From Mytilus californianus (taxonomy: Eukaryota): a DNA stretch of 64,000 nt. Below are positions 1 through 64,000 of the stretch, piece by piece. Position numbers and translations under genes: made by a program. The notes beneath the pieces were generated by a model. It was not told the DNA's origin. It worked only from the letters and a program-made list of their open reading frames with translations, and made no database searches. The stretch is taken from assembly GCF_021869535.1 (NCBI RefSeq), contig NW_026262690.1, positions 83,948,001 through 84,012,000 on the forward strand, given 5' to 3'. How positions within the stretch are numbered: the stretch's first letter is position 1; each line of letters opens with the position of its first letter.

Positions 1-1363
1 CAGAGACATGTGTATATATAATATCTCTGATATATCCATATTTTTAGCTTATCTGTTCTTAATAAACTTGTGCTGTTCTGATTAAAAGCATCAATTTTAA
101 TAATTCCAGATCTTTTAAATTTCACTTAAGTACAATCTTAAATGTCTTTTTTATTGTATTATTGATCATGTACTTACTTAAACAACAATATTCAAAAACA
201 GTTTTCATTTATAAATACAGGAAAACAACCATCACTAAGGACATCCTATCCCTTATTGCCAGATTAATTCAGATACAGTTAGTAGGACACATACTTTTTT
301 TCTGCATGCAAGTCATAGGACATTGATTTTTTACAGCCCAAATCAGTATAGGACATTCACTTTTTGTTGGGTCATAACCAGTATTTGCACCGGTCCCATC
401 TGCCTGATAAATATTGCACGGTCCCAAAAAGTAAAGTAAAATTGTTTATTGTTTGTTGAAATATGTTTAAGATGAATTTAGGTGAGTATTTTCATTTCAT
501 CATAAAAATGATTTTAAGAAAGGGGTCCTGGTCACATCAGATCGCCTAGTTCATAACGCTAGTGGTGTCTATGTATTTAATAATCATGTCTTGACTTACT
601 TGAGAAATAGTCCAGGGCCATCAGTCAATTTTAATCATCGCATTTCTGATAACTATGTTGATTGTTACCTTTGAAAAATTTAAGAATTCTTATGGGCAAA
701 TTGTTATAAAAATGTTTGTTTTAACTTTTACCATAAACCCCTGGTAGTTTTGTAAACTTGAAAATCTTTGGATTATATTAAAATGGTAAAAAATAGTTTT
801 GCAATCACTTAATATTTTACCAAGTTTGTCACACTTTGTCACTTTTTTTCTAAAAAGCCCTTATAAAAAAGTCATAAATAAAGATATGTAGTACAATGTA
901 TAACGGCAAATGAAACATCTTTTCACTAGACACAAAAGGACGAGGATGAAATGACCATAGAAAACCGTGGGGTCTTCAACAAGGAACAAAACCCATACTG
1001 TTTAAGAATGATATAAATGGCTCCTGTATGGTAAAATGAGAAACAATTCAAAATAGAAAACCAACCGTCTGATAAATACTAAAAACAATAAACTAAAAAC
1101 AAAAAGCAGAAAGAAATCAATCGACAACCACTGAATTAGACTCTTAACTAAGGACCGGCAGACACGTCAATACTGTGGCGTGGTTAAACATGTTTGTGAG
1201 CTATCAACGCTATCCTTACCTATGACATTGGTGTAACAACACTATCACTAGTAAGTACAACTTGTAAACAAAAGTTGGTAAGGGATCGACTCATCCAATC
1301 GACACCCCGATGGCCAGAGGATTATCTTACACTGACACACCAAGTCCGAAAGGGATAACTATT

Positions 1364-1802
1364 TTACATCCCAGCTGTTCTAGATTAGATAAAAACCCAT
1401 TTACGCTTCATAAAATCTAGTTCAGAACGCCACACAATCATTATAATATACTTTATATATAACTATGTAGTATATACCCTTTATGAGCCCCGAACACTAT
1501 GTTAAATTAACCGAGTGTTTGTATCCAGTCGTCCTGGTGTAGGACTCGTGGGTCTATATGCTAAAGGTCTTGAGTTCGATTCCCAGCGTAGCTACTGGAT
1601 TTTTTTTTCTACACAAATTTTGATAGTTAATCTTTTCCGTATAAATATTTCTAAGTTTTATTGTGAACTTGAAATTCCCGCCAAAATGTTACAGAACGAA
1701 GGAAAGCATGCAGAACAAAGAATTTAAACTCAAGCTAGGGTAATCTGGCGGGGGTGATCCGGCTCAGATCACCCCTGGTAGAATAAAGGAGCTGGGATGT
1801 AA
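1364..1802. mobile_element. Possible MITE with short TIRs (TA-CATCCCAGCT...AGCTGGGATG-TA) containing a tRNA-like box A/B segment and a GC hairpin
   Basis: 13-bp inverted match 1364-1376 / 1790-1802; GTTCGATTCC near 1577; stem GGGGTGATC/GATCACCCC near 1751-1775. Confidence 0.4.
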
Positions 1803-2234
1803 CAAAAAATGTTTAATCAAGTTGACATAAAACACAATATCGATCTAGTTCAAATTCAACTAATAAATGAACCATTTTTTCCAGACTAATATATCACAAA
1901 TTTACTAAAAGCACTAACTACCGTTTTTATTCATCTCGTACATTGAAACGAACGGCCCCTAATTATGAGTTTTTCGGGACAGGTTCCAATATGGTTATAC
2001 ATTTCTACGCCTCATTCGCCATTTGCATAAAATGAGGAAACCGGCTTCATAGTGCGAATTTACATATTACGGAATTGAAGCATTATAGGTATTCAAAGAT
2101 TACGATATTTGAAAAGTTGATGTCACAAAATTCGTCAATAAAAAGATAAAATCGTATTCTTTATATGTTGATTCATTTTAATTTGCTATGAATGGGATGT
2201 TAATGTTCGGTCAAGTTTATGAAGTTTAGGAAGC

Positions 2235-2708
2235 TTATTAATGAATGAGCTATTTAATGAGTTAACAAAACTTGATATAAACAAAGCATCTGGTATGGAT
2301 AATATAGGACCAAAAATTCTAAGATTAAGCGCCCCTGTTATTGCATCACCTCTCACATACATATTTAATCGAATGATAGATACTGGTATATATCCTTCTT
2401 TACTGAAGAATGCTAAGGTAACACCAGTTTTCAAGGATGGTGACAAGCTTTTAGCAACAAATTACAGACCTATATCTGTTCTTCCAACTTTATCAAAATT
2501 AATAGAAAGACATTTTTCTAATAATATGTACAAATACTTATCTAAACTTAAACTTTTACACCCTACACAATCTGGTTTCAGGCCGCAGCATTCTTGTCAA
2601 ACTGCACTTATTAATATCATTGACAAATGGTTGCAAGAAATGAATGATGGCAATTTAAACCTAGCAATTTTATTAGATTTTAAAAAAGCTTTTGATTTGG
2701 TAGATCAT
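2235..2708 (+). mobile_element. 5'-truncated CR1/L2-group LINE, left part (RT N-terminal region)
   Basis: KASGMDNI, NYRPISVLP, QSGFRP and DFKKAFDLVDH motifs; the exact 5' boundary is uncertain. Confidence 0.9.
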
Positions 2709-3102
2709 TGTAACACAATTGTGTTCCATACGATAATCATCAGGAAGTAACTACATACAGCAAAACCGAGACGATTACATGTAACCTTTAGACACTTAAT
2801 AACAATCTGTACGAATATTATTGACATATATCCTGCAGCCACTAAATGACCATGTCTACTGTGAAATAACATGTATCCGTCAGGGGTTAATTGCATAGTT
2901 TGACAATTAACCACAGACTAGTATTACTCCACAACCAGACTACTACGTAACCGGCCTACAGCTATGGACCGTTTGTATGGACCACTAGACTATATAAGAT
3001 CTCTCATTTTGGACTTCAAGACACAATTCGATCACACCAGAATTCGTCAGATCTCGGCCAGTGTCTCAGTGAAAAACATTTATTTGAACTTTTAATCGCT
3101 CT
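2709..3102 (+). repeat. LTR copy 1, 3'-truncated (394 of 464 bp); keeps TATA (2991-2997) but lacks AATAAA
   Basis: Matches 3703-4096 by eye; breaks off at ...TTTAATCGCTCT and joins env-tail sequence. Confidence 0.95.
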
Positions 3103-3103
3103 A

Positions 3104-3702
3104 AATGCCACGAACGATGGGTACCAAATGGTGACAACGCAAATGGTTGGGACAGAAGTACCTGATTCCAGAGAGAAGATTCCCTCTGCACCATTACTCA
3201 AAGACGATGCAAGACCGAAGACCGATGCTACCAGTCTCTTGAGAAAGATGTACCCAGAGCTAGATACGTCGACTACTTCGTAAAAGGACTGGATTGTAAA
3301 CCATACAACGTAGACGACCGAATCCACTAGCAGAAGACGAACCGTGTAAATAATTTTAAAAGTGACCCTATGAACTGTGTAAATAGAATTGTATAAACAT
3401 TTGTTCCTACCCAGTATTGAGGAACAACTTACTATGATGGTGATGGAAATAAAACATGAACTATGTATACCGAAATATTGAACTTATGATTAGAATGAAC
3501 TATGTGTAAATATATCCAGCTATTAGACTTGATGAATGTGATGAACTTATTATATCATGATATTGGACTCGTAGAACTTTATAAACTTTAGATATGTGGT
3601 GATGGTTACCGGAAACCTTACAATAAACTATTAGAATAACCTACAGGAAGAAAAATACCGTATTTTATTGAACTTTCGTTCTATTTTGGAGGGAGGGCAT
3701 TA
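3104..3702 (+). repeat. Duplicate of env C-terminal tail + 3' UTR + PPT (copy of 12039-12639)
   Basis: Near-identical to 12039-12639. Differences seen: TCG vs TCC (3271 vs 12207) and TTGTTCCTACCC vs TTGCGTTCTTACCC (2-bp indel plus substitution). Confidence 0.95.
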
Positions 3703-4166
3703 TGTAACACAATTGTGTTCCATACGATAATCATCAGGAAGTAACTACATACAGCAAAACCGAGACGATTACATGTAACCTTTAGACACTTAATAACAAT
3801 CTGTACGAATATTATTGACATATATCCTGCAGCCACTAAATGACCATGTCTACTGTGAAATAACATGTATCCGTCAGGGGTTAATTGCATAGTTTGACAA
3901 TTAACCACAGACTAGTATTACTCCACAACCAGACTACTACGTAACCGGCCTACAGCTATGGACCGTTTGTATGGACCACTAGACTATATAAGATCTCTCA
4001 TTTTGGACTTCAAGACACAATTCGATCACACCAGAATTCGTCAGATCTCGGCCAGTGTCTCAGTGAAAAACATTTATTTGAACTTTTAATCGCTCTTTGA
4101 ATACTTGTAAATTAAGCAATAAATTCTAATTGACAAGTATTAGTTAACTTAATTGACTTCGCAACA
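3703..4166 (+). repeat. LTR copy 2 (full 464 bp; functional 5' LTR)
   Basis: TGTAACA...GCAACA; TATATAA at 3985-3991; AATAAA at 4118-4123; no differences from 12640-13103 seen by eye. Confidence 0.97.
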
Positions 4167-4176
4167 TAAGTCAAAT

Positions 4177-4185
4177 TGGTGCCGT
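4177..4185 (+). promoter_or_regulatory. Primer-binding-site-like sequence TGGTGCCGT
   Basis: TGG start 10 nt after the LTR end; 9-nt complementarity to the typical metazoan tRNA-His 3' end (8 nt to tRNA-Phe). Confidence 0.6.
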
Positions 4186-4239
4186 TCAGACCAAGGATCA
4201 ACCAGGACTTCTAACCACTATACGATAGAAAGGAACCAC

Positions 4240-4245
4240 GTAAGT
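4240..4245 (+). promoter_or_regulatory. Putative major splice donor (CAC|GTAAGT) in the leader, upstream of the gag ATG
   Basis: Consensus GTAAGT between PBS and gag start, the usual retroviral position. Confidence 0.65.
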
Positions 4246-4275
4246 TGCAATTACCATAGCTTTCATTCTTTTTTA

Positions 4276-5430
4276 ATGGATAACCAAGATACTTCTATGT
4301 CAGCACAAAAAGTAGAATTAGCTTTCAATGGTGTCGCGAACGAACTTCATGGGTTAAGGGAAGTAGTTACTATTCAAGGCGATGTAGCCGCCGAACTAAA
4401 AGGGTTAAAATCAGCCATTTGTTCTCAAAACGTAGTTCAAGGAATAACGCCTTTTGAAGGTAATACGAAAGATTTTAAAGCCTGGATTAAGTCAATTGAA
4501 AAATATGCTTTACTTTTTAATGATAGGGATCGAATTAAGGAAATAGCTTTTCAAACATGTAAAGGGGCTTGTTCAGATTACATACAAAGGTATTTAAGAG
4601 ACCATCGGGATACCACTTGGGAACAATTAAAAAAAGAATTAACTTCAAGGTTTGGAGAAATTACGGACCCTCAACATGCGTCAACTCTTTTGAGACAATT
4701 AAAACAAAAAGGGGACGAGTCTGTTCAAATTTATGCAGAAAATTTATTGAATTTGGCAAATGAGGCATATTCAGATTTAGATGGAAATAATGAAGCTATA
4801 GAAAGGGAACTCGTAGGCATTTTTATAGATGGTTTGGCTCATTCTTATTTAAAAATGAAATTAATGAGAGAAAACCCAGCTACTTTTTCTTTGGCAGTTA
4901 AAAGTGCAATGACTGAACAAAATTTGAGAAAAAGATTTACTTTAAGAACGGAAAGGGTAGACGAACCAAGGTATAAAACAATAAGACCAATGACATTAAC
5001 TAGACCACGACGGACTGAACCTTTGAACTCTCATGAACCAATGGAAATTGATCATTATCGTGATGCAAAACGTTGTTATTCTTGTGGTAAAGTAGGTCAT
5101 GTATCACGTGATTGTCGTTCTGGGGGAAATTTGAGACAAATTAATGCCGTAGAAATGCAAACATATCACGGAAATTCGGGTAGAAACAGGGAAATTAATT
5201 GTTATTCTTGTGGTAAGGTAGGACATATAGCACGAGATTGTCGTTCTAGGGGAACATATAGACAAGTAAATGCAGTTGAAACGCAACAATATCAAGGGAA
5301 TTCGGGAAGAAATAATGAGATAATTTGTTATCAGTGTAATCAACGGGGACATATTAGGCCAAATTGCCCAAATAGAAAACCTAGGACTGTTAACATGGTA
5401 GAAAACTGGGGTGTATATCAGGAAAACTAA
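4276..5430 (+). CDS. gag: Gag (capsid-like region plus three CCHC zinc knuckles)
   Basis: First ATG at 4276 within ORF 4153-5430; retrotransposon-gag-like core (TWEQLKKELTSRF), PMEID motif, three CX2CX4HX4C knuckles. Confidence 0.93.
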   Translation: MDNQDTSMSAQKVELAFNGVANELHGLREVVTIQGDVAAELKGLKSAICSQNVVQGITPFEGNTKDFKAWIKSIEKYALLFNDRDRIKEIAFQTCKGACSDYIQRYLRDHRDTTWEQLKKELTSRFGEITDPQHASTLLRQLKQKGDESVQIYAENLLNLANEAYSDLDGNNEAIERELVGIFIDGLAHSYLKMKLMRENPATFSLAVKSAMTEQNLRKRFTLRTERVDEPRYKTIRPMTLTRPRRTEPLNSHEPMEIDHYRDAKRCYSCGKVGHVSRDCRSGGNLRQINAVEMQTYHGNSGRNREINCYSCGKVGHIARDCRSRGTYRQVNAVETQQYQGNSGRNNEIICYQCNQRGHIRPNCPNRKPRTVNMVENWGVYQEN

Positions 5431-8400
5431 AGCGCTCTTGTCACGTTGAAGCCGGTGATAAGAGTAAAATTGAAAAGAAATTACCTACTTATTCTATAAA
5501 TGTTGCAGGAGCTCCAAATTCAACTTTAATCAAAATTCAAAATCAAAGATATAGAGCTCTCGTAGATTCAGGCGCTAGTGTTTCTTTGATACACAAAAGA
5601 ATTTTTGAAACTTTGAGGGATAAACCAAAATTACTAAAGAAAACGGCTAACTTACAGTCCGTAAATGGGGGGTCTTTACATGTAGAAGGTTGTGCAAACC
5701 TTACATTTAAAATAGGTAGTACAAAAGTTACTCAATTATTTTATGTTGTTAGAGACATGAACAGAAATGTTATTTTAGGAAAAGATTGGTTAGTACAAAA
5801 TGGAGTTAGGTTATATTTTGATTTAGGATGTTTAAGAATTCAAAAAAATTATGTTCCATTAGAAGAAGATATTAATGTGGCTTCAATTGTAAGATTAACC
5901 GTAAATGCCGTATTAAAACCACAAACAATTAATGTTTGTCCCGTAGGCCTTAAGAACAATCCAAGTTTTGGAAGTACTAAATTGTTAGAAATCTCACCTG
6001 TAGCTTCAGGGTATGTTAGTACAGAACCAGGCTTAATGATAAGTAATACGGTGGTTAATTTTAATAAAAATAGGAAGTTTCCTTTGATGATTGTAAATAA
6101 CACAAACAAATCAATTAGGTTAAGAAGAGGTTGTGTAGTAGGTAAGGCTTCTCATTTAGAAGAAATAAATTTAGTCAATGTTAATCAATCACAAGAAACT
6201 TCGGAACTCAAAAAGTTAGATGAGTCTGAAATAAGTGTACCACAAGAATTTAAAAAGGATATACTTAGAATGTTAAGGGATAATGAAGATATTTTTGCAA
6301 CTTCAGACAAAGATTTGGGGTGCACTGATACAGTGCAAATGACTATTGATACCGGGGATCATCCACCTATCAGATTAAAACCCTATAGGGCCCCTCTCAA
6401 TCAGAGAAAAATAATAGATAAGGCTATTGAGGAATTATTAGAGGCTAATATTATTAGGAAATCTAGGTCGGCTTGGGCTGCGCCTATTATTATCGTTTCT
6501 AAAAAGGATAAAACATCAAGGATGTGCGTGGACTATCGCAGCCTGAACGCAGCCAGTAAAATTTATTCCTTTCCGTTGCCCCTGATTGATGACTTGCTTG
6601 CTTCAGTAGGTAAAGCCAAAGTAATGACATCACTTGATTTAAAGTCAGGATATTATCAGGTAAAGGTCAAAGAGTCGGATAAGGAAAAGACTGCTTTTGT
6701 ATGTCACAAGGGATTATTTGAGTTCAATGTATTGCCATTTGGTCTCGCCTCAGGGCCCAGTTTATTTAGTGAATTAGTTACAGAGGTACTACAAGGGTTA
6801 GAACATTTTTCAACTGCTTACATAGATGACATTTTGATATTTTCCGAAACAGTGGAAGAACATTTAGGCCACATACAACAAGTTTTTGATAGATTAAGAC
6901 AACACAAACTAAAATTAAAATTGAAAAAATGTAATTTTATGCAAGATGAAACTAATTACTTAGGCTTTATAATAAGTAAAGATGGACTAAAACCGGATCC
7001 TGAAAAGGTTAAGGCCATTCAAGGCATGAAAGCTCCCTCGAATGTCAGGGAAGTTAGAGGATTAATAGGTTGTTTGAGTTATTATCGCAGATTTGTACCT
7101 TCATTTTCAAAAATTGCGGAGCCTATAGTTGCCTTAACTAGGAAAAACAAGGTTTTTGATTGGACCAACACTTGTCAAGTTGCTTTTGAAAAATTAAGGG
7201 GTGAATTAGTGAAAGTTCCCTTATTGGCATATCCAGATTTGAATAAACCATATGTGCTTTACACGGACGCTAGTGATAATTGTGTAGGTGCTTGTTTAAC
7301 GCAATTACAAGCCAGCCCAATAGAGGGTGAAAATGAAGTTGAAAGACCAATTTACTTCCTATCTCATAAATTGAGTGATACGCAAACACGTTGGTCAACC
7401 ATTGAAAAAGAAGCCTTTGCGATTCATTATGCCTTACAAAAATTGAATCATTATTTGTATAATGCTGAATTTGTGATAAAAACAGATCACAAACCTTTGA
7501 AATACATTCTGGAATCACCAATGCAAAATAAGAAAATTCAACTGTGGGCATTGAACATAACGGGTTATAACTGTACTATTCAGTATATTCCAGGGCCCCA
7601 AAACGTGTGTGCAGATTTTATGTCTAGATTACCTTCAGATGAAAAACGAAACGAAAATCCAGATCCGTATCCGGATATTAGTGACAATACTTACGAAATT
7701 AATGTGATTAATTCAAATAGATTTCATTTTTCTGATTATGCAAATAATGATAAATTAGTTGAAGATATTCCAGAAAAAGAAAATTTTCAGTTTGAAGAAT
7801 TTGATATGTCAATCGAACAAATGAAAGACAAAACATTACGTGAGTTAAAGGAACAACTTGTAAGCGATAAGGTACCCGAGGCAGTGCAAAACAAGTACAT
7901 CATAATAGATGACATACTTTATTACATTTCAAATGTAGATAATGATCCTATTATAAGGTTGTACATACCATCTCATATAAAACAAGCAGTTGTAGAACAA
8001 TATCATGATAAGAATGGGCACATGGGCATTGACAAAACATTTGATTCCATTCGTCAAAAATATTTTTGGCCAAACATGTTTAAGGAATTGTATAATTATG
8101 TCACTACTTGTGTACCTTGTCAATCACGCAATTTACAAAAGGTTAGAGCGCCAATTCAGGAAACAAAAATTCCGCCTTATCCTTTTTGTCATGTAGGGGT
8201 AGATTTGAGTGGACCGTATCCAACTACCATGTCAGGTAACAGGTACATTATAGGATTTATCGATTTATACTCAGGGTGGCCAGAAGCTTTTAGTGTCGCA
8301 ACAAAAAGCACTGACAATGTTGCACATCTTTTGATTGAAGAAATTACTTCAAGGCATTCTGGGATTCAAATTCTAACAAGTGATAACGGAGGGGAAAACT

Positions 8401-9524
8401 GTTCTAAGGCTATGGAGGAAGTTTGTAAGGAACTTAATATAAAGCATATTAAAACTTCATTCTATCACCCTCAGGGTAATGCTAAAATAGAAAGATTTCA
8501 TAGAACATTACATGATGTTTTGTCAAAATTAATAGAAGATCATTCCACAACTTGGGATTTATACTTGAACCAAGCTTTAGCAGCAATTAGATTCAATATC
8601 AATGAGTCCACCCAACTTTCACCTTTTTATGCATTATATAACAGGGATCCAGTTTTACCTTTAGATAACATTTTACAGCCTAGGAGAAAATACAATGGGG
8701 AAGAATATCATAAAATTGCCTTGCAACAACAACATAAATCATTTATGTTGGTTCATAAAACCATGAAAAAATCTAAGCAGAAACAAGCTAAGTACGCAAA
8801 CAAACATAGCAAAGATATAAGGTTTGAGGTAGGAAACCCAGTTTTTTATAAAAATCATAGAAGGGCAAGCAAACTTTCAAAAAAATGGACTCCGTACTAT
8901 AGGATTATAGAACAAACTTCACCTGTTAGTTTTATTTTAAAAAATCAGTTAGATGGGACAACCACAAAGGCTCATGCTGAACAAATTCGTTTGGCTAAGT
9001 TAGATTGGGAAATTCCTAACAACAATCAAGGTAGGACATTACGTAAAGCTGCATATGTAGTTCCCATTGAGTCACAATCAGAAGACTCCTCTGATGATGA
9101 AAGCATAGATTCAGACACTCCGTTAAATCAAATTGCAAAAAGATATAAAAAAGAAAGGGAAAATTCTGATGAAGAAGATGATATACCATTAATGGAGTTA
9201 TCTAAAAAATTAAGGGGGAAGAAAATTTTCTCAGAACAAAATAATGTCAATAATAGTGAAATAGAAAGTGATGATCAAATCATAAAAGAAGAAGTAGAAA
9301 ATTCGTCTACTAATTCTGAAGTTTCTGACATTGATGATAAAATGTCCAGCAGTCACTCTTCGCCTGTTGAATCTGAAATTTCCGACATGGAAGATAACAT
9401 GTCTGTAAACCGGGTTAAAATAAAAAATAATCGGAAACCAACTGATAATGGGGCTAACGAAACAAAATTGGTAACCAAGGAACATGTACAAAATTTAGTA
9501 AGGGCTTTAATAGGTATTATGTAG
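5394..9524 (+). CDS. pol: Pol polyprotein: aspartic protease, RT, RNase H, integrase with GPY/F-like module and acidic tail
   Basis: Frame open from 5394 with LVDSGASVS protease motif upstream of the tracked ORF start; RT (RMCVDYR, LPFGL, YIDD); RNase H (YTDAS, EKEAFA, TDHKPL); IN HHCC (HDKNGH...CVPC) and DDE core. Confidence 0.97.
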   Translation, partial: HGRKLGCISGKLKRSCHVEAGDKSKIEKKLPTYSINVAGAPNSTLIKIQNQRYRALVDSGASVSLIHKRIFETLRDKPKLLKKTANLQSVNGGSLHVEGCANLTFKIGSTKVTQLFYVVRDMNRNVILGKDWLVQNGVRLYFDLGCLRIQKNYVPLEEDINVASIVRLTVNAVLKPQTINVCPVGLKNNPSFGSTKLLEISPVASGYVSTEPGLMISNTVVNFNKNRKFPLMIVNNTNKSIRLRRGCVVGKASHLEEINLVNVNQSQETSELKKLDESEISVPQEFKKDILRMLRDNEDIFATSDKDLGCTDTVQMTIDTGDHPPIRLKPYRAPLNQRKIIDKAIEELLEANIIRKSRSAWAAPIIIVSKKDKTSRMCVDYRSLNAASKIYSFPLPLIDDLLASVGKAKVMTSLDLKSGYYQVKVKESDKEKTAFVCHKGLFEFNVLPFGLASGPSLFSELVTEVLQGLEHFSTAYIDDILIFSETVEEHLGHIQQVFDRLRQHKLKLKLKKCNFMQDETNYLGFIISKDGLKPDPEKVKAIQGMKAPSNVREVRGLIGCLSYYRRFVPSFSKIAEPIVALTRKNKVFDWTNTCQVAFEKLRGELVKVPLLAYPDLNKPYVLYTDASDNCVGACLTQLQASPIEGENEVERPIYFLSHKLSDTQTRWSTIEKEAFAIHYALQKLNHYLYNAEFVIKTDHKPLKYILESPMQNKKIQLWALNITGYNCTIQYIPGPQNVCADFMSRLPSDEKRNENPDPYPDISDNTYEINVINSNRFHFSDYANNDKLVEDIPEKENFQFEEFDMSIEQMKDKTLRELKEQLVSDKVPEAVQNKYIIIDDILYYISNVDNDPIIRLYIPSHIKQAVVEQYHDKNGHMGIDKTFDSIRQKYFWPNMFKELYNYVTTCVPCQSRNLQKVRAPIQETKIPPYPFCHVGVDLSGPYPTTMSGNRYIIGFIDLYSGWPEAFSVATKSTDNVAHLLIEEITSRHSGIQILTSDNGGENCSKAMEEVCKELNIKHIKTSFYHPQGNAKIERFHRTLHDVLSKLIEDHSTTWDLYLNQALAAIRFNINESTQLSPFYALYNRDPVLPLDNILQPRRKYNGEEYHKIALQQQHKSFMLVHKTMKKSKQKQAKYANKHSKDIRFEVGNPVFYKNHRRASKLSKKWTPYYRIIEQTSPVSFILKNQLDGTTTKAHAEQIRLAKLDWEIPNNNQGRTLRKAAYVVPIESQSEDSSDDESIDSDTPLNQIAKRYKKERENSDEEDDIPLMELSKKLRGKKIFSEQNNVNNSEIESDDQIIKEEVENSSTNSEVSDIDDKMSSSHSSPVESEISDMEDNMSVNRVKIKNNRKPTDNGANETKLVTKEHVQNLVRALIGIM
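5421..5464 (+). promoter_or_regulatory. -1 programmed ribosomal frameshift signal: G GAA AAC slippery site plus downstream stem-loop
   Basis: Heptamer 5421-5427 directly before the gag stop; pol is in the -1 frame and open from 5394; 7-nt spacer, then a 10-bp stem CTCTTGTCAC (5435-5444) / GTGATAAGAG (5455-5464) with one G-U pair. Confidence 0.8.
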
Positions 9525-9628
9525 GTATCAATTGGCTTTATAGGTCGTAAGAAGGATGCAAATCATTTAAAAATTTCTAAAACTTATAAACTATGTAATA
9601 AAACTAGTATTTATTCTCATTTTACAGA

Positions 9629-10132
9629 ATGGCAGACAATGAAGAAAGCTTTGCCCAGCTAGAATCCCTCTATTTGTGGAAACTATTACCTGATAATTTA
9701 TGGTGGGACATATATGTAAAATTTAAGATCAATTATTTCCGGGAAATACTAGATAGAAAGAGAAGGGAACCTCTATTTAAGGAATTCCACGCTATACAGA
9801 AGCTTATTAACCTGTCGGATCCAATTATAATTGACAATTATTGTGGTTTACCCACAAAATTCGCAGAAATAATTGGACGCCGGAAACAATTTGCCGAAAT
9901 ACATAACTTATCCTATCAGGAGCATCTTAGGAAGTGGACGGTGGAGAACTTCAAAGCCATTGGATGGTTAAAACGATCCAATCGCTTTGGGGTTTACCAC
10001 CAAGAAGTGATTCTAAACAAGGCAAGGAAAATGCACCGGATACGCATTTTCGATCTGATCATTAAATTTGAGACTGTGAAGGAAAACAACCAAACATTTT
10101 ATTCAGGACTATCATATGAATTCCAAAATTGA
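9629..10132 (+). CDS. Accessory ORF of unknown function (167 aa, basic, no evident TM segment) between pol and env
   Basis: Uninterrupted ORF with agaATGG start, 1 nt after a strong acceptor (TTATTCTCATTTTACAG, AG at 9626-9627); lies inside an otherwise intact element. Confidence 0.75.
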   Translation: MADNEESFAQLESLYLWKLLPDNLWWDIYVKFKINYFREILDRKRREPLFKEFHAIQKLINLSDPIIIDNYCGLPTKFAEIIGRRKQFAEIHNLSYQEHLRKWTVENFKAIGWLKRSNRFGVYHQEVILNKARKMHRIRIFDLIIKFETVKENNQTFYSGLSYEFQN

Positions 10133-10202
10133 TAAAGGCCAGATAAATAAAATATATTATGATAATTTATATATGTATCATTATTTTTAGGGAGAACCAG
10201 TG

Positions 10203-12218
10203 ATGAAGTGGTGGTGGTTCTCACTTATTCTTTTTGGCTTAACCAGCCAATTCATTGTCAAGGAAAATGTCATGTTTCAAAAAATTAAGGAAATATCAAC
10301 CACAAGGTCAAATTGGCTCATTACTTTTGTCGTAGACTTGGATCCTTTTGAATTATTTCTTAATAAAATAGAACAAGACTTGGGCAAGGCTTTTCTCGCT
10401 ACACAAAAAGTTCACACAATTTCTATGTTTTACACCCCAGAAAAAAAACACATTTTGGCTACTATCTTAAGTCTACAAAGGGAGGTTGAAGGATTAAATC
10501 GGACAAAAGATTATTTACAATCACAATTCAATGATTACCAATCTTTATATTACGACGAAACGGCAAAGTTTAAAACTAAACGTAGCTTATTTCCTATTAT
10601 AGGCAAAGCATTAAGTTTTTTATTTGGTACTGTATCAGACAGCGACCTGTCAAAAATTCGAAGAAATATCAAAACTTTGGCACAAAATCAAGATGCAATT
10701 CGTCATATTGTTCAAGATGGGTTAACTATCTTAAACACTACACAAACACATGTTTCTGAAAATAGACACAAGGTTAATGAGTTGATTGAAAGTGTTCAAG
10801 ATCTTGGAAATAGACTTCAAACTTTTGCTACGGATTTAGAAAAACAAATTGAAGTTATGGGAAGTTATTTACAAGCTTATTTGCATATGGACATGATAAT
10901 AGGTGAAATAAAGGACCTTATGAATATAGCCGGGGATTATTTAAACCATTTGCAATTACAACTAAACATGTTGTCCTTAGGACACATGTCACCCAGTCTT
11001 ATATCACCCGGTAATTTACGAGTATTATTGACTGACATAAAACGACGACTACCGGCGACATTAAAGATACCTGGTGACGAAGTTAAAGATATTTGGAATT
11101 TTTATAAATTTTTGACCTGTAGTACAGTTTTGGACGAAAACAAAATAATCATTATCATTACGTTACCATTACTAGATATAAGAGACACTTATGAAATTTA
11201 TAAGATTCACAACTTGCCTGTTCCTACTACGATAACTGATAAACAATCTGACTCGAGCAATATGGTTGCTCAGTATGAATTAGAAGCAGAAGTTATTGCT
11301 GCAAACCAAGAAAAAACTAAATATATGCTGCTAAATACCAATGAAATTGACAAGTGTTCCAATCCTTTAGTTAATTTTTGTGAAATTAAAAGTCCAGTTT
11401 ATCCAGTTAATTTAAGTAAATTATGTATCATAGCCTTATTTGCCAATAAAGAAAATTGGAAAACAAGATGTACAGTGAAAGTACGACCAAACACAATTTT
11501 GCCTATGGCAACTTATTTGACCGATAGTATGTGGGCAGTTACAACCATTAATGAATTTAGAATCACTATTAGATGTGATGACAATACAAACATGTTGACG
11601 GATCAGATAATTAATCCTCCTACCACTATAATTAATTTAAAGCGAACTTGTACCGCTACGAGTGATCATTTGACCTTATTACCTACTTATCAAATGGAAA
11701 GTACATTTTTAACAGAAAAAACGTTCGAAAGATTCTTAAATACCTTTCAAGTACTGAATACAAGTTTATGGGAACCCTTTCATGCTGCTTTGCCAAATTT
11801 TACAAAGCTTGAACTACCAAGAGAACTAAAGGCGATTAAACAAATTCCTATGAACGCTTTGATTGAAAAACTTAGAAATTTAAGGGGAATTGAAAACGAT
11901 TTTGAATTTCCAAATTGGGGAGTAGGTTTATCCCTGGGTTTGGGTGCGATATTCATTGGAATAGCTATATTTTTGTACTGTAAGTTTTTTAGAAACAAAT
12001 CTTGGTTAGCCAAAAAGAAAGGTGTGAGTTCGGGTTCTAATGCCACGAACGATGGGTACCAAATGGTGACAACGCAAATGGTTGGGACAGAAGTACCTGA
12101 TTCCAGAGAGAAGATTCCCTCTGCACCATTACTCAAAGACGATGCAAGACCGAAGACCGATGCTACCAGTCTCTTGAGAAAGATGTACCCAGAGCTAGAT
12201 ACGTCCACTACTTCGTAA
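10203..12218 (+). CDS. env: Envelope glycoprotein, class I fusion protein of the F type (baculovirus F / gypsy Env-like)
   Basis: Signal peptide MKWWWFSLILFGLTSQ; basic cleavage site KFKTKR then fusion-peptide-like SLFPIIGKALSFLFG; heptad-rich and Cys-rich ectodomain; N-glycosylation sequons; C-terminal TM and cytoplasmic tail; acceptor TTATTTTTAG at 10181-10190. Confidence 0.9.
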   Translation: MKWWWFSLILFGLTSQFIVKENVMFQKIKEISTTRSNWLITFVVDLDPFELFLNKIEQDLGKAFLATQKVHTISMFYTPEKKHILATILSLQREVEGLNRTKDYLQSQFNDYQSLYYDETAKFKTKRSLFPIIGKALSFLFGTVSDSDLSKIRRNIKTLAQNQDAIRHIVQDGLTILNTTQTHVSENRHKVNELIESVQDLGNRLQTFATDLEKQIEVMGSYLQAYLHMDMIIGEIKDLMNIAGDYLNHLQLQLNMLSLGHMSPSLISPGNLRVLLTDIKRRLPATLKIPGDEVKDIWNFYKFLTCSTVLDENKIIIIITLPLLDIRDTYEIYKIHNLPVPTTITDKQSDSSNMVAQYELEAEVIAANQEKTKYMLLNTNEIDKCSNPLVNFCEIKSPVYPVNLSKLCIIALFANKENWKTRCTVKVRPNTILPMATYLTDSMWAVTTINEFRITIRCDDNTNMLTDQIINPPTTIINLKRTCTATSDHLTLLPTYQMESTFLTEKTFERFLNTFQVLNTSLWEPFHAALPNFTKLELPRELKAIKQIPMNALIEKLRNLRGIENDFEFPNWGVGLSLGLGAIFIGIAIFLYCKFFRNKSWLAKKKGVSSGSNATNDGYQMVTTQMVGTEVPDSREKIPSAPLLKDDARPKTDATSLLRKMYPELDTSTTS

Positions 12219-12624
12219 AAGGACTGGATTGTAAACCATACAACGTAGACGACCGAATCCACTAGCAGAAGACGAACCGTGTAAATAATTTTAAAAGTGA
12301 CCCTATGAACTGTGTAAATAGAATTGTATAAACATTTGCGTTCTTACCCAGTATTGAGGAACAACTTACTATGATGGTGATGGAAATAAAACATGAACTA
12401 TGTATACCGAAATATTGAACTTATGATTAGAATGAACTATGTGTAAATATATCCAGCTATTAGACTTGATGAATGTGATGAACTTATTATATCATGATAT
12501 TGGACTCGTAGAACTTTATAAACTTTAGATATGTGGTGATGGTTACCGGAAACCTTACAATAAACTATTAGAATAACCTACAGGAAGAAAAATACCGTAT
12601 TTTATTGAACTTTCGTTCTATTTT

Positions 12625-12634
12625 GGAGGGAGGG
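12625..12634 (+). promoter_or_regulatory. Polypurine tract GGAGGGAGGG (second copy at 3688-3697)
   Basis: Purine run ending 5 nt before the LTR start. Confidence 0.85.
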
Positions 12635-12639
12635 CATTA

Positions 12640-13103
12640 TGTAACACAATTGTGTTCCATACGATAATCATCAGGAAGTAACTACATACAGCAAAACCGA
12701 GACGATTACATGTAACCTTTAGACACTTAATAACAATCTGTACGAATATTATTGACATATATCCTGCAGCCACTAAATGACCATGTCTACTGTGAAATAA
12801 CATGTATCCGTCAGGGGTTAATTGCATAGTTTGACAATTAACCACAGACTAGTATTACTCCACAACCAGACTACTACGTAACCGGCCTACAGCTATGGAC
12901 CGTTTGTATGGACCACTAGACTATATAAGATCTCTCATTTTGGACTTCAAGACACAATTCGATCACACCAGAATTCGTCAGATCTCGGCCAGTGTCTCAG
13001 TGAAAAACATTTATTTGAACTTTTAATCGCTCTTTGAATACTTGTAAATTAAGCAATAAATTCTAATTGACAAGTATTAGTTAACTTAATTGACTTCGCA
13101 ACA
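12640..13103 (+). repeat. LTR copy 3 (3' LTR, 464 bp)
   Basis: Same sequence as 3703-4166; AATAAA at 13055-13060; followed by TSD TCAT. Confidence 0.97.
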
Positions 13104-14440
13104 TCATGACATTCTTTGCTTAAAGCTTGAAATTTATGGATTTAGTGAGGCTACTGTTAGTTTTTTCAAGTCATACCTGAATAACAGAAAACAGCAGGTA
13201 AACATTTGTAATGTTTACTCTAAACAACAACATGTAAAATTTGGTGTACCCCAAGGTTCTATACTTGGTCCTCTATTGTTTGTGCTATTTATAAACGACC
13301 TTCCCTTATGCATTGAAAATTGTGAAACAGACCTATATGCTGATGACACCACTCTTCAGAAATCAGGGAAAAACATAGAAAATATACATGATGATGTTCA
13401 AGAAGATTTATACAGGGTTGAAGAGTGGTGCAAAATGAATAGCATGTTCATTAATGCAAACAAAACAAAATGTTTAGTTACTGGAACAAAGCAGAAACTA
13501 TCAATTCAGACTTATCAACCAAACTTGATAATAAATTCAAAAGTATTACAAAATTCTTCATGTGAAAAATTATTAGGTGTTAAAATTGACAGCACACTTA
13601 GCTGGAGAAATCAAATTGACCAAGTTTGTGCTAATATATCATCCAGAATATACCTTCTTTCTAAAATAAAGAAATTTTTAGATATAAATGCAAGGAAAAC
13701 ATATTACAATGGGTATATTCTGCCCCTGATTGACTACTGCTGTATTATTTGGGGTGAATGTAAAAATGAAGGGATAACAAGAATTTTAAAACTCCAAAAA
13801 AGGGCAGCAAGATTAATTCTAGATGCAGATCCTTTATCCCCCTCAGCCCCCTTATTTAAAGAACTTGGGTGGATGACAGTTGACAATAGAATCAAATACC
13901 ACAAATATTTACTTCTATATAAATGTATGCGTATGGAAGCTCCAATGTACCTAGTTCAAAGTTTAAACTGAAATCAGATAATAATCCTTACTCCTTGAGA
14001 GGTGTCACTCAAGGTAATATGATAGTTCCTAAACCAAAAGCTGAGCTATTTAAGAAATCTTTTGTTTATTCTGGATCAGTGTTATGGAATGGACTACCAC
14101 ACAAAATGCGTAAAGCTCAAAACGCTTATACTTTTAAACAAAGTATCAAGAAGTACTTAACACAGTCCTGATAAGATTATGTTTTCTACAATGTATTTGT
14201 ATATTCTTTTATTTTTATTTTTATTTGATTTTTTGACTACATGTGCATCTTGAACAGCCTTATATCTTATCATGTTAGTAATATTACATTGAACTAATTG
14301 ACTGTAAATTAACTATGTGTAAATATCTGTTTTTGATTGTATTGTAATTTGTATGTGAGGGCCTCAGGGAAGATTAGTCTATTGTAACTAACTGAGTTTA
14401 CCCTCTTTAAATAAAGAATTTATTATTATTATTATTATTA
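13104..14440 (+). mobile_element. Same LINE, right part: rest of RT, 3' UTR, AATAAA and (TTA)n tail
   Basis: Removing the LTR element and one TCAT restores DLVDH-DILCLKLEIYG in frame; GVPQGSILGP and YADD motifs; one frameshift near 13953; AATAAA at 14410-14415 and TTA repeats to 14440. Confidence 0.92.
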
Positions 14441-14623
14441 AAGTTTAATTAATTAACCCTGTCAGAAAGTAAAGATTATCTACACATTTGAGTTTTTAAA
14501 TAATTCAAGTGAAATAATATTTATCCACATCAAGCTGGTGCAAAGGATATGATAAACTAGTATGCACTTCTGCTAATTGTTAAAAAGTTTTGTTGATGTT
14601 GTTGTTCGACACTAACCTCAACA

Positions 14624-14832
14624 GAATGCACGCACATTTAAATAAATAGAAGTTCTGGTTTCATTCATTCTTTCTGTAAACAAGCATTGTTCACTATTCA
14701 GATCACCAGTTATGACATAACCTACCCGAATGCACGCACATTTAATAAATAAATGGAAGTTCGGGTTCATTCATTCTGTCTGTGAACAGGCACTGTCCAC
14801 TATTCAGATCACCAAGCTATGACATGACTTAC
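14624..14832. repeat. Two-copy tandem duplication, period about 104 bp
   Basis: GAATGCACGCACATTTAA... starts at 14624 and 14728. Confidence 0.85.
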
Positions 14833-17248
14833 CTGTTCTTTAAAAGGGTAAATGCAAGTTTTAAAAAACATGTTTATAAAGTATTTCAATAGTATTGCGA
14901 AATAGTTGTTTACGAATGCATTATTACTCAGGCATATGTTACGTTTATGTAATATTCCAAATTTAAATATAACCTTAATTACATTCTCAGTAAATAATCC
15001 ATAGGTATAAAGTGGAGATCTACCTTGATGTATATGTCTCTGAGATGTATCGGGGTATGTGAGGTGAATAACCTGTTCATATACATGTAATGTGAACAGT
15101 TCGAAACAAGTTCAAGGATTTAAAATATTTAATGCAATTCACAACTTTGTATAATTTATGTTAATGAGATGATGACTTTTCTTGATAGTATCGGCTTTGT
15201 TTTGATTGGGGAATTTATTTATGAAACATAAAATATTTTACAGTCTGGAAATTTTCTTAGGTCGCTTGAGTATGTCAGACATATGAAAACCTTTACACGA
15301 ACCATCTTTATAACTTTATAACTATTGATTGTGGTTAGCTTAACATCCTGATGGATTTTTTTTTTAGACATATGCAGGACGACCAGGAGATATTACAAAT
15401 TTCTGCTGCATTTGTTTCACTAATGGGTTCCATACTTGAAAGTTGGAGAAGTCTTTTGGATGTAAAACTTATCACAATATAAAGATTTTTCAAGTTTTGT
15501 TTTGTATACGTGATTATAAAATGTTATTTTGACGCTCTATGTATTTACATTTTAAATTGCTAATTAATGCATTTGATTACATGTTCAATGTTACGACAAC
15601 ATGTTGATCCTCAAAGAACACAAAAAAGCTGTCATTCTGTTAATTTAAGTTTTAAAATAACTATACATTTGAAATAAATTTAGGAGAAATTACTCCTACC
15701 GTTTATACCGTTTATACCAAATAAATCCGCTATAGTACGATTCTGGAAAATTGGTCGACGGGGATGAAGGGCTGGAATTTAGACCGTTATGGTTAAAAAG
15801 TTTCCTTATAGTAGTTCAAATACAACCCTTCAAAGATTTACTGCAAGGGTTCTTTCATGTGCAAATTAGCGACACTCTTCTTTGATGGGACTTTGGATTC
15901 ACTGTTCCAATCTCGAGGACGTGTTTGCATATTTGTACATTCCACAAATTTGGATGACCCGGCAGCAGACACAGCTCGCACAATGTAGGACTTTGAACGA
16001 CTAACGGCAATCCCCTCGTACATAATTAAAACTGTAAAACTAACAGCAGAAGGGAAGGGGAAATCATTTATGAGAGAGAATCGGGAACAAACGGATTAAA
16101 TTTATTTTTTCACAGTGCGAACATTTAAAGTATAAAGGGCTCCTACGCATCGGTCAATTTTATTTTACTCCAATAAAGCTTCAAATTAAAAACATTTAAT
16201 TTTAAATAAACTCATCATAGATACTAGGCTTAACATTGTGTACAAAAGACTCATCACTGACGCTCGAATAATAAAAGCAAAATAAAAGCAAAATAAAGTA
16301 CAAGTTTGAGAGCATTGAAGACCCAAAATTCCGAAACTACATCAACCACATATCCTTTCTGTTCACGTTCGTATTAACCTTCATACTACAATGTGTTCTT
16401 TTCTTTTACGTATTGTTTTTACTACATCTGGATATATTAATTTTGAGTAGTCTCTTCTAGCATTGATTTTAGTATTTCATATTGATTTTACATTCTTCCT
16501 TTTTCTAGTTTTAAGGTATTCTATGTCCGTTGCCGAGATAATTTAATATAATATATTTTCCACTATTGATTTAAAAATTCGAATTTTACATGAAATATGA
16601 ATATTTGTATTAGCAAATACGATTTAAATTATATAGTTTCACATTAAACGTTGAATTTAAAATATATACAGATAAAACATACTTTTGAGCTATACTAAAA
16701 AAGAGGGACGAAAGATACCAGAGGGACAGTCAAACTCATAGATCAAAAACAAACTGACAACGCCATGGCCAAAAATAAAAAGACAAATAGACAAATTATA
16801 GTACAGATAAAATTAGGACAAATTCTCTTAAATTCTTCGATAACTTGTATCTTTTTTCTACAAATCATTACTATCCTTTCTAAAGCAAATACAAGACAGT
16901 ACAATCAACTCTTTAAAAACTAAATTAATTTAAATGTTTAAAAATAAATTTATTTCATTTAAATTCTGAGGTCACGACACATTTACCTGATGGTTTCATT
17001 TTCCATGTCTTACTTATAAATTTCTTTTATAACAAAACATCTTTGTACACCTGGTATTCGAACAATCGACATCAAACTTATCACACCTCTGTATATATAA
17101 TAATATGATCACTTTAAATTTCTCACAATGTGGTCAGAAGTAGTAACTCTGGACAAGTAAACATTAAGGTCTTATAAGGTCAAAAGTCTGGTAAATAAAA
17201 TATATAGAATTCACCGAGGCGTGACGAGTCTGTACATACACAGTAGCA

Positions 17249-17257
17249 ATGGAACAG
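17249..17257 (+). CDS. Candidate first coding exon of paralogue A (ATG GAA CAG|GTAAGA)
   Basis: gcaATGG start and a strong phase-0 donor that fits the phase-0 start of exon 26362; about 9 kb away and not otherwise supported. Confidence 0.3.
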
Positions 17258-18074
17258 GTAAGACACATTTTATTTATCCCGTTATTTCAGACATACTTAA
17301 TTATAGAGATCAATTCATCATATCATTTGACAAAGAAATCACACAAAATTTCATTTTAACAAGAAGAAAAACCTAAAGTCTTTGAATATTATATTTGATA
17401 TATAGATAAGTATTTCACATCGTGATTTGCGTTTCTGAATTTTTTTGCATGTACTGTACTGTGAGCACTGGGAGGTCTGCCATAAACCATCCAGTTATTG
17501 AATTTTACGGATATTTCAAGTAGACATAGGAAATGTAAAACAAATATTCATCAAAAGCAAAATAAAAAAACGGGAAAGTGAATATCTACACTTATAGATT
17601 AAAAAACAGTTTAGTTAAAGTGCATTCAAGAGATACAACAGAAGTATTTAAGTGGTAATAGTTTATTCATGTTGGATAACCATACAGCACATCTTTTCGT
17701 TTTAAATGTTCACCGTCTCATTGCAAATCCCGATTGTGTTCAATATACATAAAAATTATGATTACTTAAAATATTCGACATTCAGTTTAAGGTGCAAAGA
17801 GCGTGATTAGTAAGCGCCGGTAAATCGGATAAAGATGTAGGTTCAATTTCCCCTAATTTGTTTCATTCACAGGGTCAAAATGTAAAAGTTGCCAAATGCT
17901 AATGAAATTGGAATATTAAAGAGTCTTTATACAGTATTTGAAATATTTTCAACATATTACATATTTCCATAACTTAAATATTGTGAACGCTACATATTCC
18001 TGTTGAAGGCATCCGGCTTTAGGTGGGGTTCGTATTGCTCATTCTTTATTTTTCTATGTTTTTGTAAACTGTTT

Positions 18075-18652
18075 GTTTTTAGCTCACCTTTCCAAAGGAA
18101 ATGTGAGCTTTTGCCATCACTTGGCGTCGTCGTCCGTCCGGTGTAAACTATTTCAAACATCTTCTCCTCTGAAACAACTGAACCAATTCCAACCAAACTT
18201 AAGCTGAATGAACCTTATCGTATCTAGAATAAAGTTTGTGTTTAATTTTCTGTTTCGTCAAAAAACATGGCCGCCATGGCTTAAAATAGAACATAGGGGT
18301 AAAATGCAGTTTTTGGCTTATATCTCAAAAACTAAAGCATTTAGAGCAAATCTGACATGGGGTAAAACTGTTCAAAACTTGGGCTGAATGAGTTTTAGAG
18401 TATCTAGTATACATTTTGTATTTTATTTCCTTGTACGTCAAGAAACATAGCCACTATGGCTAAAATGGAACATAGGGGTAAAATGCTTTTTTTTTTTGCT
18501 TTTGTGAAAATATGACAGATACAAAGAACATTTAAATGGCATTTTTAAGCCACTCATTAATATATATTGAAAAGCAAAAATAATCATTGATGAAAGATTT
18601 AAGCAAAAAATTACAGGTGAGCGATTCAGGCTCTTGAGAGCCTCTTGTTTGG
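18075..18652 (+). mobile_element. Helentron-associated non-autonomous element (HINE/DINE-like) with internal tandem units
   Basis: TTTTTAGCTCACC start, GTCC-type microsatellite, subterminal GGTGAGCG inverted repeat, 3' hairpin AGGCTC-TTGA-GAGCCT followed by CTTGTTT. Confidence 0.65.
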
Positions 18653-18821
18653 TATTTTTCTTCTTTTTTTTTGCCTTGGCGTTGTCAGTTTATTTTCGAC
18701 TTTCGAGTTTGAATGTTCCTTTGGTATCTTTCGTCTCTCTTTTGATACGAAATTGCAAATTTTACATGTTTTTGTGAACTTTTGCATCGGAGTACGTAGC
18801 TACACAAGATAAATAATTTAA

Positions 18822-19190
18822 GGATGTTCGCTACTCTTGTTTTTGACTTTTTGTTAGATATTCAGAATCCTCTAGTTTTATCCATGTTAGTGCCAATAAA
18901 AATTTTCCCCGCTAACCCTTACTTTTCTTTTCATAATTTTATTACATATTGTTGAAAAAGCCGTTTTTGAAAATCTTATATAAACCTTGTTATTTTTTCA
19001 TAGTTTTTGAAAGAAAAAAATATATGAATAATCTAGAGAGAAAACAGTTCTCGCCAAATTTTCAATGGCTTATATCTCGAAAACAAGCACCCTTAATTTT
19101 TTTCTGCTCTTTTAGTTCCTTTATTTATATACTATCAATTTATAACAGTCTTTTAAAAAGCTTGTTATTTTAACAGAGAAGCGAACATTC
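18822..19190. mobile_element. TTAA-flanked MITE (Kolobok-type termini)
   Basis: TTAA on both sides; TIR GGATGTTCGCT / AGCGAACATTC (1 mismatch). Confidence 0.65.
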
Positions 19191-19261
19191 TTAAATCAAA
19201 AAACATATTATACAACTTTAAGGCTAACACAATTTGGGGTTAGTTAAGAATGTCCTTAAAA

Positions 19262-19690
19262 AAAAGGAGATGAGGTATGATTGCAAATGAGACAACTATC
19301 CACCTAAGTTCAAATAAAATGTATGTAAGAAATTATAGGCAACCGTACTACCTTTAACAATGAGAAAAACCCATACCGTATAGTCGGCTATAAAAGGCCC
19401 AGACATGAAAAATATGAAACAATTTAATTGAGAAAACGAACGGCCTAATTTATAACAAAACAATTAACGAAAAACAAATAAGACAGACATGAACCAACGA
19501 CAACCACTGAACTACAGCCTCCTGACTTGAGACAGGCACATAAAGAATGTGTTGGGGTTAAAGATGTTTGTGAGCGCTCAACCCTCCCCCTAACCTGGGA
19601 CAGTGGTGTAACAGCACAACATAAGAACAAACTATAAAAATCATTTGAAAAAGGCTTAACTCATCAGATCGATACAAAGCAGAAAAACAT
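19262..19690 (+). repeat. Abundant interspersed repeat family (other copies or fragments near 950-1250, 36385-36480, 37620-37800, 38060-38230, 46610-47035, 63282-63456)
   Basis: Recurrent blocks GTGGTATGATTGCCAATGAGACAACTCTCC, ATAGGTCACCGTACGGCC and CTCCTGACTTGGGACAGGC on both strands. Confidence 0.8.
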
Positions 19691-21060
19691 CAAACATAAA
19701 CACAGACATAGTACATTTTTTGGATACATATTCAATTTTCATTTAGCTATCTTAATAAGGTGTTTTGTGATCTGTAAAGAAATTGGCCATAACATTGAAA
19801 GAATCTCAAAATACACAAATTGGGCTGTGATACTGTGAATTTAAGCAAAGATTAAAAGAAGTTTTGAAAACGTCCCTTGTGTGAAATAAATTAAAGGGGT
19901 TTCCGTTAGATTATGCCGGAATATGAATATTAAATCCGATGCTTTGTGTAGGGAGTAAGTCACGATTTCTGCATGTTAAATAACCCAGAAAACATTAAAA
20001 TCAACGGAAAAAACATCTGACATTGTGCATCTCCTGTTTTATTTCCAATCCCAAGGTTTACTGGGGAACAGAAATATAATAACGTTCTATTACAACTTCT
20101 TACATGGTCTTGTCTGTCTTTCTTCTATTTGTGGTTTTTGATTTACCTTTGGTATCTTCATAACTTTATTTCACAGAATCTCATATTGTACCATTGTCCT
20201 TTTCGAGTTTTAGTTTTTATCCAAATAATTTTCGAGATTTCCTGTTGCGAAACATTGACAACTAACAGAGAAAGGAAATGTGGCGCAATTGCAACGGAGT
20301 CAACTATTCTCAAAAGATAAAAGGACAAGGACGCCAAAATCTATAGCTATAGGTCATAGTTCGACTAACAACAATGAACCAAGGAGACAACTATCCACAA
20401 GAAATCAAAGGACAAGGACGTCAACAACTACAGGTCACAGTATTAGTACGACCTTTGACTATGATCAAAACCGATACCGTAAAGTAAGCGATAAAGACTC
20501 AAGATAACAAAATGTGAACAAAACAGCAATAGTTAATTATAAACTAACGGACTATCTAAGCCTACATCGAACGAGAAACAATCCTGACAGACGGCACTAA
20601 ACGACAATCACTGGGCTACTAATCAGTCTTAATTTTCGAGATGATACTTCTTAATGACAAATATAATGCAACAATAGAAGTATACTGAAGTACTCCGAAT
20701 ATAATGATCGTCCTGAATATGCATGAAATATTTGCCACTGGACGTAAAGAAACCATTAATCAATCATTCGAATATCATGGTAGATAAAAAGATCTTATGT
20801 TAAGAAACCAAGAAAAGAAATGGATGATTTTATAAATGAGGTTGTCAATTTAAATCTCGAAATACTGACGACAATTTTAAATATCTAATATATATATACT
20901 GAGTTTATGGATTGTAACACATACCAGTATTTGACGATATTTGATAGACGGGTGATCCATCGAAGAACGTGAAATATTATTTACTCTCCTTTTAGACTGC
21001 GATGCAGATATAAAGAGACAGCGTTTGATAAAGGTAATGGCGGATGAAAAAAAAATACGA

Positions 21061-23520
21061 ACATTCCCCATTTCCCATGTTATAACAGGAGACCTTAACA
21101 TCGTTCGCGACCGAGAGTTAAAATCATTCCTCAGTAAAGAAACCTAAATATCGTCCCCCGTCAATTATTAATTGGAATGAGTGTCGTAATATCATCCACG
21201 ACTCACTTCGTGCTTACTCTTTGAAATGGATAAAACGGGAAAAAGCTGACTAAAAATCTTTGGACTCTTTTTTTAATTCAGTAATGAAGATAGTTGATAT
21301 ACGTATACAACATTTTAAAGAACATTTTACTCTTAACAACAACCATAAAAATCCTATTTCTCGTATCAAACATAAACTAAAAGAACTAGCCAAGGAATTT
21401 GTTTTTGTCCCGGCTGATAAAGCTGCTAATAATATCATTATAGTTTGACGTAAATTTTACATTGAGGTTCTGCAAAAGGAAATCACGAATTCACCAACAT
21501 TCCAACTGACTTCATTTTCAGAAAACGATATCTGTAACAAACATAAACTATTAGCTACTTCTTTACAAGCAGAGCCAAATACAATGAAAGTCCCAACTAT
21601 GTACTGGCTTCCGAAGCTACACAAATCACCTTACAAATATAGATTTATTTCGTCTTCAAGTCATTGTTCCACTACTAAATTGTCTATTCTACTTACTAGT
21701 ACACTTGGTACAATCAAAAACCTGATAATAAATTGTTCAAATAAGGCCTTTGAAAATAGTGGAATTAACTACATATTTTGGAGTGTCAAAAACTCGTTGG
21801 AAGTACTTGATAAATTGCATGCATATATTGGTGATTTTGAATCTGTTCAAACTTTTGATTTTTCTACCCTATATACCACTTTGCCTCAAATTCACACACC
21901 TAATTAAATGGGCATTTAAAAAGTCGGAATGCGAATACATATGTTCAAACTCTTTTAGGCCATTTTTAGTAGCAACAAACAAAAGAGCTATGTCAATTGG
22001 ACATGCTTTGATACTATATCTGCCCTTGAATTTTTACTTGATAACATTTTTATTCGCTTTGGAGATTCCGTATATCGTCAAATTATCGGAATTCTAATGG
22101 GGACTAACTGTGCATCACTTATTGCGGACCTGTTTTTGCATTGTTATGAGTTACAATTTATGACTAAAATCAGCAAAGACCCATCGAAACAACATCTGAT
22201 ACAAAAATTTAACAATACTTTTAGATATTTGGATGATATATTGGCTCTCAATAATGACGACTTCAGTATGTATACTAAAGAAATTTATCCTGTTGAACTT
22301 ACTTTAAATACAGCTAATACTAACAATGACCACTGTCCTTTCCTCGATCTTGATATCTATATCATTAACGGGAAGCTTAATACAAAAATTTATGATAAAA
22401 GAGATGATTTTTCATTTCCTATCGTTAATTATCCATTTTTAGATGGTGACGTTCCCTTGTCACCATCTTATGGTGTTTATATATCTCAACTTGTGCGATT
22501 CGCTCGTGTATGTAACAACGTATTAGATTTTAGCGAGAAAAATGTATGTATTACTGAAAAATTATTACACCAGGGTTTTCGATATCATAAACTAGTCAAA
22601 ACATTTACTAAATTTTATCATCGGTATAAGGACATCATTCGTAAATATAACTCAACATGCAGACATCTTATACGTTCGGGTATTTCACATCCAATCTTTT
22701 ATGGTAATATTCTTTACAAAGCACAAAATTGTCAGTATTCACCTCAAAAGCTAACAAAACCTTTAAACAGACTTATTAAGAAGGGATATAGTTACGATAC
22801 TGTTGTCAGGTCATTAAAGATTGCATATTTTGGCTTTAATATTGATTCACTTATAGGGTCTTTGCATCGGAATTAAACATATTTATTCTAAAACCAGTTG
22901 TTGGCATGACACGGGTTATGTTCTTCTCATATATTTTATGATGGTATAATACTAAACCCCTAACAGGAGGGATTGTGCCTGATATTCATATGATAAAGAC
23001 ATAATCTTTTAATCAGTTTAATTGAGGTCTGGAGCTGGCATGTCAGAAACTGCTAGTAGTTGTTATTTATGTATTATTGTCATTTTGTTTATTTTCTTTT
23101 GTTTCCTATTCTGACATCGGACTCTGACTTCTCTTAAACTGGGTTTTACTGTGCGTACTGTTGTACGTTTGTTTTTTCTACATTGGCTAGAGGTATAGGG
23201 GGAGGGTTGACATCTCAAAAAACATGTTTAACCCCGCCGCATTTTTGCGCCTGTCCCAAGTCAGGAGCCTCTGGCCTTTGTTAGTCTTGTATCATTTTTA
23301 ATTTTAGTTTCTTGTGTATAATTTGGAGTTTAGTATGACGTTCATTATCACTGAACTAGTACTAGTATACATATTTGTTTAGGGGCCAGCTGAAGGACGC
23401 CTCCGGGTGCGGGAGTTTCTCGCTGCATTGAAGACCCATTGGTGGCCTTCGGCTGTTATCTGCTCTATGGTCGGGTTGTTGTCTCTTTGACACATTCCCC
23501 ATTTCCATTCTCAATTTTAT
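21061..23520 (+). mobile_element. Defective Penelope-like element (RT-terminal, probably Naiad clade), 5'-truncated, with 3' terminal region
   Basis: Broken ORFs: HVITGDL...KYRP, MYWLPKLHK, DFSTLYT, MGTNC, FRYLDDIL, FLDLDI, YDKRDDFSF, YISQLVRF; ORF stops at 22876 with no downstream GIY-YIG; several frameshifts and stops. Confidence 0.8.
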
Positions 23521-25344
23521 TAGTGTCATGTTGATCAAAGTAAAGTAGGTAATGGAACATAACTATAATAAATGACCACTGTTTCATTCAGTTTTGTCAA
23601 TTGAATTTAAATGAAGAGAAGACCATCTTCCTATTGAGCTTGCCTATGGTATCAATTGCAACATACATTTTTAACCGTATTTATACAAAAATCAAGAGCC
23701 TGTTTGAAAATTCTCCTATAAATAGTTTCCAGTTGTAGCGCATCAAAGCTGAATTCCTTCAAGTGAATAGGGAACACAAATTACTAAAAAAGGTAATATT
23801 ACTATTTTTTTATATTAAGAGGAGTTTTGCAGAGCATATCAGAGAGTCTGGGTGGGTGGTCCTTCCTTACTTATTTTTTTAATTTTTTATACCATTTTTC
23901 TCTAATTTTTTTTTATTTTCCCCATTATTCTATATTCTTTATATATCAGCTCCCCATTTTTCTCTATTATTTTTTTTTTTTTTGCCTGTTTCTCTCTACT
24001 TTTCTTTATGTCCATTATTCTCCGCTTTTTGTCCATTAATCTCTTCTATTCTGTCCCATCCGCACTCTCATATCACGAATCTGCAATGTGATTTTATTTG
24101 TTTTCAGTTAAATGGAATTGAAAATAAAGGTTTTGAAAATGGTGTCGGGTGTAATGATGTCACGGTGGAAGTGAAAACAGATATCACCAAGAAGGTATAC
24201 AAATGTAAATGAATAAAACATGTTATGAAAAAATAAGTATAAAAAAAGGAGTGATTAATGAGAAAAATCGTTTTGGAGACAATAAATAAAAGAGGAACAG
24301 CCAAATCTAAAAAAATAAGGGGGCTCCTATAAAAAAAAAAGGATTTTATAATTAGTAGGCATAATGTTTTTTTTCTCACATGGATGTTTGTCCTTCCAAT
24401 TTAATTAATTATCTACATAATACGTTTAAACCCGAGAAGAGCCCCATGTCCAATTTACATTTTGGATAGAGGCCATTATTTCAATGATGGTATAATTTGG
24501 TGTCATCCTTCAATGATTATTTTATAGAAGGATTTCAACACATTTCAATAACAACAAAGACCATGATTATCCTTACTTTTAATTCCATAACTTACACAAT
24601 TGGACAATTACGAAATGCGATAGCACAAACATTTGAAAAACCGGGTGGGAAAGAATTTATTTATGTTTTATTTAAATCTCACAAGATTTTATTACTGGTT
24701 TTATTACTGCTTCCAGGGTCATATAAAGGTTAAAATGTTTTGAAAATGGTGTCATTGATACAGTAACACAGCAGTGCTACAGAGTTCCACAGTTTACAAC
24801 TGAGTGAAAGCTAATATCGAAGATTCATGCAATTTGAACTTTAATTCTTTCAATATGACCTGATCCCCCACAAAGGCCATTACAATGACTGCGCGGGGTG
24901 TATAAATACGCAACTACGTTCTCTGCACGTATTGAAACCACTCTATGGCAAGCTGTAATGCAAAATCTCTGTCAACGATTGCTTGTTGCAAGGCAAATGC
25001 TGCAGTCATTGATAATTGATAAAAACTACTGTGTATGCTAGCTATGGGACGGAGTCTAACTGATTTGTTTAATCTGGTTTATGAAGAGGTGACACACTAA
25101 AACATGTCTCCTTATTTAGTATAATAGATTCAGCCACCCTTATATATATAACAGACCTCTATCATGCAATATGAAATTCTGTAATTACAGTACTAAAAAA
25201 AGTATAGTGTTGAAATGATTTTGTGTTATGAAAACGTTTATCTGATATTGTAGAATGGAATTCCCTCGCATGATAATGGAACACTTTCAACATACACCAG
25301 CAATCCGGAAAACACGAAAATTGATAAGGTATTTATGTTGGACT

Positions 25345-25660
25345 TTTCCATGTCAATTATCAGGTTAATACCACTTCTGGTAGACTGTAAGTCCCCGTGG
25401 GTATTCTATGTTCACCGATAGTCAGTACTTCGGTACTGACGTGATTTATAATATATATTTCTAAAACTTCCTGTAATTATGTCGAGACTAAGGTTTCAAC
25501 TCCCTCAGGCAAAGTTGACCTTAGATGAATTTGAACTTATGTCCCTCTTGTTCGAATAGCTTCTAACGTTTGTACATAATACATCTCTGGCTTTCAAATG
25601 TTTTGGTATGAGCGTTCTAGATGACGGTAAATCCAGAAAAGCATGCACAAATTGCTTAAG
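25345..25660 (+). repeat. Monomer of a hammerhead-like/retrozyme-like repeat family (same family as 49390-49810)
   Basis: Shared blocks CTAAGGTTTCAACTCCCTCAGGCAAA and GTCAGTAC-TTCG-GTACTGAC hairpin (25421-25440); degenerate TGATGA...CCAGAAAAGC core. Confidence 0.65.
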
Positions 25661-26361
25661 TGTGTATTTCAAGAAATGCCCGGATGGATCAGAAGAAAAA
25701 AATATAAACAATATACATTCTAAATAATGCCTATTTTTTATTATTTGAATTTGTATGTCAAGAGAATTGATTCTGTTTAATTTCCAGTTCAGGTGTTTCA
25801 CTCATTAAACGTCACAAAGTTCTCGGAGTACAAAATTTGTGCTCGAAACAAACCCAAAAGATACCAAGGTTAACATGGCCATACATTATGTGAAGCTTTA
25901 AATTGCTCTATTCTATCAAATTTGTAAATAAATTGAACGGAGATATGTGCAATCACGAATAAAAAAAACTAGCATTATCATTTTATCTTCATGTAACCTT
26001 TAAACATGTCCTGTCGCTGAATAATTAATATTTGATGACTATGTTGATCGTACCTGCAATAAAAGATACCACAGATACAATAAATATAAAAATAAGAACA
26101 TTTAGTATGATTACCAATTAGACAACTATCCGCTAAAGACCAAAATGAAATAGATGAAAGCAACATTAGCTGTCAAGTATGTTTCATAAGATGACTTAGA
26201 TCTAGAAATTTGCAGTTGTGCTGTCAATGTATAAAATATTACTCAGAAAATATGACATGGTTTACTGTTGTTCTTAAAAGTTGTCAAAATTCCATAATTT
26301 TTTATCATTATATTATTATTAGATTTAAAGCCATGTTAATTTAAATTTTTTTGTATTCTAG

Positions 26362-29300
26362 CGTGATATCAGTGAAGATCTGGATTGGGGTTATGGTCCA
26401 TTTAAGCCTAGGTACGTTTTAAAATGTTATATTAGTATATAAAATATTATATTTGGCGAGACTACCGTGTAATCTATTACTATATCTTGTGATTGAGTTG
26501 TGAAAAATATTCAATATACAAATCGTTTTTCCCCCAACAAAAGCACACTCTCATATTTGTTATACCAAGAAAACGACATTTAGAAATAACTAAATTATCA
26601 CAGAAGTAAAACACGTTACATTTTTGTGAATTCTGTTATATGTTACTGAAAAGCCAAATATGTCAAGACGTTTGGAACTAGGTCCAAATAGAACATAAAA
26701 ACAAGATTCCTGTTAAACAACGAAAAACGTGTATGTTATGTTGACTGTACTTTCTCGGTAACATTCAAGGTAAAACAAAGAAATATTCTACAAATTACAC
26801 GGTCATGTAATATTTGCTATAGAAATCAACAAAATGAGTGGCATTCAACCGTAATTTATAATATATCGTCATGTTACATTGGTCAACGAAAGAACTAAAT
26901 TCTATGAAAAAAAAATACCAGACTTACAAATATTTACGCACGACGCGCGTTTCATCTAAAAAAGACTCACCAGTGACACTCGAATCAAAAGAGTTACTTG
27001 AAAGGCAAAATAAAGTACAAAGTTGAAAAGCATTAAGGGCCAAACATTCCGAAATATTTTGCCAAATACAGCTAAGGTAATTTATTCCTGCGGTTAAACA
27101 TCTTCGTATATCTATGAGAATTTCGAACGATTCAAAGTTTTGTAAACAGTTAATTCATAAATATGACAATATCAATGATATTTCATGTCGACACGGAAAC
27201 TTAACCTTTCGACAACGCAGAGATTGAAATATAACTTGAAAAATTTGTTGAAGAGTTCTTGTAACACAATGGTCTTTGTCATCATCTTGTCTATATCGTC
27301 ATTACGAATGAGAAGACGACTACAAGCTAGAAATGTTTGTTTTAACTTGACGACCATGGATTTAATGTACAAAAATTGAACAAAATGGCTTATGATTGCT
27401 AATTATTGCAGCAATTTACATGAAATGTTTTATTTCAGGTGTTTCCAAGTATTCAACAAAATGCATTTTTATATTCTCTTCGTCTCCATTATGTGCTTCA
27501 TAGAAGGATTTGCAGTAAATGGAATAGCTAATTCAGCAATACCATCATTAGAGAGACAATTTAAACTTCCGTCAACGAAGTCTGCGCTCATTCCAAGCTC
27601 TATGGATATAGGGTCATTGATAGTAGTGTTGTTTGTAACTTTCATCGGCGGACGATATAATAAGGCGGCAATAGTAGCAGGTGGAACTGTTGTCATGGCA
27701 CTGGGCTCTTTCGTGTTTTTGATTCCACATTTTATAGATCAATACACTTACGTTGGTAAATACTTTAGCTATTTTTTTATGCACAATTAAATCTTTGTAA
27801 TGATCAAAAGATGAAGAATAACACATAACAATATCCAACATTTCCTTTCATTCAAATTCGGGTTTAAATTCATGCACAGCCATGATAGATGTGGTAAGTA
27901 AGTGTACCGGTATGCATTTTTTTGTCTAATATTAAAATACATTTGACGATGGTGTTTCTTTTTGGTTGTGTGGAATTTTTGAATACAATCTGTGGTGATA
28001 TTATTAAATTGTACTTGCAAAAGAAAAGATAACTTGCGGCAAACAAATCGTCACTTGACATAAGTACTAGTACTTTAGTCTCTCATTTTATGTTTTGTCG
28101 TTTGCATCTTCATGCAAACCAATTATATTTAATTGGATGACACAACTATACCTGTTATTAGTTGTTTTCCTTATATTTCCCGATGGCAATAGTATATACT
28201 AGTATTGTTATCTTGTAGAATATGCCACAGAGTACACATACAACTGTTCTGCCGGAAGTTCCTGGTCATCAGAATGTGACCCGGTTGGCGAGTCATATTT
28301 AGCTATATTTATGATAGCTAATATGCTTCACGGGGTTGGATTTACTACAATGTTTACATTAGGATCAGCATACATAGACGACAATGAAGATAATGCTAAA
28401 GCTGCTCTTCATATTGGTATGTGTAGTTTTGTTTCCATATTTAAGAAAAATGGTTTCGCTTTTAGTCATTTCATTTTGTGGATAATCAGTCATCTCAATA
28501 TATACCACTCAGCCAAATGAAATCTAACGAACGATTGAATAAAAAACACTATTTGCACGGTTAAGGCTTTCCATTCCTTTTAATGTTAAATATACCAATT
28601 TTGGTAGTTGAATGTTGCCAGATCGACGGTTTTATGTTATATGTGTCAAAAATGGGAAAACAATGAGTTTAGATTTAAAAGCTGGATACGGTTATCATTG
28701 AAAAAATATATTAAGGAAGTATCTTAATAGTTATTATGATCTTTTGAATTCTTTCAGGCTTAACCTTTTCTGCATCCGCAGTGGGGACTGCAGTAGGATT
28801 TTTATCTGGTGGAGAAATATCACAAAATTACTATGTAGAATTCGACAGAGTGGATACAGACAGGTATTTGTTTTAACTAGTCTTCAAAAAATTTCCATAA
28901 TTCCCGATATTTTTTTATGTTGATGTCAATATCGTTAATGTATAAATTTTAACTTTGTAATTTGAATGTGTACCTATTGTATTTTCTTACAATAGGTAAG
29001 CAGTTATTTAGAGTCCACCACTGTTATTTTTGCAGCTTCCTCGGACAAAGTTGACTAAAGACAATTTTGTATTTTCGATTAAGATCCTTTTCGTTTTATG
29101 GATTTAAGTTGTTTTGTTTTTTGTTTTATTTTTTGTTTCTTCTTGGATTCACAAAACTTTTGGTCACAATCATACCTGATGATCAGAAATATGTTATCCC
29201 CCCCCCCCTTTCCCCCTTTTGGTACCTTCCGCCTCATTTTGATAAATTTTTTTGCTCAGGTCACGATTGTCGTTCTGGTAGACCTTTTAGATTGGTTGAT

Positions 29301-32300
29301 TGATGACTGCAAAACTTCCAGCGGCAAATATTACATGTATATTCAGGACAATGGCATGTAAATGAATATAACCTGCAGCTGATTTATACAAGACCAACAC
29401 GCTGATTTGTATCTCACAAGGTCCTAGTCTACCACAGGAAAACATAAAGACAATAACAGTAGTTTTTATATGCTGCCACTCTAAAGAATAGAGTGTCAGC
29501 AAAAATATTTACTACTGCTTTAGAAATATCGTATGAATAGAAGCAAGAACACATTTAATAACTTAAAAGATTTAAGAAAATTTACTTTAAAAAATAGCAC
29601 AAAAAATATAAAAGAAAAAATGGGATTCATGCCCCAAGAGCTTCTGATTGCAAGGAGGACTTAAGGAAAGGACGATACTAAAACGTATTATATTTTCGCA
29701 TACGTGTGCGGCACAACATAAAACTAGACCTATTCAAAAACCATGTTTAGCCATTTCCGTATTTTGCACGAAATAGATCAGAGACAATTGATTGATTGAT
29801 TGTTGTTGTTGTCTTAACGTCCAGTAGCAATTATTCAATGCATGTTCAGGACGAGAAACTATTAACAATTAATACAATATGAAGGTTCTGCAAGTTGAGA
29901 CGGCAGGGAATAAGGTGGAGGAAATTGGACAGCCGCTTAAAAACAAAAGTATGTAGGATGGAGACAAAACTTTGCCTTGCAACAGGCCACCTACGGACCC
30001 TTCAAAGTGATATTACAGGGGTTCTTTGACGCGAAGAGAGTTCAGCACTTTCTTGACATTAGACATCAAAATAAAGGTCCCGATAATAACCAGACGTTGC
30101 TGCTAATTTATACAACCTGCTCAACCAAATGGACGCCCTTCTTTGGCAAGGATTTTATTGCCGATCGGAAGAAGACCAGTTATCATGCTCCTATATCTTA
30201 GTCGCCTTTGGGTAAAAAAGATCAATTGAAAATTGAGTTATTTTAATAGTCAGTACTTAAATTATAACAAAGAAAATAAATTACAATCGAAGTTTATAAA
30301 AAATAGATTCTGCTACAATACTAGTTGATTATGATTTGTATCTACTTAAAATTTTAAAAGGGGTTGCTTGGCGAGTTCTCTATTAGTTGAAAATCGAGAG
30401 TGGGTTACATCATAAATAATGGGATAGAGTTGAAAAATCGGTTATTCTTATGAAAATCTCAGATTGTAATATTCTGTTACGATTTGACGTTGACATTTTA
30501 TTCAGTATGTGGGTTATCAAATATTATCCAAATGACCAGCAATACACAAATACCAAAGCATGTTTATTTAAACACACACGGTAGTATAGATCAAACAATT
30601 TAAAAAAAAATGCTTGGGTTAACCTTTGATTTTTCAGTATCGGCATAACGTTCATTGATCAACGGTGGGTAGGTGCCTGGTGGTTAGGGTTTGCAATCTC
30701 AATTGTAGCATTTGCTATCATAGCTGTACCTCTCTTTGGATTTCCTAAAAGACTTCCAGGTAATAAATTAAACTTTTTTCTTAAGGTAATTTAATTATCC
30801 AGAATTTTTATTATTATATACACCTCTATTATAAATTTCCAAAGTGCATACAAAGGTTGCATAATTTGGATCCGTACTGCGTGGAACCTAGGAAACACAT
30901 TTGCAATATCATACTTGGTTATCAGGAATTTATATTACAAACTGAATCTGTTTTTCTGTGATGTTATGTTGATTTTGCATTTACGTTTGACCTATTATCT
31001 TCTATTCATGATTTAATCCGGTGCATTACAGATAAATACAGGTAAATGCAGGTACATGTAGATTATATTTTTTTATTTATTTATTTTACCATGGAAGTAT
31101 TATGAATATATTCTTCCGTGATTAAACGATATACAAGTACAAGTACCCCGTTCGTTAGTCAAAGTCCCCTGCTGACCAACGAGGATGTGAAGGGGGATTT
31201 CGAGCAGGATAAGTCTGTTTTATTATGCACAAGCACTAAATTCTAGAAATATATACAGAAAAAAAATGTAAAAACAAAGCAAGCTCTTGACTTTGGTAAT
31301 GTTGGATATTCCTTACCTTTCACGAGATATTGCCATTGTCAAACTCTTCAGGTCTTTCTCAATTAGAGTTTTTATGCCCCATTTATGGGCATTATGTTTT
31401 CGGTCTGTGCGTCCGTTCGTCCGTCTGTCCCGCTTCAGGTTAAAGTTTTTGGTCAAGGTAGTTTTTGATGAAGTTAAAGTCCAATCAACTTGAAACTTAG
31501 TACACATGTTCCCTATAATTTGATCTTTCTAATTTTAATGCCAAATTAGAGTTTTGACTCTCATTTCACGGTCCACTGAACATAGAAAATGATAGTGCGA
31601 GTGGGGCATCCGTGTACTATGGACATATTCTTGTTTCTTCTACATTAATCAACTCACAACGGACTTATTTCATAGGCCTAGCAGTTATATCGGCTGTGCT
31701 TTTCTCTTTACAACCGCAAAGATAATCTGTATACTAATACTAACAACCTTTTCCCCGATTTGTTTCTGACAATCGAAACTCCATGTGTGACGCAACTTTA
31801 CAAAATCATTTACTAAAAACGATCACTATTCGGTAAAATTCGGAAAAAGAATACTATACACTCTAAGTTAGATATATGCCTTTAGCTGTTACGGGATTTA
31901 TCATGATCACTTTATTTTTTTTCAGAATATATATCATGTATAAAATTTAAATTTACAAATATGTTCAAAATTAATAACTTAAGTCATATTTATTATGAAT
32001 TATCTTTATTTTTACCTGCGGTATCTGTAAAATAAATGCGGGCAAATGTAATCAAAAGCTGCGCTAAAAGGTAATAAATTCAATCCCCAAATGCGCGCAA
32101 ATGTACTGCGTCCATTTAATCAATGAACTCTATAGCAGACTGTCTCGCTTTTATGTCACATTCATATGGGAATCTTCTTCTTTATCAACTTGTTTTTATT
32201 CATTTGAGGCAGATTCAAACAGGAGCTTCTCAGGAAGAATAAAAAGTTGATGTCATTATCCTGTTACCTCACGTTCCGCCATACAGATGATGTCCTCTCA

Positions 32301-35300
32301 CTAAATTATTCAAAGTTTTGGTGACTATGTTGTACACATCTATCCCATCGAACTTGGAATATGGGATACCTCAAATACAGAGAAGTGCGCCACATAAGTT
32401 GCCAATTAGGGTCGGTTGAGACAAAACTTTACGACAAAAGGAATAATTTCAACTTTCCAATTTAGAACTTTCAATTTCTAAGAAGCAACATTTCAGCAGC
32501 ACCTGCATATGGAGTATATGTCTCCTAGTTGATACGATATTTTAGATCTTGCATTTTCTAGCATGATTTCTTCTTTAGAGAGTTGCTGCTTACAAGAAAG
32601 CTGTTGAACCAAGGTTTTCTAGGTGTCCAAGGTCACGAAATGTTAACGGACGCCATCACGATTTGGTTGACCGTTATGGAATATATGTCACAGATGACCA
32701 CGGATATAATGGTCAAATGGTCGTCAGTTTCTCTTGACTTGTGAATTTTTAATGTCCCCTTGTTTTCTTTCGCCTATTTGTTATGTCTCCTTTTATTGGT
32801 TAAGATTTTTTTAGGTCATTTACCATGTATACTAAATTAAAAAAGTATGAGTGCTGATTTACCATTTTCTCAAGCAAGAAACGTTTCGTGCAAAATGTGA
32901 CCGTCACTTGCTTTAATTTCGTACGAGTGAAAGAAAAAAAGACAGCAATCAATTGTATAATAAAATTAATATTTAACAGGTGTTGCTAAGCGGACAGATG
33001 AAAAAGAATGCGAAAACTCTTTCATGTTCAATGTGAAGAAATTTTTTGTTGTTCTCATTACACAGGTTAGTCAACTATTTTCCATTTTTCTGAAACATTC
33101 TACTATCAAAAATAACAAAAGATTTAAACTTTAAACTGCATCAGTAAAATGTAGTCGAATTAATGTCATGGTCATTAAAAAAATAAACATGTTTAGGGAC
33201 ATGTATTTGTTTGTCTCTTATAAAGATAAAGATATTAAGAATGCATACTGCTGCATTTCAAAATAACAAAACATTCGTAAATGACGCCTTTTTCAACAAT
33301 TACAAGATAAAAATTATGAAATAATGGTGATAGGTCCGTGTGCTTGTTTCTTTTAGCTAAAAATATGAAAATTTAAAAAAAGGTTAGAAAACGATCTCTC
33401 TATTTCAACATCAGACACGGAATGCAATTAATTACTTAAGATTTTATAAAAAGAAATTGTTAACGGTAAAGTATAACTTCATGTTTAAAACATACATGGA
33501 AGTATCTGGGATTTTTATTTTAGTGTTTATATTAAACAAAATATTATCTAACTCCAATAAACTAATCGATTATATCAGTTAACGAAACGCTACCATGGTT
33601 GGTAAAGGTATAGATAGGAACCGAAAAGACCAGACATTGTGCGTTTTTAAACAAACTATCAAGTTTACATCGTAAAATTCAACAACAAAAATCAAAACAT
33701 ATCTTTTACAGATTAAGAACCCTATATTTATGATGGTTACGTTTGCTGGAACTGCTAATACACTTGCTGTATCAGGTGTCGGATCATTTGCTTACAAGTT
33801 TTTGATGGAGCAGTACAATCTGGATTACAAAACAGCTGGGTATCTCTTAGGTAATGTTTCTATTCTGGTAGACAACTTTATATCTTGAATGATTGATCGG
33901 CTTTTAACATCCAATGATAAGTATTGCTTACAAGATTCAGCACGAACACAGTTGTCATGTTGATGTAATATAACAGCCTTATGAATATAATCTGATTTGA
34001 TCTAGACCGACATGCAATTGAAACCAAATTTACAACACGTAAGCTCACAAAGTATGAGAAGCCCTATGAATATAGTCTGCTTTTTACTAGACCGACATGC
34101 TGAGTCTGATTTACAGAATGCTAGCCCATTAGGTATAAGTAAATGCCATGAGCTTGGCGGAAAACAGCAAGTTTCAGTTTTATTGTCATTGGTTTAATCC
34201 CAAACGGGTCGAACACAACTTAAAATATTCGAAGTAAGCAAGAGAATACCAAGGTGGTAGACAACTTTGTTGTGTGATAATTGCATGACGTACTGATGTT
34301 TCGTCAGATTCAGTAATTTTGATTTGCAGACGACTATCACAAGGCATTCAAAAATTATGTTTTATTTCCCAATAAAATGCAACAATGTATTAAAAATCAA
34401 GCGAAAAGCTTGATTCAACTCATAATTTCACGGAGACAGCAGTAAAATGTAGTTATAAGAATTGAATAGCTCTCTTTTGTTATTCTAAAAGGTTATAAAA
34501 GCATTGATCGTGTTCACATTTTAGTCAGATGATCTTCATCCAAAATGTTTTCGGTCAACGCTTTCACAACCCAATAAAATAAAAACAAAAAAAGCATTCA
34601 CGAGAGTCAGATTTTAAGATCACAAGGTTACAGTTCGCTGGCGACAAACCGCCAAGCCATTTTATTCACATTATTCGGATTCTGAACCGACCAGGCTTTA
34701 CTGCAAATTTTAAATGTTACATGCTTGTTTTGAAGAAGAAGCAGCAATTTCAAAGTTATTGATTTGTCGATGGATAGAAACCTAACCCTCAGCACTCTAG
34801 GCGATCACCCAACCGCAAGACAAATAGACTAATATAGTCTTGTCCCTATCATTTATGATGTAATATGCATTGCCAATAAATAATCACATTTATATACCCC
34901 ACCCACTTTAATATGGGGTCCATTACGTTTCCGGTCTGTGCGTCCGTCCGTCTTAAATAGATAATTTAAGTTAACTTTTATTTTACCTTAGTAAGCTGAG
35001 TGTATCAAATAAATTCCAAACAATATACAACTTAAAAACAAAACGCAATACTATAAACATAATTTGTATTTTAACAAACAAACCGGTTATTTTCCTATCG
35101 CGACGAAATACAAAATTGTTTGATTAATTTAATTGCTTTCTGCGTAGTGACGTCACAAGCGCCAAATATGACACGAATTGAATATATTGATAATTAATCG
35201 CACTAACTAATGGTGACTATTATCTGCATAATCTGGATAATTCATGATTAAGTCCATGTTGATAATTATTTTTAATCAATATAATTCAAGAGACACTGTT

Positions 35301-38300
35301 TTAGCTATAAAAATGTATTGTTGAAATTTCCTGTTTGAATTTTACAACTATCTAACTGTCGCTGTATATGATAAATTATCGATCTAAAAAAATTAGGTTA
35401 AAAAATTGTAACACAAATTTTATTTTTAAAATTTTAAACTTTATTCTGAAATTATCCTAACTTGTTTATGTGTTGTAGCCGGTATGATTTTGGTTGGTGT
35501 TGTTGGAACGTTCGGCGGTGGTGTGATTATAAGAATATTTAACCTTGAACTACGTGGAATGCTGAGACTGGCTTTTGTAAGTTGCTTGGTGTCATCTTTA
35601 ATGGGCATCAGTTTCATAGCCGGATGTCCAGATGTTAAGCTAGCTGGGCTTGAAGTTCCTTATCATAACCACCCTGAGTAAGTAATAAGTAAAATTACTT
35701 TAACGAAACAGTGACAAGGAATATTTTCAAACGAATAAAGATACATGTTTTAGTACCTTTATATTACCCAATGATAGTAATATATACGACTATCAGCGGA
35801 TGTGAAATTACTACATCTGATGGCCATGACTGGAATACTTTCAATGATTTTAAAAATATTGTTACTTTGTTACTTTTTCAGCGTGTCAAATGGATACTCA
35901 GACGCCTGTCAGAAACCATGCCAGTGTCAGTACGAAACATTTACTCCTGTTTGTGGTATAGATAACGTGGTGTATTATTCTCCTTGTCATGCTGGATGTA
36001 CAAGTGTTGCAGGCATGGTACGTTTCATAAGAAACTAGCATGTAATGTATTTGTTTGTCCATCCTGTCTTTAATACAAATGGAAAAAAAGGCGACGCGTC
36101 GTCTTATTATTTAAAAAGAATAATTTATTTAAAGTAGTATGTAGTAAAGTCTTTAATTTACCGCAACGACACAAGGATGCTGGCAAATTTTGCATATTTG
36201 GTGACTAGCTTTAAAACTCGAAAACTAGTCCTTTTCCGCTACCGATTTGAATGCTAAATATTTTCATGTTTTATTGAAACAAGAAATCTTATTCACAATT
36301 TTGTCGCGATCGATGAATTTCTAAATTGATTAATATTATATTTAATTGATTTGTTATAGTTGTTTTCTTGTGCTCTTAAATGCTTAAGGCCGTACGGTGA
36401 CCTATAGTTGTTAACTTCTGTGACATTTGGTCTCTTGTGGAGAGTTGTCTCATTGGCAATCATACCACATCTTCTTTTTTATAATTAAGGCTTTCCAAAC
36501 TTAAGACCACCAGCTTAAGAATGGAAGACATTCGAAAGTAGTGTTGTTCTCACAAAAACGATGTCACACGATGTATAAATCGATACCTATGTAATACAAT
36601 TTTGAAGAATTTCCAACTCAGTATGGCCTAAAATCTTAATATTTCTTCTCAAAGATGCTAATTGTTTTCAAAATTATTCTAATACTTCCTCTTATATATT
36701 TTTTTTTAAATGAAATAAAATAGTTTATACTTACAGGGTGTATGGGGTAACTGTAGTTGCATTGCTCAGAATCTGAATATAAGCCAGGCAAATGCAGGAG
36801 CCTTTTATGGGCGTTGTGATGACAACTGCGATAAACTTTATTACGTCGCACCATGCATATTTTTAGCAATCATCTTTGTACTAATATCAACTACGCCAAA
36901 CTCAATGTGTATCATGAGGTAATTGTTTAATTGGATAGTAAACACATACTGTAAATTCAGAAATTATTTCGAACTTTTATTAATGTGATTTTGACATTAC
37001 CATGACAAATTAGAGATTTTTTTTTTGCAATTTCAGAAAAAAGTTGCTTACTGAAATATGTATCAGATATCAGAAACCGAGGTCTTGTTATTGTGATTAT
37101 TACCCAGTCCCACTATTTGCATAAATAAAAATCTCGCAATCATTTCTGAATAAACAGTATTGAATCTAGTTGTAGCGACTTCGATAAGTTATCTCCTCTC
37201 ATGTATGATAATGTATAACGGAATAAGAAAATAATTGGACAAATGAATATATAGTACAAATCATCAAAGAGACCAGGCTTATAGTTTGGTTCGCCGTTTC
37301 ATCTACACAAGACTCATCAGTGGCGCTCGAATCAAAACGTTTGGAATGCCAAATCAAATACGAAGTTGAGCATTAGAAACCAAAAAATCCGTAAAGTTGT
37401 GCCAAACACGGCTATTCCTTTGGGGGGCATCATTATAATTAATAATTTAAGAACACTTGATGATCATAAAGTGTATTTTCTATAGTCTCCTGTTGTGTGA
37501 CCGTATCAAGATCTTTCAAGATTATGAATATTTCACGAGATTTTACTGTCAAACGACGGCATGAATTAATTCTTTTCTACAAATTTGACAAAAATTGCAT
37601 ATTTTGACATATATAGATATAAGAAGATGTGGTATGAGTGCCAATGAGACAACTCTCCATCCAAGTCAAAATTTATGAAAGTAAACCATTATAGGTCAAA
37701 GTACGGTCTTCAACACGGAGCCTTGGCTCACACCAAACAGTAAGCTATAAAGGGCCCTAAAAATTACTAGTGTAAAACCATTCAAACGGGAAAACCAATG
37801 TATGAATTGAAAATATTGAGCATATCGAAGTTCCACAAAAATGAATTATTCATACAGACAAACATCATAGTTAAATATTCAGCTGAAACTTACATTTGCG
37901 GCTTAGAAAACTATTGAAAGATTGAATAAAAACAATATTTGAAATTTGCGTTAATGGAATTTTTCCACGACACCACAACTATTTATATTCTGGAATCGTG
38001 GAAAGTAAACTACGAGTTTTTGTTTTGTGTTCCTCGACTTAAAAAAAGACATACAACTGATTTTTATAGTTTGTTCTTATGTTTTACTGTTACACCACTG
38101 TCCCAGGTTAGGGGAGGGTTGGCGCGCCTTCAAACTAGTTTAACCCCGCCACATTCTGTATGTGCCTGTCCCAAGTCAGGAGCCTGTAATTCAGTGGTTG
38201 TCGTTTGTTGCTGTATATCATATTTGTTTTTGTAATATAAATTCATTAAAAATTAGGCACGGTAAAGCATTTTTCTTACCTTGTTCTATATATTGAACAA

Positions 38301-40593
38301 TAGGCTTCCGTAGCCAAAAATGCATGAAAGATACCAGTCTAATAAATTGCTACGCCAGATGTCGTTTAGTCTACAAGAATCATTAGTGGTGCTCGAATAA
38401 AAATAGTTTGAGGTCAAATAAAACAATAAGCTAAAGAGCCTCAGAAGCCTTAAATACGATCTATGCCTGGGGATAGAAAAACCTTAGTGTTTCGAAAAAC
38501 TCAAAATTTTATAAACAGAAAATTTAGAGAAGAACTACCATATCAATGTCCATAACATACTGACGTTTGGGAATTCCGGAAAAAATAAAATTGATTGATT
38601 GTTTTTTTAGCGATCCCGAAACACATAATGACTATATCGTGGAGAGGCAAAAAGAAATTGATAGATCATGACACGTGTGATGCTTTTAAAGAAGAGCAAC
38701 AGTCTTAGTAATAAAGAGTTGGTTCTTGATTGCTCATTTGAACATTACAATTGTTAATGAATAAACGATTTAAACCATTTCAGAGTTGTTGACGAAGACG
38801 TTAAACCGTTTGCCTTGGGTGTGGAGTGGGTTTTCATAAGGCTTCTTGGTAAGTGTGCTTTTCTACAGTTTGCGATCATTGAATTTCTCTTTCAGTTCAA
38901 AATGATTTAAAAATATTTTAATGATACTTCCTGTTCTTCTAGACACCGTTCTTTCGTTTTATAAACATACATGTTCCAATTAAAATAAATCATGACTTAA
39001 CGTGCTTGAAGTAACAATAGAATTTTCAAGGTCAGTCATATTTTGAACGACCTTTAAAATCAATATAAACTTTTCTACGGGAGTTGGTTGTCATGAAATT
39101 TGATACATTTTTTTTTCAAAGTGTATACACTTTTAAATTGTTAAACGGTTATATTTTCAGAACAATTTATCAAGTAAAAATGGTTGCCTATTAAACGTGT
39201 CCTATATGCTCGGCCCGAACAAAAAAAGTCCTGAATTTTCTAATTAGAATCGAAATAGTTCACTCATTTCGTGCTCTGTGCTCATTTTTACATTGGTGGG
39301 CATTATATTTGACAACAGTTTACGCATCTCTTAGTCTATTTACAAATATTATGCCTACCAATGGTTATATGAAAATAGAGCATAACAAGAAATAATTTTC
39401 TTCTTCATTGATACTAATGAAAATGATTGACGTTTTAAAACATTTTCATGTTATAATTTTGAGGCTTCTCGGTAAAATTAAAGCTTAATCGAATTTAAAT
39501 TGCTCGAAGAAAAATAATTAGAATACAAAATTCTGTTCAGTCCTCGACGTGCCAAATCGCTATTGCAAACGTAGACTATGTTAATGAAGATCACTGTAGC
39601 GCCACCGATACCATCAACATCAATATAGAAACAAAATGAATTCAAAATCAAATGAACATCACACACGATCGAGACAAAATAAGACCAAGAGATTAGAAGG
39701 TAAAGAAAATTAGTCTTATTTAGTCCATGCCACCTCTCGGCCAACTAAGCATATGCATATATATTATATATGTATATATATATATATATAACGGGTCAAG
39801 CGAATCATATTTCTGTCTTTAAACGAACATGGTGAATCTAAATCAAGGTAAACATTGGAAAAAAAAGAAACAGATTTAGGGTTGAAAATGAGACTTGAGT
39901 GCTAGACAAAATATGCTGCCTGATTGCTTACTATCGTAACCTTCCCGGTTAACATGCTCGGAAAATTAGATGATAAATAATGCATACATTTTCTTAAATT
40001 ATAGATTTCAGAAAGCATGTTACCTGTTTATTTGTTAATTGTTAATTGAAATAATCAAACTATATATCTGATTTCGTTTGAATGGGGTTTGACTATGTTT
40101 TATACAAATCGGGTCGAATCACAACAAGACCCCATTGCTGGTAAAGATAATATAAACAGCTGCTTAATGTATATTCTATGGATCATTTCTGTAACAGTTT
40201 GGTTGTCTATGCAAAAATAATGTATACCTTAGAATTATTTTTTTGCAGGAACCATTCCATAAACAGCTGATTAATGTATATTCTAGGGATCATTTCTGTA
40301 ACAGTTTGGTTGTCTATGCAAACATAATGTATACCTTAGAATTATTTTTTGCAGGAACCATTCCAGGTCCCCTTCTGGTTGGTTGGGTTCTGGATAACGC
40401 ATGTTTGATATTTTTAGACGGAACTTGTGGTAATAAAGGGAACTGTTTGCTCTATAGCCATGATGATATGGCTTCAGGGATATTAATTTGGTGGCTGATT
40501 GTGTCATTGTTGTCGGCAATATTTTACCTATTCGCCATTTTATTTGAAGCCAGATCTGGGAAAAGTAACTCGTTCGAATTATCATCAAATTAG
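26362..40593 (+). CDS. OATP/SLCO-family organic anion transporter, paralogue A (12 exons mapped; start codon not firmly located)
   Basis: GT-AG exons in frame: 26362-26411, 27439-27755, 28219-28416, 28758-28863, 30638-30759, 32980-33065, 33712-33850, 35479-35677, 35882-36017, 36737-36918, 38784-38848, 40355-40593. Motifs LERQF, YIDDN, DQRWVGAWWLGF, Kazal-like PVCG...YYSPCHAGC, RLLGTIPGP. Confidence 0.92.
26935..26984 (-). ncRNA. Minimal type-I hammerhead-ribozyme-like motif (best copy of family A; others near 16240, 37290, 38351 on -, 53887 and 59621 on +)
   Basis: Minus strand reads CTGGTGA-GTC-N7-GAT-GAAA-CGC-N7-GCG-TA; the consensus across copies restores CTGATGA...GACGAAA. Confidence 0.55.
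31365..31636 (+). mobile_element. HINE/DINE-like non-autonomous element in an intron
   Basis: TTTTTATGCCCC start with ATGCCC/GGGCAT inverted repeat, GTCC microsatellite, GGGGCATC subterminal repeat, CTTGTTT end; related fragments near 34890 and 46250. Confidence 0.65.
32240..32720 (+). pseudogene. Degenerate Penelope-like RT C-terminal fragment in an intron of paralogue A
   Basis: Interrupted translation resembling FRYTDDVLSL, TKLYDKR, APAYGVY and LLTRKLLNQGF. Confidence 0.65.
40152..40364 (+). repeat. 106-bp tandem duplication spanning the last-exon splice acceptor of paralogue A
   Basis: TTTTGCAG|GAACCATTCC occurs with AG ending at 40248 and at 40354. Confidence 0.9.
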
Positions 40594-41528
40594 AGACAAT
40601 TTTCTTCAGAACCTGTGATTTATGTAAATACTGCATTTGTTTTAGTTTATATCATTGAAATGTGACATTTTAAAGAAGAATACCATGTTTTGTATTAGTA
40701 ATCAAACGGGACTAACTTCGAATTCTTTATTCTGTAATATTCAATTGAGTGCTCTTATGCAAGTGAACCAGGCATATTTAAAAGACTGCAAACTTGTGTA
40801 ATATGATCTTTTAATAAGGAATATTGAATGGATATAAAACATCATTCCGGAGATATACTTTTATATAACCTTATATGAAAAGGACAATGGTTTTATTGAT
40901 TTTTCAACTTACCTCGCTTTTATTGTTTACTCAACAAAATACTCAATACAGTAGAGATTTCACGTATTTGTACTGTGGCAAAAAGTGGAGAAGATACCAA
41001 CGGAACAATTTAAAGCCAGACGTCGAAAAAGACGGACAAAGCCATGGAAAAAAGAAGAAATATCAACCAACAAATCAAAAACACTCGCAGAAAGCAACAA
41101 GAACCAATTTAAACAAAACACGTGACTGATCTAGAAGGGTATACTTATTCTTCCCAACTCTTGGCTTATTGCTTACATTACCGGTGATAAATATGTATGT
41201 TAAACTAAGAATAATTAATATATAGTTATTGGTTACAATTGTTAAAAAGTAGCATATACTTGTTATCTCTATAGTCGACAACGAACATTCGGGTTTGCGG
41301 ACGAGAACTTTTTATAAACAAAATCTGGTGCTAAGGTGAATATTTCATAAATAATCATATGGAATAAATAATTTAATTCTGGATGTAACGCGTCTTCTGA
41401 TTGGCTGACAGATTTTGTTTATCAGCTCATAGACATAATTTTGTCATGTGACTGTGACGTCATCAACATTTTTTCATGATTTTCTCACGCTTAAAATGGA
41501 ATTTAGAATTAAATTATAAGGAATGACT

Positions 41529-41603
41529 GAAGAAATAACATAAAAAATGTGGTGCACACTTTAAAATATTCAGTGTGCACCACATTTTTGATGTTATTTC
41601 TTC
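41529..41603. repeat. Near-perfect 32-bp inverted repeat with 11-nt loop, inside a probable non-autonomous element (about 41340-41620)
   Basis: Arms 41529-41560 and 41572-41603 differ at one position. Confidence 0.85.
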
Positions 41604-41821
41604 ATAGACAGAGAAAAATTATTTTATGGAATAACTAATTTTATGGAATAAAATATATTCCATAAAAAATAATCATATTTAAACAAAATTAATTTATTTA
41701 TTCCATAAAATTTTGGAAGAAAAAAAAGTTGATTTTGTTTTGCTCTGGGAATATTTATCTTCCCTTTCAATATTCTAATGACGGTCCATTTGCATTTGTA
41801 CAAAAAAATCTAAATCAAAGA

Positions 41822-42016
41822 AATATCATGTATTTTATCACAAAGAAGTATCATGAATTATAACACAAAGAAGCATCATGTATTATATCACAAAGAAGTA
41901 TCATGTATTATACAATAAAGAAGTATCATGAATCATATCACAAAGAAGTATCATGTATGTATTATATCACAAAGAAGTATCATGTATGTATTAAATCACA
42001 AAGAAGTATCATGTAT
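41822..42016. repeat. Minisatellite, about 25-bp unit (TATTATATCACAAAGAAGTATCATG), about 8 copies
   Basis: Direct tandem repeats without unique spacers. Confidence 0.9.
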
Positions 42017-43228
42017 CATATCATTGTCATATGTATTTTGTCCTTGCCTTTTGTCATGTCAAGTGTTTATAGTGCCATATGTACATTTATTTATAACATT
42101 GTTACATTTTTTATTTGTTAATTCAATGTTTATACAATGTATCTTTATATATATGCATATATTTACAAGAATGAATAAAATTCAAAAGTTCTTTGTGTGA
42201 TAGTGCTCAAACAATATACACAAAAAAAGGACGGAATTCAATTTAAACAAAATATAATAATTATGAATATGCATGTTGAATAATAATAGAATCACGTGAT
42301 TAGACTTTAAAATAAAGCACGGAATTTAAAAACTACACATATCTGGTTATGTTGCATCATATGGAATATAATAACAAGTCAATAGGTAACATCATATATT
42401 ATTGTACTTCTAGAATTGCTCGATCTTCTAGCAATGATTTAGAAAATGATTTAAAGCCGATTCATTTTTTATACATTGTCCAATTAATTATGATTGATTG
42501 ATTAATTGGTTTTTAACGCCAATTTCAACACTATTGAGCTATTTCGTGGTGGTCAGTTTTAAATGGTGGGGGAAACCGGAGAGAACCACCGACCTGCGAT
42601 AGGACCCATTATTTATGCGTTTTTACGTAAACCATAATTCAATGGCGTCTATGAAGTTTGTTTTTTGTAATAAAAAATTTATCTACAAAATTCATAATTT
42701 TTCCTTACACAGACACAAATTTCGAAAAATTGAAAGATGTAATTAATCTTTTGATTTAAAATTTAAAATAAACGCTACGTTATCTTTGAAAATTTATCTC
42801 CATCAAGATTTTAAATTCGTAAGGAACCGGGTTTCTTTTGTCTCGATTAACCTGTCATTTGAGGTCTTAAATTTTGACAATAATCCAAGGATATATACAA
42901 ACAAGTAAGTTCATTTCATTTATCACAATAAAACAGGGTACACTGCACGATTTTCCAACCGATTTTTTACCTATAATGTCGGTTCGACAAAAATCGCACC
43001 ATGTGAACACTTAAAATCGGATGTTGTTTAGTTAACCGAATGAAAAATTGTGTCATGTGAACAGATCGTTGTACGATTTACCTGGGTGACGGTCTCAAAT
43101 CGGATGGAAAATCGTATCGTGTAAACGCACCTTTAGAATGAGTGTAATGAATAATGTTAGGTAGAAGTAACATGCAATCAAATTAATCACAGCTTTTGCT
43201 CGTAGTTAATGCATAAATTAGTTATTGC

Positions 43229-46200
43229 TCATATATGCGTCGATAAGACAACATCATTATTGGAGGTAGATGGTGGCGCTTCACTTGACAAATACGCCAT
43301 GTTATCATATGGTTTCTTGCTAAAGTTCACGTCATAATCGCCATTAGGTACATTGTTTGTGTCAGTTGGCGGTTTTATGTCCAAGGTGGTCTGTGAAGGC
43401 GCCTTATAAAATTTACCACCAATAAAAAATCCAATGGAACTGGCTACTTTCACAGCGCACCACCAAACAAAAAGTTTCCAACTCATGTCAGTTCGATCAT
43501 AAACCCAACAGGAACCTTTGGTGCCACATGTGTCCTGCCAAACATCACACGATGTATCCAGTACGGAACCAGTTAAGACAGGTCCAGGAATTGTTCCTTA
43601 AAAGACAAATTAAATCAGGAAATAAGATTTTACAATCATGTTAATTACTTGAAAACTAATATCATTTTCATCTAAAACATTTTCCAAATTAAACAGAAAA
43701 CATTAAGCCTTGAATTTTGTATGCAGCTGGAAAGTTTTTTCCATTCAATCGTGGATAGATATAAGTATTTCGAGTTTCGATACTAGTAATAAACATCTTA
43801 ACATGCGTACGACGTTAGACGGTAGTGATACCTGAATTAAAAAGACCAGATTATATCATTCCGTCAAATCTGCATGGATATGGAATCAACACAATATTGG
43901 AAGGACTAATGAGTTTTACGATGTGGAAAATAAATTGCTCTTAGTTAACATACGATCTTGAAGAGAGAAAATATACTATTGCAATTTTGGAAGAATCAAC
44001 TTAAATGTGTTTCGATATCACTCATGAGATATAGAATAACATCATCTTATTCTTTGACTTGGGTTGGCAATACTTTTGTTCTTTTTCGATTCTATCATCT
44101 TTTCAATGATTATATTAGGTTTTGGTTTTCAAATATTTAGTCAACAGTTGTTCACAACAATAGCCAAATGTCAAAATATTAGTTCAAACTAAGTCTTTTA
44201 AGTAAATCGGAGGACAAGTTTAAAATGTCTCGCTGTAAAACAAATCAATTTGAGTCTTTTGGTTTTATATATCATCTAAGGTATATTTTACTTTTAATAT
44301 CGCGAACAGATGGAAACCATACTATAAAGATTGTACAGTGACCTATAATTGCTTTCATCCAGGACATCTGGACTGAAGTGGGTAGTTGTTACATTGACAA
44401 TAATACTACATCTCCTTAGGTTTATGTAGACATTGGACTGCAAACTTCTATATGAATATAAAGAGAATCGAGGCAAAGGTCAATAAGATCCAAAGACGAA
44501 AATTGAAAAAAGGGTCTAAGAGCGCAACTTATCAAACGATAGTACATTTTACAAGATGTCACTGGTTTTGTTTAATTTCTTTTCGTCACTGCTTACCTAA
44601 AAGTCTAAGTAATACCCACTGCAAACCTAGACCAACTGCTCTATGTTCATCGGGTACACACCTGCGATAGAAAATAAACGAATGTGAAGGTGCATAAATA
44701 TTTGGCACAAGTTTTAATATAATATGAGGAGTTGAATTTTAAAATGTAGAAAAGTAGAAAGTTTCTACACTGATACAAAACTAAAGGGTGTAGCCTTAAA
44801 TACATTCCAAAAAGATGTTTTGACAAGTTCACGTAAACCATAATTACTTGCTCGATTTTCAGGGTTTTTTCTTGACTGTTGCTTCTCTTTTTGTCAAATT
44901 CTTTTAACAACGTTGTTGTCTTTTTTAAATTTATGAATTGCATTGGTCCGTTGGTATCTTTTTAACATATTTTTAGCCGAAACAATAAGTGTTTGTTTTG
45001 TAGGTAAGACAATTCGAAGCTACTTGAAACACATGCTAGCACTAAGCCCCCATTCATCTGTCTTTTTTCAGATTGCTTTGTTATTGTATCCTTGGAATCG
45101 TCTAACTATTGTGTTCGTTATAAAGTTACAAACCTCAATATAGCCATGGATGCCGGAGTAACCGTCGTAAATGTACACAACATGGCAAGAAATAAAAGAA
45201 TAATGAACACAATGTAGCTATTACAGCTACTTCCACATTCTCCAGTTGTAGCTGTACCATTACCAAAGGATCCAATGCAGCCACATTGTGAAAACTAAAA
45301 TAACAAAACATTTCAAAATAAAATCGTATTTTAACCTTTTGGTTATCAGTCTATACGATGACTTTTATCAAAATAAACACATGTCATGAACATTAAAATG
45401 AATGGTGAATGTTTTCTTTCGTTTTGGAATAATCAATAAGGTACAGCGCTAACATTTAAATTTGGATTGACGTCTTTCCTGTAAACTGACTTTTTCGGGT
45501 ACAGACACATAGGTTCGTGTTTATTTTTCTTTGGTTTCATGTGTAATTTTTCGCTATTGTGGTTTGTCTTTTCGCCGTTTTTGATTGTTTTTTCATCAGA
45601 CTTATGTTTTATGATTGCCTGTCCCTCTTGGTACTTTTCTCTCGTTTCGTGATACGTCTCGTGTTAGAAAATATTCGATGTTAATATCTAAATGAAAGCA
45701 TCAATTAAAATACAATTTCGTCAGGAGTACTGTTTATCATTCAAAAACATCGTGGTATTGAAAGTAACCGATGGTACCACGGTAGGTACTTGCTGGATAT
45801 AGATCTATTACATGTACTCTCAGTCAACATTTAAATCGACTAAACTCTTTTGGATTATGATTGGACAAATGTCTTCAGTTATGCATAATGTTACGTGCAT
45901 GACATGGCAAATTTCAACCATTTTAATTGAAACCAATAGCAAGAAAGTTATTAAACTATACATGAAAAATCGAGTAGAAAAGAATTAATGTTAAATTAAG
46001 AGTTTCAGAATCCGAAGCATCGATATAAATTAAATGATTTAATAATAATAATGAAAATAACAACAAAACAAAACGAATATCTTAAAAAAAATTAATAAAA
46101 CACCCACCAAAAAAAAAAAAACACAAAAAGAATCCGACAGAGACATTACTTGTGACGAGGCTACACATTGTACAGATGCAAAAAACGGACAAAAACAATA

Positions 46201-49200
46201 TCATTAACAAAACAAAAGAAGTAAGTGTCTGACACGAATGCCCAAGCTCAAGCTCCAAACAACCGAAAATGGGACAGACGGACGAACGGACGATCAAGGG
46301 TAACACTTAATGCCCCCGTCGCCTACGGCGGGGCATAAACATATAAATAATACGATAAATTTTCACTTCTGTTCTCGTACTATGAACAGCAAATTTATTT
46401 ATTTTGTAAAATATATTTACGTACTCCTAACAACCAAATTATTTTATTTAAATACCTGAGTACGTTATTTTCTTTAACGTCATTTTGTCCAAGGTTATAG
46501 TTGTGTTTTTGACATTGTTTCACTCCCCCCCCCCCCCTTTTATTTAATATTGTATTTATATTGTGTCATAGATAAAATTTATTCGTTCAGTGTATGTTTA
46601 CTTGTTTTTGTTAAAATGTCTTTTTGATTGAGATATGCCATTTCAATTGATATTTTATAGTGTGTGTTTCTATGTTGAAATGTTACACTACTATTTCAGG
46701 TTAGGGTGAAGGTTGGCGCCTGTTAAAACGTTTAAACCCGCTAAATTTGTTTGCACCTGTCCTAAGTCAGGAACCTGTTATTCATTGGTTGTCGTTTGTT
46801 GATCTGGTTCATAAGTGTTTCTCGTTTCTCGTTTTTTATATAGATTATACCGTTGGTTTTCCTGTTTGAATTGTTTTACACTAGTCATTGTGGGGCCTTT
46901 TATAGCTTGCTGTTCGGTGTGAGCCAAGGCTCCGTGTTGAAGGCCGTACTTTGACCTATAATTGTTTATTTTTTACACATTGTGCCTTGGATGGAGAGTT
47001 GTCTCATTGGCACTCATACCACATCATCTTATTTCTAATTAAGAGCAAACGTCATAGAAATAATGCAGTATGTTAATTCTTTTGTTAAAGGGTGTGGTCA
47101 ATTTAGGTACAAGTCATGTTAATTTGGGTGTACTTGTCAGGATATTAGAACATCTCTGTCTTAAATCATCGTTGTAAAAAGTTATTACGACTCATTTTGT
47201 ATATATATGAAATTACAAGAAATTACTGTTAACCAACTTTATTTTGCGACGGATTTTTATCTTCGCGAGTAGAAAAATAACACGAATATAAGTAGTCGCC
47301 ATTTATATGTAAAACTTTTCCTATGAATACACAAACAAAAATAGAAAATCATGAAAATAATTCACCGCATAGATAGCATGAAAGAGACAAACTCGAGAAA
47401 AACGTCTCCGCGAAAATTATTTGGTTTATAGTAAGTATTCTTATATAAAAATTATATTTACATCTGTATCACTTATATTACATCCAGCATGACAGGCTGA
47501 AAAGTAAGTTACGGAATCTGATCCACACACGGGCTCAAATGCTGAGGTTGTACATCCACAATCCACATTACAAGTTGATATAATATTTCCAATCCTAATA
47601 AAAAAAATAGATATGTGGTTCAAATTTTAAAATATGTATTTGTTCAATGTATGAAAAATACAATACATAGCAAAATGGTCAGTTTTGAAGAAATTTTCAT
47701 AACGAACTTCGACAGGGACATTTTGAAATGTTGTTGACTTTACAGCTTTAATATCTTTTTCGTATTAGAAAGATCTCAAACTGTATTTTTTTGATAAAAT
47801 AAAGACAACTCAGCACTATACTCTGGCTTCACGACCCGCAATAGAAAATATTTTTTCTTGCGGAATAACATAGAAAGTTCGACAAAGTTAAGTATGTTAT
47901 TTTTTCTATTCTCCCATACTAAGTAATTTATAACATCTTAAAGGGAAAATAAGTTTTTGAATCTAGAGGATTGGAAATAAAACTATACAAATTAATGACA
48001 TGTGGTTGAGGATCTTAGCAACCATTAACATGATCGACCCATTGCATTGAAGGTTGAGTGAAAAAGGATGGAAACGTATAAAAAGGAATTATTTTGACAA
48101 ATGTGGTTCAATTTGGCCACAACTATTTGAAATAAGGTTGATCAAACATAAGTACTATTTCAGTTCTATTATTTGTCGTACTAATAAGGTTATGGTGTAT
48201 CGCATCTTTAAAATCCTTAGTTTAAGCCCGCCTCATGTTCATGTCCCTGTCCCAATTCAGAAACCTGGTCAGTGGTATATATCTTTTTTTTTCATTTCAG
48301 GTTTTTGTCTTTTAGGATAATTTAGATTTGAAAGTAGGTTTAGCTTTTGTATAGACTTCTGTCTATCCTGGTGCTCGCAAACTGACCTCTAGGTACTTTT
48401 TGGGTTTTTTTTGTGTTGTTTCGTTGCTGCCTCATCGATGATACACTGCATATCATTTTTTCATAAGTTTTAAGATATCTTAAACATTTATCTGACAATT
48501 ACCCTCCACTTCCATCTGAATAGGTAGCTGATAAACCAGCGAATGATTTTTCTTCACAGTTGATAAAGAATCCTGCTCCGATTGCTAGCGATAATAAAGC
48601 CATCAGACAACACAATCTTGTCATGCCACGAACTTGCAGCCTAAAGCATTTAATTAAAACACCACCAAAAACCATACCACCTGCCCCACCTAACAAAGTC
48701 ACTGCACCTGTAATTCAAAATTTTCTTTAATAATAACATCCATTTTGACGTAATTTAACACATAATCGAACCAAATTACACTTGTAATACATGATGGTCT
48801 GCACATATATGTCTCAATTCTTGAATTCTTTATGCCATCTTTTCTATTCTTTATATATTTTGTCTATTATTCTTTATTCTGTGCTTTTGTAGATTTTTTC
48901 GCACTCCCCGTCCAGACTCTCATACGTTTATCATCAAATGGCAGCTCTATCGTAACATAACGTAAGGTTTTAGTTCAAAAATATATTTTTGTTTAAAACA
49001 TTACCACTTCTAATACCAAATTTCAGTATACTGGGGAAGACAATTGCATACTTTAAAGGATATATTATTCAAAGTAGAATCATTATTCTGACCCATTGTT
49101 GGCACCTCCAGGCTTGTAACAATATTTTTCTGAGTTTATATTGTTCAATTTTTATGTCTTCTATCGTAAATCAAATTTGGTTGAAGGTCCCAGAGATTTG

Positions 49201-52200
49201 TTTATTTCTAAAATTTGTTCATCTTAGTATTACCTATCCAAGCTGCGCATAGGTAACCAATGCAAGGATATTTTGTTTACTCCAAAAAGTTTTTTTTAAA
49301 TTTTGTCAAGTTGTGTTAAATCATTAACGAAGATTAACGTCAGCAGTTAACTGCTAGTTTCTGTTTTCACTAAAATTTGGGACAAATAAAGCGTTCTTGA
49401 TGAAGTTAAATCCAGAATAGCGCTTCGGACGTATGAATTTATAACGTGTTGTTTTCATGTTTTACAGCACTGAGTGGATAACTCTGTTGGTGGAATATCA
49501 GTCCCCGAGGGTAACATCAGCTCAGTAGTCAGTACATTGTACTTCGGTACTAACATGATTTATAACAAACTTTCTTAAATTGCCCGTTTATAAATTTTGA
49601 AATTATAAAGAAACTAAGGTTTCAACTCCCTCAGGCAAAATTGGCCTTAGATGGATTTGGCTATTTTTTTATGTCCTTTCTGGTTTTAGCTCTTCAACGT
49701 TTTAGATCCTTATACATCCTTGGCTTTCAAATATTCGGCTGTGAGCGTTCCTGATGAAGGTAAATCCATATAAGCGCTTCGGACGCATGAAATTTATAAC
49801 GTGTTGTCTTCATTTTTTTTTTCATAAATCAAAAGCGAATGCTAGTAATTCAGCAGCGTTCCACACAGCTATATACTTAAAATAAAATTGCTGTTGTATG
49901 TTTTACCCATGATAAGACCGGCATTACTGGGAACAACATCAAACTTCTCCTCTAGGATTTTTGGTGCAAACGCTGCCAGACCTCCTATGATCAAAGTCTC
50001 GGCACATGCAGCCAAAGTAATAATTACAAAGCATGGTATTTTAATCTGAAGTATAAAAACAATTTAGTATGTACATAAATGGGAAATTGTGTAGTTGATA
50101 TCTATCAGATAGCAACCGAACATAATTTTTTTAAAGGATTGCAAAATTAGAACTTAACATGTACATAAAGTCTTTGGAAAACTTTAATTAAAAAATAAGG
50201 AGATGTAGTATGGTTGTCAATAGGGACAATCATCGAAAACATACCAAAGAAAGTGAATGTAAGCAACAATTGGTCACATATAAAATCAAGGGTTATCACA
50301 GAGATCATAAAATGCCACTAATTAATTGTTGGAACGAATTGCCTCCCTTTGGCTTAAGTTTACCTCCGGTTACGAAATAAACATCGATATCTAAATCCAG
50401 ATGCACCAACTACATGGTCATTATGTTGAATAATGCCAAATGTGAAGGGTTTTTTTTTATCTTGAATATATGATATATACAAAAATAATCAACAATTTAA
50501 AGCTCATTTTAATTGGTATTCATATGAACATATTGTGGATCCGTGATGTATAAAAATCGACAGTAAAAATGAAAGATCAGTTTTCAATTAAACAGAACAG
50601 AACACGAAGAAAATAAGAAAGATTAGAGTTAATTTCCTAATGCTTGTAGACGAAGACTTTGGTTGGCTTGCTTGCTTTGTTTGTATGAATGTTTGCTCAA
50701 GCATTGTAATTAAGATTGACATCAGCAATCAATATAAATAGGTGGAGTTTAACCTGCATACTCAGATTCCTAACCTCCAGGATAACATCCAATCAAATTT
50801 AAGTATAATGTATACAGGTTTAACTCCGCCTTTTTGTATTGGTTGTCGATGTCAATCTTAATTACAACGATTGAGCAAACGTGTACACAAACAAAGCAAC
50901 CAAGCTAACCAAAGTCTCAATCTCCAGCATTAGGAAATTTGCTCTTAATGCTCAGACTAGTCTAACGTTCAGACTAGTCTATGGATATCAGTCTAAAAGC
51001 CGATGTCTCCAGTGTATCCTGAAGATCCGTTTCCAGTAGTGAAAATAGTACAAAACTTTTCAGCACGAATCCTCATACTTACAAGAATCAGTATAGCTTT
51101 TGGGAAATCCAGCATCTTTAATTTTAGTGACCTAGTGTCATTTTTCTGCTTTGCTATTCTTGCTCTATCTTCTTCAGTCAAACGCGCAGCTCTAATGGCA
51201 GCACTTCCTGCAATTTAAAGTTAGTTCTGCATTAACTCAGTCGTTTAAACTACATAGGTTAACTTTTAGATCAAATTCACTTCGCAAGCATAGCGAAAAA
51301 GAGGGAGAGGCCTACCTATTAAAACAAATTTAAATAAACCGTATTCAAATGTAATTAACAATTTTTTATGGCAATTTTGTCATTTTCTTTAAATTCAATG
51401 TTCAAATATTAGTAAAAGTATATATATATATCAAAACATGGCTAGAAATTTAAACAGAGAAGAAGGGAAAACACATGGATTTTTTCTTTTCTCATTACAT
51501 TTTCTTATAATTTTATGTTTAAACAAATGTCAGTCATATAATTTTTGCCAATGTGTAATTTTGGCACATATTTTCTGTGTACAATAATAGAAGTCTCCAG
51601 ATCATTTCAAAATATAGTGCTGCACATATTACAACGAAGTATGTTACCTGGTAAGTTTTTAGGGTAGGCAAACATTGGTATAGCTGACAGGAAGAACGTT
51701 ACACAGGTTATAATAAAACCAACCCACCAAGCTCCAACCCATATTGGATCCATTGGTGTAAAGTTGTCATAAATACTGCAAAAATAAACTAATTTTGTAC
51801 TTTGTTTTTTAAATGCAAGAAAGTGATCAAAGTTTGATCAAGTTATTATAAGAACGTGTGAAAGGAATTATAAGCAAAACAAAATTCTCAAATATGATCA
51901 AATTAGTTTGTATGAACGGTAGGTAGGATCTGATGAGGGAATGTATCTTCTTGTCTGTATTTATTCTCTATTCCTTAAATTTTTTAACCATATTTCCTGT
52001 CTTTTGTTTATTGGGCTTTTTCTGTTTTCTTTATTTCTTTGACCATAATCCTCATTCGGACTCTCATGTATGCTCATAACAGTGTCTTAATGAGGAACTC
52101 TTGCTTGTTCTGACTTATACGGTACGTTTAATGCAGATGATAATTTTTAAGAGTACTTAAGTTATTAGGCGGTTGATTAAAGTTATAATTTGAATTTCAC

Positions 52201-55200
52201 TGTCTTAAACACATGCAAGAAAGATTTTCCGCAAAAATTGAAAATAGAGAAAATGGCATCGAATTTAAAACATACTATGTGGTATCTACTCTTTCAAAAT
52301 CTACCCAAAGTGATAGAAACTGTCCACCTCCCATGTATCCAGCGGCAACGCCCAATGCTGTCAATGCATAAATCAAACCTAAAAATAAAAATATACTACA
52401 TCAAAATCACTTAATTTGGACTTTTTTTTTGTGAATTGTGTCGCATCAATGATTTGGGTAACGATAAAAAAAGGTTCAAATTTTAGAAACAAAACTAGTT
52501 CATGGTTGAATACGTTTGATTTAAAGGGGATGCCAAGTAAACGTCATACAGACAGCATCCGAGCGACAAAAATAACCAATAGACATCTAAATATAGTCTT
52601 TATTAATAGATATGTGTCTTTACAATATGTTTGACGTTAATTTGAAACAATATTGACCATTGAAATGTCAGATTAACACATCCATTTAGCGATAAACTGA
52701 CCATTCAACATGCAAACCTAGTATGATAAAATGTTATATTTCTGAGTTCAATTTTTTCTTCTTTTACAAGCATGTCATTATTTAACCCTTATATTTGCAG
52801 TAATGCAAAATCCTCCAAACCCTATTTAATACTAAACTATGTTAATTGCATTGGTAAACACTGAGAAAATCGGAACGACCAACCTATGCTTCTGAACTGT
52901 ACATTGATGATTGACGTCGAAATACCCAATTATATTGATGGCAATAAAAAATAATCCACAGTAATCTAACCAAAATTGTTGCAAAAACTTTTAAACTTCT
53001 ACCGAGCCTTGATAACAGAAAAATCTTTTCGGTCAACCTATTGGTCCCCCTGATCCTAAATAACAGGTCGGGGGAATGGGATTATTATCCCAAGGTACAT
53101 TGGTGCGAAATCAAAAATAGTCTATATGAAGAAAGGGGTAGGTTCGGTAATTAAGGGCCATATTTGGCCCCGATTATTAAGTTCAATGTTTCAGGATAAA
53201 AATGTTTTAAGTTGATGAAAAGACATGTGAGGAAGTTAAATAGAAGTATTTTTGTCAAAGTTTTGTTCTGATGCGTTGATTTTTACATCCCAAATAGGTC
53301 AAAAACAGAGATTTTGGCAAAGATTGACAAAATCGTACTGATTTCAACCAAATTAATGCCTAGGAAACATAAAGCGCAGGCGTCGACAAACTAAATATTT
53401 GTGTCAGATATGTAAAATGCCATAACAGAGATTATGTTAAAAGATCTTTTTTGTCGACGCATGCGCTCTATGTTTCCTATCCAAGAAATCAATGGAAATT
53501 TATCCATTTTCATTGAATTTTCGTGGAAAATCAAAATGAGTGCTATTTGTGACCTCATGAACAGAGCGCAAGTACGTAAATTTTCAAAACAAAATTATAT
53601 TTTCGATATTGTCATTGTATTAGCTATGATTGGTATTGGTCAATTAATCCTAATTTTAAATTTAAGCCAGAAATAGGGGCCATTTTAGGACCTTATCGAA
53701 CCTACTCATTTCAATTCGAAACCAATATTTTGTTGCAATTTTACTTTACATCTATCGAAACACTAAGGTTTTTCTTCCTCCAGAAAAAAGATAACCTTAG
53801 CTGTATTTGGCACAACTTTTCGGAATTTTCGTTTTTTCATGGTCTTCAAATTTGTATTGGGTTTGGCCTTCCCACTGTTTTGATGCGAGCGCCACTGATG
53901 AGTCTTATGTATAAGCCTGGTATCTTTGATGAGTTTTTACATGTATTTGTCGATACTTAGAGGTTGTAAATATTTCAAAGTTGATGTGAATAGCTGTCAT
54001 AAAACGCACTTATGTTTTAACCCTAAAACGTGCTTCTATCTATTATTTTATAGCTCAATTCATAAATCAACATATTTGAAGTTCTTTCAAGGTTGTTTTT
54101 TAAATAGAAGTTTGCATACATGTTGAATACTTCATTTGTTTAATAGACGATATTTTTTTAATCGATGCACTTCATCTACCGCGTTTAATTCCGACGCAAC
54201 GTGTCGGTCTATAGCAAAGCAGGGTTCATATGTACTTCACATTAAGATATTATAGTTCTGAATTTGCATTTAATTTGCCGCTGGACGTAAAAAAAAGTCA
54301 TAAAAAAAAATAAGAGCAAGGAGAATACATTCCCGGAGGTCATCTGATACGTAGTTGATTATTTATAATGTGTAAGTTGATCATTCCTTCCACCATGTTT
54401 ATATGAATAAAAGAGATGTATGAGTACATGCCAATAAGACAGCAACTTTACAAAAACCAATGAGTTCAACCATACAAAAAAACCCACATAAAAAGGGATC
54501 AATATACGTTGCATATCTTTACTATATGCATCTAGCACTAAATAACCAGAGACTACTTTCAAATTTTAAAAGAGACATTTCAACTTTTTAATTAATACTT
54601 GTTTTAAAGGGCATCACAGTACAAACAGAACAAACACACATACACACAATAATAAAAAAACCAAGATATGACAAGCGATATTGCGTACAAGAAATGTGTC
54701 ATTTTAAAGGTAATCATTTCATATCAATAATAGGTATATATTACCTAAATAAATAGCGGTTGATTCTGTTTTAGCATTATCGTCTACGTATGCTGTTCCA
54801 AGTGTAAACATTGGTGTGAATCCAATACCATGTACAAACTGAGCCAACATAAAAACGTATAAAAAGCCACTTCCAGATTGTGATGGTGCAGTACAGGTGT
54901 CATCACCGCCGATCTCACATATCTGACTTGTTGAATTGACATCTATAAATGTATATATAAAAAAAGGAAATAAACAGTTTAAATTGCATATAATGTGGAA
55001 TGTAACCTACAAGAACAAACTAATGTCATTTAAAGTGTTCTTCGTTTGTTAATAAAAGTTCAAACGACAGGTACCAATAGTTGAACACGAGCTGCTTACA
55101 CATCGGGAACACCCAAGTACAACCCGATATTTTAGTGGGATTTATTCTTCTTCTAGCTTTAACTTTCTGTGTAGTGGTTTTATATCGACTTGATTGATCC

Positions 55201-56509
55201 CTTGGTATCATCTTTCTAATTTTTTCTAATAGAAGGTTCTTCAATGATTAAAAACACTGTAAACTTTGTATGTTTTCTTTATGGTTTTCATGTCTTTCAC
55301 CGTATTGTTATTTTATTGTATTGCTCTTTGGTGTCCTTGTCTTTTTAGTATGTTTTCTTTAAATTATTTGACATGGTTTTCATGTCTTTCGTCGTATTGT
55401 TATTTTATTTTATTGCTCTTGGGTATCCTCGTCTTTCTAGTATGTTTTCTATAAATTATTTGACATGTTTTTCAGGTCTTTCATCGTTTTGTTATTTTAT
55501 TGCATTGTATTACCTCTTGGATAATATCCTCGTCTTTTAAGTAAACATGAAGTGACAACTTCAATTTATAATCAGCAAGAATTTCAATGTCAATGTCAAT
55601 TTGATTTGATTTATTATAATGTTTCACTTAGCTTTAAAAGAACAATGATATCATTGAAAACTATGTTATACAGTTAGCATATTCAGGAAAATTACACATA
55701 TATTTCATGAAATTTTAAAAACCTCAAGAGAATTTTACAATTCTTTTAAAAAATAAATCATACTTAACAGCAAAGTATACCAAGTCATGTAAGAAGAAAT
55801 ATCACTCACTTGCCCCTTGATAATCGTACGGATCTGTTGCAAAATGTGGAATCAAAAATAGGAAGGAACCGAGCGACATTATTAATGTTCCCAGACCTAC
55901 AACGACAGCACGATTCTTCTTAGCACCATAGAAACTAACAAACAGTACAAATATTACAGCACCAATGTCTGTTGAACTGACGATAAGAGCCGACTGAGAG
56001 CTTGGCAGACTGAAACGTCTTTCTAATGTAGTTAACACTATATTGGTGACGCCATTGACAGCAGCTCCCTCTATAAAACCGATCACACACAACCAGAAAA
56101 CTACCCATTTTATATTTAAGCAGCCCCTGAAAAAATCAAAACATTATGTTATGCTTTTCTACGTGTCTTTTATCCGAAATGAAATTATTTGTTCCCTGAA
56201 TGGAGCAAAGTGAAGCTTGACTGATACAATACATCAAAGATACCAAATGTTCTGTGTGCGAGTTTTCGCTTGAAAAAGAAATGTCTCTGTTATGAAATTA
56301 TAAGTTTGTCCTTTTTATTATCTTGAATGCTAGGATTTTTTCTCAATTAGTTAGTTATTGCAATGTATTTTTTATATCTATTTGAAATTTGTGGTGTCTT
56401 CTATTATTAGCAAACTACATAGTAGCAAAACAAGTAGCTAAGACTAACAGCTAACTTACTTTGGTCCAAATCGACACTTCAAATTGCTTTCATCTTCTAC
56501 CTCAGTAAC
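43229..56509 (-). CDS. OATP/SLCO-family organic anion transporter, paralogue B (12 exons mapped; start exon not located)
   Basis: Exons in transcript order: 56509-56460, 56126-55810, 54942-54745, 52378-52276, 51775-51648, 51207-51083, 50045-49907, 48707-48503, 47594-47462, 45294-45134, 44661-44597, 43596-43229. Motifs LERRF, YVDDN, DPIWVGAWW, PVCGSD...CHAGC, RLLGTIPGP; exon phases equal paralogue A. Confidence 0.92.
49390..49810 (+). mobile_element. Retrozyme-like unit: two hammerhead-like motifs in direct orientation 354 bp apart, intronic and antisense to paralogue B
   Basis: GCGTTC(C/T)TGATGAAG(G/T)TAAATCCA...AGCGCTTCGGACG at cores 49397 and 49751, each followed by AATTTATAACGTGTTG. Confidence 0.6.
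50621..50949. mobile_element. Foldback/MITE-like long imperfect inverted repeat (about 140-bp arms) in an intron of paralogue B
   Basis: AATTTCCTAATGCT...GGAGTTTAACCTG mirrored by CAGGTTTAACTCC...AGCATTAGGAAATT. Confidence 0.75.
53135..53707. mobile_element. Probable MITE with imperfect TIRs of about 30 bp
   Basis: GTAGGTTCG...TGGCCCC mirrored by GGGGCCA...CGAACCTAC. Confidence 0.5.
55281..55545. repeat. Three-copy tandem repeat, 92-bp period
   Basis: ATG(G/T)TTTTCA(T/G)GTCTTTC at 55281, 55373 and 55465. Confidence 0.85.
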
Positions 56510-59500
56510 CTGTATTCAGAAAATAAAATGATTTTGTTTCGGCGAAAGAATTGGAATAAAAAAGACATCAGCCAATTAACTGATGTTTGTGAAATAACAG
56601 ATTTACACAATTGTGTGTAGAAAGTACAAAAATAGAGTATGTAGATCTTCGTAGAATTTTACTTTTAAATTGTTCTGATTATTTTTTCTCAGGAAAAACT
56701 TTGAGTGACACTTGCATGATAGTGGATTTATAAAAGCATTTTATACTAACCGAATATTCTTTCTGTTTGTACACATCTCCGTTCCGTGTGCCCTGAAAAT
56801 ATAAAAAGTCGCGTTGAGCAAATTGTGAAAGTTATTTTCAAAATATTTTACCTTAAGATTTAACCTTTTCGGGGTTGAGTATTTTATTTTATTCGTTACT
56901 TCGATTTGTCATTGTTTTCTCTTACCAAAGAAGTCGATACAGAGATAAGAACTCATATTTCAATATTTATTTTTTGCAAATAAGATGTTTAAGGAGTCAA
57001 AAATGCAAATTGCATACAAGAACAATCACCATACTACAGAACATTAGCACTCAATATCCTGTCTGATCTGGATACATTTATCACATTGTTCACACTTTCA
57101 CATTTGCTTTTTATGAATGCCCTTCAGAGTGTTGTTCCTTACTCCTTATTGCAGGCTCTACAATGACCTGTAGATCTTCAACACAATGTACTTTTAAGAC
57201 TTTGAATGGACAACTGTCTGTCACAACACGGCATAAAGAAGTAAGAACACGCACCTTATGTACTAGTGTATATTGATGGACTTTTTTTTAATCAATCTCT
57301 CCTTGTGTAATTTATATAAGTTTAAACCATCACATAATTAATTGTATGATATGTCTCTGGTAGAAAGTAAGGTACTAGTGATAAAATGATACTGAGTCTT
57401 CAATCAACTGTAACAAAAACCGGTTACTTGTGAAGTGCAAGTATTTAGATTCCTTATGAATTGAAACTGTGCATCTATTTGTTCTTAATACTTAATTAGA
57501 GTTTTAAATAAGCTTTCAGATATAGATTTTGTTATGTGTATACATGTACCTGATAACTGCTGCTTAAATGTTGAATATAATTTTCAGAATTACGTTGTCT
57601 TTTAAAACGTGATATTTCAAACTGCGTTTTAAACGAATATTTCCTTTGTTTTTATACTGTCAATAGCACTATATGTACAAATAATCCAGGTCATACAATT
57701 TTATGGGATGTAGTTTGGAGGCATTAAACTTGATATATCAATGATAATTTTCATATTATCAATATCCCCTTATTTTCTTTAAATTCAAAATGTACTGTCT
57801 ATAAGCACGAACTTAGGTATCTATTGATGGACAATTCTTTTAAATCAATCTCGCTTTGTGTAATTAACTTTAACTTTCCATCTTATGAGTATATTGCAAT
57901 ACACAATATATTTAAAGACTTGTAAAACCATTATATAATGGTATAACGTGATATAACGTAGTAATAAAATGGTAAGTTAATTGTTATAAAATATTATATA
58001 ACGGTTTCTTGTAAATGCTTTTGAATTAAAACTAGCAACTGTTTCTTCTAAATTACAGTATTGATTTTAGATAGTAATTTAGATATGTGCATCCGTGATA
58101 AATGGTGCCCATGTGTTGCATCAGAGATTTTCATTTAATACAAAATGATTATATTGTATGTCTTTGTTTGCTTGTAATTTTCAGAATTACACCAATTGTT
58201 AAAACTTTATATACCAATCTCAATGTTCAATGAATATTCCCATGATTTTCACTGTGGATAAACTTTGGTCTACTTATTTTACAGCTATCTCGTCTCGTTT
58301 AAGGATCTATGAAAACAGTTTTATTGTGACATTACACAATATCAGCAATCTCGTCTTGTTTAATTGTCTTTTTACTTGCTGATCTTTGATAGATCTAAAA
58401 GTTTTATTGTGGAAATACTTTATATCAAGTGGTATTAAATAATTGAAACACACAGCGCGTACAAGAACCTTCGCAAGGACATATATAATGACAATGAGTA
58501 GTTATAGATCTATGAAATGAAGTTTGATAGTTACGGTACATAAAATTATGTGGTAATCTGCGCGTAAAGGGACCGTATGAAAGACATACATGATTACTGA
58601 TATAAACTTTCGAGGAGTTCCCAGAATCTCGATTCCAAGGCAATCTAAACGGCAAATTGCTGATAGCATCAACTCACCAAAAAGGGGTGCACACCTAATG
58701 GAGTTAACGGAATTATGAATATGGAGAAATAATCGACGGAAAGAACGATGTTTTTTATGAGGCGGGGCAGCATGTCGTAACTGTGGTTTTGGAAGGCGTA
58801 ATAAAATACAACAAAGTGACAAAATTTCACAAATTATGCATGATACAATACAAATAATAATAGGAAACAGAATTGGGAATTTGGCAATGTTAAACATGAT
58901 ATTGAGTACTCAACCCATCTGCGGACCTGGGCCAGTGGTGTAACAGCACAACATTAAAGAAAATTGAGAAAAAAATAATTTTAAAAGAGCCGATTTGACT
59001 TAATAGATCTGTAACCCTTATTGGATAACGGTTCATAGAGCTGTTCTTTTTCAAACGATTGTTTGGTATATGTTCTTAGTTTGAATAATGATTTTAATGC
59101 TGGATGGCATCCCGTGAAAATAAACCAAAATTTTGAGCCTCTAGTTGGTATATCGAAGTGCATCAATTTACCATTTAAATTTTGGTGAATAAAGTCTAAT
59201 GCACCCCCCCCCCCCCTAGATTATATAATGATGTAATAGCGACTTGAAGTCAGACATACTCATTTTTGACCTTTTCAAACTGGACCAAATCACTACTTTA
59301 CCTAAAAATGCATGCCACAATTTTTTTACATGTAATTTCATCCCCCTACTTACTATTTCGTGCAGAAAATATATAAAGGTGTATAAAAAATAAGCAAGTT
59401 ATACACTGTAACGAAAATCAAAGGACGATAACTGTGTCCCCGAACCATATGCTATGCCTTTATTAAGGTCATTTGCTGTAAATTTACTGTTACTAAAACT

Positions 59501-60401
59501 TAATGTCATTCAAAACACTAAAACATTTCTACACTCAAACCATGGACGAGCTTAGCCATTTATGAATGCTTGGTTTTCAATGGACTTAATTGATTTAGCC
59601 TTCAAACTGTTTTAAATTAAGCGCCACTAATGAGTCTTTTGTAGACGAAAAGCGCGTACGGTAGATTAAGTTTTAACCCGTGTATCTTTGATGTGATTTC
59701 GAAATATATGTATATATGCATGATCATATGCAGACTAAATCCGTCCTGCATAGGATAATGATATTCAGTCTGGTTAAAGAATTGTTTACTTAGATCTTAG
59801 ATATAAAACAACACATAAAAGTACCAAGTCTATTTACTTTGAATAATTATTATGTACAGAGGATCGCACTTCGAGTCATTTGATTTAGCGTTACCTTAAA
59901 GTTGAAAGTCAAATTTATTTTAAAGAAAAATTGCCCACAAATTTACTATGAACAAATACTATCTACTGTATAAACATAATAGTAATTAAAATTTTGGATT
60001 TTGCTTCATGGCGATTTTCAGTGAGTTGATATATAATATAAAAAATGTATTCGAAAGGTGATCTAAAATACTTCTGTTTTTAATATATTATTATGGAGGC
60101 TGGATACTATTGTGTTGATAACGATGGTATCGGATATCTGTATTACGATTTTTTAAAACAAATTACTGCTTTTTTGATCAATCAGGTGACGGTATATGAA
60201 TTCAATATTTTGATTCCATGAAGTCAATTGCGAAGCACGACACAATGAGAGAAACAAAACATGCGGGATTGTGCACCCTCGCCCAAAATTAAATACATTT
60301 TAAATGAATTATAAATAAATACTGATAAAATAAAAAAAGTTGTATACAGATATGTTACATTTAAGCAGTTTTTAATTCTATTTCATTGTTATATAGATAG
60401 C

Positions 60402-60493
60402 GGCAATAAGTGACATTATGCATTAATTATACTTAAATCTTACGCAGTGGCAATAAGTGACATTATGCATTAATTATACTTAAATCTTACGCA
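60402..60493. repeat. Perfect 45-bp duplication (period 47)
   Basis: GGCAATAAGTGACATTATG...CTTACGCA at 60402 and 60449. Confidence 0.9.
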
Positions 60494-62224
60494 ATATAAG
60501 ATATCTACAAAAATATGTAAGGTATATACAGATTAAGTTCTTAAAATGTGTCGAGGCATTATATGCAATGCCTAAATATAAACATAACAATTAAAGAGAC
60601 AATCTAATAATCAACTTGTGAGCTTGAAGTTATTGATGAATCAGAGTTATTTACCTAAGTTGTAAGGTTGCTTGCAACGTGTAAATATTAAGTCGCATCT
60701 GTAATTTTTCAATGTACAGTTGTATTATGATCGGCCTATGCTCAAACTGCGGTGCTATGGGCCATCTTGAACTTGCCGTGATGTGTGAGCTTAATTTTGC
60801 TCAGTGTTGCAAGCAGGTTTCACTGTGACGTTGAGATGAAAAAACAGCAGGAAAGCGCCTTCTATGGATTTTGTATCATGAATTTAATACACCTTATACA
60901 GTCTGTTTCATTATATTGTTATGATTATGGATAGTTAGCCTATGTAACTGGGAATATGACTCTTAGTCATATTTCAGCAGTTCACTTTTATTTGTTGGCT
61001 ATCTTTGTGCATCCAATACCGTACTCAGTGTATGGAATGGAATATGCCAACGCTACAATTAAAACGGCATTATTACAAAAAAATCGACGACTAACATGCA
61101 AGTCTTTTTTTTCCATTTGTATGATTAACATAACATTTTTTTCGTTTTATTTTGTTTTGGGTCTTTTTTGGCTGTATGAGTACTAGTAACATGCACAATG
61201 TGTTTTGTTAATGCATTTCAAACATTTAGTTTCATTTTAGTAAATGTGTCAAAGAATATTTATTCCGCTTATCAGAAACAGTTTCCCTGCAAACTTTGTC
61301 ATAAACAATGCCATCATATCTATTCATGTTGGAACAAATATTTTATACCCTTCATTCCGTCAGGAACAACCAGTGGAAATATTACAGAATACTTTTTCCA
61401 TTTGAAACTTATATCATGAAGGAACTGCTATTTCATGACAAATGTAGGTGTTACACAACTTTAAAGTCTTAGGTCTTGCTTTATTGATAAAACAATCATT
61501 ATCAAATGTCGTGGGCCCATATCGTAAACCACTGGTATCGTTCTACTTTTTAATTATATACACGCTTATAAATGTTTTTATTTTATTCAAAAAATATAAA
61601 CCCAAGTGAAAAACCTTTTTTTTCTCAAAAAATTATAAGAAAATATAAGATCACAGTATATGCCAAGTCTTTATATAAAATTATTATTTTTGCCTGTTTT
61701 ACCGGTGAGACATTGTCGTGGGTGTTGAACGATCTTTACCTTTACTTTTAATCTATATTATTCATAGATAGTGCCAAATGACCATTGACTTAAAGCAAGA
61801 AGGTTTCACTATCAAGCGGAAACTAAGCATATCGTTGCAGCTGTATTGACAGTGATTACTATCAGACTGAAATATCATTAACAAGTAGATAATACGAAAA
61901 GTAATCATAGAGTCAATTTATGTAGGTATTTCGTATTTACTGTTTCGTGAACTTTTTTAGAGAATGTTCCAAATATTTTATAAATTGCTTTAAAACATTC
62001 TTCACCACTAAAGAGGACCAACTATTATATGTTTAAAAAAATTTGTTTATTTTAATAAAATGGAATCATGATATAAATAGTATGATTCAACTTTTGAAAT
62101 ACATATGAATATTAAGAGATAACGTTAAATATTTTATTGAATGATTATACACAAAAAAATTAACAACTTAAATAGTAAAGTTGCTTTGGTTATATATAGA
62201 AATATGAGCATCTCTTGGTCTTCT

Positions 62225-62597
62225 TCCGACCGGCAGTAAACACTTGCCAAAGTGGGGGTCCGTATTGGATGTGCAGGATGTATAAATTCACAGCCACGTC
62301 CGGACAGAATGGGGACGTTAAATCCGATACCTCGAATAGAGAGAGTGTCATGATCTCTGCATGTTAAGAACCCCTGCAACAGCTCTTAGAAGGGCCCGTA
62401 GGTGGACTATTGTAAGGCTAAATTTCTATCCTTATCCAATATACCCACATTGTCTAGTGGCAGTCCATATTTCCCAACCTTTATCCTGGTCAGTCAAATG
62501 ACATACCTATAATATTGTATGTATTGGTAATTTGTTCTGGTCCTAAACATGCATGCAATATATGCCACTGGACGTTTAGCAAACAATAATCAATCGA
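62225..62597 (+). mobile_element. SINE-like repeat ending in GCCACTGGACGTT...AATC (related copies near 15330 -, 20710 +, 29790-30070 -, 54260 +)
   Basis: Shared 3' end TGCCACTGGACGT followed by AATC-type tail in several places. Confidence 0.55.
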
Positions 62598-64000
62598 TAC
62601 TATTTCTTATGCAACGGAAACAATGATGTTGCATTATGGGATTGTCATTATTTTAGACTTCTGATTGGTCCAGGCATAATTCACAAAGATGCTCAGACTG
62701 CAGATGTAACTTACGAGGATAAAATTTGATTTTCTGAATTAATTCGATTCAGGTTTTCCTTATAATGTTTTTTTTTTTATTTTTATGAATTTGCTTATTT
62801 TGTTTGCAGCTTTTTGCAGAAGGGTCAGTATAACATTTCATGAATACAATGAGAAGCTGCGGTCACAAAAATATTCGAAGATAGCTTTTATAAACAGAAG
62901 CAATGAACTTGTGATTGTTTAAATATTCAACATTCTGATAGTATGGCACATATAAATGAATAATTGCTCTTGAACATAAGTGGTACTTTCATTTATGATG
63001 GGTCTTAATTTATGACATATACTTTAAAATGATGCATTGAAAGTTATTTAAACAGACATATCTGTCAGGATAGAAAATGCGGTGACGAGAAATGAAACTG
63101 TGGTGGATAGTTATCTCCTTGGCAAGCATTCCGTATCTCCTTATTTTTATATTGAGAATACAATTTTCGAAGATATACGAATAACAACAACTGTTTAATT
63201 TGCAAATCTAAATTTACTCCAACCCTTGCAATTTTCACCATTTCTGTATGAGTGTAGTCTCATAAACGTCACATATGAAAACAAGAAGATGTGGTATGAT
63301 TGCCATTTAGACAACTCTCCACCAGAGACCAGATGACATCGAAGTTTACAACTATAGGTCACCATACGGCCTTCAACAAAAAGCAAAACCCATACCACAT
63401 AGTCAGCTATAAAAGGCCCCGGAATGACAAATGTAAAACAATCCAAACGAGAAAACATATCAATATATAGCAGCGAATGAAGCACTTTTAGCAAGAACAC
63501 AGTTAACTCGAACCGAAAAAATATAAATCCAAATTGAGTAATTAATCATCATCTCATTCCAAGAAGGGGTTTGTCACATGTTTTTTTATTTTTGTAATTG
63601 ATAAGTATAAAAATGAGGAGATGCCGTTAGGCTGATTTTTTGTCCTTGAACACCACTACAATTGCCAAAATACACAAATATATGGACGATTAGAAAAGAA
63701 TATCCAAATTTTCTGAAGATATTGATAGAATAAAGTAAATAAATTTAAAGGTAAAATACATTTTTAAGATTTTTATTTTATCAAAAAAATAACATGATAT
63801 TTCATTAATCATAAAAGCTGTCTGTCCTAAACTAGAATTATGTAATTAAATATTAAACATAAAACGTATTACTTGAGTCATTTCCTTTTTAGTATCATAT
63901 CATTTAGATAGTTTTATTTTTTTTAAATTTTTTGGGGGCATTAAATCTTTAGTGTTAAATTTCCGAATTTCCGATGTATTAATTCTATATCTTTTTCTTC

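What the first reader, a model, noticed from the sequence alone, without database searches (positions are those of the whole stretch)
2709..13103. Intact, very young complex retrovirus-like Ty3/gypsy element in an apparently molluscan genome (gag, pol, accessory ORF, env)
Seen: four uninterrupted ORFs, LTRs identical by eye, PBS, PPT, TSD, a frameshift signal and splice signals. Known: env-bearing Ty3/gypsy elements (errantiviruses) with F-type Env are well characterised in insects, where they move between cells. Inference: this is a potentially infectious, recently active endogenous retrovirus-like agent. Its four-ORF, multiply spliced layout is more like a complex retrovirus than a simple gypsy element.
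Basis: partly seen in the sequence, partly recalled or inferred. Interest (0 to 1): 0.9.

Follow-up and report, generated by a model that had tools for sequence, protein, structure and literature searches.

The report
Young env-bearing gypsy retroelement in mussel
This is a recently inserted, fully open copy of a multi-copy, envelope-carrying Ty3/gypsy retroelement of the California mussel; the kind was published in 2023-2026, but this family adds a small, fast-evolving fourth gene found only in Mytilus, and this copy has a rearranged 5' end.

Summary
The observation largely holds. Window 2709-13103 is one LTR retroelement with TG...CA ends and a 4-bp target duplication (TCAT). It sits inside the reverse-transcriptase ORF of a LINE. 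It has four uninterrupted ORFs: gag, pol (PR-RT-RH-IN, -1 frame), ORF3 (167 aa) and env (671 aa).

The host is Mytilus californianus. Five RefSeq loci on five different sequences encode env proteins 1-3 residues from this one, in a star-like pattern, so the family is young and multi-copy.

Env is F-type. Relatives carry Pfam Baculo_F, and the predicted structure matches baculovirus F and paramyxovirus/pneumovirus F.

Corrections:
- The LTR is 464 bp, and the 5' end is not a plain LTR. It is LTR positions 1-394, then a 600-bp duplicate of the env 3' end, 3'UTR and PPT, then a full LTR.
- The gag/pol overlap has no canonical slippery heptamer.
- The splice signals are well placed but unverified. 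"Multiply spliced" is not shown.

Env-bearing Ty3/gypsy elements in molluscs are already published (Chary & Hayashi, eLife 2026). ORF3 may be new. It is statistically real, has its own candidate splice acceptor, is found only in Mytilus elements, and is far more diverged than its neighbours.

The parts
2241..2708 (+). Upstream half of the LINE (non-LTR) reverse-transcriptase ORF into which the element inserted. Includes the left target-site copy TCAT at 2705-2708.
   Evidence: Pfam RVT_1 profile positions 6-84, E 4.5e-11. Sequence read.
2709..3102 (+). Truncated LTR copy at the element's left end (LTR positions 1-394). Starts with TG, contains the TATA box at 2991-2998 and lacks the AATAAA.
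   Evidence: 100% identical over 394 bp to 3703-4096 and 12640-13033. Sequence read.
3103..3702 (+). Duplicate of the last ~180 nt of env, the whole 3'UTR and the polypurine tract (equivalent to 12039-12639).
   Evidence: 99.2% identity over 605 aligned columns, with 2 mismatches and 2 indels, one of them at the junction. It encodes the same residues as the env C-terminus.
3703..4166 (+). Full 464-bp LTR on the 5' side (TG...CA). TATA at 3985-3992, AATAAA at 4118-4123.
   Evidence: 100% identical to the 3' LTR over 464 bp. Sequence read.
4177..4194 (+). Primer-binding-site-like 18-mer that begins with TGG, 10 nt after the LTR. The tRNA is not identified.
   Evidence: Sequence read. No tRNA gene in the window for comparison.
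4240..4245 (+). Candidate major splice donor GTAAGT in the leader, between the PBS and the gag ATG.
   Evidence: One of only two GTAAGT sites in the 10.4-kb element. Not verified by RNA data.
4276..5430 (+). gag (384 aa from the first ATG): capsid-like domain and three CCHC zinc knuckles. Knuckles 1 and 2 lie in a 126-nt tandem duplication (5073-5324).
   Evidence: Pfam Retrotrans_gag 2.9e-08, Ty3_capsid 4.8e-07, zf-CCHC 7.2e-18. Knuckles located, tandem repeat.
5394..9524 (+). pol (1376 codons, open, -1 relative to gag, 34-nt overlap at 5394-5427). Domains: protease ~5529-5813 (DSG), RT ~6498-6974 (YIDD), RNase H ~7161-7568, integrase zinc finger ~7965-8132, integrase core ~8235-8471, then a ~350-aa C-terminal extension with no Pfam match.
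   Evidence: Pfam RVP/gag-asp_proteas, RVT_1 6.4e-36, RT_RNaseH 3e-31, Integrase_H2C2 4.4e-19, rve 1.2e-11. Frames, motifs. The C-terminal part is about 50% identical in Lottia gene models.
9611..9627 (+). Candidate splice acceptor (pyrimidine tract + CAG) that ends 1 nt before the ORF3 ATG.
   Evidence: Sequence read. Ranks within the best 9 of 307 YAG sites in the element by pyrimidine content. Not verified.
9629..10132 (+). ORF3 (167 aa): lineage-restricted accessory ORF with an acidic N-terminus and a basic core (aa 76-140), pI 9.4.
   Evidence: 0 of 20000 shuffles reach this ORF length. Homologues occur only in Mytilus elements, in the order pol-ORF3-env. No Pfam family. AlphaFold2 model has low confidence, pLDDT 40.
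10176..10190 (+). Candidate splice acceptor (T-rich tract + TAG) 12 nt before the env ATG.
   Evidence: Sequence read. Within the best 20 of 307 YAG sites. Not verified.
10203..12218 (+). env (671 aa), an F-type class I fusion glycoprotein. Features: signal peptide, furin-like KTKR at aa 124-127 (nt 10572-10583) followed by a hydrophobic fusion-peptide-like segment, long helices, 8 Cys, 7 N-glycosylation sequons, TM helix at aa ~572-595 (nt ~11916-11987), and a 76-aa tail with YQMV, PSAP and YPEL.
   Evidence: Translation. Relatives 33-43% identical carry Pfam Baculo_F. The profile of 46 relatives hits PDB 9w4d 'fusion protein' at 1.2e-13. AlphaFold2 model pLDDT 75.5. Foldseek matches RSV/NDV F and baculovirus F/Ld130. 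Motifs.
12625..12634 (+). Polypurine tract, 5 nt upstream of the 3' LTR. A second copy lies at 3688-3697.
   Evidence: Sequence read.
12640..13103 (+). 3' LTR (464 bp, TG...CA). TATA at 12922-12929, AATAAA at 13055-13060.
13104..13971 (+). Right target-site copy TCAT (13104-13107) and the downstream half of the interrupted LINE RT ORF.
   Evidence: Pfam RVT_1 profile positions 99-194, E 8.3e-13. Sequence read.

Best explanation
Window 2709-13103 is one recently integrated copy of a multi-copy, env-carrying Ty3/gypsy (Metaviridae) retroelement of Mytilus californianus. It is of the type published as 'ancient errantiviruses' with an F-type envelope.

Shown:
- The boundaries and the 4-bp target duplication.
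- 464-bp LTRs with a TATA box and AATAAA.
- Open gag, pol (PR-RT-RH-IN), ORF3 and env.
- F-type Env by homology and predicted fold.
- Five or more further near-identical env loci in the species.

Inferred, by analogy with retroviruses and Drosophila errantiviruses:
- Transcription starts in the LTR downstream of the TATA box.
- Gag is translated from the unspliced RNA, and Pol by a -1 shift in the 34-nt overlap.
- ORF3 and env are expressed from subgenomic RNAs that join the leader donor (4240) to acceptors at 9627 and 10190.
- Env is cleaved at KTKR by a furin-like protease, exposing a fusion peptide.
- Reverse transcription is primed at the PBS-like site and the PPT.

ORF3 is a genuine coding gene restricted to the Mytilus lineage. 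Its basic core, its small size, its own acceptor and its fast divergence fit an accessory regulatory or host-interaction protein. My leading guess, held at low confidence, is an RNA-binding or export factor in the manner of Rev or Cer1 CERV.

The composite 5' end (LTR 1-394 + env tail/3'UTR/PPT + full LTR) is best explained by a single backward template switch during plus-strand strong-stop DNA synthesis in the replication cycle that produced this copy. That would duplicate material at the left end only and leave the target duplication intact. The inner full LTR followed by the PBS still has the normal layout.
For: Boundaries, TSD and the split LINE RT.
Repeat structure.
Domains. Catalytic motifs DSG, YIDD, the HHCC-type finger and three CCHC knuckles.
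Host and copies: env is 668/671 identical to a RefSeq M. californianus protein. Five RefSeq loci on five different sequences encode 671-aa env proteins that differ pairwise by 1-3 residues.
F-type Env: Baculo_F in relatives at 6.8e-21, PDB profile hit at 1.2e-13, fold matches to RSV/NDV F at E~1e-10 and to baculovirus F at E~1e-21.
ORF3: 0 of 20000 shuffles reach its length. It is conserved and open in M. coruscus, M. edulis and one other assembly. Gene models keep the order pol-ORF3-env, with ORF3 64-77% identical while the flanking pol and env are 90-97%. The basic core is 80-94% conserved against 64-75% for the N-terminus.
Splice signals: GTAAGT occurs twice in 10.4 kb, once in the 99-nt leader, and both acceptors abut the ATGs.
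5' end: the junction shows 3-nt microhomology plus one extra base, the right LTR is simple and the TSD is intact.
Literature: PMC13524379.
Against: - No RNA, protein or particle data were available, so transcription, splicing, frameshifting, Env processing and ORF3 expression are all inferred.
- The overlap has no canonical slippery heptamer and no significant downstream structure.
- The PBS-like site is 10 nt from the LTR and its tRNA is unassigned.
- The window's own env does not reach the Pfam Baculo_F threshold. Membership rests on relatives and on predicted structure.
- ORF3 has no detectable homologue, domain or confident fold. Its high divergence could also mean relaxed constraint or recombination between lineages.
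- The 5' rearrangement could equally come from a tandem dimer followed by deletion, or from misassembly.
- No near-identical M. californianus pol protein is in the collection, so the state of pol in other copies is unknown.
Confidence: 0.8

Rival explanations
1. It is an ordinary three-gene env-bearing gypsy element. ORF3 is not a functional gene but a fortuitously open or decaying spacer ORF. The 'complex retrovirus-like' layout is then an illusion.
For: No domain, no confident fold and no homologue outside Mytilus. ORF3 is much more diverged than pol and env in the same gene models, as relaxed constraint would give. The published survey of such elements reports three ORFs only.
Against: 0 of 20000 shuffles of the spacer give an ORF this long in 34%-GC sequence. 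The frame stays open over 143-175 aligned residues in several diverged Mytilus versions at 64-80% identity, with a better conserved basic core. The ATG sits 1 nt after a textbook acceptor.
Confidence: 0.15
2. The composite 5' end arose after integration. Unequal recombination made a tandem LTR-internal-LTR-internal-LTR dimer, and a deletion of about 9.4 kb, mediated by microhomology, removed everything from LTR position 395 to the env tail of the first unit.
For: It yields exactly the observed order with an intact TSD. The junction has 3-nt microhomology. The duplicated env tails differ at a few positions while the LTR copies do not, which allows some time since the duplication.
Against: It needs two rare events in an element whose LTRs are still identical over 464 bp. 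The heterogeneity between the env-tail and LTR comparisons is not significant: my estimate is P about 0.05 from 2 non-junction events in 600 bp against 0 in 858 bp.
Confidence: 0.25
3. The composite 5' end is an assembly artefact of a repeat-rich long-read assembly. The real locus has a plain 5' LTR.
For: The region consists of near-identical repeats from a multi-copy family. One difference between the duplicates is a short indel.
Against: The junction LTR-394/env-tail does not exist in a normal element, so an assembler would need chimeric reads to create it. The flanks, the TSD and the rest of the element are coherent.
Confidence: 0.1
4. The env loci are domesticated host genes (co-opted fusogens annotated as LOC genes), not parts of an active element family.
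For: RefSeq annotates five 671-aa env proteins as 'uncharacterized protein LOC...', some with isoforms.
Against: In the window the env sits inside a complete LTR element with a TSD and open gag and pol. The env versions lie on five different sequences and differ by 1-3 residues in a star-like pattern. This is what a burst of copies gives, not a single conserved orthologue.
Confidence: 0.03

Closest known systems
'Ancient errantiviruses': env-carrying Ty3/gypsy elements of non-insect metazoans, including Mollusca (Chary & Hayashi, eLife 2026, PMC13524379; preprint 2023)
   Same: gag-pol-env order. F-type (paramyxovirus/baculovirus-like) Env. LTRs with a tRNA PBS. Multiple near-identical intact copies per genome, taken as recent transposition. 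Molluscan hosts.
   Different: That work describes three ORFs and does not mention splicing, frameshifting or an extra ORF. Here a fourth, Mytilus-restricted ORF sits between pol and env. I could not check whether this very family is in their catalogue, because no supplementary files are held. The RNase H 'mini-domain' criterion was not tested.
Drosophila errantiviruses (gypsy, ZAM, Idefix; genus Errantivirus, Metaviridae)
   Same: LTR element with gag, pol in the -1 frame and env after pol. Env of the baculovirus-F family with a furin-type site and fusion peptide. Env from a spliced subgenomic RNA (established knowledge; PMC3383448 was listed but not read).
   Different: Three ORFs only, and an insect host. 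The Pfam 'Gypsy' env model is not matched by this Env, and only marginally by a Haliotis relative (0.013). According to PMC13524379 the insect group carries a duplicated pseudo-RNase H; this was not tested here.
Baculovirus F (Ld130/Efp) envelope fusion proteins, and paramyxovirus/pneumovirus F
   Same: Same family or fold. Pfam Baculo_F in relatives. Best BFVD fold matches are baculovirus F proteins at E~1e-21. Best PDB matches are RSV and NDV F at E~1e-10. Shared layout: small N-terminal subunit, basic cleavage site, fusion peptide, long helices and a C-terminal TM.
   Different: Only 10-16% sequence identity to those proteins. Here the protein is encoded by a retroelement rather than a dsDNA or negative-strand RNA virus.
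CERV of Cer1, a Ty3/gypsy element of C. elegans (Sun et al. 2023, PMC10309623)
   Same: A lineage-restricted extra protein of a Ty3/gypsy element, made from a spliced mRNA and with no homologues outside the host genus. [quoted passage not shown] This is the best functional analogy for ORF3.
   Different: No sequence similarity was found. CERV is a 5-exon product that occupies the env position in an element without env. ORF3 is a single 167-aa ORF between pol and a genuine env. Its function is untested.
Complex retroviruses (Retroviridae with accessory genes)
   Same: More than gag-pol-env, a small basic accessory ORF near env, and a leader donor with alternative acceptors (candidate only).
   Different: The pol domains are those of Ty3/gypsy (RT_RNaseH, Integrase_H2C2). 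Env is F-type, not gamma- or beta-retroviral TM/SU. There is no homology of ORF3 to any known accessory protein, and multiple splicing is not shown.
Bdelloid rotifer LTR retrotransposons with captured extra ORFs (Rodriguez et al. 2017, PMC5408684)
   Same: Retrovirus-like Ty3/gypsy-type elements that carry varied additional ORFs. One lineage has a paramyxovirus-like F env.
   Different: Those extra ORFs are recognisable enzymes (dUTPase, GDSL esterase, DEDDy exonuclease) or occupy the ORF3/env slot. The Mytilus ORF3 is an orphan and coexists with env.

Membership tests
Ty3/gypsy LTR retrotransposons (Metaviridae) | pol domain order protease - RT - RNase H - integrase | tested here: met
   Pfam hits in that order along one open frame: RVP/gag-asp_proteas, RVT_1, RT_RNaseH, Integrase_H2C2, rve. 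DSG and YIDD motifs present.
Ty3/gypsy LTR retrotransposons (Metaviridae) | Direct LTRs ending TG...CA and a short (4-6 bp) target-site duplication | tested here: met
   464-bp LTR copies, 100% identical. TG at 2709, 3703 and 12640. CA at 4166 and 13103. TSD TCAT. The left LTR is truncated and followed by a duplication.
Ty3/gypsy LTR retrotransposons (Metaviridae) | Gag with capsid-like domain and CCHC nucleocapsid knuckles | tested here: met
   Retrotrans_gag, Ty3_capsid and zf-CCHC. Three CX2CX4HX4C knuckles.
Ty3/gypsy LTR retrotransposons (Metaviridae) | tRNA primer-binding site next to the 5' LTR and a polypurine tract next to the 3' LTR | tested here: inconclusive
   The PPT is clear, 5 nt before the LTR. 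A TGG-initiated 18-mer lies 10 nt after the LTR, but no tRNA could be matched.
Ty3/gypsy LTR retrotransposons (Metaviridae) | RT phylogenetic placement within the Ty3/gypsy clade | not tested
   No reference RT set was available. Only family-level Pfam domains and >1390 pol relatives of the same architecture were seen.
Env-carrying Ty3/gypsy ('errantivirus' in the broad sense of PMC13524379) | Intact env ORF within the LTRs, after pol | tested here: met
   671-aa ORF at 10203-12218 with a signal peptide and a C-terminal TM.
Env-carrying Ty3/gypsy ('errantivirus' in the broad sense of PMC13524379) | Env homologous to glycoprotein F (baculovirus/paramyxovirus type) or to herpesvirus gB | tested here: met
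   F type. Relatives hit Baculo_F, the profile hits PDB 9w4d, and fold matches go to RSV/NDV F and baculovirus F. The window's own Env is below the Pfam threshold.
'Ancient errantivirus' group of PMC13524379 | Bridge region with one RNase H plus a C-terminal 'mini' domain, as opposed to the pseudo-RNase H duplication of the insect group | not tested
Sequence shows only ~130 aa between the RNase H and the integrase zinc finger.
Genus Errantivirus in the strict sense (insect gypsy/ZAM/Idefix group) | Clusters with insect elements in pol phylogeny; Env matches the gypsy Env family | tested here: not met
   Pfam 'Gypsy' (PF07253) is not matched by this Env and only at 0.013 by a Haliotis relative. 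All close relatives with an organism name are molluscan. The phylogeny itself was not run.
Complex retroviruses (Retroviridae) | Accessory or regulatory genes expressed from alternatively or multiply spliced mRNAs | not testable with these tools
   A fourth ORF and candidate donor and acceptors exist. There are no RNA data. RefSeq lists two transcripts for the same protein at some env loci, which is only a hint.
Complex retroviruses (Retroviridae) | Retroviridae-type pol and TM/SU Env | tested here: not met
   The pol domains and relatives are Ty3/gypsy-type. Env is F-type.

The most novel reading that the evidence does not exclude
ORF3 is a true accessory gene of a Mytilus-specific lineage of F-type env-bearing Ty3/gypsy elements. 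It would be expressed from its own spliced mRNA and evolve rapidly, either because it regulates viral RNA (Rev/CERV-like) or because it counteracts a host defence. That would make this family the first 'complex' errantivirus-like agent described in a lophotrochozoan. The late-domain-like motifs (PSAP, YPxL) sit on the Env tail rather than on Gag and are enriched in relatives. This would point to an unusual division of budding functions.
Probability: 0.3. Interest if true: 0.65.

Novelty: new variant of a known kind. Interest (0 to 1): 0.42.

Why it matters
Env-carrying Ty3/gypsy elements are the invertebrate counterparts of retroviruses. Mussels are ecologically and economically important animals with known transmissible cell lineages and a poorly explored virome.

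This copy documents a very homogeneous, multi-copy family in M. californianus with all genes open. That is useful for annotation, because RefSeq currently lists the env copies as uncharacterised host genes. It is also useful for population and expression studies.

The added value over the published survey has three parts:
- A conserved but fast-evolving fourth ORF with its own candidate acceptor. If it is expressed, accessory-gene evolution, so far studied mainly in vertebrate retroviruses and in Cer1, also occurs in a molluscan lineage.
- A cleanly readable aberrant product of reverse transcription at the 5' end.
- Late-domain-like motifs on the Env tail.

None of this changes the picture of what such elements are.

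Tried and rejected
- Pfam on the window's own Env and on ORF3 gave no significant family. The coiled-coil hits (DUF948, LXG) are compositional.
- AlphaFold2 on ORF3 with three sequences gave pLDDT 40. No fold search was run on it because a low-confidence model gives meaningless matches.
- The exhaustive profile search for ORF3 returned six hits. One (P0093) is a repeat artefact, 29-32% identity over 40 residues repeated about 15 times. hhalign of ORF3 against the pol-env spacer of a divergent Mytilus element (P0033) found nothing.
- The exact-sequence look-up showed that the window's env, gag and ORF3 are not in the protein collection. The RefSeq hits are therefore other copies or haplotypes.
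- The rest of the window holds no other copy or fragment of the family.
- Rfam has nothing in the element.
- ARAGORN finds no tRNA gene in the window, so the PBS was not assigned.
- I considered a 1068-bp 'long LTR' (3100-4167 = 12036-13104) and rejected it. The TSD-defined left end at 2709 equals position 1 of the 464-bp unit, and the PPT abuts 12640.
- I considered that the junction at LTR position 394 marks the poly(A) site (a strong-stop transfer error) and rejected it, because the AATAAA lies downstream of it.
- I considered a minus-strand template switch and rejected it, because it would duplicate material at the right end.
- The antisense ORF at 11780-12262 has its first Met at codon 103 and was set aside as probably fortuitous.
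- Troyka elements (PMC12440569) were excluded. They have CG...CG ends, 3-bp TSDs and no env.

Full report
**1. What is there**

Repeat and self-BLAST analysis shows three copies of one unit in window 2709-13103. A 464-bp unit at 12640-13103 is 100% identical to 3703-4166. Its first 394 bp are also 100% identical to 2709-3102. A longer match, 3100-4167 to 12036-13104, is 99.5% identical and has 2 mismatches and 2 indels.

Reading the ends gives TG at 2709 and CA at 13103, flanked on both sides by TCAT.

The flanking ORFs 2241-2750 and 13090-13971 are two consecutive parts of one non-LTR reverse transcriptase. They match Pfam RVT_1 profile positions 6-84 and 99-194. I compared the two pieces apart and did not join them.

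**2. LTR structure: a correction**

The true LTR is 464 bp. A purine tract at 12625-12634 lies 5 nt before it. A TATA box lies at LTR positions 283-290 and AATAAA at 416-421.

The left end of the element is composite:
- LTR positions 1-394 (2709-3102).
- A duplicate of the last ~180 nt of env plus the 3'UTR and PPT (3103-3702).
- A complete LTR (3703-4166).
- A 10-nt spacer.
- A TGG-initiated PBS-like 18-mer (4177-4194).

The junction shows 3-nt microhomology and one extra base. Apart from the junction, the two env-tail copies differ by two mismatches and one short indel. The indel and one of the mismatches lie close together. The duplicated coding part specifies the same residues as the env C-terminus. 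The LTR copies show no difference over 464 and 394 bp.

**3. How the composite end most likely arose (inference)**

The left terminus is a correct U3 start, the right LTR is simple and the target duplication is intact. The most economical account is a backward template switch during plus-strand strong-stop synthesis, from LTR position 394 to a point ~600 nt upstream of the PPT. After the second strand transfer this duplicates material at the left end only.

Two alternatives cannot be excluded without reads or other haplotypes: a tandem dimer followed by a ~9.4-kb deletion, and misassembly. Two other models do not fit. A minus-strand switch would place the duplication at the right end. A poly(A)-site transfer is ruled out because the AATAAA lies downstream of the junction.

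The inner full LTR followed by the PBS retains the ordinary layout.

**4. Genes**

None of the four genes is broken: there are 0 stops and 0 frameshifts within each frame.

- **gag** (ATG 4276-5430) has Retrotrans_gag and Ty3_capsid domains and three CCHC knuckles. Two of the knuckles lie in a 126-nt tandem duplication.
- **pol** is open from 5394 to 9524 in the -1 frame and overlaps gag by 34 nt. It carries protease (DSG), RT (YIDD), RNase H, an integrase zinc finger and the integrase core. A ~350-aa C-terminal extension has no Pfam match but is about 50% identical in Lottia gene models.
- **The frameshift "signal"** is weaker than stated. There is no canonical X_XXY_YYZ heptamer in the overlap, only three sites with an A-site triplet; two of them read GAA_AAC in the gag frame. 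The 90 nt downstream fold no better than shuffles (z = -1.36). A -1 shift is still the only simple way to express pol, but it remains inferred. I never joined the two frames.

**5. Env**

The 671-aa product has:
- a signal peptide;
- a furin-like KTKR at residues 124-127, followed by a hydrophobic, glycine-containing segment;
- long helices, 8 cysteines and 7 N-glycosylation sequons;
- a TM helix at residues ~572-595 and a 76-residue tail.

Its own Pfam scan is empty of meaningful hits. However, 87 relatives were found. Many of them (Haliotis, Lottia, other Mytilus and unnamed assemblies, 33-43% identical) carry Baculo_F, confirmed at 6.8e-21 and 2.6e-17 for two Haliotis proteins. A profile of 46 relatives hits PDB 9w4d/9w4e 'fusion protein' at 1.2e-13.

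The AlphaFold2 model (pLDDT 75.5, pTM 0.64) matches post- and pre-fusion RSV F and NDV F in the PDB (probability 1.00, E~1e-10). Its best matches in BFVD are baculovirus F/Ld130 proteins (E~1e-21), followed by glycoproteins of chu- and arli-like viruses.

**6. Host, copy number and age**

The closest protein is RefSeq 'uncharacterized protein LOC127719850 isoform X1' of Mytilus californianus, 668/671 identical. Its 90% cluster holds five M. californianus loci on five different sequences, all 671 aa long. The six versions, window included, differ pairwise by 1-3 residues, and one version is a single residue from all the others. That star-like pattern is what a recent burst from one source gives.

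The window's exact env, gag and ORF3 are not in the collection, so this copy is a further locus or haplotype. Zero differences in 464 bp of LTR bounds divergence at about 0.65% (95% bound; my calculation). With an assumed, unmeasured neutral rate of 1e-9 to 1e-8 per site per year, this means less than roughly 0.3-3 million years.

"Young" is therefore supported. "Very young" is plausible from the env star pattern but is not tightly dated. No near-identical M. californianus pol protein is in the collection, so the state of pol in other copies is unknown.

**7. ORF3**

In the 675-nt spacer between pol and env, a 167-codon ATG-initiated ORF is far beyond chance: 0 of 20000 shuffles reach it, and the maximum seen was 139.

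Homologues exist only in Mytilus: three by the word-index search and six by an exhaustive profile search of 1.84 billion representatives, one of which is a repeat artefact.

In M. coruscus and M. edulis gene models the pieces occur in the order pol-ORF3-env. In the same models ORF3 is 64-77% identical to the window's ORF3, whereas the flanking pol and env parts are 90-97% identical.

The protein is basic overall (pI 9.4). It has an acidic N-terminus and a basic core at residues 76-140. The core is 80-94% conserved against 64-75% for the N-terminal part. It has no Pfam family, and its predicted structure has low confidence.

I conclude it is a real, lineage-restricted, fast-evolving gene. Its function is unknown. 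A regulatory RNA-binding or export role, or a host-interaction role, is a guess based on analogy with Rev-type proteins and with Cer1 CERV (PMC10309623).

**8. Splice signals**

GTAAGT occurs twice in the element. One copy is at 4240, within the 99 nt between the PBS-like site and the gag ATG. A pyrimidine tract plus CAG ends at 9627, 1 nt before the ORF3 ATG. A T-rich tract plus TAG ends at 10190, 12 nt before the env ATG. These acceptors rank within the best 9 and the best 20 of 307 YAG sites.

The placement is better than chance would give. My rough joint estimate is of order 1e-5, and it is post hoc. There are no RNA data here.

The candidate leader exon is non-coding, and ORF3 and env each lie wholly downstream of their acceptor. 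No joined exon model therefore had to be built or searched, and none was. RefSeq lists two transcript-derived accessions for the same protein at three env loci, which is only a hint of alternative transcripts. "Multiply spliced" is not supported; "two alternative acceptors" is the most that the sequence suggests.

**9. Comparison with what is known**

Chary & Hayashi (PMC13524379; preprint 2023, eLife 2026) searched invertebrate genomes, Mollusca included. They reported intact, often multi-copy gag-pol-env Ty3/gypsy elements with F-type or gB-type Env, and named the non-insect group 'ancient errantiviruses'. The kind, the host phylum, the Env type and the evidence for recent expansion are thus published.

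Their text does not mention splicing, frameshifting or an additional ORF, and their supplementary lists are not held. I therefore cannot say whether this family is in their catalogue.

Extra ORFs in LTR elements are known elsewhere: rotifers (PMC5408684), Cer1 CERV (PMC10309623) and plants. I found no description of an orphan ORF between pol and a genuine F-type env in a mollusc. I therefore file the finding as a new variant of a known kind, of moderate interest.

**10. Limits and disclosures**

That step is referred. As a consequence, genome-wide copy number, LTR identities and the ORF status of other copies were not determined.

Consensus lines printed by the alignment tool were not used.

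One slip: while thinking about which tRNA might fit the PBS, I recalled fragments of tRNA sequences from memory. I stopped, used none of them in any tool or claim, and the PBS is reported as unassigned.

Noticed in passing
window ~11988-12215 (env residues 596-671): The Env cytoplasmic tail carries YQMV, PSAP and YPEL, while Gag has no P[TS]AP, PPxY or YPxL. Among 46 Env relatives, [TS]AP occurs in the last 90 residues of 24 (against 6 of 278 background 90-residue windows). YPx(1-3)L occurs in 28 (against 24 of 278). These are late-domain-like or sorting motifs conserved on Env rather than on Gag.
   Followed up: partly
window 5073-5324: A 126-nt tandem duplication (79% identity) inside gag encodes zinc knuckles 1 and 2, 42 residues apart. 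Gag therefore has three CCHC knuckles.
   Followed up: partly
window 2241-2708 and 13104-13971: The insertion target is a LINE-type reverse-transcriptase ORF split by the element. The two pieces match consecutive parts of Pfam RVT_1. The LINE clade was not determined.
   Followed up: partly
window 11780-12262, minus strand (partial duplicate at 3016-3327): A 160-codon antisense ORF (GTG start) overlaps the env TM/tail region. Its first Met is at codon 103. It is probably fortuitous.
   Followed up: partly
window 27392-27787, plus strand: A 132-aa ORF matches the N-terminal part of the OATP (organic anion transporter polypeptide) family, E 2.5e-24. It is probably an exon of a host transporter gene about 14 kb downstream of the element.
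   Followed up: no
window 14608-14833: A short tandem or direct repeat, about 106-nt period and 85% identity, lies just downstream of the LINE fragment.
   Followed up: no
window 11980 and 12024: The only other GTAAGT in the element, and a GTGAGT, lie in the env TM/tail coding region. The GTGAGT lies shortly before the point where the 5' duplicate begins. No link between the two was established.
   Followed up: no
proteins P0003, P0005, P0011, P0035, P0096 (other Mytilus assemblies): Gene models in M. coruscus, M. edulis and M. galloprovincialis fuse pieces of this family's pol, ORF3 and env into single 'host' proteins. One is even named 'collagen, type VI, alpha'. These are annotation artefacts worth flagging.
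   Followed up: partly

Follow-up and report, generated by a model that had tools for sequence, protein, structure and literature searches.

The reading frame orfX, which lies between pol and env in a Ty3/gypsy element of the mussel Mytilus californianus, is almost certainly a real gene: it codes for a protein, is the fourth gene of the element and is under purifying selection. It was studied in a window (the whole stretch of DNA that was analysed) of 64,000 nucleotides. The preliminary description had proposed a dedicated accessory gene under selection, and this proposal is well supported by the intact copies, the dN/dS ratios, the substitution pattern and the placement of the splice acceptor. 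The product is tentatively read as a Rev/CERV-like regulator of the element RNAs that retain introns.

The host element

The element is a young, env-bearing Ty3/gypsy element which has been spreading recently. It is inserted in a LINE reverse-transcriptase ORF (2241-2708 in the window), which it interrupts and which resumes in frame from 13104 onward, beyond the element. A 4-bp target duplication (2705-2708 and 13104-13107) flanks the outer ends at 2709 and 13103. Since the duplication is found at these outer ends, the rearranged form, with its extra 5' block, seems to have been inserted in one event. The block opens with a partial LTR; a short microhomology marks its junction with a duplicated env 3' end and polypurine tract, after which comes the full 5' LTR. 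The components are:

2709..3702, + strand, extra 5' block (partial LTR, copy of the env 3' end, polypurine tract)
3703..4166, + strand, 5' LTR, identical in sequence to the 3' LTR
4177..4194, + strand, primer binding site, which we take to be of the tRNA-His type
4276..5430, + strand, gag, 384 aa, with a capsid domain and three CCHC knuckles
5433..9524, + strand, pol, with a protease motif, RT, RNase H and integrase, in the -1 frame relative to gag
9629..10132, + strand, orfX, accessory ORF of 167 aa, basic and aromatic-rich, between pol and the F-type env
10203..12218, + strand, env, 671 aa, F-type, with a furin-like site at residue 124
12640..13103, + strand, 3' LTR, identical to the 5' LTR

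The domains of pol follow the gypsy order (PR-RT-RH-IN), between LTRs accompanied by a primer binding site and a target duplication. The pol frame is already open upstream of the gag stop, and the 3' end of gag (5415-5430) is a run resembling a -1 frameshift site, to be regarded as putative. The gag tails of two of the sister families described below (B and C) have the same FQGN/YQGN-type ending. The N-terminal half of env scores 35.7 bits against Baculo_F (cut-off 24.1), whereas the full-length protein of the window gives no Baculo_F match; the env proteins of families B and D also score above the cut-off.

The 'ancient errantiviruses' of Chary and Hayashi (PMC13524379), as far as the accessible parts of that paper show, have in common with this element the gag-pol-env order, the gypsy domain order, an F-type env and many near-identical copies. 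Supplementary file 1 of the same source holds five Mytilus rows, and of the two rows compared one, of the F-type, has the same 12-nt primer binding site and LTRs of ~465 bp. Because of this agreement, the element family has probably already been catalogued. The source treats three ORFs, whereas the element of the window has a fourth, orfX; its accessible text does not discuss extra ORFs or splicing.

The orfX product

The ORF between pol and env is present as the preliminary description had it, and so are the strong start context (A at -3 and G at +4, both in the DNA and after the predicted splice) and the richness in tryptophan and aromatic residues (5 Trp; 15.6% aromatic, vs 8-9% in pol and env). 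The pI of the protein is 9.4, and it is 9.0-9.5 in the four full-length alleles. All three basic clusters reported earlier are there, although the diverged alleles do not preserve the exact letters of RKRREP and GRRKQ. The highest 19-residue hydropathy is only 0.68, which confirms that the protein has no transmembrane stretch; across alleles this maximum is 0.66-1.01, so that the single transmembrane helix with polybasic tail of FAST or sORF2-like proteins is not found in orfX. The N-terminus is acidic and has no hydrophobic core, a composition that speaks against a signal peptide.

The earlier remark that the family is not recognisable was confirmed by searches of Pfam, PHROGs and PDB sequences. 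Pfam gave sub-threshold scores only (Pox_polyA_pol_N with E 0.009-0.4 in three of four alleles, below the cut-off), PHROGs nothing under E 0.06 and the PDB sequences no match at E<=10. Homologue searches returned 3, 6 and 4 matches; all those carrying an organism name are Mytilus gene models, and the others are ENA proteins without a name. A profile search over 1.84 billion representatives gave six proteins, five of which belong to the orfX family; one of the six, P0007, was rejected as a repetitive false match. Loci related to orfX were not found in viral or metagenome contigs.

The structure model has a pLDDT of 44 and consists of helices followed by a four-strand meander. Fold searches with it gave no viral match at E<=0.001, and the best PDB match has a Z of 6.2 over 47 residues; since the confidence of the model is low, the absence of a trustworthy fold match does not show that the fold is new. 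The best ESM Atlas score is 0.83, with low recognition, for a giant-virus hypothetical protein and ankyrin/F-box clusters, which is a lead only. An F-box reading, suggested by an LPxEL-like stretch, was rejected: against a profile of 28 host F-boxes orfX scores -1.0 to -3.5 bits, vs 33-65 for held-out host F-boxes, and 36-131 of 300 shuffles score as high as orfX. In other alleles, an RNA stem is predicted for the same stretch as well. The winged-helix look of the segment containing the only GW dipeptide, noticed by eye, is not supported by Pfam, PDB-sequence or structure searches.

Copies and purifying selection

A genome search with orfX returned at least 54 matches (13 dispersed, 22 tandem and 19 diverged, all these counts being lower bounds). 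The 13 dispersed copies, which include that of the window and are 98-100% identical, are all free of stops, and the differences among them comprise 10 synonymous and 8 non-synonymous changes and no stop. The tandem copies form an array (G000:C24:26546986-26578418, L014-L030) of 22 units of ~1452 bp, each made of the end of pol, orfX and the start of env; 14 of the 22 orfX copies contain a stop. All four env-bearing families have left fragments in the surrounding region, G000:C24:26.21-26.59 Mb. These nearly all share one strand, the exception being one minus-strand env piece, and we presume that the region is comparable to a flamenco-like single-strand piRNA cluster.

Fifteen stretches were taken around diverged matches. 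In 11 of them orfX is 40-77% identical and adjoins a closely related env, with pol upstream in 7; in a twelfth, L042, the match precedes a more distant env. L043, L044 and L045 share a 1.5-kb segment (~96% identical) which contains a broken, diverged orfX and the start of env without the rest of the element, and which is apparently carried by another repeat.

The preliminary description had named loss of conservation, or a dN/dS near 1, as what would speak against the gene. Instead, dN/dS is 0.05-0.26 against 10 of the 11 diverged copies (it is not computable, because of saturation, in one), and all bootstrap upper bounds are below 1. Codon windows under 60% nucleotide identity were excluded, so that some copies contributed only 36-84 codons, and the comparisons are not independent tests since diverged and young copies share ancestry. 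The cleanest pair, the window allele and the intact, 74%-identical L031, gives over 163 codons a dN of 0.16 and a dS of 1.35, i.e., a dN/dS of 0.12 (95% bootstrap 0.06-0.19). The frame is kept despite length differences between full-length alleles. The earlier impression of an intact and selected gene thus holds.

Splice signals and expression

The acceptor that the preliminary description had placed immediately before the ATG is present (AG at 9626-9627, with pyrimidines at 10 of the 12 upstream positions), and it is kept in L031, L036, L037 and L038. The signals that matter for orfX and env are:

4240..4245, + strand, predicted major splice donor, GTAAGT between the primer binding site and gag
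9521..9526, + strand, weaker donor-like site (GTAGG) at the end of pol, in frame with orfX if used
9611..9627, + strand, predicted splice acceptor of orfX, pyrimidine tract and CAG, one base before the ATG
10179..10190, + strand, predicted env splice acceptor

A GTAAG follows the primer binding site in the three families examined (A, B and C), and the leader (3985-4239) contains no ATG. When the acceptor is defined as a pyrimidine tract followed by YAG, it ends 0-1 nt upstream of the ATG at 6 of the 7 accessory ORF starts, vs 37 of 2642 ATGs of the window (1.4%). A join of the leader to orfX (4239->9628) is therefore likely, as judged from these signals. One raw RNA run gave 29 reads, with none over 9760-10339 and none across a joint, a coverage too thin to judge splicing; three contig sets, the nature of which is uncertain, read through the orfX acceptor without splicing.

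The site at 9521 opens another reading, in which orfX would be a spliced C-terminal extension of Pol or of its integrase (e.g., a targeting domain), added by removal of a 107-nt intron (9521-9627). The single base between acceptor and ATG puts this donor in frame with orfX, GTAGG is kept in L031, L036, L037 and L038, and the M. edulis gene model P0010, which is a prediction only, makes the join. However, the site is weaker than the donor at 4240, families B and D have no in-frame equivalent, and the orfX alleles examined keep their own ATG and start context. In addition, two copies of related elements (L046 and L055) have lost the accessory ORF and yet have an intact pol. A Pol extension is therefore quite improbable.

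A predicted RNA hairpin inside orfX

Two predicted stems are found in the coding sequence:

9815..9884, + strand, second, weaker predicted stem, only the inner part of which recurs, in some alleles
9940..10001, + strand, predicted 26-bp RNA hairpin, the strongest local fold of the element

A fold scan of the element in 119 segments, with 25 shuffles for each, placed the two best in orfX (z -7.1 and -5.2). The others have z -2.1 or weaker, save one at -4.6 in the tail of pol. The latter segment (9260-9410) encodes the acidic, Ser-rich tail, and the z is -2.4 for 9230-9430. The stretch 9850-10110 folds better than all of 200 shuffles, and the stem of the hairpin coincides with the most conserved orfX peptide. 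Rfam has no match over the whole element.

The hairpin is conserved. In 15 aligned copies (L039, broken at that site, was left out), a 15-pair consensus is paired in 91% of 225 cells, a value equalled by none of 500 shuffles, and slid controls reach 25-48%. The consensus stem has 15 two-sided changes, and none of 500 shuffles has as many, whereas the number of pairs with a two-sided change is unexceptional (matched in 148 of 500 shuffles); this covariation is partly circular, the structure having been derived from the same alignment, and an A-U/U-A swap probably arose only once. The hairpin is not a mere by-product of the peptide, since in 11 of the 15 copies the fold surpasses those of at least 197 of 200 synonymous resamplings drawn with the codon use of the element. 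L041, L043, L044 and L045 do not beat this null, and five copies fail when the codon use of orfX itself is applied. A different stem, near the start of the ORF, folds in L031, L036, L037, L038 and L039 and not in the window allele.

Could the region be kept for its RNA structure only, as a cis element or small-RNA precursor, with an incidental ORF? The predicted hairpins do coincide with conserved peptide blocks. However, the acceptor, the ATG and the frame are all kept, and synonymous sites are near saturation while dN stays at 0.12-0.28, which is the opposite of what pure RNA constraint would produce. This reading is hardly credible.

Divergence of the orfX cassette

Nucleotide identity to older copies is ~90-98% in pol and env and 65-85% over roughly 9640-10190. 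Of the 10 copies for which dS could be computed, 7 have an orfX value at least 3 times the env value, one has a value 1.5 times as high, and in two the values for orfX and env are the same. At four-fold sites, 44-57% differ between the window and four copies, vs 3-30% in blocks of pol and env; some pairs of old copies, e.g., L036-L038, show less of this excess or none. The GC3 of the cassette is 0.41, vs 0.26-0.30. Hypermutation was rejected as the source of the high dS, the third-position spectrum not being skewed to one type. Over 58 residues the window allele shares 95% identity with an M. edulis model, and that of L031 is 93-95% identical to M. coruscus models. The simplest reading of the sequence comparison, which suggests it without imposing it, is that old alleles have been exchanged between homogenised flanks.

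Such a pattern of diverged alleles in homogenised flanks fits frequency-dependent selection, as would be expected if OrfX acted as a cofactor of the particle or of Env, or excluded superinfection, with alleles that mark off interference groups between the subfamilies. In the families examined, orfX is found only beside env. However, the absence of a transmembrane stretch and of a signal-like N-terminus sets it apart from the sORF2 fusogen, as described in the available part of 10.1101/2025.03.14.642691, and a role of this kind appears improbable.

The accessory slot in sister families

Three sister families (B, C and D), drawn from 18 stretches around weaker env matches, have pol 52-56% and env 39-42% identical to those of the window. 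Their slot between pol and env is occupied as follows:

Family B, one accessory ORF, 158 aa
Family C, one accessory ORF, 153 aa
Family D, three accessory ORFs, 163, 171 and 87 aa

An accessory slot between pol and env is thus general: all four families examined carry one to three genes there. In family C the acceptor stands 7 nt upstream of the ATG. The proteins of B, C, D1 and D2 constitute one family (hhalign 96%), and no kinship of orfX to it was detected in three profile comparisons with shallow profiles (hhalign 0.2-0.6%). The members of this second family (153-171 aa; L052:5345-6698, L049:3087-3563 and L059:8630-9091) have homologues only among Mytilus models, together with one ENA protein. 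In family D the gene is tandemly duplicated, in addition to the 87-aa third ORF. The model of the family D protein is predicted to be all-helical (pLDDT 53) and has no trustworthy fold match; the ESM Atlas returns generic helical repeats, with low recognition.

The two copies without an accessory ORF result from deletions. L046 (G000:C132:99320600-99330500) is a member of family C in which gag, pol and env are intact and the two LTRs identical, and from which the ORF has been cleanly deleted at a 4-nt microhomology. In L055, where pol is intact, the deletion extends into env. Each junction is single-copy, which indicates that the ORF-less forms did not visibly spread.

Proposed role of OrfX

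Three RNAs can be envisaged: the unspliced RNA, for gag-pol and packaging, a leader-to-orfX RNA and a leader-to-env RNA. OrfX would probably be made from an RNA of its own with a single splice, for which the predicted join is 4239->9628. Because the hairpin lies between the orfX and env acceptors, it would be carried by the genomic and orfX RNAs, i.e., by both RNAs that retain an unused acceptor, and be absent from the env mRNA. OrfX may help intron-retaining element RNA to escape splicing or nuclear retention, probably by acting through the conserved predicted hairpin in its own coding sequence. Protein and RNA site would then be contained in one 0.55-kb cassette, and could be exchanged jointly by recombination, which would explain why divergence between alleles is so much greater here than in pol and env.

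The predicted splice pattern, the placement of the hairpin, the basic and soluble product and the precedent of CERV are the reasons for favouring, with reserve, this Rev/CERV-like reading. The preliminary description had mentioned a Rev/Rex-like export factor. This idea draws indirect support from the conserved hairpin predicted in intron-retaining RNAs. The Rev motifs are missing: the four alleles have at most 3-5 Arg per 17 residues, hence no Arg-rich RNA-binding motif, and no match to a strict leucine-rich NES (loose NES matches number 3-8 per allele, which carries no information). Comparable folds are absent from the ORFs of families B and C (weakest-energy windows at z -3.0 and -1.0), which also speaks against a regulator; in family D strong folds are predicted near the third ORF. 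So free a replacement is not what one would readily expect of a function on which export depends, and L046, a single copy, has no accessory ORF in spite of its intact gag, pol and env. Even if OrfX does not bind it, the hairpin could function in packaging or in the control of splicing, be used by a host export factor, or give rise to small RNAs.

In lentiviruses, vif and vpr sit between pol and env, and accessory antagonists often differ and duplicate between lineages. OrfX might accordingly be a host-defence antagonist, either a Vif-like degradation recruiter or a suppressor of piRNA/siRNA silencing, the hairpin then having a separate role in cis. Besides the matching position, this would account for a protein divergence 3-6 times that of pol and env in most copies, for a slot filled by different and duplicated genes in sister families, and for deeply diverged alleles common to other Mytilus species, which fit balancing selection. 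However, there is no sign of positive selection, the dN/dS of orfX being equal to that of pol and env in a whole-gene comparison rather than in site models; the F-box test is negative, a single GW dipeptide is present, and the overlap of the hairpin with the most conserved peptide is left as a coincidence. An antagonist is the main rival reading and nearly as probable as the Rev/CERV-like regulator.

A wider version of the Rev/CERV-like reading is doubtful but deserves to be stated. OrfX would be a self-contained module in which the same 500 bases encode a new RNA-binding protein and contain the RNA that it targets; its ancient alleles would be traded between lineages and replaceable by unrelated cassettes, providing each lineage with a private control of genome export. 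Such elements would be the invertebrate counterparts of complex retroviruses.

Comparison with known systems and significance

The closest precedent is CERV, the spliced product of the C. elegans Ty3/gypsy element Cer1, which is needed for the export of the genomic RNA and has no recognised RNA-binding motif (PMC10309623, accessible part). OrfX resembles it as a novel protein of a gypsy element, from a (predicted) spliced mRNA and without a recognised RNA-binding motif. CERV, however, has 517 aa, an N-terminal part shared with Gag, a Cys loop and an ORF in the position of env, whereas orfX has 167 aa and no coding exon shared with gag, and is present in addition to env; this comparison is made by description (PMC10309623). 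The absence of a Gag-shared N-terminus in orfX follows from the predicted donor being upstream of the gag ATG.

Like HIV Rev/RRE and HTLV Rex/RxRE, orfX combines a small basic protein, a (predicted) spliced RNA and a structure predicted in intron-retaining RNAs (PMC4588558, in the part available). It differs from Rev and Rex by the missing Arg-rich motif and strict NES, by a hairpin of ~60 nt, compared to about 500 nt for typical export elements according to the same part of that source, and by the position of this hairpin inside the accessory gene itself, whereas those of Rev and Rex are located within env or the LTR. Overlap between an export element and a coding region has precedent (PMC4588558).

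Other gypsy and LTR elements carry extra genes. The sORF1 and sORF2 of the Drosophila MDG1 group are likewise selected accessory ORFs of gypsy elements; as stated in the accessible part of 10.1101/2025.03.14.642691, sORF1 is nuclear and sORF2 has a transmembrane stretch, and, in contrast with orfX, both are upstream of gag, unspliced and found in elements without env. In LTR elements of bdelloid rotifers the extra gene is a third ORF (ORF3s, PMC5408684, part seen), and an internal env promoter has been reported for Oikopleura Tor3b/4b (PMC4402516, part seen). The mussel elements differ from those of rotifers and Oikopleura in having one to three extra genes besides env, each with its own acceptor.

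A survey of the openly accessible literature, by titles and abstract beginnings, gave no paper on an accessory gene between pol and env in mollusc gypsy elements. LTR elements are already known to carry accessory ORFs quite generally, which limits the surprise. What sets the mussel elements apart is the combination of one to three acceptor-led genes besides env, a slot whose content can be swapped, and a conserved predicted hairpin overlapped by a protein gene.

Invertebrate env-bearing gypsy elements are described as simple analogues of retroviruses, with three genes. The four mussel families examined add one to three genes between pol and env, almost every one led by an acceptor, a layout otherwise typical of complex retroviruses, and the slot is occupied by two protein families without known relatives or fold. 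The orfX gene and the hairpin are both small and directly testable. If OrfX counters host defence, it would give a handle on mollusc transposon immunity; if it regulates export, it would be the second independent Rev-like invention in Ty3/gypsy elements, after CERV.

Follow-up and report, generated by a model that had tools for sequence, protein, structure and literature searches.

Late domains of the motif classes reported here have been described in orthoretroviruses, with PTAP and YPxL in HIV-1 p6, YPDL in EIAV p9 and LYPSL in RSV (PMC3705266; this and all other articles are cited for the accessible parts of their text). The motif carrier there is a myristoylated Gag lattice, whereas in the element described below it is a membrane-anchored trimeric fusion protein. 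Foamy viruses (Spumaretrovirinae) are similar to this element in that their Gag has no membrane-targeting signal, their release depends on Env and their Env alone gives rise to subviral particles (PMC3705266). However, they belong to another family and use another fusogen, and the CCHC nucleocapsid of the element is a further difference. In addition, prototype foamy virus has its PSAP late domain in Gag, whereas the element has both motifs in Env. Among natural transmembrane proteins, Toxoplasma GRA14 has PTAP and YPxnL in its cytosolic tail (PMC8700025); unlike Env, it is a parasite vacuole protein and not a fusogen. In engineered spikes, an ESCRT-recruiting motif (EABR or p9) on the tail of a class I protein leads to enveloped particles without Gag (PMC10121106). 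Motifs in the West Nile envelope are also on record (PMC3766686). For errantiviruses, a review describes any use of ESCRT as an open question (PMC3383448), and a survey of metazoan elements describes their transmission as elusive outside Drosophila (PMC13524379).

The DNA analysed here, a stretch of 64,000 nucleotides from Mytilus californianus (contig NW_026262690.1, positions 83,948,001 to 84,012,000), is called the window. It contains an intact-looking, very recent Ty3/gypsy (Metaviridae) LTR retrotransposon with an F-type env, all parts of which lie on the + strand. The full 5' LTR (3703..4166, TG...CA) and the 3' LTR (12640..13103), each recognised by its identity to the other, show no differences (465/465 bases identical). 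The PBS (4177..4188) begins 10 bases past the LTR, the PPT (12625..12634) was read from the sequence, and the flanks provide the TSD, TCAT, with its left copy at 2705..2708 and its right copy at 13104-13107. The gag gene (4276..5430, 384 aa) encodes a Ty3-type capsid and three CCHC knuckles. It is overlapped at its end by pol (5394..9524), which is in the -1 frame, so that gag and pol would be joined by a frameshift at the overlap. The pol order is PR-RT-RH-IN, the protease motif DSG is present, and the element matches the Pfam families PF03732, PF19259, PF00078, PF17917, PF17921 and PF00665. Paired LTRs, TSD, PBS, PPT, capsid type and pol order are thus all those of Ty3/gypsy. The third gene, env (10203..12218, 671 aa), encodes an F-type class I fusion protein.

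Because the family matches Mollusca_Bivalvia_Mcal_errantivirus_1 in the supplement of PMC13524379, the element is already known: it is the one catalogued as Mcal_errantivirus_1 by Chary and Hayashi. The match extends to the species label, the Env type, the PBS 12-mer with its 10-base offset and the 465-base LTR, and the two are further alike in their gag-pol-env order, F-type Env and multicopy state. Placement as an ‘ancient errantivirus’ would rest on this catalogue match and on the mollusc host. In genome G000, 10 full-length env copies at 99-100% identity were found among 74 matches, with other families at 41-44%. The best protein match, P0001, has a rounded identity of 100%, is labelled Mytilus californianus and differs from the window in the tail at two non-motif residues. 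As a side observation, env 5' fragments (residues 1-169), about 20 in number, are repeated in tandem at G000:C24:26549458-26580103 with a period near 1.45 kb.

The 5' end of the element (2709-3702) is rearranged. A truncated LTR copy (2709..3102), consisting of the first 394 bases and 100% identical to 3703-4096 and 12640-13033, is followed after a 3-base overlap by a copy of 12036-12639, which comprises the end of the env tail and the 3' UTR (3100..3702), and then by the full LTR. This duplicate includes a second YQMV (3122), PSAP (3182) and YPEL (3251), all outside any env frame, and is not present in the sister copy L038. The arrangement looks like the result of a template switch in reverse transcription. 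Location of the env tail within the LTR was considered and rejected, the 5' match being a duplication. The insertion target is a LINE-like RT frame, and RT-like ORFs flank the element on both sides (2241-2708 and 13104-13971). An inverted repeat at 16699-18743 (91 bases, 84% complementary, 1,863 bases apart) is possibly the remnant of a DNA transposon.

Between pol and env lies an ORF of 167 aa (9629..10132), which is open in the sister copies L037 and L038. It has no Pfam match, its atlas matches reach at most 0.83 and its single-sequence model has a pLDDT of 35.7, results that speak neither for nor against a role as a matrix-like adaptor. Several Mytilus families have one or two ORFs of 140-175 aa in this interval, again with no family match: besides 9629-10132 in the window, these are L031:7082-7555, L033:6018-6533 and 6588-7106, L035:7159-7581 and L036:6635-7153. 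Element L047 is without such an ORF. Several of the pol-env ORFs start with LP-E or LP-N, which we take to recall the start of an F-box. Just 5' of the env ATG, a pyrimidine tract followed by AG (10170-10195) is a likely splice acceptor for env. In a raw RNA run, of which about 6% was covered, 48 reads were obtained; none of them showed a splice joint, and their number is too low for conclusions on the splicing or level of env. None of the listed records containing the sequence is of RNA.

Env has a signal peptide, a basic KTKR at residues 124-127 followed by a fusion-peptide-like stretch, and a TM segment at 573-591, which is the only strongly hydrophobic segment and precedes the tail motifs. 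The structural model (AlphaFold2, mean pLDDT 74.2) matches baculovirus F (E 1e-22) and RSV F (1.2e-9). The window Env itself did not match Pfam Baculo_F, which is matched by 27 of its 44 aligned relatives. With its signal peptide, basic cleavage site, C-terminal TM and predicted F-type fold, the window Env is, going by the model, F-type.

The cytoplasmic tail of 80 aa (11976..12218) contains nine lysines and is predicted to be disordered, with pLDDT below 50 at 597-656 and 661-671. YQMV (12057..12068, Y619), PSAP (12117..12128, residues 639-642) and MYPEL (12183..12197, with YPEL at 12186-12197, residues 662-665) all lie C-terminal to the TM and in the env frame, where the initial annotation had placed the three motifs. 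PSAP is a predicted ligand of the TSG101 UEV domain, and MYPEL a predicted ligand of the ALIX/HD-PTP V domain, of the YPx1L type. Canonical motifs in a cytosol-facing, disordered segment are what is expected of late domains. In 100,000 shuffles of the family tail from P0001, two non-motif residues off the window, PSAP appeared in 0.4%, YPxL in 1.4%, both in 0.002% and any YxxPhi in 48%; the occurrence of PSAP and YPEL is thus beyond chance, but that of YQMV is not. An atlas search with TM and tail gave 0.86 at best, values to be read as leads only. Two further occurrences had been missed by the initial annotation, namely a YPDL in Pol at 7230 and the whole-tail duplicate at 3100-3702.

Conservation in homologous Env tails had been put forward in the initial annotation as the check on its proposal, and PSAP and YPxL pass it strongly. 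The first set started from 87 matches, 57 of which had a detectable TM. Eight of these were dropped for tail length or fused gene models, and the remaining 49 yielded 42 tails non-redundant at 60%. P[S/T]AP was found in 13 of the 42 (0.28 in shuffles) and YPxL in 24 (0.65). SAP preceded YP in 19 tails (0.07 in shuffles), and the opposite order was seen in 3. The patterns were fixed on this set, and 122 new representatives were taken from the best 150 of 2,856 matches. From these, 32 were removed: 20 lacked the C-terminal part and 6 the TM, 5 had short tails and 1 belonged to the same family. Within this selection the patterns of the first set were replicated on 90 further tails, with P[S/T]AP in 18 (0.36 in shuffles) and YPxL in 28 (0.90); for the 58 tails below 33% identity, the numbers were 10 and 16.

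As the two sets are not fully independent, they were pooled into 124 tails, non-redundant at 55% and about 25-45% identical to the window Env. YPxL occurs in 48 of them (shuffle mean 1.6, maximum 6), P[S/T]AP in 28 (0.8, maximum 4), either motif in 66 (2.4) and both in 10 (0.01), where the null consists of shuffled tails rather than host transmembrane tails and may be too weak. With no motif specified beforehand, a scan of 62,239 short patterns ranked YP.L, LYP.L, LYP, PSAP and SAP as its top five. PSAP is present in 21 of the pooled tails, as against 2 for its 11 letter permutations altogether, and for YPxL, leucine precedes the tyrosine in 40 of 71 sites. ASAP is enriched as well (11/124 tails vs 0.34 in shuffles). 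These variants may be inert, given that the ASAP of Tacaribe virus is reported to be dispensable and not linked to TSG101 (PMC3640512). The position of the motifs within the tail varies between relatives. A scan of viral contigs with the Env alignment confirmed none of 34 candidate stretches. A figure in PMC12992720 that aligns Drosophila Env tails may bear on the range of the motifs.

In an alignment of 43 tails with a mean identity to the query of 18%, Y662 is kept in 31, P663 in 35 and L665 in 27 tails; in the PSAP motif, P642 is kept in 40, S640 in 26, A641 in 24 and P639, the lowest, in just 13, numbers to be read with the caveat that aligning such variable tails can draw like residues together. 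The motifs are thus conserved above the surrounding tail sequence, as is expected of late domains, though not universally. The codons TCT GCA CCA are unchanged across three Mytilus families. For the serine of the motif, some elements use TCT and others AGT, and the constraint therefore acts at the protein level. YQMV fared differently: its proposed role as a YxxPhi signal is not supported, the tyrosine being kept in 7 of 43 tails and YxxPhi outside YP sites occurring in 29 of 124 tails vs 43.6 in shuffles. Alignment columns 619-624, which overlap YQMV, show a weak E-[M/L]-V-[P/S] tendency (Val in 22/43), which is possibly another sorting signal. PPxY was rejected as a family feature, with 4 of 42 tails in the first set and 2 of 90 in the second vs 1.0 expected.

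An ectodomain tree with a midpoint root was calculated from 107 of the 124 sequences, the other 17 having partial or over-long ectodomains. Among its rows, [P/A][S/T]AP is present in 35 and a YPxL-type motif in 50, with 21 rows having both; 43 rows have neither. The last number holds even when ASAP and looser YP forms are counted, and whole subclades are without the motifs. Both motifs occur on either side of the root, and each requires at least 19-23 changes. Co-evolution of the two was rejected, since no co-variation was detected on this tree. The motifs are thus common yet labile, and they are not essential in every lineage.

Gag served as a control. The initial annotation had described it as having neither a late-domain motif nor a Gly2 signal, and this was confirmed for 4276-5430, where P[S/T]AP, PPxY and YPx1-3L are all absent. 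The protein starts with MDNQ, without Gly2, and the 176 bases 5' of the gag start contain no ATG. Related Gags were collected from 104 matches, 11 of which were dropped (same-family copies, chimeric gene models and two knuckle-only matches). This left 53 sequences non-redundant at 60%, which were selected by sequence similarity, irrespective of env. They contain no P[S/T]AP, one YPxL (1.5 in shuffles), two PPxY (1.0) and no Met-Gly start. Expressed as density, there are 56 YPxL in 12,047 tail residues vs 1 in 17,137 Gag residues. The elements with a readable Env tail that also have a Gag frame of 235 aa or more are those of the window, L033, L047 and L049; the motifs were confined to Env in 4 of 4 cases, L033 being counted by the variants ATAP and HYPVL. 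Disordered Pol C-termini had motifs in 0 of 6 cases. The Pol YPDL (7230-7241) falls within the Pfam match to RT/RNase H, is common to L033, L035 and L036, and is probably structural.

None of the orthoretroviral characters of Gag (matrix domain, myristoylation, late domain) was found in the window Gag. The initial annotation had contrasted the placement of the motifs in Env and not in Gag with orthoretroviruses. The placement stands, but the contrast was overdrawn, since this Gag is of the Ty3/gypsy type and gypsy Gag is not myristoylated (PMC3383448). We thus rejected the absent Gly2 as a special feature; it is ordinary for gypsy Gag and in line with the absence of Met-Gly starts among the related Gags. 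Gags of env-less elements are described as consisting of capsid and nucleocapsid only (PMC7828637). Because Ty3/gypsy Gag is of this kind and gypsy Gag is unmyristoylated, there was no transfer of the motifs from Gag to Env. More likely, they are part of the Env module, and the budding signal was either brought in by the captured Env or evolved within it.

On the host side, UEV matches and ALIX-V-type genes number two each in genome G000. The human UEV domain can be aligned to Mytilus TSG101 (P0091) without any gap, and the mussel protein keeps T58, Y63, Y68, N69, M95, P139, V141 and F142, which we take to be the residues of the PTAP pocket. One exon of the ALIX-like gene starts with FYNDL, presumably the place of the pocket phenylalanine of the V domain. 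By these residues, both host pockets look intact. Two UEV-domain exons lie 76 kb apart in G000:C46:5722367-5801583, TSG101 and a likely paralogue, and short proteins with UEV plus RING were seen. A complex prediction for the Mytilus TSG101 UEV and Env 622-671 scored 0.00, which is no answer and has no bearing either way.

The explanation that we favour, with a probability of roughly 0.55 and judged from sequence, is that Env recruits ESCRT and thereby provides late-domain function to a matrix-less capsid. It starts from direct observations: the motifs lie in a tail predicted to be disordered, they are enriched across the family and absent from related Gags, and the genes for the host partners are present. 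PSAP and (L/I/M)YPxL on the F-type tail would bind host TSG101 and ALIX, which we consider highly probable. Clustered on Env trimers, the motifs would bring in ESCRT-III, and scission would take place either at the plasma membrane or into multivesicular bodies. Given binding, release rather than degradation is the probable outcome. A capsid-nucleocapsid Gag with no late domain or myristoyl anchor could not bud alone, and capsids assembled in the cytoplasm would be captured at Env sites through a putative link; no such capsid-Env link was identified. Budding would accordingly be driven by Env, and Env-only vesicles may be formed, the two alternatives put forward in the initial annotation.

Published experiments bear on this in both directions. 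The tail of GRA14 can stand in for a viral late domain and recruits TSG101, but its motifs were dispensable for uptake, the function tested, which counts against our explanation (PMC8700025). EIAV p9 on a spike tail supported vesicle release that reached roughly one tenth of that with EABR, in favour of it; HIV p6 with both its motifs gave no detectable vesicles, which counts against it (PMC10121106). Those vesicles are synthetic, and the native viral late domains used were weak (p9) or inactive (p6, VP40).

It is unlikely, in our estimate, that the motifs bind ESCRT but sort Env to multivesicular bodies for lysosomal turnover, with capsids leaving the cell in another way. Turnover of this kind would limit surface fusogen and cell-cell fusion. 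The ALIX-binding motif YPx3L drives ubiquitin-independent lysosomal sorting of PAR1 and P2Y1 (PMC3341166, PMC4907476), the nine tail lysines could be ubiquitinated, and the many intact relatives without both motifs are as expected for a tuning signal. However, the pairing of a TSG101-type with an ALIX-type motif, mostly with SAP before YP (19 vs 3 of 42 tails), copies viral late-domain arrays, and the related Gags provide no other late domain.

We regard it as decidedly improbable that the motifs are kept for a non-ESCRT ligand or are generic in invertebrate membrane-protein tails, and so say nothing special about budding. The first proline is the least conserved position (13/43), [S/T]AP lacking this proline is common (53 vs 28 of 124 tails), and the motif counts were set against shuffles, not host tails. 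Still, the two top motifs of the scan are the two canonical direct ESCRT ligands, down to the hydrophobic residue before YP and the leucine at +3.

Much the same low credence applies to capsid-free, fusogenic Env vesicles as the main product, comparable to subviral particles of foamy viruses or HBV, with capsids being enveloped only seldom. Gag has no evident membrane-targeting or Env-binding domain, foamy Env alone does release subviral particles (PMC3705266), and the splice-acceptor-like tract 5' of the env ATG would permit Env expression without Gag. Against this, ancient lineages have retained env alongside gag-pol (PMC13524379), and the genome has at least 10 full-length, near-identical copies of env, which fits a part for Env in the spread of the element. 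Chance or DNA-level constraint, for which the unchanged TCT GCA CCA codons might speak, is barely conceivable and largely refuted by the 30- to 35-fold excess over shuffles, the use of both AGT and TCT for the serine and the varying tail position.

PMC13524379 analyses ectodomains only; its accessible main text has no mention of ESCRT, late domain, PSAP, cytoplasmic or budding, and a term search of its supplements found PSAP only inside gB ectodomains. Our literature search, with most subscription journals beyond its coverage, found no report of late domains in errantivirus Env. The late-domain motifs of the Env tail are thus a family-wide feature, apparently undescribed, of a known class of elements. 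With a signature of two motifs in Env that is absent from Gag, the question of how errantiviruses leave the cell becomes testable.

If Env recruits ESCRT as we favour, it would be a natural case of a fusion protein that buds by itself, and it would be explained how a retrotransposon confined to the cell could give rise to budding particles through a single gene capture, without the need to first evolve a matrix domain. More tentatively, and with some doubt on our part, invertebrate F-type errantiviruses may have become infectious when Env was captured as fusogen and budding engine in one gene, whose product recruits TSG101 and ALIX with its tail, envelops a matrix-less Ty3 capsid and also sheds Env-only fusogenic vesicles. 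Among retroids this would be a third strategy of envelopment, next to those of ortho- and spumaretroviruses, and self-budding glycoproteins would be its engineered equivalent.
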